Part shown: in pieces, positions 1 through 64,000 of the stretch
Numbering within the stretch: the stretch's first letter is position 1
How the letters are laid out: each line of letters opens with the position of its first letter
NCBI RefSeq assembly: GCF_964204645.1
Contig: NC_134030.1
Coordinates: 16,306,110-16,370,109 of the forward strand
Reading direction: 5' to 3'
DNA: 64,000 nucleotides
From: Tubulanus polymorphus
Lineage: Eukaryota > Animalia > Nemertea
The notes under the pieces: generated by a model
Seen by the model: the letters and a program-made list of their open reading frames with translations, nothing else
Told to the model about the DNA's origin: nothing
Database searches by the model: none
Program-made: the position numbers and the translations under genes

Positions 1-1022
1 CTCTCTATTATAACTGCCTATTGCAATTATACTAGTAGCATCTGTGCCACATTTTATATTCAGTTGAATGAGGAGTACCTCATTTGAATATTGATCGAAC
101 GTGCTCTTTCAGTTGAAAAGGATTGATCAATTTCATCACAAAAGAACATCTGTTGCAAAAGGTGGAATATAGACCGCATAGGACTTCTCACTAGAAACAC
201 AATTAGGAGTTTATAGTTATAAATGTAAGTACTGTTTTTGTTGTTATTAAGACGCCGGGAAACGTTAAACATGTTTCAGTGTATTAATCTATATTTGAAA
301 ACTACAACTTCAAGTTAGTTTTATTCTACGCTAGATATTTATCTTTTAGATAACAAAATGCTACGCGTAACAAGAAGACCATTGCTACTTGAACCAAGAA
401 AGTGAAGATAGGAGGATGTGGAATCAGAAATTATGGATATTTCAACTCATGAGACTGTAGCAGTTTAGCCATACTGTATAGACTTTCAATGCATTACGTT
501 TGCCGGAATTTCAATTGCGTCATTCAGCTGTTGTTAATGTTGCAGTGACAGATGTTGTATTATACTTTATTGATTTCTGCATTCCGCGCATACCTTACCG
601 CTCGGCTCCCGAGCGGCTTGGAATGTGGAAATCGATACTGACTGTATAAAATATATGTGTTTATATAATAGTAATTCCATCAGTCGTTTGTTTGAATTGA
701 TTTTCAGTATGAGGATTTATTATCGAGGATCCGAAATGACTTATCTGGACAATTAATTGCTCCTATAGATAGACTATAGTAGTGAGATAATCTAAAGCCT
801 AATTTAAATGAAATATATTAGAAATCACATACCTTCAACTAGCCATTATTTCTATTTTAATATTTTTCAAAATCTAATATTTCTTTTCAAAAAGAGAATA
901 CTTTATATTTTGATAAGATTCGAATAGAATTTCTTTAACTTAACTAAGCTAGTATTTAAAATTCATTAACTTAACTAGCTAGTATTAAAATATATTTTTC
1001 TTGCTTTTTCTCTCTATTATAA

Positions 1023-1619
1023 ATGTCAAAGAAATCTAATAAGAATAGTATTGATATTGAAAAAACCTTAGATGATTTTGGCATTAGTGATAATAAAGAT
1101 ACAGTTGTTTCTAATTGTATTCAAAATGATAATATTGATTATGAATACTATTTGATGTGTAAGCATCATCTTGAATTACTAATTGCTGGCGGGAAATCTA
1201 AAGAATTCTTGGGAAAAATTGTAACTTATCAAGAACTAGATGCTATGAAGCCAGATAAAGTAATAAAACATTTCAAAATATATGAAGAAGCTAGATTGGC
1301 CCGAATAAATGATTCTATTTCTGATGGTATTATAAAATGTTATTCTAAATTATGTAACCGGATAATACCAATTGAAGATGAAAATAAATTATATAGTGAT
1401 TTGAAAAATGACTATTTAGTTATGACAGAATTACAGAAATGGGTTGGATACGCTTCATTTCAATTAGGTGGAATAATGACATTAATTTCTGCTGGAGCTA
1501 TAACATTTTCTAACATTAAACCTTTAGTATGTAAAGATAATAAATCAGAAGATGGTGCCGTATGGCACCCACACTGTGATATTGAATCAGAACAAAAATT
1601 AACTAAAATAAATGAGTGA
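1023..1619 (+). CDS. Polinton-like element protein of unknown function with C-terminal hydrophobic segment (198 aa)
   Basis: Intact ORF with TAAATG start; hydrophobic stretch GYASFQLGGIMTLISAGAITF. Confidence 0.7.
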   Translation: MSKKSNKNSIDIEKTLDDFGISDNKDTVVSNCIQNDNIDYEYYLMCKHHLELLIAGGKSKEFLGKIVTYQELDAMKPDKVIKHFKIYEEARLARINDSISDGIIKCYSKLCNRIIPIEDENKLYSDLKNDYLVMTELQKWVGYASFQLGGIMTLISAGAITFSNIKPLVCKDNKSEDGAVWHPHCDIESEQKLTKINE

Positions 1620-1962
1620 TGATATTAAGAAAAAGGCTAGATCTGAGAAACAAATTAAATGGGCTAGGGAATTAGGTAAAAGATCTGCAGAATTAAAAAA
1701 AGCTAAGAAAAAGTAATTAACTGATATAAATGAATCACCTGATATTAATTCAAATAACAATCCATCTGATTCTTCTAATAGTGGAAGAAATAATTACTTA
1801 TATATTACAATTGGGTTAATCGCAGTTATTGTATACTCCGGTGTAATATATAAATCAAAATTTAATAACAATAATGATTCCGATGATAAACCTATTATAC
1901 CAGAAAATAAGTCAAATGATAAAATCATTGAAACTAAATCTGAATTATTATTAATGAATTAA
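1612..1962 (+). pseudogene. Small protein with basic N-terminus and one TM helix, one internal stop
   Basis: Reads MSDDIKKKARSEKQIKWARELGKRSAELKKAKKK*LTD...YLYITIGLIAVIVYSGVIY...LLMN*; TAAATG start overlapping the end of the previous ORF. Confidence 0.6.
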
Positions 1963-1973
1963 AATAAAATTAA

Positions 1974-3050
1974 ATGAAAAAAAGAACAATATTTAAGAGA
2001 TTTATATTATAACCCAGAGAGTGAAGTATCATATTCTAGTGTTACAGAATTATGGGATAAAATTAAATCTGATAAAGAAAATGTAAAATATAGTTAGTTA
2101 AAATTATGGTTACAAAATCAACCAACATATCAAATCCATAAGAAAATGGATAAAAATTATTTAACAAGAAAAGTTATGGTTTCACATATCGATCAACAAT
2201 GGCAAGCTGATTTAATTGACATGAAGAACTTAGAAGAATACAACAAAGGATATTTCTGGATATTAAATGTTATAGACATATTCAGTAGATACGCATGGTC
2301 AATTCCAATCAAAAATACAACTGGAATAGAAGTAACAAATGCTTTTAAGACTATATTTAAAGAAGCTATTCCAGGTAAGATACAATTCGATGAAGGTTAG
2401 GAATTCTATAACAAACATTTAAAAAAACTATTATCTGATAACGATGTAGAACATTTTTCAACACACTCAGATAAAAAAGCATCTATTATAGAAAGATTTA
2501 ATAAAACATTGAAAACTAGAATGTGGAAATATTTTACTGCAAATGAAACATATAAATATATCGATGTGTTAGATGATTTGGTGAAAGGTTATAATAATTC
2601 TAAACATAGTTCTATAAGTATGAAACCTATACAAGCTAGTAAAGAAGATAATTCAGAAATAGTTTGGAATAATTTATATGAAGCATTTGTTACACATGAT
2701 TTTGGAGAACCAAAATTTAAATAGGGCAACAAGTTAGAATATCTAAATATAGAAAAACCTTTTATAAAGGTTATACCCCTAATTTTACTGAAGAAATATT
2801 CAAGATTAAAAAGATAATATTAACTAAACCTTTTGTTTATAAATTAGAAGATTTAAAAGATGAAGAAATATTAGGTTATTTCTATGAACAAGAATTATCA
2901 CTTGTACCAAATCCAGATGAAATAGAATACAAAATAGAAAAAGTATTGAAAACAAAAACTCTTAAAGGAAAAAAGTATTCTTTGCTGAAATATAAAGGGT
3001 ATGATGATAAATTTAATGAATGGATTTTATCTAGTAAAAAGAATAAATGA
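1974..3050 (+). pseudogene. Polinton-type retroviral-like (rve) integrase with C-terminal chromodomain
   Basis: Motifs LYYNP, WQADLIDM, VIDIFSRYAW, IQFDEG*EF, ERFNKTLK, YNNSKHSSI and chromodomain YKIEKVLK...KYKGYDDKFNEW. Two in-frame stops and two frameshifts. Confidence 0.93.
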
Positions 3051-3639
3051 ATAAAGATTTATTTATATTTGAACTGGGGTAACCAACTGTGGTAAAACGC
3101 ATTTCATATTAGACTTGTTAGAAACTATTTATAAGAATCATTTTGATAATATAATATTATTCTGCCCCACTTATGAAATGAATAAAACATATAATAGGGA
3201 TAAAGTTATGATAAAAAAATTTATTATATTAGATCCTAAAACAGTAAAAGAAAATTTAGATAAATGTATTAAAATAGCAATTGATATTTATAAAGGTTCA
3301 AATACATTATTCATTATAGATGATTGTGCAAATTTACATGATTCAAAAGTGAGAGAAAGTGAGTTATGCTATCTAGCTTTCTCTGGGAGACATTTTGGGA
3401 TAACAACATGGGTTTTAAATCAAAAATATAATTCAATTGTTAAAGATTTTAGGGAGAATATAAGATTTTTAGTTTTATTTAATAACAAAGATAGAAAATC
3501 TATGCAACAATTATTGGAAGAAAATCAAATTATACCTACTGAATTACATGATGAATATATGAATAAATTAAAGAATAGTAAAGGTTCAAAATTACTTCTG
3601 AGACTACGATTTCCCTATGAATATAAATTTATAAATTAA
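3047..3639 (+). pseudogene. A32/FtsK-like genome packaging ATPase
   Basis: Walker A GVTNCGKT in frame just upstream of the 3115 ORF; Walker B LFIIDD; GRH and NQ motifs. Frameshift near the TAAATG start. Confidence 0.88.
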
Positions 3640-3661
3640 AATTTGAAATATTATAGAAACT

Positions 3662-3777
3662 ATTTATACATCTATGTACTAGACGTACGAGTAAGAATCC
3701 AAGATTCTTGCCAAGATAGTAAGAAAGTTAGAATTCTTGGATTCTTACTCGTACATCTAGTACATAGATATATAAAT
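3662..3777. repeat. Inverted repeat hairpin A (43-bp arms)
   Basis: 3662-3704 pairs with 3735-3777 at 41/43 positions. Confidence 0.9.
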
Positions 3778-3914
3778 TATTAAATGAAATATATAATAAT
3801 GAATAAATTATATATTAAAACTATGTTTATAATTTATGTTTATAATTTATGTTTACACAGGGGTACAAATATATATATATATATATATAATTTATATGTA
3901 GAATAATTATTCTG

Positions 3915-4006
3915 AAACTGTTTATATATCTATGTACTAGACGTAAGAGTAAGAATTCTTACCAAGATTCTTACGTACGTCTAGTATATAGGTATATAAA
4001 TAGTTT
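3915..4006. repeat. Inverted repeat hairpin B, paralogous to hairpin A
   Basis: Shares TCTATGTACTAGACGTA.GAGTAAGAAT with hairpin A; arms 3915-3956 and 3967-4006. Confidence 0.88.
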
Positions 4007-4014
4007 TATAATAA

Positions 4015-5207
4015 TCATTCTAATTTTGTTTCTAATACATTTATAAAATCATCTTTGTTTATATCTAATTCACCATAACTCTTAAGTAGATTTATTAATT
4101 CTATTCGAGTCATCTTTAAACGAAAATTAGTAGGTATATTAGCTTCTTTTCTTAATTTTTCAAAGTATTCATCAAAATCATCAAAATCAAAATGATATCC
4201 AAAATTTTTTATTAGATAACTTAAATCTATTTTTCTCGAATATAATAATTTACATATTTGTTCAGGATTATCTTCTGCATAAACTAATAATTTATCAAAT
4301 AACAGCTTATAGAATATATAATATTGTTTAGTTTTAGGGTTAAAATATTTGATATATTTCTTTGGGTTATTTAACAATGGTATCGTACTCGCCATTTTAT
4401 AAACATTAATTAGATGTAATTTTGATTTATAATGAGTATTTTCATCAACAGGTTCAATTTTCTTATTACAATATTGACACGTTTTATTTCTTTCTATTTC
4501 TTCTAATTTCTTTTCATGTTCTTCTAACACCCTTTCATTTTCTACTATATGCGCTTTAGATTTTTTATGTTTAGAAAAACTACTTTTAGAAATATCTAAA
4601 TTACAAATGTTACAATGTTTTTAGAATCATCAATTATTTCATTATCTGTTATATCATTATAATTACTTTCAATTGGGTTAACATTATTTATTACATTATC
4701 TGTTATATTATCTATGGTATCATTAGTTTCAATTGTATAAACATTATTTATTAAATTATCTATTATATTATTATCAGATATATAATTATCATTATTATTC
4801 TTTTCTTTTTCTACATGTTTCTTTGATTTCTTATGTGATGCCCAATTTTTATATGATATATATTTCTTACATAAGTCACAATATTTTTCATTCGTCATTT
4901 TGGTTTGATATCAGATTTAACTTTTATATCATTATTAGATGTAGAAGGTATAATATCTATATTTTCATTATTATAAGATGTAGAATCAATATTATCTTCT
5001 ATTTTAGATTCAATATTATCTTCTATTTTAGGTTCAATATTCTCTTCTATTTTTGTTTCAATATTATTATCTATTTTACTTATTCTATATTTGAATTGAT
5101 TAAAGTATTCTCCAAAATACTTCCTGTATTCATCATAAGGTATTATATAATATATATCTGGTATCATTTCAATTGGACTTTGTATTTCATATATTCCTCT
5201 CTTCCAT
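4015..5207 (-). pseudogene. Multi-C2H2 (U1/matrin-like) zinc-finger protein, frameshifted
   Basis: Three CxxC...HxKSKxH fingers (CDLC..HKKSKKH, CNIC..HKKSKAH, CQYC..HYKSKLH). The join at ~4620 needs a 1-nt shift in an A-run. Fusion with the upstream 4895-5207 frame is inferred. Confidence 0.65.
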
Positions 5208-5239
5208 TTATTATAAAAAGTTGTATTAAAATTAAAATT

Positions 5240-6374
5240 CTAATACATAACACTATTTAATTGAGAATTTACAATATTTAATTGCGCGTCAGATATAATA
5301 TAAATGTGTATTTTGAAATTTTTGATTCCTTTCTTCTTTTTCATGAATAATTGTATCCCATCTTTAGTATTCTGTAATTTTTTTCCAGAACCATGTAATG
5401 AATTATCCTCTGTTGTTCTAAAATCTAACCATAATGCATATTTATTACCGGTATAATAATCAATTTGATTAATATTACAATTTTCAGATGATTTTACTTT
5501 TTCATTCCTAAAATGTTTTCTAATTTCTGGCCATTGATCTATCATTGTCATTCCTTGACAAAATATTTTATTTGCTATACCTTCGATAGTTATTTATACT
5601 TTTGTTTTTTCAGGATTATAATAATTATCGACCTGTATTGCGCCATTAGAATATGTTGCAATGGTAAAAAATATCAATATACCTTTAATAGATCTTCTTG
5701 GGAAGTTAATATTCTCATTAATAATTTCATCACTTGCATTAATAGTTACAGTTTTAAATTTATCAATATAATCATATAATAATGAAAATCCTTGAGTTTG
5801 AATTATACTTGAAATATTTTCATCAGTTACTGTATTATATTCTAAACTTATATTCGATAACCCATATCTTTAACAACGCTAGATAATACAATTTCATTAA
5901 CAGGAGCAAATGTTATTTCGAATATAATATCTTCTTGAATTGCGTATTTATATAAAGGTGCATTATTATTTATCAATTCAAAATCTAATGGAATTTTATG
6001 TTTGCTTCCATAAATCTTTTTGATCAAATTATCTGCGGTACGAGTTGCTACTATTGCGTCAATAATATAATCATATCATCATATCATATAACTGTTTCTG
6101 GGCCAATCTTTATAGTTAATTTTTTAATCAAATATCTTCCAACATTATCAACAACATAATTATTATTATTACCAGTTACATTTATACCAGCTGATAAATA
6201 AAAACTATTTGGAACATAAAAAGTATTTTGTGTTAATCGAGGGATTCTAACATATAAAGTTTCATCAGGATTAATATTAGAAGGGTTATGAGTAATTATA
6301 TGATGAGATCTTTCTGCTTTGATAGCAGTAGATATTCTAGGATTCTTAGAAGGATTTATGTAACTCCCACTCAT
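5240..6374 (-). pseudogene. Probable double jelly-roll major capsid protein (disrupted, internally deleted)
   Basis: N-terminal HNPSNINPDETLYVRIP..FYLSAGINV..LIKKLTIKIG and C-terminal YALWLDFRT..LHGSG..HIYIISDAQLNI resemble beta-rich Polinton-like MCPs; context with ATPase and penton genes. Confidence 0.7.
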
Positions 6375-6394
6375 TTATTTAACAAAAAAATTAA

Positions 6395-8121
6395 TTATCT
6401 TTTTTTTATCATATTCACTAACCCAAAAATAATTGCACTTACCACTGTTATTAAAGATAAGATAATATGTTCAGCAGCAAAGTTAAAGATGTTTCCTGCA
6501 GATTTCAATATAAAACCAACAATCGATGCTATAACTCCAGGTAAAGCTGCAGCAGATTTTTTAGTTCCCATAAATATTTTGCTAATTTTTTTAAACCATC
6601 CTTAACTTTATCTTGTATAGAATTATTATCATTTGGGGGTTTATCTGGTTTATTCGGACTTGGTGTAGATTTCAATGAATTTGATATTGCTAAACCTATT
6701 GTTGTGAATACCATAGTTACAGCTGTTAGAATTGAAAGAATTGTTATACCTTCTAACTTAAATAATAATTTTATTCTATCTTTTAATGATATTTCAGAAT
6801 CTGGTTTTATTATTAAATCTTTAAAAATAACTTTTTTAATATGATTAAGATCATATGATTTTAATAATACATCTCTCTCTTTTTCCTGTAATTCTTTGTT
6901 ATATTTTAAATCATCTATTTCTTTTTCTAAAGCTAACTTTCTGCTTTCATAATCAGCTTCCTCGATTACTTGAAGATTTTTATTTAATTCTAATTGTTTT
7001 AATTCTTCATTTGCATTAGTTAATTCTTTTTCTAACATGGTTATTTTAGAAAATCTCATCTTAATATTAGCAATTTCACCAGCTGATTCTTGCATACCTT
7101 TAATTTCTCTACGTGCTTGTTCAGGAAATGTTTCTAATTCTTCATCAGTTAAATCAAGTAATACTTTTTCTAGTAAAGATTGTATTCGATTTATTCCAGT
7201 TTCAGTACCAGATGTATCTAACATACTATTCATCTCTTCGTCCAATGAATGAACTGTATCACTTAATCTATCAATTTGTTTTTCTAATACTTACTGTAAT
7301 TGACTTGAATAATTATCAATTTGTTGAATATCTCTTCTCGATGTTTCTGGTGTTGAAGATCTTAATTTATCTAATCGATCTGCAAAATCTTCATCATTTT
7401 CTGGGTCAACAAAAGTTGGTTTTTGATTTGGATTTTTAAATGGTGAATAATTGTTAATATCAATATTCGGAATTGGTTCTTTTTCATTTATTCTATCGAG
7501 TGCATACCATATAATTCTGAGTAATTCTCTACCGCCTTTTGAACCTTCAATTGTAGATCTTGCTCACATTTCAGGATGGTACACATCTTTTTGCCCCATT
7601 TTAGATAATTGAATTGATACAGTTTTGTTATTTAATTCAACATTATAAAACCATGTATCATTTTTAAATTTTAAATTATTCATGAATTGTGGATCATCTT
7701 TTCTAATTTGTTCTGAAATATCTTCTGGTTCAATGTTATATGTTATATTTTTTGGTAATAATTCTTCAATAACTGTATTTGTTACACTATGTTTTATGTA
7801 TAATAATTCATTTTCCAATTTAGGGTTTTTTGTTTTTTCTAATCTATCAATTAACTCTTTTCTTTCTGGTCTAGTTTTAATTATTATCTTATCGCGGGTT
7901 CTTAAATAATCTATTAATTTTTCACTTGTTTTAGTATCATCTTTAAATTCATCATAATCATATAATATAGGCCCACTAGAATCATCTTCATCATTATTTA
8001 AATTAGAATTAAATGCTGATCCATCATCATTATCAATATTATTTTCATTAAAATCAGGTTGTGGTTCATCACTTATACCAGGGGCGTCACCAAAAGTATC
8101 CATTGGAATATCTTCTTCCAT
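6395..8121 (-). pseudogene. Large acidic/coiled-coil protein with C-terminal hydrophobic and amphipathic helices (~575 aa reconstructed)
   Basis: ORFs 7564-8121 and 6529-7245 are in the same frame, joined across two stops. A frameshift near 6565 gives KSAAALPGVIASIVGFILKSAGNIFNFAAEHIILSLITVVSAIIFGLV. Confidence 0.7.
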
Positions 8122-8136
8122 TTATCTAATAAAAAA

Positions 8137-9490
8137 TTAAAATTTAAAATATAATATTCCTCCTATTACAATTCCTATACAAGTTATAGCTAATTTAGCA
8201 TTTTCATGGGATTTATTATCATTGTCAGTTTTAATTATGTCATGTTGAATATTATCAGTTTTTATATCACTGTGTGGGTGCCGTACGGCACCATTTTCTG
8301 TAGTATTGTAATCTTTTATTTTAGAATCATTATTTATTTTTGATATTCTCAGTTTTAGTATCTGTTGATTGAATATGTTTTTTAATTTTTATACCTTCCA
8401 TTAATTTTGGAGCAGTTATAATCTTTTTATTTATATCATTCAATCCAAATGAATTATTTATTGTTGCAGTCTTGATTAAATTATTATAACCAATTATATT
8501 TCCCATTTTTAATATTAAATCATCAGAAATAATTGATAGATTAGGGCCTATACAATAATTTAATCTAATGTGTGATTTATCTAAATAATTTTGATATCTT
8601 ACAATGATTTCTGGAATCGATCTATTTTTATCATTATGAATGGAATCTTCAAATAAAACTTGAAATTGTTTTTGTGTATCAAATGAAGTATTACCATTTC
8701 CAACTATTGGTGATCTTGTTTCAACTTGGGCACCTAGAATACATATCAAATAAGTTCTAATAGATTGATTTATTCCTTGTATTCCAGCTTTAGTAAAACC
8801 TTGACTATTTTCTAAAATAAAATTAATCCAACCATTATTGTTTTGTTGTTGTATATTATTAAAATATTTTGGTAATTCATTCCAATTAAGTGTTCTTATA
8901 TCTGTATTTGTTATTATTTTACCAAATTCTTTAGTATATAATATTCCTAATCCACCCATTGTACCAATTTTTGCTCTAAAATCATTATTTGAATTAATAT
9001 TAAATTCATTACATATTTTATGAAACTTAGAAAAATTAATATTATCATTTAGTTCATTAAAATATTTTGAACCTGGTAAAGGACATTCTAATTCATTCAA
9101 TATTAATTTTATTTGAAAATAAGTATGAAATCTAAAAAGTGATAAAATCAATGGTAAGCTTGGTTCGTTTAAATGATCATTCCAACTTATACCACAGCCT
9201 GTTGTTGCGCAATAAACAGCAAAATTTAATTGGTTATGCCAATACTTGATATTAGATTTTAATAACCATTGTTTTGCCTCATTTAAATTTTTAAAATTAA
9301 TTACGTAAACATTGAATATATTTTCCATCTTTACATTAAAATTATTACTTTCAGTAACATAGATATCTAAATTAATTAATGAATTTAAAACTTCATTTCT
9401 ATATGAAATATCTTTATTAAAATCAATTGCAGGAATATTATATTTAATTGATTTATTATATTGAAAAGCTTTTGGAAAACTATCTACCAT
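8137..9490 (-). pseudogene. Polinton-like element protein with C-terminal TM anchor (one frameshift near 8335)
   Basis: 386-aa ORF (WHNQLNFAVYCATTGCG) continues in another frame to AKLAITCIGIVIGGILYFKF*. Confidence 0.7.
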
Positions 9491-9506
9491 TTATATAATT
9501 AAAAAA

Positions 9507-9931
9507 TTAATAATTTGTTAATTGTTTTAATAATTTATCTTGTTCTTCAACTGTTATATTACCATTTAAACTTATTATATAATCTAGTGTATTTTTTAAT
9601 TTATTAATTTCTTTTATATTAGTTTTAATTTTTTCTTTATTACTTTTTATATTTAATTTTGAACTTATACCAGTTAAAACACTTGATAACCCTAACACAC
9701 CAATTGATATAGCTAAAGGTATTAATGGACTGAATATTGCTAGAAATGTTATTACAGAACTAATTGTAACTGAACCACTGATAATAAAATAATATAAAAT
9801 TCTACTTTTTAAATATTTTTTATCTTTAAGTCACTTTCAAATTCTAATATTTGTTTTACTAAATATGTTTTTAATTTAGTTTTATTTATATCATGAGGAA
9901 TAATATCAATATTATCAACTTTATCATCCAT
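9507..9931 (-). pseudogene. Two-TM-helix protein with coiled-coil tail, frameshifted
   Basis: MDDKVDNID start at TAAATG; ILYYFIISGSVTISSVITFLAIFSPLIPLAISIGVLGLSSVLTGI hydrophobic hairpin. Confidence 0.6.
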
Positions 9932-10345
9932 TTATTTAGCAAAAAAAATTATAACAATAACTGTTCCACCTAAAATCCAAATTATTTCATATTTCTGTTG
10001 TTCTTTACTTGGGGTATAATAATCTGATGATTTAGGTTTGTATAGACGTAATTTTTCTTTATTTGTTACTGCGTTATACAAACTCATTGCATCATCGACT
10101 GATTGAAAATCTCTATGTGAAATCTTCTGATCATATAATTCTTTATTGATGTAATCCATATAGTTTTGTCTTTTTTCTCTATATTCTTCTGCAGCTTTGT
10201 TATATTTTTCTAATGCTAAGCTATGTCTTTTTTGTTCTGATAATGAACCATTTTTATCAATATGCTTAAATAAATAACCACCACCTGTAAATGCTAAAGC
10301 GTTAACAATTGCCGATCCTATAATAGTTATAATTGCAGAAGCCAT
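9932..10345 (-). CDS. Membrane protein with N- and C-terminal hydrophobic segments (137 aa)
   Basis: Intact ORF: MASAIITIIGSAIVNALAFTGGGYLF ... IIWILGGTVIVIIFFAK. Confidence 0.75.
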   Translation of the reverse strand: MASAIITIIGSAIVNALAFTGGGYLFKHIDKNGSLSEQKRHSLALEKYNKAAEEYREKRQNYMDYINKELYDQKISHRDFQSVDDAMSLYNAVTNKEKLRLYKPKSSDYYTPSKEQQKYEIIWILGGTVIVIIFFAK

Positions 10346-10361
10346 TTATTTAGTAAAATAA

Positions 10362-10592
10362 TTATACATTTATATAGGAGGAATATATTTTTGTTTTTTC
10401 CAAATAATCAATAGTTAAATTAGATAAAGTAACTGCTAATGTTAATTTTAAAATATCATTTATATCAAATCTATCAACATTAACACTTCCCATTTTAAAT
10501 ACTTTTTTTAATACAATTGAATAACCAACAGTTCCAACTGATAATAATGCTCCATTATATAATCCAGTTATTATCCACTTATTACCACTCAT
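10362..10592 (-). CDS. Small hydrophobic protein (76 aa)
   Basis: Intact ORF with TAAATG start and two hydrophobic segments. Confidence 0.65.
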   Translation of the reverse strand: MSGNKWIITGLYNGALLSVGTVGYSIVLKKVFKMGSVNVDRFDINDILKLTLAVTLSNLTIDYLEKTKIYSSYINV

Positions 10593-10949
10593 TTATTTAT
10601 CAAAAAAATTACTATCTTCAAAATATTTATTTATCTTAGTTATGATTATTTCAACATTTATAGTATTATTAGTTTCATTTTCATATATTTCAGTTATTAT
10701 TCTTTTAATATCATCAATGATAAAATCTTCATCTAATTCATAAAATCTTAAAGATTCTCTGATTAAATTAGTAATCTTTTTTACATTTAAAGTTTCTTTA
10801 TCTATTGTTTTTTCATACTCAAATGTTGTTTCATTAGAAAATGCAATATTTTTAATATGTGTAATTACATCAGTAATGTTAAATTTCATTTCTTTCTCAT
10901 GTTTAAAATCGAATCCAAAACATATACTCGGCCCAACAGTTATATTCAT
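10593..10949 (-). CDS. Hypothetical protein (118 aa)
   Basis: Intact ORF with T-run + TAAATG start; its stop abuts the next ATG. Confidence 0.6.
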   Translation of the reverse strand: MNITVGPSICFGFDFKHEKEMKFNITDVITHIKNIAFSNETTFEYEKTIDKETLNVKKITNLIRESLRFYELDEDFIIDDIKRIITEIYENETNNTINVEIIITKINKYFEDSNFFDK

Positions 10950-10965
10950 TTATATAGTGAAAAAA

Positions 10966-11698
10966 TTATTCTCTACATCTTATAACTAATTCATATATCA
11001 CAGGAAAATTATTTAAATCAATTAAATATCCATTATGATTTCTAATTTCTAATCTGAAATTATTAAAATGAGGAATGCATGGTTTGAAATCACATTCTGT
11101 TAAATTATAATTTATTTGAGTTCCAAATTGTTTAACATTTCTTAGCGGTAAAATATTTAGTATACTAGAACTACAAATTGTTTCTTTAGTTGCTTCGAAG
11201 GTTTTTGTAGGATCGATTAAATTGCAATGAATATAAAAGTGTGTAAAAGGTATTATATTTGAGATGCCTTCTGCGTTTCCGGTAACTGTAAGCGGTTTAA
11301 TTCCTAACATTTTAGCCATTGGTTTGTTTACCATAAATTTATGTTGTTCATTAGATATCTTTATTCTTATTTTATTAGTACTATCAATTTTATTAAATTT
11401 AATTTCAAATACAGAAGTGCCCCCGATTTTCAACCGAGCTCTTCTATTAATTTCCTGCGCTAATGATTCTAAATTATATAATTCTAAATTATATATTTCT
11501 CATATAAATCATAAACCCTCTATGTTCAAAAGTTTTATCCGATATATCATAAAAAGAATTACATAAACTTACATTTACTAATTTTAAATCAACACAATTC
11601 TTAAATTCTCTATCTAATTGTACTAGTAAATTATGTCATTTATAATTTGTAAGTCTTCTTGAATCAACAAATATTCTATATTCTTTTAATTCTACCAT
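10966..11698 (-). pseudogene. Probable single jelly-roll minor capsid (penton) protein
   Basis: N-terminus IFVDSR..VQLDREFKN..LKL..NSFYDI and C-terminus HFYIHCNLI..SILNILPL..FRLEIRNHNGYLIDLNNFPVIYELVI resemble Polinton penton motifs. Stop and frameshift in the 5' third. Confidence 0.72.
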
Positions 11699-11712
11699 TT
11701 ATTTTACATATT

Positions 11713-12066
11713 TTATTCAAAATCTATTTCATGGTGCCCTTTTTCATTCTTACCTTTATATATGAAATAGAAATCACCTGAACATAATTCTTCTAAATCT
11801 TCACTTGATAATCTATGAAATCTATCTGGTAAATATGTTCTGAATTTATATGTACTTCCTTTTAATCCTTCACATTCTAAGTGGATAACTAATTTATCTC
11901 CATATTTGTTAGTAACTGTATCAATATTTGTAATTAGATATTTATTATGAATTGTTAATTCTGTTAACTTTTTGAATTTATAATCTACAGATTTTACATT
12001 TGTGATATCTTTAATTCTATCTAGAAATGATTTGTTGTTCTCAGTGTGTACTTGTTTACTCTCCAT
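11713..12066 (-). CDS. Putative OB-fold ssDNA-binding-like protein (117 aa)
   Basis: Intact ORF; pattern KKLTEL..KYLI....TNKYGDKLVIHL...YLPDRF...FIYKG suggests a small beta-barrel. Fold assignment is inference. Confidence 0.5.
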   Translation of the reverse strand: MESKQVHTENNKSFLDRIKDITNVKSVDYKFKKLTELTIHNKYLITNIDTVTNKYGDKLVIHLECEGLKGSTYKFRTYLPDRFHRLSSEDLEELCSGDFYFIYKGKNEKGHHEIDFE

Positions 12067-12127
12067 TTTAATATCAAATTTTTTATTAAAACTGATTTTA
12101 GAATTCTAGATTAATATTTTAAGAGTT

Positions 12128-12265
12128 ATAGGGAATATGTTGTTCTAGATTAAAGGTTGAGAGGTTGAGTGAGTAGAAAAATAAATTCGAGTGTGCGAGA
12201 ATTTATTTTTCATTTTTTACTCACTCGACCTTTCGACCTTTGATCTAGAACAACATATTCCCTAT
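12128..12265. repeat. Long inverted repeat near the right end of the Polinton-like element
   Basis: 48-bp outer stem (12128-12175/12218-12265, 4 mismatches) plus a perfect 13-bp inner stem. Confidence 0.9.
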
Positions 12266-15200
12266 TACTAGCATGATTATGAATGACAAGTTTTATAAAA
12301 GTACTAAGTAAGATATGTGATTATGAAATAATCGATTATCATATGAAAATTAAGAATTAGAAACTAAAATATGATTATGAATTAATTATAATAACGGTTT
12401 CGTATTTTAGTGATTAAGATAAGCAATAATAATACGTATTATTCTAGGTACAAATATGAATATTTACATAACACAAGCGTTTAGATTGGTTATATAGATA
12501 TACGCTTTAATCAATTACACGTAGTTAAGTTTTAGTTAATTGAAAGCTAATATAAAGTTTGAGTTTAGAATTTAAGATCTAATATAAATCGTATAATAGG
12601 CCTAAAGACTCTAAAAATATAACAGAATCTGAATATGGCTTACCTGAAATTCGATTGACGACAAACCAATTATGAATTTGATGTCTGTATTTGACGAGAG
12701 CATGAGTAGTCCGAATGACCAAGCCAGGCCTGAGCTGGACATCTTTGACTCAAGCTCCACCGCAAACAAGTTCGGGGTCAGGGCACATATCATTGGTCAT
12801 CATATCATTAGCCATCAGACTCAAAAATCTGACAGGAGACCTAAGTAAATAACACTAAACAAACTGTGAGCCTCGGGTTAATCATTAATTGACTCCGAAG
12901 TTAAGTTTGGCTAATTCTAAGATTTTAGAGACGAATGGCATGCAAACATCCTGTCACTCGTAACAAAGGGTTGCCTACCATATTGCATAAAGATGATAAT
13001 AGAAAGTGAATAAAACTATATTTGGAGAAAAAAAAATGAATATGACATATGTAATCTTTCTTTTTAATCTTTTCTTTCTTTTAAAATTTTGTAGTGTATT
13101 TCCATATCCATTATGACACTGTTTCGATAAAGATGAATTTTGAAAAAGCAGCGCACCATTCTGCACCCTTCTGCGTAAAGACTTTCGTCCGCGAAAGTTT
13201 ATCAAAAATCACAAGTGAAAATTATACAGTGTACGAAATACATAAAACAATAAAACACTGCAAGACTCCGAAAAAGAACGAAGCAGAGACCAGGCAGTAT
13301 ATACGTACACGAAATAAATCGCTGCAGACAGCCGAATGACAAAAAAGAGAATCTTAATAATACATTACACAATTTGATAAGTGCTATATATTGCACGAGA
13401 AAAACAACCGTAAAGGTGACTGTCATAATTGGAATGTCCATGATATCAGTTGCGTTGGATCCACGATTCAGTTATACAATTTCATGTTCTGTCTCATTGC
13501 TTGAGGTAGAAGCAATGCTTGAGTTGACCCACATTTTTTTATGAATTTTAAACGTCGAGGTGTCGTGGGCAGTACAATAGCTCTATCCTGGTGGTAAAAA
13601 GTAAAGCCTGCCTAAAAAGTCACTGGAGAATAAAGAATTCGTCTGATCGAGCGATCTTATGAATTGGAATAAGAAATTTGCTAAGGTATCGACGAGGATT
13701 TGTCGTTCAGAGTGGTAATCACATAAAATTCGTCCAGTCCGTCACTAGATAGGGACGCAGTCAACCTGCAACCAAAATGTCACCAAACTGGGGTAAGACA
13801 ACATTCACCACAATGGACTGCTGCGATGACAGTCCTGAAACTTTGGCAAATTCGATGGTTTTGGTTGTGGATATTCAAAACTGTGGAGCCAATACTCTTC
13901 GCCTTGGCTAATGTCTCCACTTTCACTCAGCACAAATCCACAACTAATAGGCTGCTCGAAGACCCCAAATCCCATTGTCACATAAAGAGCAGGAACCAGA
14001 ACATCAGTTGGTAACTTGGGAAAGATAAGACAAAAAATCGGGATCAGGAAGCGAAAAAATGGATGATCAGACCAAATAGCAGTGAGCCACAGAAACCGAA
14101 AGTCAATCTCATCAGAATGGCAACCGAAAGAAACAGGTATGAGTTCATAGCGTTATGATGAGGGGTAAGAGCGCTGTCTAACAGAAACCTAAAATAGCGA
14201 TATCTTTCATATTTTCTTCGACCTTTTTGGGCACAAAACTTGCAGGAAACTTGCAGGAAATATCTTTTACCTGTGATTTCAGCTATCACAAGTTAGAACG
14301 AAATAGAAAGACTTGCCGGTACAACACGACGTTTCGGTGCGATAATGAATTAAATTTAGCCTAACATTAGGCTAACTAGCTTTTCTGGTTGTTTGAAACT
14401 GTCATTATGTTGATGAATCATCCTAACGATGATTTAGGCGAGTTCTTTGCGCTGATTTTGGTTCTATGGCATTCTATGGCATTGCATTTAGGTTCTTAGA
14501 ACTTCACGGGGTGTTGTTAAAACCCTTGATTCACTTTACATTTGGGATACAAAATCCATTAATTACGATAACAGTTCACTTACCAACATATTTCTGATAC
14601 CGTGCGATGATTTTAATGATTGAAAATTGGACCAGGTGACAATCAAAATTGCATTGTCACCATGTCCGTAGGCCTACGGTATTTAAATCGTTTAATTCGG
14701 ATCGGTTATGTAAACTCCGGATTTTCACATATTTCGGACTAAAATTCATGTCCCTTGACTAGGTAATTATTTATGTTCAAATGAGAACACGATATTCACA
14801 TCTCGTTCAATTGCGAGATTTCGGCCGATCCTCAGCTCGCTGGTGAATTTTCGATCAACCTTAGAGCAAGCCTACACATATAACTGTTGTATTAATAAAT
14901 CAATACATTTTATCTAAATTATTCAGTTGTTGTTTATTTAGGCCTATATATTTTTGCTATATTTTTTAGTCCTTATGAATCCGTAAATCAACATTATGAG
15001 TTTTCCGGTTTGCTCGGCTACCCGTACTGGCGGGGTAGTCTAGATAGGCAAATGAAAGCTCCGGTTTGCTGAACTACCCCTCTTTGCGGGGATGCGGTAT
15101 GATGTTTGATCTGACAGTTTCAAGTGGTTAATGGGTGTTTCAAGTGCTTACAACGATGCTTATTACTTAATGTGGTACATGGTGGTTTAAAAAAAGATTT

Positions 15201-15547
15201 CATAATAATACGCTCAAAGTATAGACCTACCGCGTGGGCTTCGTAGAAAGACCACTGCCTGTGGCCTTCCCAAATTTTAATTGTTCTGTCCGATTTGGTT
15301 TCGTCCAATCGAAAGACTGCCTTAGGTTAGGGCATTTTTGGATCACATCACTCAGGAAATGACTTACGCTTTTGGGCCCTTTCGTCGGTCCCACGTGTTT
15401 CATTTGAGCTATAGACCACAATGGTGACACCATGATGGTCAGAAACTGACCAATTGAGATATTCCCGAGTCTGAACACCTGACTGCGAATTTCGGAAATT
15501 TATCAAGTCATGTTTGTTTTCAAACTACCGAGGTATCATCATTGCAA

Positions 15548-15935
15548 ATTCATAAATTGACCATCACTGACCACCACTGACCAATTCAAACTTCTCGAAT
15601 ATGAGTTCGATATACCGCGTTATGGCGTCAAACTAGAAATGATTCGCCATAAATGTTGAGAATTCATAAATTGACCATCACTGACCACCACTGACCAATT
15701 CAAACTTCTCGAATATGAGAACGATATACCGCGTTATGGTGTCAAACTAGAAAGGATTCGCCATTGAAAATTCATGAATTGACCATCACTGACCACCACT
15801 GACCAATTGAAACTTCTCGAATGTAAGAAAGATATACCGGTACCGCATTTGGTGTGAAACTAGAAAGCATTCCCCATTAGAATTCATAAATTGACCATCA
15901 CTGACCACCACTGCCCAAGTGGAACTTCTCGAATA
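15548..15935 (+). repeat. Tandem array of ~110-bp units (about 3.5 copies)
   Basis: AATTCATAAATTGACCATCACTGACCACCACTG-type unit starts at ~15548, 15661, 15770 and 15881. Confidence 0.9.
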
Positions 15936-18474
15936 TCGTCGAATTCGAAAGTGGTTGTCGTCGTATTGTTATTTCTAGAGACCAGCAGTATGTTTTGCTA
16001 CTGTTTCTGAATGGCGTTGACATGATGGAAATATATTACTCCTAAATAGGTTACACATCTGGATCACAGCACCTCACTTGCCGCAGTGCGTTATTTTGAC
16101 TGCATAGTAATGCTAATACATAACCTTTTTTACTACTTGACTCAAAGCTTGACGCGAATCATCTGAACAGTACTGCGTTTGAAAACGAATAGAAAATGTT
16201 TGCGAGAAGCACCTGCAAATAAGTTATGATAAGATTAAATCTATGGTTAATCGATGCTTAAAAAAACAATTAAATCACAGGCAAGATGACTAACAACCGT
16301 CTTTCAACCAATCAGCACGATGCCAATTAATTAAATCATTAAACGCATTAGGCTCCTAATATTTGTAATCATTTGTCGTGCTTTAAACTTGGCCACTTTT
16401 GTTTCAGAAAACTGCGTACTAGACCAGTGGTCACCAAGGCATTAAAAAAGTTTTGAAAATTCGATGGTAACGATTTGTCCGTCAAAAAACTGTTTAGTTA
16501 ATATTTCAAGTTTTTTTAAACTCTTGTACAGAATTCACTATATGAAAAGTATTCATAGGAATTGAAATTCGGTGTGATATCAGTCACCTGTTACCCCTTT
16601 TTCATTGTCAGTTCTTTATTGCACTATCATGCGCTCTTCTAAAATAGAAAAGAACATGTGTTTCGTTATAAACAAGGTTAAATTCCAAACGCACATGAAA
16701 TATCACACAATATACACATCTAGCATTTTCTCTAACTAGGCCCTTTCCAAATGGCAATTGTTTAGTTTTTTAACGGCCGACATTCAGAGGTACCTAAAAA
16801 CCAGTGGTAGCGCTTGAGATTTTCAGTGTAGGCCACATCTCACATCGACTCAGCTCGCAGTCGGTTCGTTTAATGGGAACACATCTGGTTGACACTAGTT
16901 TCACAGTTGACGAAATCAGAAAACTTTTTTCAAATGCCTTTGATAACATCTTAAACATAGTATTCTTCTTAATTACATTTCGTTGATTCCATAGATATGT
17001 TTTTATGAAAATTGCTCCAGTTATAACGGATTCAAACATACATGTGAAATCATTATTTTCAAAATATTCAATTTTCTCCGCTTTTGAAGAAATTCTGACA
17101 CAATATCATCTCCACTCGACACCTGATTTTACTTTGGCACCTTTATGGGAGTGTCCCTTAAAGTTGAGTTCTTACTTAGTCAAACAAGGAGATATGCCTG
17201 ATTCCTTTTTAAAATTTAGATTTCGACAGATATCATCAAATTACTAGAAAGGGACAGCAGTGTTCGGTCATCCACGAAAAATACCTAAAATGCAGTCCTA
17301 GGGTTATGGAAAAACAGGACACGAAACATACAGAAAGATCCTTTGTTTGGTTGACTGAAATTATTATTGAACTCTTAAATAGCGACATTTAGAGAAACAA
17401 AAACATAAGAATATAATCTCGCCCACCCGTTAAAAATCATAACGTAATGATATGAGGCCATGTGTCATCTTTAATTGAAATCACATTATATTCATTCTCA
17501 TGCGAGGATGGGTCTCCAAATTCATAGGATAAGGAGAATAATGGGTTTGAATGATGAATACAACTGATAAAGCGCCAATTTCACTGATTCTTGCATATAA
17601 TGCTCAAAGGCGCTTTACAGTAATCGAGTAAACAGGTGCGTTTTTAGGAGTCTTTTGAATTTGAATTCAAATCGGGTGTTCATGACGACTATAATTGAGC
17701 ATTCTAGGGCTGGAGCAAGAAACGTGTGGGATCGTCCGCCAAGGTATCGCTAAGGAGTCAGTCCGTGTCGGCTTTTGAAAGCGACGACCGCATATGAATG
17801 CATTGATTGAATGACATCTTAAAAGTCAGATTATATAAAATTAAACATGATATACGGATAGGTTCTTCCAATTAGGCCTATACTGGTAAAAATGAAATGA
17901 CCCAATATGTGATATAAATGTTCAATCAAAAAGTAGAAAGTGAATCCGTAATTCAGTATGGTAGGCCTATTGTTACGACATCAAACACTCAAATTCAATC
18001 CTTTGTTGAATTGGTAGCCAGTGTAGATGAGCAAGTATCGTGGTCCCTGATTTTAGTTATCGTAATAATTCAAGCCACGCGATGTTGAACTGTTCAACAA
18101 GTTGGAGTTTGTGTAAAGATGAATGAGTTTGAAATGGAGTGGACTTCAGATATTACTGTTTGCATGCCTATGTCTATTATTTAATCTTTTTACTAATCAT
18201 AGAAAATTGTGGTAAAATATTTGACTCGACGGTTGGTTTTAGATTGTATCTCTCCAAGCCAGAGGTAATCACGGATATCGGACTACAAAAAAATTCCTTG
18301 TGTAAAGCTCAACTTCGTAAATTCCTGGAAAAGCTCGCCTCGGATATTTCAATAATGATTAAACATTAATTTTCCCAACGAAAAACCTAAACAACCAATG
18401 TACGCTTGCTTTAAGTTTACCAATGCACTATCGTTGCTTTTTCTAGCTATTTGTACTGTTTGCCGCAAAAAGAT

Positions 18475-18839
18475 TGTAGTTTATGTTTGTATTATGGTCA
18501 TATTTCTGGCAGTTCTACTGCTCATGATCAACCTAGTGTGTAAGTTACTCATGTGTGAAATTGTATAAAGTCTGGTGATCTGGTGATCTGTGGGTATTGA
18601 ATTTTTATATTTGTGTGTACTGACGTTGTGGCTGCTACATGATTTAATACTCTTAAATGTTCTGTAAGTTATTTGTTATTAGCCGAATTTCTTGTTATTA
18701 TTATAATATTTGTGTGTTAATTTAGTTGTTGTTTCTTGTTTAGAAACGGCTTCGATGGTAATGATGATAATAAATGTAAGACGTCAGTTTGACATTGAGA
18801 GATCTGCGACTTCGTAAATTTTCGTGTTTGGAGTCTACA
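18475..18839 (+). repeat. 5' LTR of BEL/Pao element (365 bp)
   Basis: TG...CA ends; direct repeat of 24440-24571 plus 25759-25988. Confidence 0.95.
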
Positions 18840-18866
18840 TTGGTTTAGAACAATTGTAAGAAGAAG

Positions 18867-20625
18867 ATGTCTGTCGACGGAAAGAGTAAGCCACACGGCG
18901 ATGATTTAGAAACATTGAAACGATCCAGAGCTGGATATAAAGCCGCGCTCACTAAGAAAAGAAATGAGTTAAGGGATATGTTAAAGAAGAATCTCTCCAG
19001 CTGATGAAGTGAACGCTGCTTTGTTAAGAATTGATGAAGCCTGGAAAAAATTCGAAAATGCCCACCAAGTCGTGCATGACTCACTGTTAGATGATGAAGA
19101 AATCGAAGCGTCATTTGTTTGTTTCGATACGAAAGAAAATCTCACATGTAATTTGCGTTTAAAAACAAATCAATATCTAATGGTCAAAGCACCTAGTTTT
19201 ACGCCGAAAGCACAGGCATCGCAGCCGTCTAGCCCGGACAATTCATTAAGCAGAAATCCACAGAGTTCCGGTACTGATCCTGGACTGCAGTTGATGATAG
19301 AAAATATGGTTCGTATGTCGCTGCCCAAACCAGAAATGCCTATTTTCTCTGGCGATGTCACGGAGTACTGTTACTTTATCCGCGCTTTCGAAAATCTGAT
19401 AGAAGCGAAAACTGTAAACAATAGCGAGCGATTGTATTTCCTTACCCAATATACAAAGGGAGATGCACACGAGTTAGTAAAAAGCTGTTTACCCAAAGAT
19501 CCAGCCGTGGGTTATCCAGAAGCCAGGCAACTTTTGCTGACACGTTATGGTGATAGTTATCGAATCGCAACTACGTTAGTTGATCGCGTAATCAACGGCC
19601 CGCTTATCAAATCGGAAGATGGAGAGTCATTGTTGAAATTTTCTGTAGCCTTGACAAGTTGTAAAAATACGTTGGAACAAATTGGATACTTGAGCAAAAT
19701 AGAGAATCCAGATAATCTGAGAAAGCTAATTGGTCGTTTACCATTTGAAATTAGAAAAAAATGGCGCGTAAAGGCAGACTATATTACGCAGTTCGAATTT
19801 CGAGAAATAACTCTCGCTGATATAAGCAAATTCGTAGAAAATGAAGCACGAATCATTAATCATCCAGTTTTCGGCAATATCACTGATGGTCAAAAAAGGT
19901 CGCAGCAAAATAAATTCGCAAAATCGTTTTACAGCAGATCGAGTGATGTCAAGCGCGAGGACAATACATTTTCACCACAGGGATTAGGCCACAAATCTTG
20001 TAGTATATGTCAGGCCGAACATGCGTTGACCGATTGTGCAGTCTTCAAAGCCAAATCGTATGAAGAGCGACGCAATTTCGTCAGAGACAAAGGTTTGTGC
20101 TTTAACTGTTTAATCCCTCGTCATCGAGCCAGGAATTGTTGGACGGCAACACAGTGCGCAATCTGCCGTGACGGAAAGCATTCAACATTGTTATATATTA
20201 ATAAATTCGACAATGGTGGTGACCGCGGTAGTAGCTCATCGGACAATACAAAGTCACAAGTGCATAATGCCTTTATAAGAGAATCGGAGAAATTGGTTGG
20301 TCTTCCTATTGTTCCGGTGAAATTGAGATCTAATGAGAATGACGTCGTTCTTACTTATGCGCTTTTGGATACGGGTTCGAATTCGACGTTTTGTACTGAA
20401 GATTTGATGTATCGTCTTGGCGTTGGAACCAGAAAAACTCGACTTTCTTTGACGACTATGGAACGAGAAAAAATTCCGATTGATTGTCATGTATTAAGCT
20501 TTGAAGTTTACGATTTGAACGAGACGTATATGATAGAGCTAACGAATGTGTACTCTCGCCCATACCTACCTGTATCGAAAGATGATATTCCTCGTCAAGA
20601 AGATGTTGAGGATGGCGACACATGA
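18867..20625 (+). pseudogene. BEL/Pao gag (DUF1759-like, CCHC knuckles) and aspartic protease
   Basis: FSGD..Y..F..AF, LYFL.QYTKG, CSIC..H..C, CFNCL..H..C, CAIC..H and ALLDTGS. Frameshift near 19000 after the ATG at 18867. Confidence 0.92.
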
Positions 20626-20718
20626 ATGGTATTGTACTACCCCAGATTGACGCGGAAATTGGCCTTTTAATCGGGAATGACAACAGCGTAGCATTGGAAC
20701 CATCTGAAATAAGAAGAA

Positions 20719-23700
20719 GTGAATGTGGTGGTCCGTATGCTGTCAAGACTTTATTCGGTTGGGCAATTGGGTAGAAGTAATATTGCAAGGCGAACGGTTA
20801 CTAACGTTATAAAAGGCGATGAAGTATTGTCTCAGCAGTTTCTTACCTACTGTAACGCGGAATTCAATGATTGTGTATACGATGATAAGACCGAGATGTC
20901 TCAAGAAGATAAAAGGGCTCTCGCCATCATGGAATCTACGGTTCAGCTGACAAAGGATGGTCATTACGAGATGGCTTTGCCTTGGCGCCATAATCCACCG
21001 TCTTTACCCAATAATCGGCCTGTAGCTACTCATAGGCTGAATCTGCTGAAGAGAAAGTTGGAGAAAGATGACAGTTTGTTTAGTGAATACGTCGGGTTTA
21101 TTCAAAAGATGATTCAGTCTAGTTTCTGCGAGAAGATTCCTGTAGGAGAACTTGACCGTCAAGATGGTATGGTCTGGTATTTGCCACATCATGCAGTTTA
21201 CCATCCACAAAAGAAGAAAATTCGAGTTGTGTTCGACTGCTCTGCTAGGTACCATGGAACTTCGCTAAATGATCAGTTGCTACAAGGTCCTGATTTGACC
21301 AATCGATTAGTTGGTGTACTTCTGCGGTTCAGACAAGACGCAGTAGCATTTATGGGAGACATTGAGGGAATGTTTCATCAGGTTCGAGTAACACCCGAGA
21401 TGAAAGATGCATTGCGCTTCCTGTGGTGGTCTGACTGCGATCTATCCAAGGAGCCAGAGGAATATCGAATGCAGGTGCATCTCTTTGGAGCATCTTCCTC
21501 ACCAAGTTGCAGTAACTTTGCGTTAAGGCGTTCTGCTTTCGATAACGAAGATAAATACGATAAGACAACCGTAAATACTGTACTACAGAACTTTTACGTA
21601 GATGATTGTCTCAAGTCGGTATGCACTGAGGACGATGCTATTCGGTTGCTGAATCAACTGATAGAATTACTTCATCGTAGTGGCTTTCGTTTAACTCAGA
21701 TTTCCTCCAACTCTCGACGAGTAATTGAGTCGGTGCCCGAGTCTGAGCGTGCTAATACGTTAAAGGATATGGATTTTGGTCAACAATCGCAACTTCCTAC
21801 AGAGCGAGCTCTCGGGATGCTCTGGCATATGGAAACCGATAAGTTCCTCTTTAAGGTTAAGATAAAGGATAAACCACTTACCCGTCGTGGAGTGCTCTCT
21901 GTAGCAAGTTCGTTAAACGACCCGATAGGATTTACCGCTCCAGTGACCTTGCCTGTAAAATCACTTATGCAAGAATTATGTAAGATGAAACTTGGCAGGG
22001 ATGATGAGATACCAGCGATTTATGAGGAGAAATGGCGTTCATGGTTGGCCGAACTTCCGAAATTAGAGAATATACGTATAGGTCGATGTTTCAAGCCTAC
22101 GAACTTCGGAGACGTCTGCTCTGCTCAGCTGCATCATTTCAGTGACGCTTCTGAATGTGGCTATGGAGCTGTGAGCTATTTACTGTTGGTAAATGAAGCT
22201 GGTGAAATTCATTGTAGTTTCATCATGGCTAAATCACGGGTTACACCTTTGAAGATTATAACCATCCCTAGACTGGAGTTAGCTGCAGCAACAGTCGCCG
22301 CGAGGCTCGACCGTTTAATTCGCAATGAGATTGGTATCAAGGTGGAACCGTCGTACTTCTGGACTGATAGCACATCCGTATTAAAATATATCAGGAATGA
22401 GAATCTACGCTTTCAGGTCAATGTTGCAAACCGGATTGCTGTTATCAGAGACCTGACTACCCCTGATCAATGGTTCTTAGTTAATGGTGCTGATAATCCA
22501 GCAGACGATGCATCACGCGGGTTTAAGGTTCAACAGTTGCTGGATGGAAACTCAAGATGGTTGACGGGGCCGGCATTTCTATCGTCTTTGGAGTCGGAGT
22601 GGCCGAATCAACCCGATGTGGAGGCTATACCCACAACTGATGTCGAAGTGAATAAGAAACAAAAATATATCTGTACACTGGTAGTGACTGAGGCGGAGGA
22701 CCCATGTATGATGTACTTCCAGCGATTTTCGTCATGGACACGGTTGAAGCGATGTATCGCTTGGATTCTACGCTTCAAAGTAAATTTGGCAGGACGGTTG
22801 AATGGTGTCAAAGTTGCTGATCCTATAACGGTACGTGAATTGAGGCAAGCCGAGAAAGCCGTGCTTTCATATGTACAACAGCTGTATTATTCAGAGGAGT
22901 TGGCTGGTGGAAAGATCAAGAAATCTAGTTCGATCATAAAGCTTGATCCGATTATGATTGATGGGTTGCTGTGCGTAGGAGGACGATTAAGGCGATCTTC
23001 GTATTCCGATCGAGTCAAGCATCCTATTATCCTGCCAAAATCTGCGCATATTTTAGATCTGATTATCCAAGAGTATCACGAGATGTATGGTCATTCTGGT
23101 CGTGATCATATTCTGTCGGTAATTCGTGCTAAATTCTGGATCGTCAACGGGAAATCTGCAATATGGAAGGTTTTGAATCACTGTTACGATTGTAGACGTA
23201 GGCATGGTAAATACTTAGAAAACAAGATGGCTGATTTACCCGAAGAAAGGGTAACTCCTTGTGAATCCCCATTTACATACGTGGGTGTGGACTTCTTTGG
23301 TCCGTTTCTCGTAAAGCAGCTTCGTTCGCAAGTTAAACGCTACGGATGCATATTCACTTGTTTGTCAATTCGAGCTGTACACATAGAAATATGCCGTTCG
23401 CTTGATACAACATCATTTATTAATGGCTTACGCAGATTCATGGCAAGACGAGGTACACCTACAGGTATTTGGAGTGACAACGGTACCAACTTCGTCGGAG
23501 GAAATAGGGAATTGCGTGAGGCTATACAAGATTGGAACCATGATAACATTCACGATTTTCTGTTACAGAAGGAAATTGAGTGGCATTTCAATCCGCCTGC
23601 TGCTTCCCATATGGGCGGTGTGTGGGAGCGTCAAATTCGTACAGTCCGTAACGTTCTTGCTGCTTTAATGAAAGTTCAAGTACTAGATGATGAGGGCTTA

Positions 23701-24168
23701 TCCACTTTAATGTGTGAGGTGGAAGCTGTTATTAACAGTCGGCCTATAACTGCTGTTTCAGATGATCCGTTAGATTTAGAAGCTCTTACGCCCAATCACT
23801 TGTTGTTACTGAGAGCTGGCTCAACTTTACCCCCCGGTATATTTCAAGCACGTGATCTTACATCAGGAAACGTTGGCGCCAGGTTCAGTACATGGCTGAT
23901 GTATTTTGGCGGCGATGGACTCGGGAATATTTGCCATCGTTGCAGCAGCGTCAGAAATGGTTTCATACGCAACGAAACTTCTGTAGGTGATCTTGTTATA
24001 GTATCAAATGAGCAACTGCCCCGCGCCCAATGGCCTTTGGGTCGTGTCATTGAAGTGCATCCAGGTTCAGATGGTGTTGTGCGAAGTGCTAAAATAAAAA
24101 CCCGCTCTTCTCCATCACTTATACGTCCAGTTAATAAGTGCGTTATGCTGGAACGAGCAGTGGAATAA
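20719..24168 (+). pseudogene. BEL/Pao pol (RT, RNase H, integrase)
   Basis: WYLPHH, RVVFDCSA, GDIEGMFHQV, FYVDD, HHFSDAS, IPRLEL, GVDFFGP, SDNGTNF, GGVWER, WPLGRV. Compensating frameshifts around 23865-23980. Confidence 0.95.
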
Positions 24169-24439
24169 GTAATGGAATAAGTAATGTACGTTTGAATAGA
24201 TTATACATTAAGGATTACAGTATGGTTCTTTATCTAATGTGTAATATTATTATAACTTCTGTTTATGATGTATAATTATTTGTGTTGGTATATTAGTTTG
24301 CTCACTAGTTATGTCGGTATGTAACATATTATTTGTCCGTGGTACACGTATTATTCAGTTTTGTGACGTTAAGTAAATTTATAAGACTATAAAATCTAAG
24401 TTAAATTTTAGTTAACTTTAGTATTTTATGGGCCGGGAA

Positions 24440-25988
24440 TGTAGTTTATGTTTGTATTATGGTCATATTTCTGGCAGTTCTACTGCTCATGCTCAACCTA
24501 GTGTGTAAGTTACTCATGTGTGAAATTGTATAAAGTCTGGTGATCTGGTGATCTGTCGGTATTGAATTTTTTGACGCCTTATAAAACGTTACCATTATGA
24601 AACCTAAACAATGCTAACCATTCAGCGTCATTTTACAAACGACAGCCGTAAATCTATGTGCAAAACGTCACAGGTTTATGTGTACACAAACAAGCTATCT
24701 GGCAAAATATTATTGACATAGATGTAGAATGGCTTCCTGTGATTATATAATGACCTATATTTGAACGTCGAAATGTTATATTGCATTGAATATCATTAGA
24801 AGACGTATTGTAATAGTAAAGGATGTATGATTATATCAGAAGCGGCAGGCATAAATAGAAATGATAAGTAAATCGGATTATTCGGTTAAATGGCGGATGT
24901 ATACACGATGCGGAAGTCTGATATAAAAGTCAGACCCTGACGTGGGCATGCCGGTGGAATGACGAAGCTATCTACGATGTGTGTAGGGCCGGCGTAAATT
25001 TCATCAGCGGCTACAAGCGGTTAATATGAAAATGTGTAAACATATAATTTAGATATTCAATCGTTTGTGAAAATATGTTTGATATTAGGAGTATGCAAGT
25101 TTCGTGAGATTAGCAATTTATAATAGCATAGCTGTCATATACGGCTCCGTGTCCTCTGATGGCATGTGTATTAGGTGACAATTCAATTCAATTCTTTATT
25201 GATCCTTATTACATTGAAATTCCGGGATAAAATTCCCAAATTCAATAAATACAAATTTTAAAATAAATCAATACAACATACATGACACACGGGTAATTCA
25301 TACAGAACAACATAAGCATGTTATTTTAAATGACAATGTCTACTTCAACCCACCCAGACTCAAGACTAGGAAATCGAGTGACAGCCAAACGCGTGGCCCG
25401 GGCCCGGGGACCGGGCCGGCTGGCTAGGCCACACGATATGCTCGAAGTCATAATGAAGCAGACATCAGAAGAGCTCTTTCTTCATCCATGGAGGCAATGA
25501 AGTTGCAGACCAGCTTAGAGGCATAAGTAAATGAAGTCGGTCGCAAGTTCGCGATCAATTATTGAGAATTTTCAATAAAAAAATTTAAACCACTACTAGA
25601 GTCGAAGACATGTATCATCTACCCAATCGCCAAATCTCATTATTCCCCAAATTTCTTAAAACTTCGATTTCAAATTTGCAATTCCACATTAGCTTAGCCC
25701 AGAAATTCTACATTTTTTTCCCAGGCGTCAAATAATTTTCTAAAATTAATTTTCTTGTTATATTTGTGTGTACTGACGTTGTGGCTGCTACATGATTTAA
25801 TACTCTCGTTCTGTAAGTTATTTGTTATTAGCCGAATTTCTTGTTATTATTATAATATTTGTGTGTTAATTTAGTTGTTGTTTCTTGTTTAGAAACGGTG
25901 TCGATGGTAATGATGATAATAAATGTAAGACGTCAGTTTGACATTAAGAGATCTGCGACTTCGTAAATTTTCGTGTTTGGAGTCTACA
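24440..25988 (+). repeat. 3' LTR of BEL/Pao element, interrupted by a ~1.19-kb insertion (~24570-25758)
   Basis: Matches the 5' LTR on both sides of an unrelated block. Confidence 0.92.
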
Positions 25989-27589
25989 AAGATTGCATCC
26001 TCTATTACAGGATTTAAGGATACAACTCTAAAACCAGTTAGTTTAAATTAACCATTATGCAATATGATAGGCTACATGAACAAATACACTGTTAATATGA
26101 AAAAGATCCACTATGTACACATTTCAAATCTCAAACCAAGTTTTATCATTAGAAAATTACGACACAACGTTCGATCGTTCACTAGAGATCATCTTTTTGA
26201 ATTTGTACACAGTGAATTTTCGTATCGTATTATGGTATTATCAATTCTCCGCATTTGAGTGTGACTATTCTACAAATACAAAGTTATTTTTAGCAATGAA
26301 GTTTTAATTGTCATTTTAAATGTTAACTATCCACTGGTATGTAAACTTACTAACTTTTGGCAACTGACCTCAAATCGTGGAATGGGCTCAGGTAGCCTGC
26401 TGATCCACTCTTTATTAATACTACTAAAGAAATATTCAGTATAAGAAGTAAAAAGTATATTAAAGTACTATTTATCTTTATATCGCAATAATTTGTGTAC
26501 GTATGATTGAAAAACGATATTCTATGGAGTCTCATGTTACGTACTTATGATTATTGTGTATAAGATCAATAATTAGCAACCTTCCACGGATACGAAGCGG
26601 CCTAAGTTTACATCCTACCATAATTTTCTCTAAACTCTCAGCATTATATCAAGATCGGTCTTAGAAAATATATGAAGGACGTGTTCACAGGTTAACGAGG
26701 CCAAAAATCTTCCTCAAAATTTCAAATTTTTACGAGCAAAGATGATATACTTCATGCTTTTGGTGCAGAAATAATGGATGTCGACAAATTGCAAATTGTG
26801 TTTTCAAAGTAAACGTTCCGAGTGTGGAATTGTTTCGAATTCAGGGTTCTCCCATTTACTCTCCGGTAGTTTACAATGTTTCGATAAGATACGTAAGTCG
26901 CACTTTAGTTGTGATACAGCTTTCTCTATTGGTCAGCGTTGTAATCACTTAAAATTACCCATAAGTTTGAATTCTCACTGAACTACTACATCCCTTATAA
27001 CGAATATATATTTCATATGAGGCGAAACTTTGATGATCTGCGGTCAGTGGACAGCAGTTACGAAACATTCAAAACTACTACATTATCTTCCATCTATTCA
27101 TTATTCATATATATGATATGATATGATATGATATGATATGATATAATATCTCCTTTAGTGTTCAGTTTAAACGTCTTGAACGCAAAAGTTTGACAAGTTT
27201 CGCATAACGGTACCGATACGCGCGTTCACACTAGTGAAATGTGCACGTTACAGGCTCAAATGCGCACGTTACAATTACAAATCGAAACGTTGTTCGTTCA
27301 AAACCCGATGTGAAAATCATTTGCATTTAGTGGGAAATTTCAAAGTTAGCTCGCTTCCTACAATAAAAATTGGACAAGACTTTTAAAACGACACATTTAA
27401 TAAGAGTAGTACTGACGAAGGATTCAGGCAATACCCCGTGTTATTTCTAAAAACATTTAACCGGTAATTAGACAGTACTGGTGTAGCTTGTACAGGTAAA
27501 AGAGTTGTTATATTTACGTTCAGACCGAATGAAATTATTTGATACGAGACACGACTAAGTTGTGCCCGAAACAGATAAATATAGCTATG

Positions 27590-28090
27590 TGGTCAGTATT
27601 GGTCAAGATTTGGTCACTTGAATAGTTGTTAGATGAAAGCCCACACAATTTCTAATTAGTTGACAACAAACACGACTGTGTTGCTTCTAGAATAAACAAA
27701 TTACTTTAAGGTCAGTATTGGTAAAATATTGGTCAGTTAAATAGTTGTTAGATCATAGCCCGCACCGTATCTAGTAGCTCGACGCCCAAACACGATTTTA
27801 TTGCTTTACTAAACATATAAATTACTTATGGTGGGTTCTAGTTAGTGGTAACTGGTCAGTACTGGTCAAGCATTGGTCAGTTAAACAATTTTTAGTTTAA
27901 TGTCCACATTATATCTAGTTATTTGACACCAAACAACTTAATTGTTTGCAAAACAGATAATTTACTATAGCCAGTACTGGTCATGCATTGGTCAGTTGAT
28001 AGACCAAGGTCCACGCCACGAGTTATTTGATACTAAACATGATTGTGTCGTTTCCGAAAATTTATCTGTTGGGCAATTTGTGGTCAGCCC
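27590..28090 (-). repeat. Diverged tandem array of ~120-bp units with TGGTCA motifs
   Basis: GGTCAGTATTGGTCAA..TTGGTCAGTT-type unit recurs at ~27590, 27710, 27855 and 27975. Confidence 0.7.
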
Positions 28091-28652
28091 TGGTTCGTTG
28101 GTTCTTATTTTGCAGGCATTTTATCGCGAACCACCGAAAGACTGAATTACTAATTAATTCAACAGATCATTAATTAATGGAAATGAAGATCAGTGTTAAC
28201 TAAGTCCTTAGTCTGAATAAAATGTATGTGGTATTATATGGGTGCTATGGTGCTGTACACCGAACTGTAACTTTTTATTTTCACTACTACCGTAATTGAC
28301 TATGATGTTTTCAAGTGGTCTTAAGTACCGCTAATAGCCGAAAGTCGTTGATTCATGTGAAATTTACACACAGCGCCACCCGTTGGTAGTAAAAGTCACC
28401 CGAGCAATACGTGTTAAATAGATACGCTAGCAAACCGGCATTCTCATAATGATCATTTTTCTGATTGATGAAATAAATTTCAAACGTGAAAAAGTATTTT
28501 ACTACTACTGTCCTTCTCATTTTGGTTCGATCAGCCGTGGTAGTTATGGTCCTCTAAATTCCATGTAGGCCTATATTCCCCACGGCCAGAACCAAGAATC
28601 TACTTTGGGGGTTTGATAAAAAACGATTGTAAACCCGCAAGCAGGCCGCAAA

Positions 28653-29132
28653 CACAGGGGTTTGGCGATGGGCTTGGATTTTATTTCCGGGTTGTTGATA
28701 ATCTCGCGAGAATGGTGCTAAACATGAACTGCGAATAAATTCAAAATATCACGGAAATACCTTGTGTTTATATTGTTTATTTATCCGCTATAAAGTTCTG
28801 ATAAACAATTGGCCGTTAAGGATCATTATCAGACGGTCGTCACGCTTTACTATATAAAATCACAAGGGATGAAACGCCAGGCCTCCGCTGTACTTAAATT
28901 TTCAGCCAGAAAGTTGGGACCGTGATTTTACATAGTAAAGCGTGACGACCGTCTGATAATGATCCTTAACGACCAGTTGTTTATCGAAACTTCATAGCGG
29001 ATAAATGAACAATATAAACACAAGGTATTTCCGTGATATTTTGAATTTATTCGCAGTTCATATTTAGCGCCATTCTCGCGAGATTATCAACAACCCGGAA
29101 ATAAAATCCAAGCCCATCGCCAAACCCCTGTG
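28653..29132. mobile_element. Foldback-type MITE with ~210-bp TIRs and 8-bp TSD
   Basis: CACAGGGGTTTGGCGATGG...CCATCGCCAAACCCCTGTG, flanked by GCCGCAAA on both sides. Confidence 0.93.
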
Positions 29133-29443
29133 GCCGCAAAGTATGAATTGTGCCCGAAGCATAATATGGGATTCGAACCTACTCTCAATGTATGGCATTA
29201 GCTTGCCAAAAGACGGTATAGCATCAACTAAATTGCGGTGGAGTTATCTTGATTGTATTAGCCTAAAGGTTAGTGTCAACAAATGGTCCATTATAGTCCT
29301 CTAATTTATGTGGAGAGTTCACCAAGCACCTTAGTGTCTGATGTAGGCCTAGTTAGTTACCTAATCGATGGTGATAAGCTTTTTATGATCGGATGGGCTT
29401 ATACCAATAGGCAACATAGTTGAATGCCAGTCGTTGTTACGGT

Positions 29444-32400
29444 GGTGTCGGGTCAAAACGTCCTCATGTCAAAACGTCCTCGCATACCAGGTCAAAACGT
29501 CCTCGTTTTCGTCGGTCAAAAAGTCCTCACTTCGTTGGTCAAAACGTCCTCACTCTCGCCAGAATAACTTAATCATACAAATAAATTCCTTCAATGCATA
29601 GTTAATTTCTACTGTTGTTAGTTAGGCTAAATCGACTGAGTTATACGCTTTACTATGATCTGTGATGATAGGTGGCGAATGAATCAATCGGCGCTCTCAT
29701 CTGGCTTGGAGTTCTTTATATCGGCAACTCTTGAAATGGAAAGTTTCAGGTGGCCTTACCGAGCCAATAATTTTTCTGATTATGATTTTTTCCTGTAGGC
29801 CTACGAAGGTTATTCAAAAACCTTAGCTAGGCCCAATCATCGATAACATTTGTGATCGATGAAACCGCTGCGTTTAAAACACGATTACATGGCATTCGTA
29901 ATTAAACAACAGCATTCGTGAATGGGTGATCGTTCGAATCATGATACTGGTTGAATAGCCCCGCCAAGTGTGTTTTAATCTGAAGGAACGAAATCGAGAT
30001 ACAAAGTTACAATTGTTAGAGATCAATCTTAATAGCTTATGGAGATGGAAAACACATAGGCCTACATATACTTTAATTATGCTTAAGAATATTTTCAGAT
30101 ACGTTCTTTTAATTTTCATGTGATGAATATCACTTTGAAGAGATATTGAATATACTTTAAGTTTATGTGTTTAATGATGATTCAAGCTTAGCTATTTAGG
30201 GAGAGTGACATCCAATTGGAGTAGAAAACTTAATTGAGAAGGGAAAAACTTTTAAATAAATTATGAGATAGCAAGGTAATGAATTCCAAATAAATTATAA
30301 TTTGGGTGCAAATACATTATGAGTGAGCAAGGTATACCAAATAAATCAACATTCAAGTAGGCCTACAAATAAATTATGAGTGAGCGATGAAGTAATTAAT
30401 AACTAATAAATCATAATTTAGAAACCATAATTTAAGTACAAATAAATTATGAGTGAGCAAGGTAGGCCTAATTAATTACAAATAAATTGTAAATTGTGTG
30501 GGTGAAAATGAATTATTATTGAGCAAATTGCATTTGTAATTAGTGAGCCAAAATCAGCTTGGGGCAAGATTGTATAAATACCGTTTGCTCTGGGGTCTCA
30601 CCATTCATTGGTTGGACACTGTTCAACTGCAACACAACGATACTACAACGATAGCGATAAAATCGACCGACTTTCAACAAAACCAAACAAGATGATGGCT
30701 GGAAATAGCGATTTTTGTATAGATTGCTGAAAACTTGTTTGCCCAAGACAAGAAGCACTGCTGTGCGAATCCTGTAATTTATGGCAACACCGAATCTGCA
30801 AAAGTGGGGTCAGTAGAGACGACTATAGAATGGCTGTGAGGGGCACGCTCGAAGTAAATTAGAAATGCATCTGGTGTCGAGAAAATAGCACTGTGATCGA
30901 GCCAAATGCTGAAAGCACGCGATTGTCGATTTTACCCGTAGTCCAGATGGAAATACCAGAGAGAGAGAGCCGTCTCGCATAGGCCTATCCCAATTATCCG
31001 AGAAGATGAAGCCATGGAAAATATCCAAGAAGACTCAATAGAACTGGGACCATTTGAGATAGGCCTACCTCATGATCGTGCTATGGATGAACCATCCCTG
31101 GAAGATAACACCCCCTCGAAAACGCTACCGGTATTGATGAAAAACAAGATATCCAATACGAAGTGGTGACCAAAGGCTCACAGAAAGGGAAAGAACGCCT
31201 TCTCGATACTCATGGCTACAGTTATACTGTTTAAACTCACCGCGCCAATGGAAATAAAGTATGGACATGTAATGTCAGAAATAAGAATGTTTGGTGTAAG
31301 GCTACTGTTCGACAGCATGGTCAATCTTACACCCGCGGTCCACAACTGCACTCTCATGAGGCCACACTGGGTGCAAGCCGGGCAACTAAAGTCAAAGCAA
31401 CAATAAAAGAAGTGGCAAAGAGTGATATCTTTACGTCAGCCGTTGGAATCACAAATAAAGTCATCCAAGAACAAGGTCTCACCACAACCAGCAAACCGAT
31501 ACCGATGATAGGTTTAAAATCTAGCTCGAGCTGCAAACAGACACCGCCAAAAGCTACGACTGGCTACAAGTACCTTCGGCAACTCATGGCATTGCCCTAC
31601 CTTCCAGCCGAGCATATCACACCTCTTTTTAATCGTCTAAAGGGAAAAGCTACAACACCACAGATCCAAGAACTGGTTAATGACATGGATGAAACATGGA
31701 TACGTGGTAATATCTGGGAACCGAGCAAGTGGAGTGTATTCAACCAGTCGATAAGGACGAACAATGATACCGAAGGATGGCACGCTAAACTCAACCGCCA
31801 AGCAAAGAAAAACAGCCTATCTGCTGGTTACACTACTACACGAAGAAGCATTAATGGTCAATCTTCAAGTGAAGTTTGTGTCCGACAGCAAACTGAAAAG
31901 AATACAAAGAAAGAAATATAGACAGATTCAGGGAAAAGTCTTCAAGATATGGGAAAAGTATACGGAAGGAGATATTAGCGCAAAACAACTGCTCCGTGAA
32001 TGTTCACACATAGGCTAAATGGTCCTGTTGTTGATTGATTCCAGCCTCACCAAACCCAATCATATCAAACGGTCCTTTTTAGGACCATTTAATTTCCAAG
32101 AAAGTTTAAATCAAAGCTCAGATTTGCGCTTAAAACCCACAACGAATACCCCCAGATAAAATGTCCAATATAATAATCGAATGCGGTTAGAAAGATAACA
32201 ACAGGGTTTCATTTAAAAATGTCAAACAATGACATGGTTTTGATTTGGTGTCACCCTGCAAAAGAGAAAAAAAATCTCTAAAAATCTTCGCAAAAATCTA
32301 TATAGGCTATAGTTGTACTATACTCCAGGGTTTTTATCGTTCATCGTCACGGGCCGTTTTGCAATGATTGGACAGGGGATTTCGAATCAAATATAAAAAC

Positions 32401-33115
32401 CAGTAGGCCTACATGATAGAAATACGTATTAGCAAAATGATTATAGTTCTTTGAATGTTTGATAAGTAAATTGAACAATTAGTCGAATTTGATGACTGAT
32501 TTCAAAACTGATTTTTCGAAATATCTGGCAGGCACACGTAGGCCTATGTGTAAAATCAAAAATTCATTATGAATTTAACAGGATTCCATTTCATTTATCA
32601 TTGGATTTATCTATTTCTGAAGCCGTAACATCTTCTAACAGTTATTATTAGAATATCATTAGTAAAATCAAAATTTTGTCGTTATTATCATTATTCAAAA
32701 ATGTGCGAAAATCACCCGTTTCTCTGTATTCCGACGATAATTACTAGAAAATAGAACTACCAATCAAAAAACTGTCATCAAACGGCAAAAATATAAGGAA
32801 TATACTACAGAAAAACCAAAAAATATTCACTGGGTTTGGAAAAAATTTTTACTTTTTAGCTCTAAAAACACCATTTCGCAGATTTGACGAAAACCAGTCA
32901 AGTCAGAAGAAATTGGAAATTTACTCAAAGACCGCAGATTTTTTTAAACATCAGGTTCCTAAAGGTGACTATTGTAAGATGCCGCCCTCTCTACCACCGC
33001 TGATTGTGTGCGGAGAGGACATAATACAGACGAGGACGTTTTGACCGAGGACGTTTCCGATCGAGGACGTTTTGACCGGAGGACGTTTTGGCACGGGGAC
33101 GTTTTGACCGTAATT
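29444..33115 (+). mobile_element. Mutator-like (MULE) DNA transposon, internally deleted
   Basis: Termini made of inverted arrays of GGTCAAAACGTCCTC; 9-bp TSD TGTTACGGT (29435-29443, 33116-33124); transposase remnants inside. Confidence 0.9.
30692..32018 (+). pseudogene. MULE transposase remnant (PHD finger, FLYWCH, C-terminal RTNN..EGWH region)
   Basis: CIDC..CESCNLWQHRIC..CIWC (PHD); GYSY..WTC..CKA..HSH (FLYWCH); LMALPYLP..WSVF..RTNNDTEGWH. Most of the DDE core is missing. Confidence 0.85.
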
Positions 33116-34149
33116 TGTTACGGTTCCCTACAAACGTCTGTCGCTAAGTATCATATAGGCCTAGAGGTTAACTCCTGTTAATTGCAATGCAACAACTGAT
33201 TTTAGTGTCAAATCAAACCTTTGTACTTAAATAGATAAATTAGTTAGGCCTACCTTGTTGACTTTGAAAACGTTTTTTATAATAAAATCTTTGTTGATTT
33301 AAATTGCGAACCGGAGAATTTATTGATTTGATTTGAATTGAATTGATTGCCACTATCGGGATTTCCAATACGGACTAAATTAATAAAATGTGAAAATTCA
33401 ATATGTCTCTCTGAAATCACTCTAAATGTTATTTTTTGTTGATAAAACGCATAAATTTTGGTCAATTTTAACCTTAAGAATTTGAAACAAGAGTAATATC
33501 TGTTTTTTGAGGCGACTAGTCAAAAGTTTTGAGCTACTACGATCGTCAAAAGCTACTTAGGATTACAAATTTATGCACAAACAATAGTTAACTTCCATCT
33601 GATTACAGAACAGTCTGTTTGAGGTAAGTTGATGGTTTTTTAAGTGGTGAAATAGACGCTCAAAGCCTCATCCCTCAAAAGGAGGGACGAAAATTAACCT
33701 TATATGAGCACTTTCGCCCTAGACCTTGTTTGAGGAACAAGGGCTAGGTACTAGACTAATACCAACATGGTTTGTGAAAATATCCGATCGTGAAACTAAA
33801 CCACAGACAGGTGAAACTAATGTTGGCCTACCACAGACACTGTTTTAGACTAATGTCTATTTCAACCTGACTTGAGAGCATTCTGCGTGGCCTAGCTCGC
33901 TAATTTTTGGTAGTACATACCTGATGAAGGTCTTAATGGGACCAGAATGGACAGGCAGTCGTCCTTAAGTTCATTTTTTAATCCATTAGAAACTGTATTG
34001 AAGGATATCCAAAAAGTCTTCACTGAAAGAGGTTAGGCCTAAATGAAGAGAAGTGACTCCATGATTTGAAAGTTTAACAATATGTTTCCATGCCTACGTA
34101 CCAAACTTCAGTTGGTAGGCATGGAGACATATTGACCCAAACTGCAGTT

Positions 34150-34720
34150 AGACCTTGTCGATTTTGAAATTTCAAACGTTGAGTTCGACGCGAAATCTTC
34201 AAATGTGCAATAAATTCTATATTTTCTAGCTATTGCAGTTGTTTCGTTAATTCATATGATCTTCCAGCTTTGCAAAGGCGAATTTTCCGATTTTATGTCA
34301 ATTCACGCACTCGACACGCGATCTCAAGATGGTGACCTTGAACTTGAACTAGCAATAAATCCGCAGTGAATTTTATTTCGTAACAATTCAAATAATGTTG
34401 TATCTTATTAAAGTTAGAATAAACACGATCAAGTTATAATAGATTCTGAATTTCATGTAAATATAGGCTCCTATACGCAAAATAAATTGGAAATAGAATT
34501 CATTTCGGTTCGGCATTGCGCTAAGCAGTGTGGGAAATGACAGTCACCATTTTGAGATCGCGCATGGAGTTCGTGAAGTTGGAAGATGGTATGGAATAAT
34601 GAAACAACCGCAATATTTAGAAAATATAGAATGTTTTGTGCATTTGAAGCCCTCATTCATCAAAATCGGTGAAGGATTTCGCGTCGAACTCAACGTTTTA
34701 AATTTCGAAATCGGCAAAAA
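34150..34720. repeat. Diverged palindromic MITE-like inverted repeat
   Basis: AAACGTTGAGTTCGACGCGAAATC (~34173) is reverse-complemented at ~34675; GCGATCTCAAGATGGTGAC matches GTCACCATTTTGAGATCGC. Ends approximate. Confidence 0.7.
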
Positions 34721-34990
34721 CCGGCATCGTAGCATTTTCGGTCCAGGCGATTTCGGCCTTAATTTTGTGTTCAAAGACATAGGCCTATAATTTACGAACT
34801 ATTCATTGGAAATTAACAGGATCGGTTTCGTTAGAAGCAGGAAGCTATTAGCTTTCATATCATGCTTGGATTATTGAAATTGGATGAGAAATAACGAAAT
34901 AGTAAGTGACTGAAGTTGAGTAGTTTGTGAGCGTCGTTAGCCCCCTTGTTATTTTATATATACTATAGACATTGGATTAACAGATTATCG

Positions 34991-36442
34991 TTTTTAGCCC
35001 ATATGGGACATTAGTCCCAGCGGGCTATTGCGTTCACCTTTCATCGGTCGTCTGTCCGTCCATCCATAGACTGAATCCAGTTGTTTTGCGAAGTTTTGAA
35101 GATGCTTCATTGTAATGTCTTGATATTTGAGTTACACATGTAACTACCCTAGACACATCTTCAGCCCAAAAAACTGGCCCTGTCAGTTCAAGGTGGCCGA
35201 CTGGCAGCCATAGTTGTTCACCAAAATCAGCTCATTTTACACATTTTTGAGGGAAATTTTGAAGACGCATCGATCAATTTCCTTGGTCATTATATATATT
35301 TGAATACCCCAAGGGCCCATCAGCACAGTGTTTTCAATAAGAAATTAACAAGCCAGGTCCCTTAGAAAAACAGGAGGGTCCCCCCTATGTCACAGTCCCT
35401 GAAACAAAAGCTGGTTTGAAAAACAGGCGGGTCCTTAACAAACAACAGACGGACCTGGGACCTGGCTCTTATTGAAAACACTGCAGCATAAGAAAATTGG
35501 GACATCTGACACAAGATGGCCGTCCTATGACCTTTTTAGTGGCCAAAAATGTCAATTTTGGCCAGAATTCTAGGTCCTGTAGCTTCCTACTGGTTTGCCA
35601 ATTCTCATTGCAATTTGTGATGGGTATTCTTTGGAAAGGGATGTTTTATACCTGAGACAGGTATTTTTGATCAGCCAATTAGGCCTATGAAGCAATTGGC
35701 GGCCATCTTGGTGTCATCAGTACTCATTCGTAGGTGGGAAAAAGTTTTTCCGCATTAAATTGATACCTAAGCATATTGTGTTACTATATTCAATTGGAAA
35801 GTTGTAGCCCATAACGTGTTCTATGATTTTGGTGAGTTTCAAGGTCATTGGTTTTTTATGTGGCCACCAGGGGGCGTTGAATAATACAATAACTTAGTAT
35901 TTCTATAGGGGGCCTATTGTAGGCTATTTGTACCTATGCATATTTTGTTACCACAATCAATTGCAAAGTTGTAGCTCATGACATCTTCCATGATTTTGGT
36001 GAGTTTTAAGGACATAAGTTATTCTATATGGTCACCAGGGGGCGTTAAATAGTAGAATAACTTAGTATTTCCTTATTAGATTGGTACCTAGGCATATTTT
36101 GTTACCATGGTCAATTGCAAAGTTGTATTTAATGACATGTACTACGATTGTGGTGAGTTTTAAGGTCATTGGGATTTGAAGGCCTATATGGTCACCAGGG
36201 GTGTTGAATAGTAGAAAAACTTAGTATTTCAATATTAAATTGGTAACGAGGCATATTTTGTTATCACAATCAATTACAAAATCATAGCTGCTGACATGCT
36301 CTATGATTGTGGTAGGTTTCAAGGTCATTGGTTATATATGGTTGTATATGGTCACTAGGGCGCGTTATGTATTGAAATTGTTAGATTGTTGAGCATTTGA
36401 AACCACTTCCCAAGTGGGGATGGTGTCCCTGGACCCATAGTT
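34991..36442 (+). mobile_element. Helentron-associated (HINE/DINE-1-like) non-autonomous element with central ~145-bp tandem array
   Basis: 5' TTTTTAGCCC..GGGCTA hairpin, (GTCC)-type microsatellite, tandem units at 35760-36380, 3' CCACTTCCCAAGTGG palindrome and T-rich end. Confidence 0.75.
35326..35483. mobile_element. MITE with 17-bp perfect TIR and 5-bp TSD
   Basis: CAGTGTTTTCAATAAGA / TCTTATTGAAAACACTG flanked by CAGCA. Confidence 0.85.
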
Positions 36443-36928
36443 GCTGGTAAAATCAGTAGGCCTGCTCCAACCAATTGAAAGTGAATTTTTCATAAGATGG
36501 ACAGTGAATAGCAGTGAAATTCAAAATTTCTAGCCTGAATTTCCTGTAAAAAGTGTTTACTGTGGATAAAAGTGCTTTCGCGTGCTCATTTTTACCATAC
36601 TCTTAGAGCTGCTATGAACCCTGTTTTGGACTTTGGTCTAAGTTGGTTGAGATCCTGATGTTATTATTAACGACCTGACAGCTAAAACGATTAATGGAAA
36701 CACCGCGTGTTGACATTGAGTATATTTACAGATGTTTGATTGTGATAATGGATTAAACATACACCATCATGTAAATTTAGGAATGTTCATATTAAGAATT
36801 TCGTTTCTTGTTTACTAAATTGTCTGGAACTTCCAATTTCCTTTCCAAAATCTGAAGGTTCATGGACCCCTTGTTTTTTCAAAAGTTCTTTAAAAATTAT
36901 TTTCTTGTTGCAGATAATTTCAGTAAGA

Positions 36929-37099
36929 ATGGTCGAAGAAGGATTAATGAGTCAAGCCCAGAAGATTTGGTTGATGTTAGATGATATGGCTGACAATGAT
37001 CCTCAAGCCTATTCAAAATTCATTGACAAAAAAATAACTGAAGGCCGGTTATACATGCAGCCTCCTAATCCACATATGTGTCTTCAAACTCATCTACAG
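36929..37099 (+). CDS. PIH1D2: PIH1 domain-containing protein 2, coding exon 1
   Basis: MVEEGLMSQAQKIWLMLDDMADNDPQAYSKFI resembles the PIH1D2 N-terminus (W..LDD....DP..Y..F); CAG|GT donor, phase 0. Confidence 0.9.
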
Positions 37100-39959
37100 G
37101 TATTGTATTACTGCCCTTTGCAGAGTTAGCAGTTGCATGTAAAAAAAGATTGTTGCACCCAGTTCCAGTAAAATGAAGCCCCGGGCGGACCACTTCCTTC
37201 AACATGTGGGAAGCACCCAAGTTCTTAATTTCATGGGAAAAGGGTTATAGAATTGATTCCAATCACGGGTGGAAATCCCCGAGATAATTAAAAAAATGGG
37301 GTTTATAAGAAAATACCCGTGAAAATGAAAATAAGGGTGTATGTATTTCTAAAATGTGACAAAAATTAAAATGTCGACAATTTTTATGGACGAATCACGG
37401 CGGCAGAGTGCACCTGTGATAAGGCGGAAATAGTTCGATGTGAAGGCAAAGCTTTTAAATGATTAGACAGTCAGAGGTGGTTTATTAACTTTTTGGTTTA
37501 CCTTTGTCAGCGATATGAAGTTGGCATTGAGCCAATTCATGTAAAATCGCGGTACGTTTTTTTATGTGAGCATTTATTTCATTGGTTCTCGGCTTAAACG
37601 ACGTATAATCGATGCGATTGAAGACATGGTGAACCTCCGTCGATGACATGGTCAACATTGTTAAAATTCTACGAAAAACAGTTTTTGGCGGGAAAATTCT
37701 TAGCTCTGCGTATAAAATTGCAATGACCTCGATTGGGGGGCGTTGTCTCTACGAGGGAATGTGATTGGCTGTTTTTGGGATTTAGGGGAATTCCGGCGCT
37801 ACTAAAATAATCATGGGAAGCCATAGAATGGCGAAAGTTTCATTGGACAAGGTGTCGTATACGTGCGAATTTCAAATGCTCATTACTGGTGAGAATGTAA
37901 TTATTATCTGCCATAAGTATTGTTTCATTTTAATACCCGGTGATTGATTTGATTGACATTGAAGTGTAAGCGAACATTCACTTACACAAGGCCTCCATGT
38001 GCGCACGGAAATCAATAGATTAGACTGTTGCACACACAAACACATGCGCGTACAGTATACACTACTATAGTGATACTGTAACGCTGCTTGCTGGCGCGTT
38101 TGACATTTCATCAGCAGAAGATGAGCGCTGTTTTCTGTTTGATAGAATTTGTAATAAATTGTAATTTCTTGTGACCTGAAAATACTAAGCAACAAACTAT
38201 AGGTATAGGTCGAGGTCTGAATATTGTCGTGGTAAATTCCAGGATTTAAAACAATCTAATACGCCGATTTCTTACTGCACCAGTATTTTAGCTTCCGCGG
38301 CCATACATTCAGCCACCCTCTGATATGTGACATCATATGAATTTTATTTGAATATTTTTTCATATGAAAAATATTTCTTTGAAAATATTAAATAGTTTCC
38401 ATGTTGCGCCTGCAATCTTTATTTTCATAACAACAAAATCAGTCAAAGTTTAACAAACGAACTTGAAGATGGTCCCTAATGTATAACTTTCAGGTTATAT
38501 TAGGTCTAGTTTACACAAAATAACATTGTTAGGCTCAAAAGAGCCTTAAGGGATTGTCAGTGCCGTAGTAGCCGGAGCGACTAGTATTATTCGCACCATC
38601 AACTGTTCAGCGCTACTAGTTGGAGTCGCTTTATCACTTTTCCAGCCATCAATAAACGCTCCCTATTATGCAGAAACAGAAATACATATTTTTCAATAGT
38701 TCCGTGGAGGAAAAAAACCGCTCTAGTCTGTTAGAGATTCCTTTAGCGACTTTACTTTGTATGTACAAAATATGTTCTTACCATGACAATCTACAATAAA
38801 ATCTATACTTATGAATTTTACACCGTTGACACGTTCAATTAGGCCTAGTTTATTATCAAGATAGAGATTCATATTGATTTGAGACCTAGGACCAATAATT
38901 ATAAACTGGACGTATCGGCCCCACTCCGCGCGGGTGCGCCACCGTGCGGGATTTACGCGAAGCAGCAAACACAAACATGGCCACTCTCTCAATTTTCAAT
39001 GATAGAAATCATGTGTGCATTTCAATTATTTCGGCTGTTAGGGTTTTAAGGCACAATATAAGTTGATGATGTGATATGGCGATGTTAATTAATGATAATT
39101 CCGCAGTGAAGCTAGTCACGAACGGTGCCGATTGAGTGTACAGCTGCCAAAAACACTGAAATGTGCGTAGTTGCGTAACTATTTGCAATGAATTGCAGAC
39201 AAAACATGAAGCCTTAACGGCCGTTTAAAAAAAAAATATACCAATTGCAATTGTAAAATAAAAATGAGATAGAACCTAAGTTAAAATTCTGGCCATTTCT
39301 AAAATGTTATTACTAATTTTTAGTCAGTGCCGAACGTTTAGTTTTCCAACAATAATGAGGGGTGGTAGGTAGTCATGCAATTCGAGTCATCATTTATTAC
39401 ACGTTACTTCCGTGTTGTTGAAAATCTCGCGAGTCCTGGACCAAACCCCAATGAACAATGTGATCTGTATGCTGGCCACAAATGCACACAGATCTTACTA
39501 CACTACCCATTACACACTCCAGTACCCACAGCTTTCATATATCCATCCAAATATTTAGAATGTCTTTCTTCCTGGGTGTTGCTCACATTGACTGATAGTC
39601 TGTTTGAACTATTGACGTAATTCATAAAGCTCTGTATTGAGGGTAATTTCTAAGTTTTAGGGATTCTTATCAATCGCAAAAAAGATACTATCATCCGCTA
39701 ACAGAATAGATTCTAGACATTCTTTGATACAAAGTAAGAAAAGTAGTGGTCCGAGTATGGACCCTTTTGTTACACTTGTAGATATAACTTCCTGCTGGAT
39801 AAATGGTTTTATATCGTATTTTACAGATTGGTAGCGATCATTTAGATAGTTCGTAAACCATAATAGGGGAATGCCTCAGACGCCATAATGCTCTAGTTTA
39901 GAAGTTAAATTTTCGTGTCACATACACGTATCTATCCTATATACATCTTCTGGCTGGAT

Positions 39960-41301
39960 CAAAATCATGATGGCCGACTGACAGCCAATTGTTATTTGCC
40001 AAAATCAGCACTTTTTACATATTTTTAAAATTTTCAAGGGGAACTCTTTGATCAATTATCTTCATCTTTGACATATGTTTGTATCTCCCCATGCTGCATC
40101 GACATAACAAAAATTGGCTCGATCAGACAGAAGACGGAGTCGTGTGACCTTTTTTGTACATATAAAGGTCAGTTTTGTCCTCAATTCCGTGACCTGTAGC
40201 TCCCGAATGGTTGGCCATTTTTCATTGAAATGGGATGATATACATTGAGAGGGGCTCTTAAGCATATCAGACACATTCTTTGATCAGTCAAGTGTGACGC
40301 AATCGGTAGCCACCATCGGAGACCATATCGGTAGCACGATGACATCCATTTTTGATAGTGGTGAAGATCTTACACGCCCCAATCCTCATAACATGTAAAT
40401 CCACCAAGTGTTATCAGTCCTCATTTCTAGATAGAAAAAGGTTTTTTGAGGAAAATACCTGCAGGTTTTAACTTATAGTCTTGATATTTGATGAATCCTA
40501 TCATTGTCATAGTATTCATCTCCTCACGTGTATTCGGCTTTTTATTCTCGCCACCGGGAGGAGTTGAATAATGAATTATATACAATTTCCCTATTTATAT
40601 TTGTACCTATTGCAAAATTGTAGCTTGTCAGATGTTCTATGATTGTGGTGAGTTTCAAGGTCATTAGTTTTTAAAAATTGACACCGGGAGGCGTTGAATA
40701 GCTGAATAACTTAGTAGGCCTACATTTATTTTCATATTGTATTGCCTCTAGGCATTTTTGTAACAACAATCAAATGCAAAATTGTAGCTAGTGACATTTT
40801 CTTAGATTGTGGTGAGTTATAAGGTAATAGCTATCTTATGTTTACCAGGGGCATTGAATATTGAAATTTTCTGTTTGTTGAGCATTTCAAACCACTTCCC
40901 AAGTGGACATGGCAGGGAAGAAAATCTTCCGACCATAGACGGATTTCCGACCTTTTCTTTATTCCTGAGAACAGTGTAAATCACCTCAATCGCTTTAATC
41001 ACCTAAATCGCGGGCGTCACATCGGAGCGCTCCGTAGTTAGGAGTGCTCCTTAAGACGGTTTTCGGCAGTTTTTAGCACAACTGTGGAGTCGGAGAAACC
41101 AATATGGCGTCTCATTCAAAAAGCGGCTCTAATTCAGGCCCAAACTATTAACATTTTGACCAAAAAGAAGTAAGTTTTTTGGCTAAAAGTTACTGATTTT
41201 TGTTCCCCAAAAAAATTCTTTTTTTTTTAAGATAAATATTTTCCGACTTTTTCAATATGGGCCGTTTTCATCCCTGACATGGTGTCCCTGGACCCCTAGT
41301 T
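39960..41301 (+). mobile_element. Second, diverged copy of the HINE element
   Basis: Homologous to 35190-36442 (GGCCGACTG..CCAAAATCAG, tandem units, CCACTTCCCAAGTGG..GTCCCTGGACCC). Left end approximate. Confidence 0.7.
40913..41276. mobile_element. hAT-like MITE with 6-bp TSD
   Basis: CAGGGAAGAAAA / TTTTCATCCCTG termini flanked by ACATGG; interrupts the HINE 3' end. Confidence 0.75.
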
Positions 41302-41580
41302 TCTCAATGAAGTCATGTAAACGATTATAGCCAAGCTTTTCCGATACTTTGAATATTGAAGGGAGAACAAAAATAGGCTGATAGTCACTAGATATATTGA
41401 AAATAGGTATGACATAAGCAATTTTGGAAAGATTCAAATCAACCTCAGTAAGCTGCAGTTGAAAATGTGGCTTTGATATTTCATTAATGACAGACTTGAG
41501 TAATTTGTTACTAATAAGGTACGGTGCATTTCAAGTGGGCATGGAATCTTAGTTTTATTTAAATTTTGAACCAATTTCAG

Positions 41581-41710
41581 GAGCCCGAAAAGATGAAACT
41601 TTTTATAAATGTATGCAGCTGGCATCGAGTTCCTGAACCCAAATCAGATGAAGATCCAATTCCTATTTGCGGGGGAGATTTTGAAGATCTAGAAGATAAT
41701 TTGCGATCAG
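41581..41710 (+). CDS. PIH1D2: PIH1D2 coding exon 2
   Basis: AG/GT bounded; EPEKMKLFINVCSWHRVPEPKSDEDPIPICGG contains the PIH1 LFIN.C.W..VP.P motif; phases 0 and 1 fit the neighbours. Confidence 0.92.
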
Positions 41711-42612
41711 GTTTGTAAACATCAACCTCCTTTGATCTAGACACGCCATCACTTGAAGGAATCTGATGGTAGGCCTATAATGTGGGACTCTACCTTCTGT
41801 GGTAGACCCATCCTCCCTTGGAGAGATTCAACCCAGATGACATCAAAAGCTTCTGTAGAAATCCCTGTCTTAGTACCTCTCTTGCATGGATTCAAACCAG
41901 CTCTCATCCTGAGACTCTGCAGCTGTTTAAACTGCTGCCTTTGCAGACCCACCCACGCTCACAGGGATTCAAACCAGATGGCATTGTGTGATAGTGTAAA
42001 CCCCTCTCCCCTTCTTGTAGACAAAGCTTTGCTCATATAGCTACCTTATTAAACCCCCTTTGACAATATCACCAATTGCCAATTGAGTTTTATCTAATTG
42101 AAGGTAACCCACAGAGAAACACTGTAAGAGGGTATTGACATTTCACTTCAAATTCTAAGAGCCATTTTCAAATCGTTAGAAACAATGACATCAGTAGCAA
42201 GTGTACGTTGAGTATACTATTGTTGATTTCTAAAACGAAAGAGGCAATGAATATTTATAAGAAGTAAATCTTTTTGAATGTATTTGGATTTCGAATACTT
42301 TGCGCATTCACATATTTATACTGATGAAAATGTGCAGTAGTTTGTGTCTTATTTCATTTACATATATATTTATATACATACTTATATGCGGATGAATGCT
42401 ATGCTATCCTAATTTGCATGATAAACTCACATTATGCCCTCCATCGTTGCGATTCATTCGTGGCTAGATTGGCGCCACATCATGTCTGAAGCTCAAAACA
42501 GGTCGCATATTATCCTATCTGAGTGCTGGCTCATAACGAATTGACAACCAGTCGCCAATTTTTCAGTCGGAGAATTTTTGTGACATGGATTACGTATACT
42601 TCAGTTAGATTA

Positions 42613-43405
42613 AGGCTGGCTTATGTCGACAAGCAACGCGACGCCTACCGACTCCTACCGAAGCAACTGAGAGCAACCGCCATCGCAGCCCAGCTTATGT
42701 CGACTGCGCTCCGATTCACAGCAACTGAGGCCGACTAGCGGGATATGAGATCCTCCCAGTTGCATCCCTGTTTATGTCGGTTGCGATTACTAGCAACTGC
42801 AACGGCTCAAATGGTCACGTGATAAGCATTTTGAGAATAAATTTGAATTATTAGGAAATATATTTCTATTAGAAAGCTATTTCTTTAAGACTTTGATCTC
42901 TCTGATTCTGTTTTGAATACAACGTGCTAGCGACATCATATAAAGATTGCCGCTCACACCATAATTCTACCAATTTCGTTTTTAGATCTTCGGTCCAGTC
43001 CTCTGCCGTGCTGAAGGTTTGGTTTACGTTTTGAACTACTTATATTTGAAAGATTATGACTAATTACGAATGACGCTAACTAGCGGTGATAATTTGTACT
43101 ATGTATATGCGGTCACTCATTGGCTGGAACCCCTGCGCTCAGTTACGTCGCGTTGCAGATGAGCTTATTTCGGCTGCGATCGAAAGCAACTGTCCGCCTA
43201 CCGTAGGCCGGAGTAGAACATGGGCAACTAGCCGGATACGGCTTGCGACAAGTCGATAGGCGTCGGGTTGCCGTCACAAGCCGGCTTATGTCGAACCGAT
43301 AGAGCAGCAACTAGCGGCCTCTCGTAGGCCGCTAGTTGCCGCTAATCGGCGATAAACCCAGTTGCGTCGGTAGGCGTCGTGTTGCTTGTCGACATAAGCC
43401 AGCCT
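42613..43405. mobile_element. PIF/Harbinger-like MITE
   Basis: ~40-bp TIR AGGCTGGCTTATGTCGACAAGCAAC.CGACGCCTACCGAC with TTA on both sides. Confidence 0.85.
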
Positions 43406-44373
43406 TTAGACTGATTAGACCAGTCATTGGGCCATCAGACGTGTTCTATTTCCTACAACAGTGATCAGATCAGGAACAGATCTTAGGTGACCTGAGTGTA
43501 CTGAAATGAACAGCGATGCAGTGGTGTTGGAACGGTAGAAATTTAATATTGAATGACGTTGAGTCCTGACCAAATAGGTGACTCGACCTTGTGATGTGAT
43601 GTTAGCGTTCTTAAGAATAAACTTATCGCAAAACATCCTCAATGTTGAAAGTGGAAATATGAATGCAATTCCTTTGGATGAATAGAATTTTTTTAGCAAT
43701 TTATCTGAATGTTCAGAATATGTTTTTCTTCTTGTTTTTATCTAGGTCAACCATAACCAACATTTTTGGGTGTGTGTTGGGTTTGGGGAGGGGTCACTTA
43801 CCCCTCTAGGTGTACGCTTCTCTAAGGGGCCAACTTGGAATCTGTTGTTGAAATGATTGTTTCCTATTGCCTTTCTTTTTTCCTCTCAACCGAAATAATC
43901 CTAGTTATTTATTTATACCACCTTCCTACAGTGATGTGATACTGTTGCGCTCAAAACCCAATGCAAATAGGCTCAAAATGGGAGTAATAAGTCCTTTTAC
44001 AGCGTTCCAAATAGCTTGCAATGAAAAGAAACTGCTTGGTACAGAAAGTGGGAATCCCATTTGAGATTTGTGGGTGTTGGTCTCATGCAATGTGGCGAGA
44101 TCAGTCCTAAAAGGGTAAAGGCAAGGCTGGAAAGTGGGACCTGAAATGCCAAGAATGAGTTCTTCTGATTAGATAGAATTTTAGATTATAATTATCCGGT
44201 TATACGTCTTTAGACTTTGCATGGCCCATGGGGCTCTAGTTGAAATGGCTCATAGCATTTGAGGTGAAGTGTCAAAATCCTCTAATATTTTTCTTTGATT
44301 GTAGGTTTTATTTTTCGATTGAATTAAACGGTCACTTGTCTATGAAAACCAACTTAGTTTCCTCTAATTTTAG

Positions 44374-44954
44374 GGAAATGTAAAGTGGTCGCTGTTGCGT
44401 TAAATCCCAAAGTTTTAGAAGATTATGGACTAGAATCGAGTGACTCTGCAGGCCGGGAGGCTGTTGTCAAATTAATGTTCGCATTCCTCGAGGCGATGCA
44501 TAGCGGCATAAAAATCTCAGTAAAATATCAAATATTCACACAAAAAATTACACATAAAGGCCCCATCGAGCGGCTGCAACAGTCATTAATGACTGCCCTG
44601 AAAAAAGCTCATGGTCGCCTGATCAAAGACGATATGACTGAACTAAAAAACTCTTTTTCGCCCTTGAGATCGTTAGATACAGATTCAGTCATGAGTCAGC
44701 TTGGAAATATTGTCGTACCAGAAAGTACAAATAAGTCACAGAGGGGAAATAATGAGGAAAATGGAATAAATTTGACACCCAATGTGACGACTCCAGCTCA
44801 GCAAAATAATAATTTGATTGAAGAGTTATCAGCGACCGAGATAATAGTTAGGCAGCCTAATCATACTGTGGCAAGAGGGGATCAAGGGTTGGTCATCGAA
44901 ATACATCTACCAGGAGTGAAGTCTGTGAAAGAATGTGAATTAGAAATATCCGAG
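44374..44954 (+). CDS. PIH1D2: PIH1D2 coding exon 3
   Basis: TAG acceptor, phase 1; VAVALNPKVL ... LIEELS ... LVIEIHLPGVKSVKECELEISE (start of CS domain); GAG|GT donor. Confidence 0.92.
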
Positions 44955-45039
44955 GTAAAATAACGATAAGATCATAGATATTGTGATTCATTGAAAAAGC
45001 GTTCTCGATTCTCGAACAGATTATGATAAGTCTATTATG

Positions 45040-45828
45040 ATTATTATACCTATTGCTACAAAGTGTAGGGGGGTATACTGGAGTCAGGTCGTCTGGCGTC
45101 CATCGTCCATCCGTTGACACAATCTTGTCTGAAGATCTCTTTAACTACTCTCTTCTTGCAACTTTACACATGTTTGTCTGGATATGTAGTTGTGCATGTA
45201 GTTGTGCACTTTATACATGAGAAAGCTGATGTCAGATCAACTTCTAAATGAAGCAGATTTGATAATGAAAATGCGTTGCAGATATGTAGTTAGTGGAAAG
45301 TTTCAAGGTCACATGATATTCCATGTGGCCACCACGGGTGCTGAATGCCACGGCAGCCATCTTGAATTTTTTGTTAGCACCACAGCCTATAATTCTAGAT
45401 TGATTTTCATGAAACTCAGAATTTGGGCAGGTGAGATGTCCCACCCTTATTCAAAATAGAGGTAATCGGTCATTAAATATGGCCGCCAGGACAGCTATCC
45501 TCAATTTCTGGTTAGTGTGTGGATTTTCTGAAATTTAGTTAGCCTACCAGGTTTAGGAAGATGAGATGTTCGCCCCTATTGAGAATGAAAGCAATTGGCC
45601 ATCAAATAGGGCCACAGGTTGGCAATTTTGAATTATCATGTTAGCACGATAGAGTTGCAATTCTTGGTGGATTTACGTGTTATGAGGATTGGGGCAGGTA
45701 AGATCTTCACCACTATCAAAAATGGATGTCATCGTGCTTCCGATATGGTCTCTAGTGTAGACATCTTGATTTTCTCCCTAGCATGATACAGCCAATAGGT
45801 CCTATAATTCTTATTATATTTACATGAA
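45040..45828 (+). mobile_element. HINE/DINE-1-like element of a second family, truncated by the hAT
   Basis: TTATACC...GGTATA sub-terminal inverted repeat, CGTCCAT repeats, diverged ~130-bp units. Confidence 0.55.
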
Positions 45829-46348
45829 CAGGGTTCGTAGTGGGCCTTGAAATCCTTGAATAGCCTTGAATTGTCAAAAGGAAATTCGTTGAAAGGCCTC
45901 GAATTCAGCACTTTGGTCTTGAAAATTGATTTCAGGGCCTTGAATTTCGAAAAGGTGGCAAATCTGTAGATTTATGATTGTTTTTTGTAATGATGGAAAT
46001 TTTGATAATAGCGTGACGATGTCTACTGCATGCTTTATAAATCGTATCTATCTTTTTTTATCCTTGGAGACCTATGTTGTGCAGTAGGTGTCTATTTGAG
46101 TCATTGGGGAAAACCCACTACTACCGGTATGTATATTCATGATGAATCATCATTCAGTTGTGTTTTATTACTGCATGTATAGCGCTTTTCACGGAGATGG
46201 TGTCAATTGACTTGGACCATGTATCCCCTCCGAAATCCCGCCAAAAACATCTGGTTGGTGTTTACATCAGATTTAACTCATTGCCTGTCAAAAACGTACT
46301 GGTACGTTCGATATCTCCCATCACTTGCCTGCCAAAACCGTACTGGTA

Positions 46349-47230
46349 CAGGGACGGATACAGGGGGGGTGCACGAGGTGGCTAGCCACCCCCCAAAAAA
46401 AATTTTTAAACACCTATATTTTCTTCAGAGATGAGAATTCCCCGCGGATCCGCGGTTTCCCGCGGATTTCAGTATTGAAAAATATCAATTTTCCAAATAG
46501 TCCAAAAATGATGTAAAAGTATGGGGGGGGTGATGATCTCACTCAATTGGTCCGGCGCGATCGGTAATCAGGTGAACCGTAAAAGCGTTCAGTGCCTGTT
46601 TTACTTATCGTCACGTAAAAGTATCGCATTTCAATGCATATTCATTGCAACACAGTGATTTTGTATGTACATTTGTACTACGATGAGTTTGTATGTATTT
46701 TATCGATCGGTTGCAGACACGCACGCACAGCAACAGTAGTAACGTATATAGGTCTACTTACTGTTGCTGCGTGTGTGTGGCGAACGCTTTCGGATATTAT
46801 ACACTACTTGGTGATGATTTTTAGTGAGCATTCATCGGCGCATTTTTACTGCAATAATTCAGGGCTCGACCCGTAATGCATGAGATGCTGAATGTCATCA
46901 AATGAGGATGTACCACATTGGAACTAGCCATTACCTTCCAAAATATAATAGTCGTTCATGGGTTCGAGATCGCTCTAAGTGCTCGGAATTGCCCGTATTT
47001 TGATGTGTACATTATACTAGTAATACATGGTATAATATTGTCTCACTGTGTAATTGTGGGTTTGAGAATGGCCCAGAACGAGTGTTATCTTATTTTTCTG
47101 GCCGCCCAAATGTTTTTTTCATTTGCCACCGAGAGGAGTTTTAGAATGCTTCTGAGAGCCTCTAAGCACTTCATTTTTCAAAAAAAATTTTTCAGCCACC
47201 CCCCTTTATAAAATCCTGTATCCGCCCCTG
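46349..47230. mobile_element. hAT-like MITE with 5-bp TSD, nested in the hAT
   Basis: CAGGGACGGATACAGG / CCTGTATCCGCCCCTG flanked by TGGTA. Confidence 0.85.
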
Positions 47231-47480
47231 TGGTAAGGTTGACTTGTTTCTTAACTTTAACGATATATGGCGAATTCATTGCACAACACCAGTTAGTTTG
47301 ATGCTTTTACTACTAAAACAGATTATCATCAGTCGTTTAATGCAGTGTGTTAGTGACGTCATCTATTGAAATGGGGTCTGAACACGCATGATTGGGCATA
47401 TTTTATGCAAAATACCCCCTCTGCACTAGTGATTGCTGCAGATTTTATCACTTATAGAAGAAATGATTACATCTTTACAG

Positions 47481-49577
47481 CATCTCAAGGAGTGCTTCGA
47501 CAGCGTCATACAAAATGCGCTTTGGATTGGCTAAGACACTAGATCAATCGATAGAAGGCGAATTTGGTGACTGTTTCTTCTCACTGAACGTAGATGAGGC
47601 TACGAGTAAATCAAACAAGAAAATTTTGACTATTTTGGTTTCGTATTACAGCAAGATTGAAAAGCAGGCCGTTGTTAAACATTTAGCATCCAAAAACATG
47701 ATAACAGTTGATTCCGAATCTGTATACAAAGCAGTTGTTGAAGTTTTCAACGATCGCCATTTATCATCACATCATCTGATGTCAATTCTTCTTGACAGTT
47801 GCAGTGTTATGCATGGGAGTAAGACTGGATTCGAAACACGAGTGCGATCCAATTTGCCCCACACCTATTGGACATAGACGGAGATAGCCTTCATCATGTC
47901 CACAATGCTGCCAAAAAATATACTCAGAATATGATTGGTTTGTTGAAAAATTAATTTCGGACATTTGTTGTGACATTAAGTACTCGAAGGATATCGAAAA
48001 ATGTAGCTAGAACAACTGTAGCTAGAATTTTTGGTATGAATTACACACAACCCAGAAACGTTATGTCCAGACGAGGTGGTTGTCGGTACACGATGCGGCA
48101 TGCGATTTGCAAAGAAAGCTCAACATCTACGGTCTACTGTATTTTGGTTTTTTTCCAGTCAACATGCATGTCAACTACTTAGCGATTTGTGTTGCTGTGG
48201 TATCTCAGAAAATGATCGAAAAACAATAAGGAATTTACATCACTGCTGGAAAGTATAAACGACTTACTGCTGATGGGCGAGCTAGGAGAGCTGCATCACC
48301 GATAAGCTTTTTGTGCAGATAAACAGGTCATGCTAGATATTATTTAAGATTATGATATTTTGCTTCACAGCTCCGCGGAAAAGATCGTCATGATTTATAT
48401 TTTCACAGCGTGTTGTTATTCACGTCTTTTAGTAATATAGGCCTTTTAAACAGGTAACTTTTGGTAGCAAAGTATTGTAATCTTTCTTATAAATCATTTT
48501 TATTTTAGGCTGAAACTGTACATTAACTTTTATCTCTTTGTGCTACCCTTAATGAAGCGATACGTGCTTATGTTTCAGAAGACCGAACCAATGGTAGGTC
48601 TGCTCAATGACGAACAGGTTGCATTATACCGTTAGTTTCTCGCGCTATTTGTTGACCCATCTGCCATCTGCAATACCGAAAGTAGATGCAAAACTTCTAG
48701 AAATAGACATTGATGCAAATATTTTGAGCAATAAATTGATTTTCTTTGGTGAAACTGCGAAATCAGTACTAGCGGGAAATAAGGATCTGGCAGGTGGTTT
48801 CTACCTTTGTGCTAAACGAGCATACAAAGAAACAGCAAAACACTTGACCAAAAAATGTCTATCAACAATGAATTGCTACGAGCAATATACACGATTGACC
48901 CTAGATGTCATGGTTCAAAGGTCACATTGGCCGAAATGAAAAAGCTGCCAAAATTAGTGACAAATGTAATTGCGCCACAAGAACTTGATACGTATAACAT
49001 GCAGGTTCATCAGTACTGTGCCAACAAAACGTTGCCACCTGCAACCGATACTGATGGCAATTATGTCAGAATTGATCAATGGTGGACGGAGGTAAATTCA
49101 ATCCAAAAATATGAACATCTCTATCGAATGATTTTCGCGATTTTATCGTGCTTGAGTTGCCCGGTTGTAGAAAGTAGCTTCAGCATTCTTGGTGATCTTC
49201 TGAATACTCTGACAACGAGATTGAATATAGAAACCATCAATGCTATCCAGACTTTCAAATACCCACTAAACAAACCTGCTGTTCAACATTTTCACAGGCA
49301 ATGACGTCATGTACGACCCTGTAGATGAAAATTTGGTGAGAAACATCCAAAATTCTGCTGGATGTTACAAGGCTGAGCTGACAGAAAAGAAATTGGCAGA
49401 GTCCAGGAAAGCCATCGAAAACTTTCAACGAAGAAATGTCGGGAACATGTGATAGAATCATGAAGGAAATCGAGGGAGGCTCACTTAGCTGCCAACAGTG
49501 TCGCCCAAAACCGTGGCGAACGGAAGAGGCATCTGGAATTACTCGCCGAAAAAGTTTCAGCTAAAAGACAGAAGTAA
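47481..49577 (+). pseudogene. hAT-family transposase pseudogene
   Basis: FSLNVDEAT, ILLDSCSVMHG, DIDGDSLHHVHNAAKK and C-terminal IDQWW..Y.HL...VESSFS dimerisation-type region; many frameshifts. Confidence 0.8.
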
Positions 49578-51177
49578 GACGATGATCTCTAGGGTGAGAT
49601 CGTAAAGTCGTGTTTATTATATATTTTAGATTGTTCGAATAAATAAATTCTTGATTTTTAATTCTTTTAATCTGTAGATAGTGGGTTTTAATCTTTTTAT
49701 CCATTCACCACGTTTGAGTGTGGTTATCGTACTAAGGGGCTAACTTTAGACACGTGTATAGATGACATGGACTCTACGACTTTAAAGTGTTTGTCTATGT
49801 GAAATAGCAGTGTAAGCTCTGCTTTTTGTAATTCTAGAATTAAAGTGAATAAATATCAGTTTGTCAAATTATTACAGTCAAATTACGAATTAATGATATA
49901 GTGGGTGCCTTCTTTTCCTCGGACATGAATCGTCGGGGCGCCTCACACAACATGGTATGATAAATTTCTAACGGATGATTGATATAGCATTTCACCAAGA
50001 ACTTTTGGCAATAAGACCCTATCCACCAAGAAACACTGATAATTTATTGTACGAAGGACTGATTAAATGTTCCGAAAGCTAGGCTTTAAAAATGGTACCT
50101 TGTTTTTCCACTGCTGAGTTTAAAAGTTGACCCGGCCGGCCGCCTGTCTACCCTGTACAGTACTCTTTTTTCATGATCAGGCTAACAATATCAGACCCGG
50201 CAGCTATAGAAATAAACTGATAATAAAATTTTATAGGAATTTACAAAATTTACAAAAACCCGGCCGCTGCGGAGTAGCTAAGTATACTTTTTTAGCCAAA
50301 ATATTTATGGGACTCGAAACCAACAGAAAATACATGTACAGTCATAGATGGCGCAACCAACTGGCAGCTCTGTAAACGGTGGTTTTGTGTATTTCTATGG
50401 CCCACTGCGTCTAGAGCACCCCAAATTTACACAATTTTCTGGGGGAGGGCCCTAAGACCCCCCTTTAGTGGCTTTGCGCCTTTGGTGCTCGCTTCCTGGA
50501 CATAAGTTTTTAATTCCTATATTTCTTTTATCCTCCTTTATGATCCCTGTTCGAGGTTTTTTATGGCCTAATAGAAGGAAAAAATTTGGACCTGGAAAAT
50601 AATATACGATAAAAGTGAATCTATGGAAAATCTAACTTCGTTACATCCGAGGTAGACTGTATAATTATTTTTAGTCGAAGTATATAAGCAGGATGCAAAT
50701 TGCAATACCGGTAGCTGTGTACTTTTTGTATGTACTGGTACTGTAGAATTGTCCTGCGTGCTGAGAAATAGGGTACTGGACTAAATGTGGTCATGTACTG
50801 CATGCGTACTGGACCCATTCCAGGCGCCGTACTCGTAGTTGCGTAACCCCACCAGGGCCATACTGAAATGGTATTGTCACACCTGTTTTTTGTTAACTTT
50901 ATCAAATCACGCAAATATTTTATACACTATGTTCGATTTATTGTGATAAATTTGCTGTTTCAGAAGTACTTACCGCCTACAAAATCTACTGGGATCCATG
51001 GGCTTGGTTGATTGTGGGACCAATGCGATGTGGGACTAATAACACGTGGGACGAATGACACATGAAACAAATTGAGGAACCAATGAGATGAGGGACTAAT
51101 GACATGTGGGACCAACAGCATTCTTCCAATGGATTAAGCTATCTTTTATGCTATGTGTTGCTTGACACTATTTTCAG

Positions 51178-51318
51178 GATGATCTTTCATTACAAGTTCC
51201 GGACAAGTTTGATCTGTATTTGAAACTGCCCTCTATTGTCGATGATACTGCGGCTAGTGCAAGATATAACCCAAAGAGGTCGCTGCTTACAGTTACTCTA
51301 CCTCAAGAAAAGCAATGA
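51178..51318 (+). CDS. PIH1D2: PIH1D2 coding exon 4 (terminal)
   Basis: TTTTCAG acceptor; DDLSLQVPDKFDLYLKLPSIVDDTAASARYNPKRSLLTVTLPQEKQ* completes the CS domain. Spliced CDS is 1023 nt (340 aa). Confidence 0.92.
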   Translation, partial: DDLSLQVPDKFDLYLKLPSIVDDTAASARYNPKRSLLTVTLPQEKQ

Positions 51319-54300
51319 GTTTGGAGCTGAGAGCCTAGAAATAACTGACACATGGCAGAGAAAAACTGAAAATGAACAGTTATTGCTGATTCCAGTTTCG
51401 GATCTACACTTAGATTTTGTGCAGGTATCAATTTGCAGTTTGAGCCCATAACATAACGCATTCATCATTGTAATTGTTAAGTGTGGGCAATCACTTTTTA
51501 GCTCCGCCGTGACCGAAGATCAGCAGAGCTGATGGGTAAGGGGCTTAGCTGTAGTCGTCAATCCGTTCGTTCGGGCGCTGTCTACTTTTTCTTCAAATAG
51601 CTACTAGTCCTACAGGTTTAACCAGATCAATTCCACATTTGGTATGGACCAAGACCTACAAAGCTACAGAGCCATATTAAGATTGTTCCCTCAGAGGCAC
51701 CCTTAGGGTTGGAGCTTCTATTTCTTCAAATTGCTCCTAGGATCTTATCCCAGATCAATTCCAAGATTGGTATGGATATTCTTTGGACCAATACGTACAA
51801 AGTACAGAGCCCTGTTTATGGACCTTCGCTTTGAAACTTTCTTCCTTTGGTACAAAATAACTTCCGAACAAGGCTTAGTTTCTCTTCGGAACTTTTAAAA
51901 CATTCAATGCAGTAATAAAAGTTCTAACCCAATTGAATTTTTTCGGAATCCGTTGCTTATTTATCAATTTAGTTATTAATTTGTTGTTGGAACTACATTT
52001 CCTTTCGGAAGAACACATGCCCTTTTACGTAAATTCATGCTTCACACACGTGGTAGACAAATATACTCTGCTATATGATGTATTGATCTCTGCATGTATA
52101 TGAAAAACGTGCGTCGCGCGTGGCCTAGTTAAAGTTTTCCTGGAAACTGCAAATGATTCAACTGCCAGGGTTCGTCGCGGCTGGCGGTAAAAGTAGTTGA
52201 TTTTATGGAAGGGCAGTAAAATTGGGAACTTGGAAATTGTTCAATTTACGAAAATAAACTGTCTAACAAACTCGTACACAGTGTATAGAAATTCATGATG
52301 AATCGTCCATGCTGTTGTGTGTGATGGAGATCGTATCAATAGACAAATTTTCCTGAAAACTTCTGGATTCAATCGAGGGGGGACATCTTAGGCTTTTTTG
52401 ATTACTTGGAGTACGGATTCTCTGAAATTCTGCCTAAACACTTCATGCCGAAGATAGGTAGGCCTATGCATTTCCATTCAAAATTCGAAACGTTTTTTTC
52501 TCGATATTTTCGGCTTCCTTATTTTTCATCTAATTACATGTATCTGTGAAAAGTTGGTCTTCTCTCAGCATTTGAATTCAATCCAATAGTTTTTAACTAT
52601 TTTTAATTTGTTCTACTTATATTGTTATACTATAATCTCTAATCTAGAGTACCAATGTAATTTTGATCTGTGCTGATTAAACATGCTCATGTAAATTTAG
52701 GAAAGTCCATATTAAGAATTTCGTTAATTGTTGTTTGGATTTTGCCAGAAGGTATGAATCAATAATTGGAAATAATTGCGACCTATCATAGGCCTACATG
52801 TAGTCCCTTTGGTCGAACATAGATGTTCACATGGGGGGGGGGGGGGGGTAAGGTAAAGGACATTTAGAGGTTATTTACAAAACAACAGTATCGGTGTATT
52901 ATATGTTGTCCAATTGTTGCCGATAAAGTAAATTTGTACTTATTATGATGTTTTATTAGAATTATGATTGAAAATCGTTCTGCACCGAAGTGGGCGGTAT
53001 ATCAGGGGGCACTTCATCAAAAACCTAGCAATACGTGGTTTAGACTGACTGAGAGCGGATCGGCATGTCGCAAAACGTCTCTAGCCTGCCGAACAAGTGG
53101 ATTTTTTTTCTTGAAAGCGCGTGAGGGATTTTCTTAATGGAAAATGCATTCCACCAGTCATGAGTGAATTTATACAGAAACTGCACTCAGATACTATTAC
53201 TTTCTATCGATTTTCTATTCCATACGGGGAATCCTCTGTTGTAGTAGGCTTCGATCCTCATCCACTACTTGCCAATTTCAAACATATCTGTCTTTAACCA
53301 TGTGGACATTGGTCCATTTATTATGAAAGGCAGCTTTCAATAAAACAGGAAATGTCTTTATAGAATAAAATATAAAATGTCTTTATAGAAAACAACTTAA
53401 TAAAACAATAAATGCTTTTCGAGTCAATTTGTGTCTTGAAGAAAATGAAAATATCTTAAATTCACTGATCAGCCAGCCGCGATTATATAAGGGAAGATAA
53501 CTAAACATTTTCAGTATTTTCCCCATAAAACCTTGGAAGGAATGCAGAAAAGAATTAAAACGAGTGAATTTGATTCAAATGATGGGCAAAATGAAAAATA
53601 AACAAACTTGGCAAGTCGATTGAAAGTCAAGACTGAGAGAACAAAAAATTTATTTTTTTTTCTAAATTTGATGAAAACATGGACGACTAAAAGAGATGAA
53701 TTTTAGCTTAATGATTTTCGCAGAATTTCGCCAGCTGGAACCGTACTCAGTACAAATAATGTACAAGTGATTTGAAAATAGCTAAAGCATTTACCGGTAC
53801 CATTTTCTTAAGGCAGTGGATGGTTCCTTGTGTTAAAATGCGTACGTGTGCTTTGATATGATCTAAGTGCCAATGACTCTTTACTCTAAAAGGTTGTCTG
53901 ATTTTTGAAATGTGTTTAGTTTATGTACTGTAATTTATCGAATATTTGAAGTGATAATGATGAATGATATCAACAAAGGGAGTGTAAAATGATGTGTAAA
54001 TTATATATATAATAAATTTAATTTATTAATTGAATTAAAAAATTTTGATTTTCGTTACTTAACCTTTGTCCTTGGTTGGTTGCATTAAGGGACCGTTCAT
54101 ATAGTTCAAATGCGAGCCGTATGATGTGCTTATGAAGCTAATTGCTTTTAATCTAAATGCGCCAAGTTTTCCAGTATTTGATGTAGGTAAATACTAGGCG
54201 CCAGTTGCTCAAAAATTAAAGATAACGGATGAATACCACAGTAACAATGAAGATTTTTAGATTGTCACGTCAATTATCCACTGGTTAACTCCCGAACTTT

Positions 54301-55261
54301 TGAGGAACTGGCCCCAGGTTGACTTCAAAATCCCTGATGAATTTGCTTTACACCAGCCTTTGTTTAACCCTTTTACTTGCTGTACTATAGTTGACACACA
54401 GGCGACACTAGTTCCAAAACCCGGAAGTAATTTCTCATTTTGATATTTGAATTTCGACCTCAAAAACGCCTCCGTAAATTTGATATTTTGATGAAGATTC
54501 AAACATTTAGACTGTAATTAGAAGCATAATATAGGTTTAAACGACGGATATAGTAATCTGCGGTGTCTTTATTTATAAATATTGATAATTTAACACAAAA
54601 TTGTGGGTATTCTGACGTTTTAGGGGGTCTTTTTATGCTGGACCCCTAAAAATGACCCAACCCAGTTGACCCCTCTTTCAAAAACCGGAAATTTAATCTT
54701 TCAGCAACATTTCGTGGCTATGACTATGAACTACTACTTTATGAAGTTTCAATGCCCTATGTCCAATAATTGGGAAGTTATGAGGATTTAATGAGCAAAT
54801 TTCAAATCATCTTGCACACACAGGACTTAACTTAAAGTTGCCGGCAGGTTAAGGGTTAAAATAGAATAACACGCCCTGGACTGTTGTCCGTTTGGGTAAT
54901 GTAACTTAGGTGGCGAAACTTTACATATGTAAGATTTTCTTAAGCAATATACTGAACTTCGCTTAAGGATCTTTGGGGACAAGTGATTTTTATTCGGAAT
55001 GCGAGAAAGGTGACTCAATTTCCCACATCCCCTAAGTGGTCATACATCCTGTACTGTTTGGGGGTCGAGGCACAATATTACTGTATGATGTGATATGACT
55101 AAGTTAATAAATGATATTGCCACAGTGAAGCTAGTGGGGAACTGTACCAATTGAGTATACGGTGTTCAAAAACTTGCGCAAATAACTACATGCATTTGCA
55201 GTGAATTTCAGACGAAATAGATGAAGCCTTCATGGCCGTTTACAAGATGATAGGAATCAGA

Positions 55262-55760
55262 ATTGTCCACCAGGGATCCAGGGACACCGTGCCCACTTGG
55301 GAAGTGGTTTCAAATGCTCAACAATCTAACGATTTCAATATTCAACGCCCCCTGGTGACCATACACAAATCAGTGATCTTGAAACTCACGACAATAATAA
55401 AACAAGTCACAAGCTACAGCAATCGATTGTGATAACAAAATATGCCTAGGTACCAATATGATGTGGAAATAAAAAGTTATTCTTCTATTAATTCAACGCT
55501 CCCGGGTGACCATATACCGAAATTAATGACATTTACTCACAACAATAATATAATGTCATAAGCTACAACTTCGCAATTGATTGTGGTTACAAAATATGCC
55601 TAGGTACCAATATAATGTGGAAATAATACTAAGTTACTCGTATACAAAAACCAATGACGGTTAGGTACGTGGAAATACTAAGTTATTCTACACTTCAATG
55701 CCCCCTGGTGACCATACACCAAAATCAATGACATCGAAACTCACAACAATAATAGAATAT
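55262..55760 (-). mobile_element. 3' portion of a third HINE copy, reverse orientation
   Basis: Reverse complement of the 3' part of the 34991-36442 element, including the palindrome and tandem units. Confidence 0.75.
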
Positions 55761-55989
55761 AGCTGCAAAGCAGCGATAATGGGTTTTCTGCACAGCCTTG
55801 TTCGTATTCTTGATCTTGTCTGCATAGTGTAGACCAACGAATGCGTGTATGCTGACGCAGCCCCACTATACTATGAAAATGAAGGGAATTCAAAATCCTG
55901 TTCAACGGTCACCACGGTTTTATAAAAGGAAGGTCTTCAAACAGTCAATTGGGCTTACTTGAAACCATGTATCATTGGACAGGATTGTT

Positions 55990-57550
55990 AGGCCTTAATT
56001 AGTCTTTATAGATTTCAAAAAGCATTTGATAAGGTACTACATCAGCGATTACTAAACAAGCTATTAGGAAATGGTGTAATGATCATGGGTCGTGTAGCGA
56101 AACTAGCGGATTCCGCCGTACATTGGCGCTAAATTTAAAATCACCTCCCGGATTTCACCGCTCTCCTCCTATCTTTGTATATTATCCTGTTAATGTCTTT
56201 TAGCTGTATTTATTCGGCGAGACCGTGTTGTATCATTTTATAAATGTCCGTGTTTTGTAAATTGGTCGATGTTTCGCGACCGGTTGTTCCGGGTCTGCGT
56301 TGATTCATTTTAACCCTTCTGGTTAAACTGGATTTGTAATTATTACGTATATCTTCTGAGTGCGGGGTTTGAACCCTTTCAACTCGTTTATTACTCAAGA
56401 ACATTTGTCGCTCATGTATATTATACTATTAACTTTGTGATGATATTATAACTATTCTTTACGTATCTTCTTGTGTCCGCCGTGACCTTTTGCAGCCGGC
56501 GCGCGGTTGCCCGGCTCCGCCCTCATCGTCGCTGGAACTCAGCCAACCTCGAAGTCACGTGGCACGCGTGACCAATCACGCAAGTCCGAGCTTTTGTTCC
56601 AGCCAATGAGAGCGCGGGGGGATCGCGCTCTTTTAAGGGCGAGCAGCGCGCGAGATTCAACAACAAACCGTTCACTCGGACTGTCCGTGCAACTTATACG
56701 CTTGCAAGCGCCGTAGAAAACGTAAACGCTAATTCCTGTATTTGACTGCACTTACCAGTGATTATAATGTAAGAACCTGCCCGTCCGTGTCCCCGTGTCC
56801 ACATGCGGGCTCCCGGTCCGCGCTAATTCATTGTAAATAGTTATTTGCCCGGACATTGTCTACGAGTTTATTGATGTTCAGGGTCGGCGTTGTCCCCGGC
56901 GGACGCCGCGTTGTCCTCGGCGGACATGGTTGTCCCCCCTGACGCCGTGTTTGTGTTCGAAATGACCGACTGTGTAAATAGTGTTAAATATAATTGGATA
57001 CTGCAAAATAAAATATATATTAGTTACTAATTCAAAATTAGCATCGGGCCGTTTCTTTTGAGTTATCGTGGACTTGATCGGAGTGAGGAAGAGAGTCAGA
57101 GCAAATTAGTCTAACTTTAGGGCACGAGGAATCCGGTCAGCTGAGGAGAGGCCGGAGTCACGCCGACATTTTGTCCGGCAGAGGGTTCCAGCTGAATTAC
57201 TCGCCTCCAAGAGGAGGACGAGTGGACCCGGACGTACCCACCAACGGTGAATAGGCACGAAGAGATAGGGGTCGCCCCGAGAGGATCCGGGCCGTGTGTG
57301 GAGGCCTAAGTTGGGTGGAGGCGGGACAAGCATAGCTGCGCAGGAGTTGCTGGCCCCCGCGAAATCCAAATATTGCAGAGAAGCTATTTTGATTACCGAG
57401 TCCACGGAATCCGTTACAGTCGCTTAAATGGTTCAGCTTTTTCTACGAACAAAAAAGTGGCCGAAATCAACGGAACTGTGTCATCTTGGAAATAAGATCT
57501 AACCAGTGGAGTAACGCAAGGTAGTATCCTAAGTCTCCTCTTTACTGTCA
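55990..57550 (+). pseudogene. CR1-like LINE RT fragment split by a solo LTR
   Basis: KAFDKVLHQRLLNKL before the LTR and SGVTQGSILS after it. Confidence 0.7.
56093..57418 (+). mobile_element. Solo LTR (Gypsy-like, 1326 bp)
   Basis: TGTAGCG...CGTTACA ends; 4-bp TSD GTCG; two CCAAT boxes (~56573, ~56603), a TATA-like TTTTAAG and AATAAA (~57007). Confidence 0.85.
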
Positions 57551-57779
57551 AATGATATACAGAATAGTCCAAAATGTACAGGACCTGTGAATTTCCAAAA
57601 CGACCCAAACAAGCTGTGTTCCGTACATGGTCAGAAACAAGTCATAATATGGATATACGAAGAAAACCGAGGTTTATATTATTATACGTTCGAGTGAAAA
57701 AGATTATTTTGTTCGATTGAAGATCACTCCTTACTACGGAAGCCCCTAGGTGACATACGAGAAAATTTTTTCACAATTT

Positions 57780-57847
57780 TGACTTATTAAGTCGAATTTC
57801 GACATAATAAGTCGAATTTCGACTTAATAACTCGAAATTCGACTTAG
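57780..57847. repeat. 20-bp palindromic minisatellite
   Basis: About 3.5 copies of GACTTAWTAAGTCGAATTTC. Confidence 0.7.
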
Positions 57848-58070
57848 TTGCAGTATTGACAATGACTGTAATTTCTGTCCCGATGATAACGTTATCAGAT
57901 CCTTATTCGACGCAAAAGACTCTAGCGGTGTCCATATCGGGTTAGAGGGCGCGAGGGTTCTTACTAATTCGTTTATAACGGCCCTCGGTCTACATTTGAT
58001 CACGGACTGATGCAAAAAAAGAAACCTCAGTCAGACTCATTAAATCATTCATCAAAAAGAGATCGTCTAC

Positions 58071-60036
58071 TTGAGATATCACATTCCAGTATTGTATAAT
58101 GTATTACCTATAAAACCTATTTCCTTAAATTTCATGACAAACAATACATATATCGATTGCAAATACTACGATGAGAATAATTTTACGATAGATAAAGTGA
58201 AATTTTCGTTAATTTCTATGAACATCCGTAGTGTAAATTTTGATGGTTTTGTAGATTATCTAAATGTATTAGATGCTAATTTTTCTATTATCTGTTTGTC
58301 CGAAACATGGACAAATGAAGGGAACGATAATGATAGTATGTACAAAATTAATGTTTATCACAGTATTTTCAAAAGTAGAAAAAATGATCAACATGGTGGT
58401 GGTTTGGCCTTATATTTAAAAAATAATTTGATGTTCAAACTTCGGCCAGATTTATCTGGTAATGATAATACGTTTGAATCGCTATTTGTCGAAATTATTA
58501 ATAAAAGAACGAAAATATTATCTTGGGTGTATTATATAGACCACCCGGTTTAAACCTGCGTCAATTTCAGGACGAATTTAACATTTTACTAAACAAAATT
58601 AATAGAGAAAACAAAATTTGTTATTTTCTAGGCGATTTCAATGTCAATTTACTGATGTCGGGTGCACATCATTCTACTGACGAATTTATTAATACTTTAT
58701 TTGCAAATTCATTTCGTCCTTTAATTGACAAACCAACGAGAGTAACAGCTTTATCAGCAACGCTTATTGATAACATATTCTGTAATCATTATCATTGTAA
58801 TTTTTTTTCTGGTATACTATGCACGGATATATCCGATCATTTCCCATATCCGATATATCCGATCATTTTTGTTATAGGTGATGAGTCTGAACCTGTACTG
58901 AGAAAACGGAAAACAAGCGAAACTTTAGTGAGCGCATTATAAATCATTTCCATATACTATTGCATACGGTTGACTGGTCATCAACGTATAACAATTTGAA
59001 CCCCGACTTAGCTTATAAATCTTTTATGGATACATTTAAGGCACTTTATGATGAATCGTTTCCATTCGTGAATTTTAAAAATCCCACCGTAAATCAAAAT
59101 AAACCTTGGCTATCAGCAGGACTTATGAATTCAATTAAGCAGAAAAATCGTTTATATCGTAAATTTTTAAGAAATAATACCGATGAGAAGAAAGACAGAT
59201 ATGTCCATTATAAAAATTCATTGTATAAGCTTTTAAAACGTGCAGAAAAAGATTACTATGCAGAGAGGTTAGTGGCAACAGGAAATAGTATGAAACAATC
59301 TTGGAAAATGATTAACAATATTCTGGGCAAAAAAAAATGAAGGACTACCTGATGCATTTAAAATCAACAACAATCAAGCAAAAATAGATGATAAATCTTT
59401 GATTGCTGATGAATTTAACAAATATTTTGTAAACATAGGATTAAATTAAGCCGAACAAATTCCTGAAACAGGAAAAGATTTCAGAGAATTCTTGAAAAAT
59501 CCTCCTGGTGAAAACTTGTTCTTCTTTCCAACTACACCCAACGAGTTAATAAATATAGTAAATAAATGCAATGCTAATAAAGGGACGGGTATTGATGAAA
59601 TTAATATGAAAGTTATCAAGAGTGTAATAGATTTAATTAAGGATCCCCTATGTCATATCTTTAATCAAAGCCTACTAACTGGAATTATACCGGATGACCT
59701 AAAGATTGCAAAAGTTCGACCCCTCCACAAAAGCGGTGATACTGAATTATTTAATAATTATCGTCCAATATCGATCTTGCCTTTTTTTCAAAAATTTTAG
59801 AAAAAATTGTGTATTACCGAATAATTTCCTTTTTTGGTAAATTTTTGATTATAAATCCAAATCAATTTGGCTTCAGAAAAAAATCATTCTACTGATATGG
59901 CATTAATTGAAATAGTCGATGAAATTCTAGATAATTTGGATAATAAAAAAACAACAATTGGTGTCTATTTAGACCTGTCTAAAGCATTCGACACTGTAAA
60001 TCACAGCATTTTATTAGATAAATTAAATTTCTATGG
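58071..60036 (+). pseudogene. CR1/L2-group LINE ORF2 (APE endonuclease + N-terminal RT), frameshifted
   Basis: MNIRS, LSETW, GGG.ALY, YRPP, GDFN, PTR..TLID, SDH; RT motifs [24 protein letters not shown]. Cut at 60036 by the Gypsy LTR. Confidence 0.92.
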
Positions 60037-63000
60037 TGAAATGCCTCGAAACATAAAGATGAAAGCCAGAGATCCTCGATTATTTGATACCATTAAACGC
60101 TTTATTCACTATCACAAAACACCATTGATTACGCTACCATTACCCACACGACCTTGACCTAAGTTCTATTGTCAGTCACCACTAAAGCACGGAGCAGAAC
60201 ATTACATCCCCCCTAAGTAGATATTAAGTAAATGATTAATTACTATAATGCTTTAACGGTCTAAATGCAGATCCTTTCTTAAAACACAATTAAAACAATC
60301 AAACCAAACTAAAATTCTTTAAGCGCAACAAATCAAACTACAGAATTAACACGGAATTAGATCTAATCAAATTATCATAACGTTTATAAAACACTACAAG
60401 TCCAATTTAACTGGAGCTGTTCTTATTCTGGTAGATCTTCGCAAAGCGGGTGCATCGGACGACTGTGGAACTATCACATACGGAGACGCGACAGTTGGCG
60501 TATGCGGAACGCAAGCACTGGCGATCGGCACAGTAGAATCAGATCTCAGAACATCTTTTCCAGCACGATTTTTCCGGGATACTAGGATCGATATCATCCG
60601 ACATAAACACATCGTCACTAGTGTCACGATTTTGACACGGAATGTCCGCATAGCCAGGCAGTTTCTTGAAGAACGATGCATTTCGAGTCACAGACCTATA
60701 ATCGGGACCTGTTGTGGTTATTGTAGTCCCTTTCTTACGCGATATTGTGAGTGGCACTATCTCATACGGAGTGTTGCCTTTCATCATATTGAACGGCCTT
60801 CTCACAAGTACATTGTCGCTGATTTCGAGGTTGCCTGGTTTGACATAATTCTTACTGTCCGCATATTCTTTAATTTACTTTTGCGCCGTGTCATGCTTCC
60901 TAATTAAATCTGCAATTGGGTCGTGTTCCGGAAGCTGAGGAAGCTTGTTCCTTACACCCCTTTTCAGAAAGAGGGTAGCAGGCGCAACACCGGTTGTGCA
61001 GTGAGGAGCAGTGCGATAGCTCCTGAGGAAAGCTTCAAGAGCCTACTTCCAGTTCTCCCCGGCAGCCTTTGCCACCTTCACATGCTTCTTAAGGGTCTTT
61101 ACGAAATTCGCAACCTCGCTGTTGGCTGGTGGCCACAATGGCGTTCCTTTACGGTGATGGAAGGATAACACGTGGGCAAAGTGAGCAAACTCACTGCCAT
61201 TATCCGATTTCACTGTCCCCGGAGGACCGAACATCGCAAATATTTTATCAAGTTTCGGGATCACGGCAGGTGCGCTAGTACTACTGACCGGTTCCACGAA
61301 CGGATAACGCGAATAATCATCTATCAAGATCATGACTGTTACACCGTTGATACTGGCGAAGTCGACGCTGGTTTCCTCGAACGGCGCATTCGGTAAAATA
61401 GTCATTCGGAGTCGTTCTCGAACAGTAACCGGCGTAGCGATTTGACACGGAAGACTCGATTTGACTCTCTGCTCGACTAGTTTGTTCATAAGAGGGAACC
61501 AGACCTTCTCCCTAAGCAAGGCTTTGGTTTTCACGATTCCCAGGTGCCCTTCGTGTGCAATTTCGATTGTCTTTGACTGTAAGGCCGCTGGAATGACGAT
61601 TCGATTTGATTTTAGGAGTAGAGAGTCATGGCACGTTAGCTCCACTTTAACCTGTTCATAACGCGCGAGTTCTGACGCAGAGACTTCTGGTGGCGGGTCG
61701 TACCACCGTCCAGTCCTTACGGCAGCGAAAACTGCTTGCAGCACTGGATCGTCAGCTGTGGCATCCTTCACTTCTTGCAGAGTCATAGCCCTGGGTATAG
61801 CATTGTATGCAACATACGCGACATACTCGTCAGCACAGTTTTTATCTCCGCTTATCCCTGCATCGACAGGGTGCCTGGATGCATAATCAGCTGGATTTGT
61901 CTTTCCAGGCTGATATTCCACTACAAAGCGATATCGTTGTAACTCCATCAGCCATCTTTCTATCCTGGCTGAAGGTTTTGAGGTCGGGTTGTTATATAGC
62001 GACACGGGAGGTTGATGGTTGGTTACAATGGTGAACTCCTTTCCGTACAGGTAAAGGTGGAAACGCCTGACGGACCAGTAAATGGCGAGCGCTTCGCGAT
62101 CAATTTGCGGATATCGAGCCTCGGTCGCTGACAGAGGATGACTCGCGAAGTGTATTGGAGTTATCACATTACGATTAGGTTCTTTCTGGGCAAGAACTGC
62201 GCCAAGCCCGATCGGAATAAATCAAGGTGGTTTTGGCAGATAGGGCAGCTTTAAGTTGATCCAAGGCCAACTGCTGTTCGGAACACCGGGTCCAATCTAC
62301 ACCCTTGCACGTCAATTTCCGTAGCGGTCTGGTGATGAGCGCGAAATCTTTGATGAATCGAGAACAGAACGCTGCGGAACTAAGCAGGCTACGAATCTCT
62401 GTTACGTTGGTCGGTGAAGAGATCTACCTAACGAGGGTCAGGTGAGATACCATCTTTTCCGAACTCATGCCCAAAGAATATCATCTCACGTACGCCAAAC
62501 AAACATTTCGGGATGTTGATTGTGAGATTGTTGTCTGATAATCGCTGAAGTACACTGCAAAGACGTTGATCATGTTCTCGTTGATTGACGCCTCCTACAT
62601 AGATATCATCGCTTATGTTTCTGACGCCAGGGATACCTGCAATGACATCACTGATTCGTTTCTGGAAAACCTCCGCTGAGCATGACATGCCAAAATTCAG
62701 TCGTTTATATCTGAACAACCCTATATGCGTAGAAAAGGTTGTCAGATGTCGCGAGTCCGGGTGCAGCAAGATTTGATGATATCCTTGCTTTAAATCGAGC
62801 TTGCTGTGAACACCGTGCATCCATTTAAGTCAGATGCAATATCATCAATGGTCGGAATTACATGCCGTTCCCGAATTATTGCTCTATTAACAGATCGCAT
62901 GTCAACACAGATACGTATCTGATTCGGGTCATGCGGTTTCGATCAGTGATATCCAAGGGGTAGGACCTTCGGATGGTTCAATTATGTCTGTCTCTTCAAG

Positions 63001-64000
63001 ATCTCAGAGATTTTCTTCAACTCGCTTTCGAACATGGAACGGAATGCGACGATGCGGTTGCGCTACAGGTTTAACTGACGCATCTACATGCACGCGCACA
63101 GGCTCTCCTACGCAGGCGCCCATTCCCGATAAAACATTTGGGAATCGCTTTACGACATCCGGTATATTTGAATCAGACTGGTTTTCCGTACTCGTCATTT
63201 TTGGTTTCTCTGGATCGGATTGCGCATTATCGCTCACAGAATTTGCCACTTTGATGAGACAAAGTTTTTGCGAAGTCTCCCGGCTAAGTAACGAGCTACT
63301 GGGGCCAGACACAACGTATACGGTCTCCCTACAAGATGCGCGATTGTTGCATAATTCAGCTTCGAATTTACCAAGCAGGTCCAACGGTTTTTCCGACTTA
63401 TACGGAAAAATGCGAGATTTCGATTGAATCAGTGTAGGTCTCGGATACAAGTTGAGGTAGACATTGTGGTTGAGAACATTAACGGTTGCATCAGAATCTG
63501 CCATAACGCGGGTCTTGGTAACACTCACTGATATATCGAAGAACGGTTTAGAGCGAGTCATATCAGCAGTATAATGATTTGCACGAAATACATACTCATC
63601 ATCGCTGCTTTGATGAGCTAAGGTTGCGGTGATTGCAGCCTCCTCAGTAGGTGAGGAACCAACGACATGAGTCTGTTTTCGGTTCCTATTGTTAGGTTGT
63701 CTACGTGAGTTGTAGTCTCGATTTCGACTAGGGTCACGGTTACGGTTTCGCTCTGACTGGTTCGGCTTTCCACGACACATTCTAGCAAAATGGTTACGCT
63801 TGTCCCTTCGCAGGACATAGTGTCCGGTGAGGATATACACCACCACACAATCCACAGATTCTTGTATCTGACCAGTTCCGATTCGGTTGACTTGGTCTAT
63901 TCAACATCGCACGTTTCCATGGTAGATTCACTCTCGACTTATTCATTGGTGCTGACAGTGCATGTGACGTATGTTGTTCCATCTCTATGTCCGCTCATCA
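60037..64000 (-). mobile_element. Ty3/Gypsy LTR retrotransposon (5' part outside the window)
   Basis: 170-bp 3' LTR at 60037-60206 (TGTAATG...CATTTCA on the minus strand, with AATAAA), preceded by the PPT AGGGGGGA. Confidence 0.93.
60394..64000 (-). pseudogene. Gypsy gag-pol (zinc knuckle, protease, RT, RNase H, integrase), frameshifted
   Basis: HFARMCR knuckle, ADSDATVN, KLDLKQGYHQI, RLNFG, ISDDI, YPQIDREALA, HEGHLGI, DDYSRYP, SDNG, LRRSTR. Confidence 0.93.

Follow-up and report, generated by a model that had tools for sequence, protein, structure and literature searches.

The window analysed here is a 64,000-nucleotide stretch of the Tubulanus polymorphus genome (NC_134030.1, positions 16,306,110 to 16,370,109). 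Its first 12,269 positions are a decayed copy of a multi-copy endogenous Polinton-like virus (PLV) with genes for a double-jelly-roll (DJR) capsid, an A32-like packaging ATPase and an rve integrase. Read depth (run X5) was ~260-900 across most of positions 1-12279 compared to ~8-20 past 12610, so the element is many-copied; the high depth stops at ~12279. The GC content over 1001-12000 was 20-26%, and the element as a whole is ~76% AT. The initial annotation had placed the element at 1010..11715, which is too short, since the right end lies near 12269 and the left end before base 1. This left end falls outside the window, and no left-right terminal repeat was found within it. The features are as follows.

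1..12269, no strand: endogenous Polinton-like virus, decayed; it ends near 12269 on the right and beyond the window, before base 1, on the left
1023..1619, plus: conserved gene with no functional label, family in 23 loci; TAA-ATG start without a T-run at late spacing
1612..1962, plus: predicted small membrane protein interrupted by one stop; TAA-ATG, A-rich upstream; N-terminus like L002:9951 by eye
1974..3050, plus: rve integrase with chromodomain, broken (Pfam rve E 3e-5, Chromo E 6e-4); TAA-ATG
3047..3639, plus: A32-like packaging ATPase, broken near its start (Pfam Pox_A32 E 3e-10); TAA-ATG
3622..4045, no strand: a pair of related units that form hairpins, lying where the two gene blocks converge (inverted repeats I2, I4-I6; direct repeat D11)
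4015..5207, minus: zinc-finger-like, repeat-bearing gene, broken, low read depth; TAA-ATG, T5, 4-nt spacer
5240..6374, minus: DJR major capsid protein with several breaks; its pieces share 68% and 76% identity with P0121
6375..6390, minus: late-promoter-like core of the capsid gene; T7, 6-nt spacer, TAA-ATG
6395..8121, minus: conserved acidic/coiled-coil gene with hydrophobic C-terminus, broken; T6, 6-nt spacer, TAA-ATG
8137..9490, minus: conserved ~440-aa family protein, broken near its end, 127 homologues, model pLDDT 86; T6, 7-nt spacer, TAA-ATG
9507..9931, minus: predicted two-helix membrane protein, broken; T8, 6-nt spacer, TAA-ATG within the end of the upstream gene
9932..10345, minus: conserved 137-aa gene; TTATTTT, 6-nt spacer, TAA-ATG, 16-nt gap
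10362..10592, minus: conserved 76-aa hydrophobic gene; T7, 6-nt spacer, TAA-ATG within the end of the upstream gene
10593..10949, minus: 118-aa gene; T6, 7-nt spacer, TAA-ATG, 16-nt gap
10966..11698, minus: broken gene, family in 49 loci, no Pfam match; TAA-ATG, A-rich upstream
11713..12066, minus: 117-aa gene; TAAA-ATG (the exception); partial DNA match to L002:349-485
12124..12269, no strand: long terminal hairpin at the element's right end; 62-nt arms, 87% complementary, -53.9 kcal/mol, z -17.6

The low read depth at 3622..4045 indicates that these hairpin units are not common to most copies. Frameshifts follow the starts at 1974, 3047 and 5207 in the window copy; by eye, the N-terminal sequences beginning at 1974 and 3047 agree with those of orthologues in L011 and L002. 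The capsid had no match to any Pfam capsid family, and the model of its relative P0121 (pLDDT 89) matched the capsids of iridovirus, PBCV-1 and mavirus with E-values down to 3e-16. The product of 10966..11698 is, by resemblance, a candidate for the single-jelly-roll minor capsid (penton) protein. For the product of 1023..1619 there was no Pfam match and the Atlas matches were weak only; the fold of the ~440-aa family, modelled on a 386-aa protein, had no BFVD match at E<=0.001 and no Atlas match. Orthologues of the 9507..9931 gene gave weak SLATT_fungal matches below the cut-off. A six-frame Pfam scan of positions 1-842 returned nothing, and neither protein-primed DNA polymerase B nor a cysteine protease was found in the window or in the 11.5-kb L002, each of which lacks one end. 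Scans of viral_contigs yielded no relatives, whether the query was the 386-aa protein or its alignment, the alignment of the capsid or an integrase; the phage collection contained none, and a search with the L002 deoxynucleoside kinase returned no named viral relative.

The gene starts share a sequence context. TAA stands directly before ATG at 13 of 14 element starts (1023, 1612, 1974 and 3047 on the plus strand; 5207, 6374, 8121, 9490, 9931, 10345, 10592, 10949 and 11698 on the minus strand), as the initial annotation had listed; the 14th, which it left unnamed, was taken as 12066 and reads TAAA-ATG. The background of ~6% assumed earlier was replaced by measured values: 15/188 ATGs on the plus strand and 22/236 on the minus strand of the element follow TAA (8-9%, true starts included), compared to ~3% in the rest of the window. 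The binomial probability of 13/14 was 3e-13 at a 9% background and 5e-14 at the local upstream TAA rate.

Moreover, seven consecutive minus-strand genes carry a T-run ending at -10/-11 plus a T at -13. Five of these had been reported earlier exactly as they read; 9931 (T8) and 10592 (T7) bring the count to seven, their T-runs and 6-nt spacers lying inside Phe codons of the upstream gene. These two starts do abut a stop, as had been remarked, and since both have the full architecture they need no separate explanation. The full architecture was thus present at 7/13 TAA starts, all in the capsid block, and a T-run at late spacing was absent from 1023, 1612, 1974, 3047, 5207 and 11698. Compared with 24 TAAATG sites of the element that are not gene starts, the 13 starts are richer in T at -16..-10 (Mann-Whitney p=0.002). 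Intergenic gaps were exactly 16 nt at 9490, 10345 and 10949, as previously noted, 15 nt at 8121 and 20 nt at 6374. In the late promoters of vaccinia, TAAATG stands at the start codon and a T is conserved 10 nt upstream of TAAAT, corresponding to -13 (PMC11980589); the spacer measures 5-7 bp (PMC5294985).

The comparison covered 83 related loci, with starts chosen mechanically as the first ATG of homology-defined ORFs. In clade A (L001-L004) and clade B (15 loci, GC 0.31-0.39), which were named after the counts had been seen and whose starts are not independent of each other, TAA preceded ATG at 16/18 and 53/55 starts, respectively. T occupied -15..-12 in 83-89% of clade A starts (89% at -13), and -14 and -13 in 91 and 64% of clade B starts. 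Conservation in related copies had been set beforehand as a test that could refute the idea, and the motif proved conserved in both clades. In the rest of the family, TAA-ATG occurred at 0/36 starts in AT-rich loci and 4/131 in GC-rich loci; the composition control consisted of these AT-rich family members in place of standard autonomous Mavericks. In clade B, both genes of a head-to-head pair had the motif in 18/19 pairs, with starts 14-37 nt apart or overlapping by 16-43 nt. The TAA closed an upstream open frame of at least 50 codons at only 1/16 starts in clade A and 4/54 in clade B. Neither composition nor stop-start coupling therefore explains the motif, because AT-rich relatives lack it and head-to-head starts have it. 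In quickly searched trees of a single protein, for which compositional bias was flagged, A and B were separate, well-supported clades and their joint grouping was rejected (p-AU 2e-5). Initiator, spacing, T at -13, conservation and divergent starts together support the likeness to poxvirus late promoters that had first been noticed in the window.

Other lineages of the family start their genes differently. L006, close to clade A, has a T-run and a TATA motif (TATA in 8/10 starts vs 0.8 in shuffled sequence), which resembles the late promoters of ASFV as outlined in the part of PMC5294985 available, and a TTGAA-type start motif was found elsewhere. The family thus seems, from these motifs, to have changed promoter type more than once, which is expected if lineages switched helper viruses. 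In Cafeteria, the types of endogenous virophage have different promoter motifs, and induction was seen solely in the type whose motif is that of the helper (PMC10945749).

We consider it probable, judging from the promoter sequences, that the decayed PLV copy was a satellite, transcribed by the RNA polymerase that a poxvirus-like virus brought into the same cell. Integrated copies would stay silent until helper infection; after excision, the element genome would reach the cytoplasmic factory, where the helper's polymerase would read the element genes via the TAAA initiator. In vaccinia this initiator overlaps the start codon and is read directly by the viral polymerase core (PMC12917281), so a transcription factor encoded by the element would not be required. 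Transcripts would begin in the AAA beside the ATG. The seven T-run genes of the capsid block would be late genes; the TAAATG starts in an A-rich context (integrase, ATPase and penton-like gene) may belong to intermediate-type genes. The late-promoter match of the initial annotation therefore holds and dependence on a pox-like virus is a reasonable inference from it, but its suggestion that the element is possibly protective has no support. No poxvirus polymerase subunits or transcription factors passed Pfam cut-offs in the ORFs scanned (window, L002 and 38 other locus ORFs). A Pox_VLTF3 match in L006 (E 7e-4) was below the cut-off and was taken as noise.

Several observations, among them the lack of such Pfam matches, were counted against a satellite. 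Six of the 13 TAA starts lack the late T-run, and coral polintoviruses, perhaps of another family, are reported to be expressed in both heat-stress and control transcriptomes (PMC11131425). The motif is also short and AT-rich, so that another machine could read it. In a rival reading, the motif is again a helper-dependent promoter and the helper a different cytoplasmic large DNA virus with a poxvirus-like late promoter, for example another Pokkesviricetes lineage. Such a helper is unlikely, but a T-rich core followed by an initiator is common to poxvirus and ASFV late promoters (PMC5294985, in part). Clade A starts often read TATAA-ATG, with TATA within -14..-1 in 14/18, and its close relatives L005 and L006 contain the variants TAAAA-ATG and TATAGA. 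Against this, TATA was not enriched in clade B (6/55 vs 8 shuffled), and TAAAT(G) over the ATG is described solely for poxviruses among the families in the available text of that review. A nuclear element autonomous in transcription, using host RNA polymerase II with a host or element factor and near-leaderless transcripts at a lineage-specific motif, is quite unlikely. It would fit the integration of many copies in nuclear DNA; part of the element lies beyond the window, several genes have no annotation, and an element-encoded transcription factor may sit past the left window edge. However, scans of the window, L002 and 38 further locus ORFs gave no TBP or TFIIB match, and the motif is in exact register with the ATG, where TATA-box geometry would place the start site inside the ORF.

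It is very unlikely that TAAATG is a translation signal (stop-start coupling or an initiation context on polycistronic RNA) and no promoter. Among starts with a same-strand upstream ORF within 120 nt, the gap to the upstream stop was 0 or 3 nt at 4/14 in clade A (one more overlaps by 1 nt) and 6/15 in clade B. A purine follows the ATG in 16/16 clade A and 47/54 clade B starts. Both agree with such a signal. But the 18/19 head-to-head pairs have the motif at starts with no upstream gene, the fixed-distance T-run is left unexplained, and T at -3 runs counter to the usual animal initiation context. Chance arising from high AT or biased start choice has a negligible probability: despite the AT content of the element, the value of p ~1e-13, the clade B counts at GC 0.31-0.39, the AT-rich relatives without the motif and the mechanical choice of starts refute it. 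A splice or trans-splice acceptor was ruled out, the motif containing no AG. Reading the motif as AATAAA was discarded too, since clade B starts are mostly TTAA-ATG. AATAAA is not avoided in the element ORFs (32 observed vs 32.1 expected; 4.5 per kb), and groups E and G, which lack TAAATG, likewise do not avoid it (O/E 1.4), so this poly(A)-signal test does not discriminate.

Beyond the single locus, we tentatively propose, with somewhat more doubt than confidence, that this widespread animal-integrated PLV family may consist of satellites of large cytoplasmic DNA viruses whose promoters were rewired repeatedly, to a poxvirus type in two lineages, an asfarvirus type in one and a TTGAA type elsewhere. 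To our knowledge, animal Polintons and PLVs offer almost no experimental system for the question of helper dependence. An exact promoter signature allows a cheap and direct test in a laboratory poxvirus transcription system and indicates the kind of virus to seek in the host. If the satellite reading is true, the integrated-virophage strategy reaches beyond protists to animals, with a helper of poxvirus type, and endogenous elements point to large DNA viruses that await discovery. If the whole family lives in this way, each endogenous lineage would keep in its start motif a record of unseen large viruses, including poxvirus-like viruses of non-insect invertebrates.

PLVs as poxvirus hyperparasites are already published for insects, from other lineages and without promoter analysis (PMC11296320); the words "promoter", "motif" and "TAAAT" occur 0 times in that paper. 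Poxvirus-type promoters on PLVs were not found described in the literature searched, which left out most subscription journals. The entomopoxvirus-associated AHEV_PLV1, AHEV_PLV2, CBEV_PLV1 and Ca_PLV1 were proposed as such hyperparasites (Barth et al., 2024; PMC11296320). Like the present element they are small PLVs with a DJR capsid and an A32 ATPase, and one is integrated in a beetle genome. Their genes include an adenovirus-type protease and a mu-core-like protein (in three also a phospholipase), along with PolB or a primase-helicase plus a tyrosine recombinase; an rve integrase is absent. The present element has an rve-chromo integrase and, in the part seen, none of their distinguishing genes; protease and mu-core gave no Pfam match in the window or L002, and their combination without rve is not that of this element. 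Their link to poxviruses is physical co-occurrence, while ours is the promoter sequence.

The vaccinia late promoter is matched in initiator, ATG register, spacer and T position at 7/13 starts in the window and at most of those in clades A and B, but here the putative promoter sits on an element with no RNA polymerase gene in the part seen. Like mavirus and the EMALEs of Cafeteria, the element is rve-integrated, has many copies and belongs to a family whose promoter motif differs by type; in EMALEs this motif predicts the helper virus (PMC10945749). However, mavirus and the EMALEs are virophages of protists whose Imitervirales helper, CroV, is known and for which induction and protection were demonstrated, whereas here the host is an animal and the evidence is sequence; the capsid was 10% identical to the mavirus MCP in a structural alignment. 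No protease or pPolB, as Mavericks/Polintons have, was found in the part of the element seen, which lacks the left end. The element shares with their groups 1 and 2 (Polintoviricetes) the animal host, rve integrase, ATPase and DJR capsid, and in the relative L051 an SF1 helicase adjoins the integrase, as described for Maverick group 2 (bioRxiv 10.64898/2026.06.19.733378).

TAA directly preceded all 13 of the start codons listed for it in the initial annotation, and the start at 12066, taken as the fourteenth in this Polinton-like virus (PLV) element, read TAAA before the ATG (13 TAA starts of 14, binomial p = 3e-13). The chance of TAA before an ATG had been put at ~6%; it preceded 15 of 188 ATGs on the plus strand of the element and 22 of 236 on the minus strand, true starts included, and ~3% in the rest of the window, so that the enrichment held and the exact figure did not. 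The proposed T-run and spacer were present as well, at seven starts rather than five: in the consecutive minus-strand genes starting at 10949, 10592, 10345, 9931, 9490, 8121, and 6374, the T-run ended at -10 or -11, the spacer was 6-7 nt long, and a T stood at -13. The pattern T5-N5-8-TAAATG occurred at 6 sites in the element, every one a gene start, and at 2 sites in the other 51.7 kb. Three intergenic gaps were exactly 16 nt, as had been noted, and each was made up solely of the motif. The start motif is a real and strong feature.

Related loci were then compared. The 386-aa family protein of the 8137-9490 gene gave at least 408 confirmed matches; the comparison used the best 80 loci among them, and a capsid query added 3 more. 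A start was the first ATG of an ORF whose N-terminus fitted one of 11 family profiles, other loci dropping out, and only distinct upstream sequences were tallied. The motif was conserved in related copies, with TAA before the ATG at 16/18 starts in clade A (L001-L004, GC 0.20-0.23) and 53/55 in clade B (15 loci, GC 0.31-0.39), compared with 0/36 in 11 other loci of GC <0.41 and 4/131 in the remaining loci. L038 was placed in the last group on the basis of a fragment; TAA precedes its real start, and the locus falls in clade B. L036 (1/1, long branch) was kept out of every group. A T peak at -15 to -12 was common to both clades, and TAA preceded 14 of the 16 L002 ORFs of at least 90 codons. A deoxynucleoside kinase gene of L002 (10340-10981, minus strand; Pfam dNK, E 2e-31) also starts at a T-run followed by TAAATG.

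A quick tree search on 71 rows of the 386-aa protein joined the window with clade A in one group (SH-aLRT 100), with L005 and L006 as nearest relatives (98), and set clade B apart as a group of its own (100). Holding A and B together was rejected (p-AU 2e-5, 23-row subset); the groups had been named after the counts and a first tree were seen, and clade A was flagged for composition. By this result, the motif was either gained twice or is ancestral and was replaced on several occasions.

Start motifs of other kinds occurred elsewhere in the family. L005 had a T-run with TAAAA before the ATG (3/3), and L006 starts read TTTTC(T), ~8 nt, TATAGA, with TATA in 8/10 compared with 0.8 expected; this ASFV-like motif precedes most genes of L006, which also has a Bcl-2 family gene (7433-7909, minus strand; Pfam E 3e-18). 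In the 40 nt before starts, TTGAA was enriched in groups E (56/85 vs. 6.7) and G (17/48 vs. 2.7), for example in L041, L057, L066, L031, and L051; it is reminiscent of AAAATTGA, an early promoter in large DNA viruses. The integrase of L051 adjoins an ORF (9970-13191, minus strand) that spans at least 1074 aa and includes an SF1-type helicase region (AAA_30, AAA_19); it may be the family's replication module. Capsid homologues P0127-P0165 made up a large group with ~51-58% identity to the capsid of clade A; one of them, source-labelled as a Bartonella protein, is probably host DNA.

The element encodes an A32 ATPase, an rve-chromodomain integrase, and, at 5240-6374, an orthologue of the capsid homologue P0121, which the structural model predicts to be a double-jelly-roll capsid. 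At least 8 genes of this copy are disrupted by stops or frameshifts. In genomic reads labelled as the same species (12% of a single run, from another sample), depth was ~720-820 in the capsid region vs. 8-11 at 13077-14000. By rough estimate this points to between some tens and about a hundred copies, most of them 90-95% alike. The deeply covered stretch stopped at ~12279, at a 146-nt hairpin, and on the left reached base 1, which places the left end and any replication genes beyond the window; a six-frame Pfam scan of the high-copy region 1-840 gave no match. About 660 reads stopped aligning at 12062, just inside the 12066 gene, indicating that many copies share this start region but continue into different sequence. 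Hairpin units (3622-4045) and a zinc-finger-like gene (4015-5137) had depth much below the core genes and form a variable cassette in the family. A 53-nt inverted repeat (1539-1591/8255-8307, 81% complementary) is shared by two unrelated genes at their 3' ends, and 726-817 matches an L002 intergenic stretch (2451-2539, 80%). The protein of 8333-9490, kept in nearly all loci, was modelled with confidence (pLDDT 86); the model matched no structure in BFVD, and the protein had no Atlas hit. To judge from the flank, which holds a BEL/Pao-type retrotransposon, a kind not known outside animals, the element probably sits in an animal genome. The host flank contains:

18985-24168, BEL/Pao retrotransposon
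58044-59800, LINE-like remnant (labelled by eye)
61043-63900, Gypsy-like remnant (labelled by eye)

In vaccinia late promoters, TAAATG is described as coinciding with the start codon, and one T among those upstream, ten bases before TAAAT, as conserved; intermediate promoters are described as combining TAAA with more A upstream (PMC11980589). The late spacer is given as 5-7 bp, and ASFV late promoters as carrying TATTT at -15 to -11 and TATATA at the start (PMC5294985). The capsid block fits the vaccinia late consensus to the base, and the poxviral polymerase core is reported to read a TAAA initiator (PMC12917281). We therefore consider it fairly likely that the element lived as a satellite and was transcribed in the cytoplasm by a pox-like polymerase. 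Infection by a pox-like helper would then induce the element, its DNA would enter the cytoplasm, transcripts would start at the motif, and the host might gain some benefit. The 6 of 13 TAA starts that lack the late T-run count against a late-promoter reading.

Another cytoplasmic large virus as helper is rather unlikely, and transcription by Pol II with a private factor is about as unlikely. No helper gene, pox polymerase subunit, or TBP/TFIIB exceeded Pfam cut-offs in the ORFs scanned; the element is incomplete, and its part outside the window may encode a transcription factor. Expression of coral polintoviruses is reported from existing transcriptomes (PMC11131425), and a test on poly(A) signals favoured none of the readings. 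Both genes carried the motif in 18 of the 19 head-to-head pairs of clade B. This excludes stop-start coupling as the motif's general cause and also speaks against a translation signal, a very improbable explanation.

PLVs in entomopoxvirus occlusion bodies have been proposed as poxvirus hyperparasites (PMC11296320). Their reported gene content differs from that of the element, which lies outside the described lineages; promoters are not discussed in that paper, whereas the promoter motif is the element's link to poxviruses. A transpoviron with ASFV-like late promoters has been described (PMC11788076), and our literature search, outside which most subscription journals lay, found no paper on poxvirus-type promoters on PLVs; classification is treated in 10.64898/2026.06.19.733378 and 10.64898/2026.10.13.758929. 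For Cafeteria virophages, promoter-matched helper specificity is reported as demonstrated (PMC10945749; 10.1101/2025.10.09.676808), whereas in the element the match is one of promoter sequence. The motif probably acts as promoters do in virophages that depend on a helper, the helper here being of poxvirus type.

Follow-up and report, generated by a model that had tools for sequence, protein, structure and literature searches.

The question raised by this locus is whether the Polintons of animals are nuclear viruses in their own right or virophages that need a helper. Virions of animal Maverick-Polintons have yet to be observed (bioRxiv 10.64898/2026.06.19.733378), and the 64,000-nucleotide stretch of the Tubulanus polymorphus genome analyzed here (the window) bears on the question through a promoter signature that names a candidate type of helper. 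The reading that we prefer, with a probability of about 0.5, is that the window contains a dead Polinton-3_NV-like copy whose subfamily is virophage-like, its genes being read by the late machinery of a poxvirus-type helper.

The original prediction placed a compact Polinton-like virus of about 12 kb, with an atypical gene set, at 778..12600. Read depth, base composition and comparison with relatives suggest other limits:

721..12269, no strand: Polinton-like virus remnant of the Polinton-3_NV-like family, truncated on the left, right terminus likely natural
726..817, + strand: family-internal intergenic sequence, now at the left break, containing AGTAGT at 778
12124..12269, no strand: palindrome of 146 nt at the edge of multi-copy sequence, likely the right terminus

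GC content is 0.20-0.26 in the element vs 0.35-0.45 in the flank, and X5 read depth is 25-1018 over 1001-12500 vs 6-16 over 12501-15000. On the left, loose read ends lie at 721, from where 346 reads run on leftwards into different, A-rich sequence. The AGTAGT at 778 was ruled out as a terminus because it lies inside internal family sequence shared with the intact close relative L002: the stretch 726-817 matches an internal intergenic region of that locus (L002:2451-2539; blastn, 80% over 93 nt, E 8e-16), and the alignment crosses 778. On the right, the palindrome has 62-nt arms that are 87% complementary (DNA fold z -18.4), single-copy contig pieces start at 12240, and multi-copy sequence stops at about 12269, short of the predicted 12600; 416 reads depart from the copy after 12103, and 586 enter it from other sequence before 12062. 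The reads indicate tens of related copies in the host species, differing at both ends, the majority of them next to the right end. No inverted-repeat pair joining the ends of the element was found, the right end being the single likely terminus. All four core genes (integrase, ATPase, major capsid protein or MCP, and penton) are disrupted. Thus, instead of a complete compact genome, 721-12269 is very probably a defunct chromosomal remnant of a multi-copy Polinton-3_NV-like virus, cut short on the left and likely with a deletion near the right end; by itself, the element at this locus is ordinary, one decayed copy of many.

As originally described, the ORFs are intron-free and form two convergent blocks, and most of the gene set is without assigned function:

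1023..1619, + strand: conserved 198-aa protein, function not assigned; TAAATG start, matches in 20 of 80 loci, no Pfam hit
1612..1962, + strand: small predicted membrane protein; one stop, TAAATG start, tblastn match to L002:9951-10340 (E 5e-8)
1974..3050, + strand: RVE integrase carrying a chromodomain at its C-terminus; 3 in-frame stops, frameshift near 2721, TAAATG without T-run
3047..3639, + strand: packaging ATPase of the A32 family; reading frame interrupted between 3047 and 3073, TAAATG without T-run
3662..4045, no strand: pair of related hairpins where the convergent blocks meet; arms 3662-3704/3735-3777 and 3876-3945/3976-4045
4015..5239, - strand: variable region with three ORF pieces; zinc-finger-like motifs, low-complexity repeats
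5240..6374, - strand: MCP, modelled as a double jelly roll; four pieces, TAAATG start with T-run
6395..8121, - strand: conserved coiled-coil and membrane protein, function not assigned; four pieces, 485 aa in L002
8137..9490, - strand: conserved protein of ~440 aa, the best family marker; open over 386 aa, with a change of frame close to the C-terminus
9507..9931, - strand: two-transmembrane protein, weakly SLATT-like; frameshifted
9932..10949, - strand: three small intact ORFs of 137, 76 and 118 aa, each with TAAATG and T-run
10966..11698, - strand: penton, assigned through modelled relatives; disrupted, TAAATG start without T-run
11713..12066, - strand: 117-aa protein, uninterrupted, from a widespread family; the sole homology-defined start without TAAATG

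The ~440-aa protein has 127 homologs, the best 74-81% identical, and the 117-aa protein has 240 at E <= 0.001; neither received an assignment from Pfam or PDB, and PDB sequence searches returned no significant match to the MCP, penton, 440-aa, 117-aa, 201-aa and 118-aa proteins. A guess that the 117-aa protein is a single-stranded DNA binder was dropped, sequence searches giving it no support. The C-terminal pieces of the 6395-8121 product are matched in 35 and 40 of 80 loci, and the 137-, 76- and 118-aa ORFs in 19, 10 and 3 of 80, respectively. The L002 ortholog of the 9507-9931 product hits SLATT_fungal at E 0.0013, under the curated cut-off. The ORF pieces of 4015-5239 have no homolog among the fetched loci, and read depth is low over 4001-5000 (25-29). 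The hairpins at 3662-4045 (RNA fold z -13.5; 0 of 100 shuffles equally stable) are predicted to be 3'-end signals; in L002, too, hairpins follow the ATPase gene (z -3.7).

The four core genes named in the original prediction were all recovered. The rve and chromodomain matches reach Pfam E 3e-5 and 5e-4 on window pieces, and 1.5e-10 and 1.2e-6 on L002. The ATPase matches Pfam Pox_A32 at E 3.3e-10 and is 79% identical to that of L002. The gene at 5240-6374, predicted to be a probable MCP, has stops, two frame changes and about 33 missing codons, and its pieces are 68-76% identical to the intact L002 MCP. Folding as a double jelly roll had been set beforehand as the test of this assignment, and the model of the L002 protein (pLDDT 82.9) takes that fold, with Foldseek E about 5e-16 to PBCV-1 Vp54 and an iridovirus MCP, the top fold matches being capsids of NCLDV. 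On the strength of this model of an intact close relative, 5240-6374 encodes a double-jelly-roll MCP. Similarly, 10966-11698 encodes a penton, as judged from the modelled fold of intact relatives: the L003 family model (pLDDT 79.9) gives Z 12.1 to the mavirus penton and 12.3 to a Sputnik chain, and matches the mavirus minor capsid at E 1e-10, with Tetraselmis virus S1 proteins at ranks 2 and 4 of the fold matches, above the adintovirus entries. Position 11639, considered as the penton start, was replaced by 11698 on homology.

The MCP also places the lineage. In two ungapped stretches, counted by eye, it is identical to the Polinton-3_NV MCP at 39 of 78 (50%) and 21 of 37 (57%) positions (PMC4028283 Fig. 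S3). Polinton-3_NV, a Repbase element of Nematostella vectensis, is 16,575 bp long and is scored positive for MCP and ATPase and negative for protease and penton (PMC4028283 Table S1); its MCP groups with the PgVV capsid (PMC4028283). Polinton-3_NV and the window family are both integrating elements of invertebrates with an ATPase and without a protease; the window family differs in having a penton, although the window copy itself is broken and truncated. The MCP match to Polinton-3_NV suggests that the lineage is separate from standard Mavericks, in agreement with the distinct, poorly characterized lineage originally proposed; however, because the MCP shares about 50% identity with that of a member already named, this is a known lineage that has been little studied.

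Group 1/2 Mavericks/Polintons (adintoviruses, Polintoviricetes) share with the window family the RVE integrase (broken in the window copy), A32 ATPase, double-jelly-roll MCP and penton and, likely, the multi-copy state in an animal genome, whereas the window copy lacks their pPolB, and their adenain-like cysteine protease was found neither in it nor in the relatives' ORFs scanned; terminal inverted repeats, a further classical trait, were not found either. PLV-type cnidarian MCPs lie outside the main cluster (PMC10120064). Animal elements near Aquintoviricetes (PgVV/Gezel and TsV-type PLVs) have the protease-less morphogenetic module in common with the window family, and octocoral, hydrozoan and bivalve ATPases near Aquintoviricetes have been noted; in contrast, Aquintoviricetes PLVs carry a tyrosine recombinase in place of the RVE integrase. 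The absence of a protease, implied in the original prediction, was borne out: Pfam detected no protease family in the 64-kb window or in the relatives' ORFs scanned, a search that covered 26 window pieces and 76 relatives' ORFs (family representatives and accessory ORFs) of 506, on incomplete contigs.

Neither pPolB nor a helicase was detected in the 64-kb window, by Pfam or by tblastn with the replicase ORFs of 8 relatives (best E 0.8). Of the more distant relatives sharing these structural genes, L009, L010, L069 and L076 encode pPolB, and L060 and L078 an SF1 helicase. Replicase loss is judged from these more distant loci because none was seen in the closest relatives either, including L002 (11.5 kb, nearly the same genes, contig ends open). 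Replicase swapping is known in group 2 Mavericks/Polintons (bioRxiv 10.64898/2026.06.19.733378). We consider it probable that truncation or deletion cost the window copy its replicase. A lineage that is compact by nature (~12 kb), has no replicase and borrows the polymerase of another element or virus would account for the gene content of the window and L002, and for a weak likeness of the terminal-hairpin arm to sequence just upstream of the L003 penton (blastn E 6e-4); that likeness, however, was equalled by 40 of 500 shuffles, no terminal-repeat pair was found, the left edge is internal to sequence that other copies continue past, the majority of copies diverge beside the right end, the L002 contig is open-ended, and one member of an L002 protein cluster sits on a 16.9-kb contig. 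This alternative is therefore quite unlikely. Outside the fetched loci, IMG/VR yielded no relative in scans with the 386-aa ORF, an alignment built on it, the MCP of L002 and an ATPase alignment, and GTDB yielded 1 contig, in a MAG, likely a contamination.

The start codons are the more unusual feature of the element, and the pattern they form was absent from the original reading. In the window, TAAATG is present at 12 of 13 homology-defined starts vs 38 of the 431 ATGs in the element (p 3e-12); the starts at 4898 and 5167/5207, which no homolog defines, were excluded. Among the 12, a T is at -10 in 8. Close relatives have TAAATG at 21 of 24 starts, the orthologous genes among these not being independent of one another, and a T at -10 in 20 of the 21. 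In a second clade, TAAATG is found at 79 of 87 starts, with a T at -11 in 72 of the 79. The TAA doubles as the stop codon of a preceding ORF in just 1/21 and 4/79 cases, respectively, so TAAATG is not due to gene packing. In vaccinia late promoters, TAAAT(G) spans the start codon, and a T placed 10 nt upstream, with other Ts around it, is conserved (PMC11980589). Judged by sequence, TAAATG with its upstream T-run matches the vaccinia late-promoter pattern and is apparently the new feature here. The T peak of the second clade lies one base off the vaccinia consensus.

On three trees, members with TAAATG, which are AT-rich, fall in two separate clades; all three are quick, midpoint-rooted trees of family members only. 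By GC content, TAAATG is found at 120/167 starts below 42% GC and at 1/248 above, that is, in GC-rich loci. The motif thus partly follows low GC, as would be expected if the family were an autonomous nuclear Polinton-like virus in which TAAATG and the T-run serve as a host-polymerase initiator or a translation context, convergent in AT-rich members and with no helper involved. Having an integrase and a chromodomain implies passage through the nucleus, the motif-bearing L009 and L010 encode their own pPolB, and polintovirus genes are expressed by corals (PMC11131425). However, nine other low-GC loci have TAAATG at 3 of 37 starts, including 0/11 in L027 and 0/4 in L062. A near-invariant hexamer with a T at a fixed distance is stricter than animal start contexts, which also counts against this explanation. 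Finally, mavirus has pPolB and an integrase yet needs a helper (PMC6428243). On balance, the autonomous alternative is unlikely.

Returning to the poxvirus-type helper, which we tentatively adopt for the family: because 12/13 starts match the late promoter, the family may propagate by parasitizing a large virus akin to poxviruses. Intact members would integrate via the RVE integrase and would carry a replicase (pPolB or helicase, as in the more distant relatives) that the window copy has lost. The provirus would be silent in the chromosome until its expression is induced by infection with a cytoplasmic helper whose RNA polymerase is poxvirus-like, as that of mavirus is by CroV; transcripts would end at the hairpins between the convergent blocks, and particles would assemble without a maturation protease. 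Virophages use the same late promoter as their helper (PMC6428243), and PLVs travel with entomopoxviruses (PMC11296320). Mavirus-type virophages have in common with the window family the integrase, the provirus state and, putatively, use of a helper's late promoter; their MCP lineage differs from that of the window family, as does that of the entomopoxvirus-associated PLVs. The main text of PMC11296320 on those PLVs contains neither 'promoter' nor 'TAAATG'. Several points weigh against the helper model: the motif is limited to AT-rich members in two separate clades, the T peak of the second clade lies at -11, the integrase, ATPase and penton starts have no T-run, and how a nuclear provirus meets a cytoplasmic poxviral polymerase lacks explanation. 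No RNA polymerase subunit was detected in the window or the accessory ORFs scanned, nor did a helper virus, a particle or a transcript turn up, or any relative in the IMG/VR scans.

The motif is characteristic of a lineage of polymerases rather than strictly of Poxviridae, because yeast pGKL elements use a similar TAAAN initiator, like vaccinia's, and their transcripts end at stem-loops (PMC6211774). Conceivably, then, the helper would be not a true poxvirus but a different large DNA virus of the cytoplasm, or a linear cytoplasmic element, whose polymerase is poxvirus-like; a limited literature search on marine-invertebrate poxviruses gave nothing on point. However, descriptions of the T at -10 come from the late promoters of orthopoxviruses (PMC11980589), and no helper of this other kind was found either, so that we regard this variant as very unlikely.

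If the helper is of the poxvirus type, a broader proposal, which we put forward with some doubt, is that a widespread subfamily of invertebrate integrating Polinton-like elements consists of virophages of poxvirus-type viruses, with every gene, including pPolB in members that have it, under a poxvirus late promoter, a wiring that would have arisen or been kept in two separate clades. The copies would be the trace left by a poxvirus-like virus of invertebrates that is yet to be discovered, and possibly an inherited defence against it, and poxvirus-like viruses would exist in hosts without any on record.

The two loci that encode a VLTF3-like late factor, L006 and L012, are without the TAAATG motif, which also weighs against the helper model. 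The vaccinia early terminator TTTTTNT, considered for depletion in coding regions, proved not specific: observed vs expected counts were 7 vs 13.6 and 35 vs 40.9 in the two motif clades, and 21 vs 29.1 in the controls, which are depleted too.

The stretch at about 720-12270 of the window has a GC content of 0.20-0.26, compared with 0.35-0.45 further right, and the ORF survey of the window found it crowded with ORFs that lack introns and form two convergent blocks. Pfam placed two of the genes:

2098-3047, integrase (rve) and chromodomain pieces
3073-3636, A32 ATPase

In the metagenome search for relatives, the query was an alignment built on the 386-aa ORF (117 of 121 homologous sequences), the open part of a conserved gene of ~440 aa at 8137-9490 (-); 288 of the 480 candidate stretches were confirmed and 80 loci were kept. 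At the DNA level, four loci match the window with 70-81% identity. The closest long relative, L002 (11,483 bp), holds orthologs of nearly all genes of the element, mostly intact. Its integrase and ATPase are oriented oppositely to those of the window copy relative to the MCP block, and it encodes a deoxynucleoside kinase (L002:10340-10981, -; Pfam E 2e-31), which the window copy does not have. One further homolog of the 440-aa gene, L081, comes from a 2.3-kb contig in a bacterial MAG and is likely contamination.

The first and last MCP pieces of the window are identical to the MCP of Polinton-3_NV, printed in Fig. S3 of PMC4028283, at 39 of 78 (ungapped) and 21 of 37 residues, respectively, as counted by eye. 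Polinton-3_NV (16,575 bp) is tabulated there with MCP and ATPase and without penton and protease (Table S1), and its MCP was grouped with that of PgVV. Cnidarian MCPs were placed outside the main Maverick-Polinton cluster (PMC10120064), and later work describes PLV-like MCPs in Nematostella 'polintons' and ATPases near Aquintoviruses in some octocorals, hydrozoans and bivalves; these remarks probably refer to the family of the window element. The lineage has therefore been seen before, but descriptions of it are scant. Transposons in the window and the relatives of the element point to an invertebrate animal as the likely host.

The MCP of L002 is 68-76% identical to the four MCP pieces of the window. 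Its predicted structure (33 sequences; pLDDT 82.9) matched PBCV-1 Vp54 and iridovirus MCPs in the fold search (E about 5e-16), so that the double jelly-roll proposed for the product of 5240-6374 was borne out on models of relatives, not on the broken window genes. The penton family model (L003 first, 42 sequences; pLDDT 79.9) aligned with a PBCV-1 chain (Z 14.5, rmsd 2.9, 143 aligned), the mavirus penton (Z 12.1, rmsd 7.7, 241 aligned) and the mavirus minor capsid protein (E 1e-10). Pfam and PDB searches gave no assignment for the remaining conserved proteins. The second TAAATG clade seems to have a penton of reduced length, about 140 aa (L010:2160-2588 and orthologs in L009, L015 and L019), the L010 ORF matching the penton family profile at E 6e-5 with a probability of 64%.

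Comparison with relatives showed the following lesions in the window copy, in which the penton gene and four accessory ones are also broken:

Integrase: three stops and one frameshift
ATPase: a break close to the start
MCP: stops, two frame changes and about 33 codons gone

Repeat searches of the window found no inverted repeat connecting the two ends of the element. On the left, 346 reads of X5 (a sample of about 12% from a raw-read run with the same species label) continue from 721 into other, A-rich sequence, and the stretch 726-817 matches intergenic sequence from the interior of L002 with 80% identity, in an alignment that spans the AGTAGT at 778. Adjoining this break, 1-~680 is a different multi-copy repeat (X5 depth about 185-480), with an abundance pattern across runs unlike that of the element. 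On the right, the single-copy contig pieces that show no differences tile from 12240 to 15000, which, with 31-letter words, puts the repeat edge at 12269. A 146-nt palindrome ends at this position and is likely the virus terminus rather than a small inserted element. Reads leaving the copy behind 12103 (416 in X5) and joining from other sequence before 12062 (586) suggest an internal deletion or another arrangement adjoining the right end. Though real, the window copy is a dead and incomplete member of a known, neglected family, decayed and truncated, and the compact genome of the original prediction is most likely an effect of loss.

Depth in X5 per 500-nt bin was 25-1018 over 1001-12500, compared with 6-16 over 12501-15000; 26,889 of the 38,000 placed reads were 90-95% alike to the copy and 703 at least 99%. 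Depth and read identities together indicate tens of related copies, from which the window copy has drifted. In run X1, the contigs of the element add up to a depth, relative to the single-copy flank, that is roughly 3-4 times the value in runs X2 and X3; contig depth gives no copy number, and the excess could point to variation in copy number or to free copies.

No replicase was found by tblastn with relatives' replicase ORFs in the 64-kb window, nor in L002, a contig with open ends. Among the 19 loci of at least 7 kb, L009, L010 and L069 carry pPolB, as does the shorter L076, and L060 and L078 carry an SF1 helicase fusion; pieces in L025, L027 and L077 were linked to pPolB by tblastn only. 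With pPolB in some relatives and SF1 helicase in others, the family swaps replicases, as is known for PLVs and for Polintons of group 2 (the latter in bioRxiv 10.64898/2026.06.19.733378). Within one clade, the same site behind the integrase holds either the helicase fusion (L060:9279-12458, L078:8797-11034) or pPolB (L069:12597-14768). No protease family was detected by Pfam in 76 ORFs from relatives. Full-length members would carry a replicase, integrate through the RVE integrase and assemble particles without a protease.

TAAATG stands at 12 of the 13 homology-defined starts of the element, compared with 38 of its 431 ATGs (p = 3e-12) and 58 of 1,992 ATGs in the rest of the window. A T lies ten bases upstream in 8 of these 12 starts, and positions −8 to −13 include 5-6 Ts in all seven consecutive genes from 6374 to 10949. 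In L001-L004, 21 of 24 family starts have the motif, and T stands at −10 in 20/21 of them vs. 25/58 of the remaining TAAATG sites; a second group, comprising 17 loci, has it at 79 of 87 starts, and T stands at −11 in 72/79 of these vs. 30/89. This group excludes L010 (near-identical to L009) and includes L022, L030 and L032, added for their motif share, not from the tree; L008 (3/3 starts) was placed in neither group. The TAA is the stop codon of the upstream ORF in just 5 of 100 cases. Quick trees of the 440-aa protein, MCP and ATPase have motif-less members separating the two motif groups.

The TAAAT of vaccinia late promoters, mostly with G as the next base, overlaps the start codon, and a T ten bases upstream is conserved among further Ts; intermediate promoters have TAAA but not the upstream T (PMC11980589). 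As a lead only, the integrase, ATPase and penton genes have starts similar to the intermediate type. RNA folding predicted two strong hairpins where the ORF blocks converge and, in L002, hairpins behind the ATPase as well. No link of TAAATG or late promoters to polintons or mavericks appeared in titles or abstract beginnings of a literature in which few subscription papers were covered, and 'promoter' is absent from the main texts of PMC11296320, PMC8502044, PMC4642659 and two bioRxiv preprints (10.64898/2026.06.19.733378, 10.64898/2026.10.13.758929). The poxvirus-type promoter wiring of this subfamily is the finding worth pursuing.

Unselected counts of TAAATG starts by GC class were 22/33 and 98/134 below 42% GC and 1/248 above. 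Nine other low-GC loci have TAAATG at 3 of 37 starts. By analogy with mavirus and CroV, the model for helper-driven expression (PMC6428243), the genes may be expressed by a poxvirus-type late polymerase during co-infection. Counting against such a helper, IMG/VR scans found no free relatives of the family, no helper virus was found, and neither the window nor the relatives' accessory ORFs scanned yielded an RNA polymerase subunit; moreover, a nuclear provirus would have to meet a cytoplasmic polymerase. Alternatively, the motif may mark a wider polymerase lineage, with the yeast pGKL elements as a parallel (PMC6211774), or be a nuclear convention of AT-rich members.

A VLTF3-like late transcription factor is encoded by sister element L006 (E 6e-4) and by L012 (E 4e-5), although neither has TAAATG starts; L006 also has a Bcl-2 family gene (E 2e-18). 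All were identified by Pfam:

L006, 7430-7843 (-), Bcl-2 family gene
L006, 3239-3748 (-), VLTF3-like gene
L012, 3785-4279 (-), VLTF3-like gene

A short palindromic insert occurs in two different viral ORFs of the window copy (1554-1569 and 8277-8292), whose frames stay open; the two copies, about 53 nt including flanks, are 81% alike, and the core had no match in any of the 81 loci.

The window also contains a BEL/Pao retrotransposon (18472-25988) with long terminal repeat segments 98% identical, and the following:

15542-15936, ~112-nt tandem array
28653-29132, fold-back repeat (211 nt, 96%)
35718-36423, 40592-40912 and 55269-55760, ~160-nt tandem units of a dispersed family, both orientations
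48816-49304, hAT transposase fragment
58044-59340, LINE endonuclease fragment
61043-63900, LTR retrotransposon pol region

A 201-aa frame at 44358-44963 (+), which had no Pfam match at E 0.001, may have a host exon inside.
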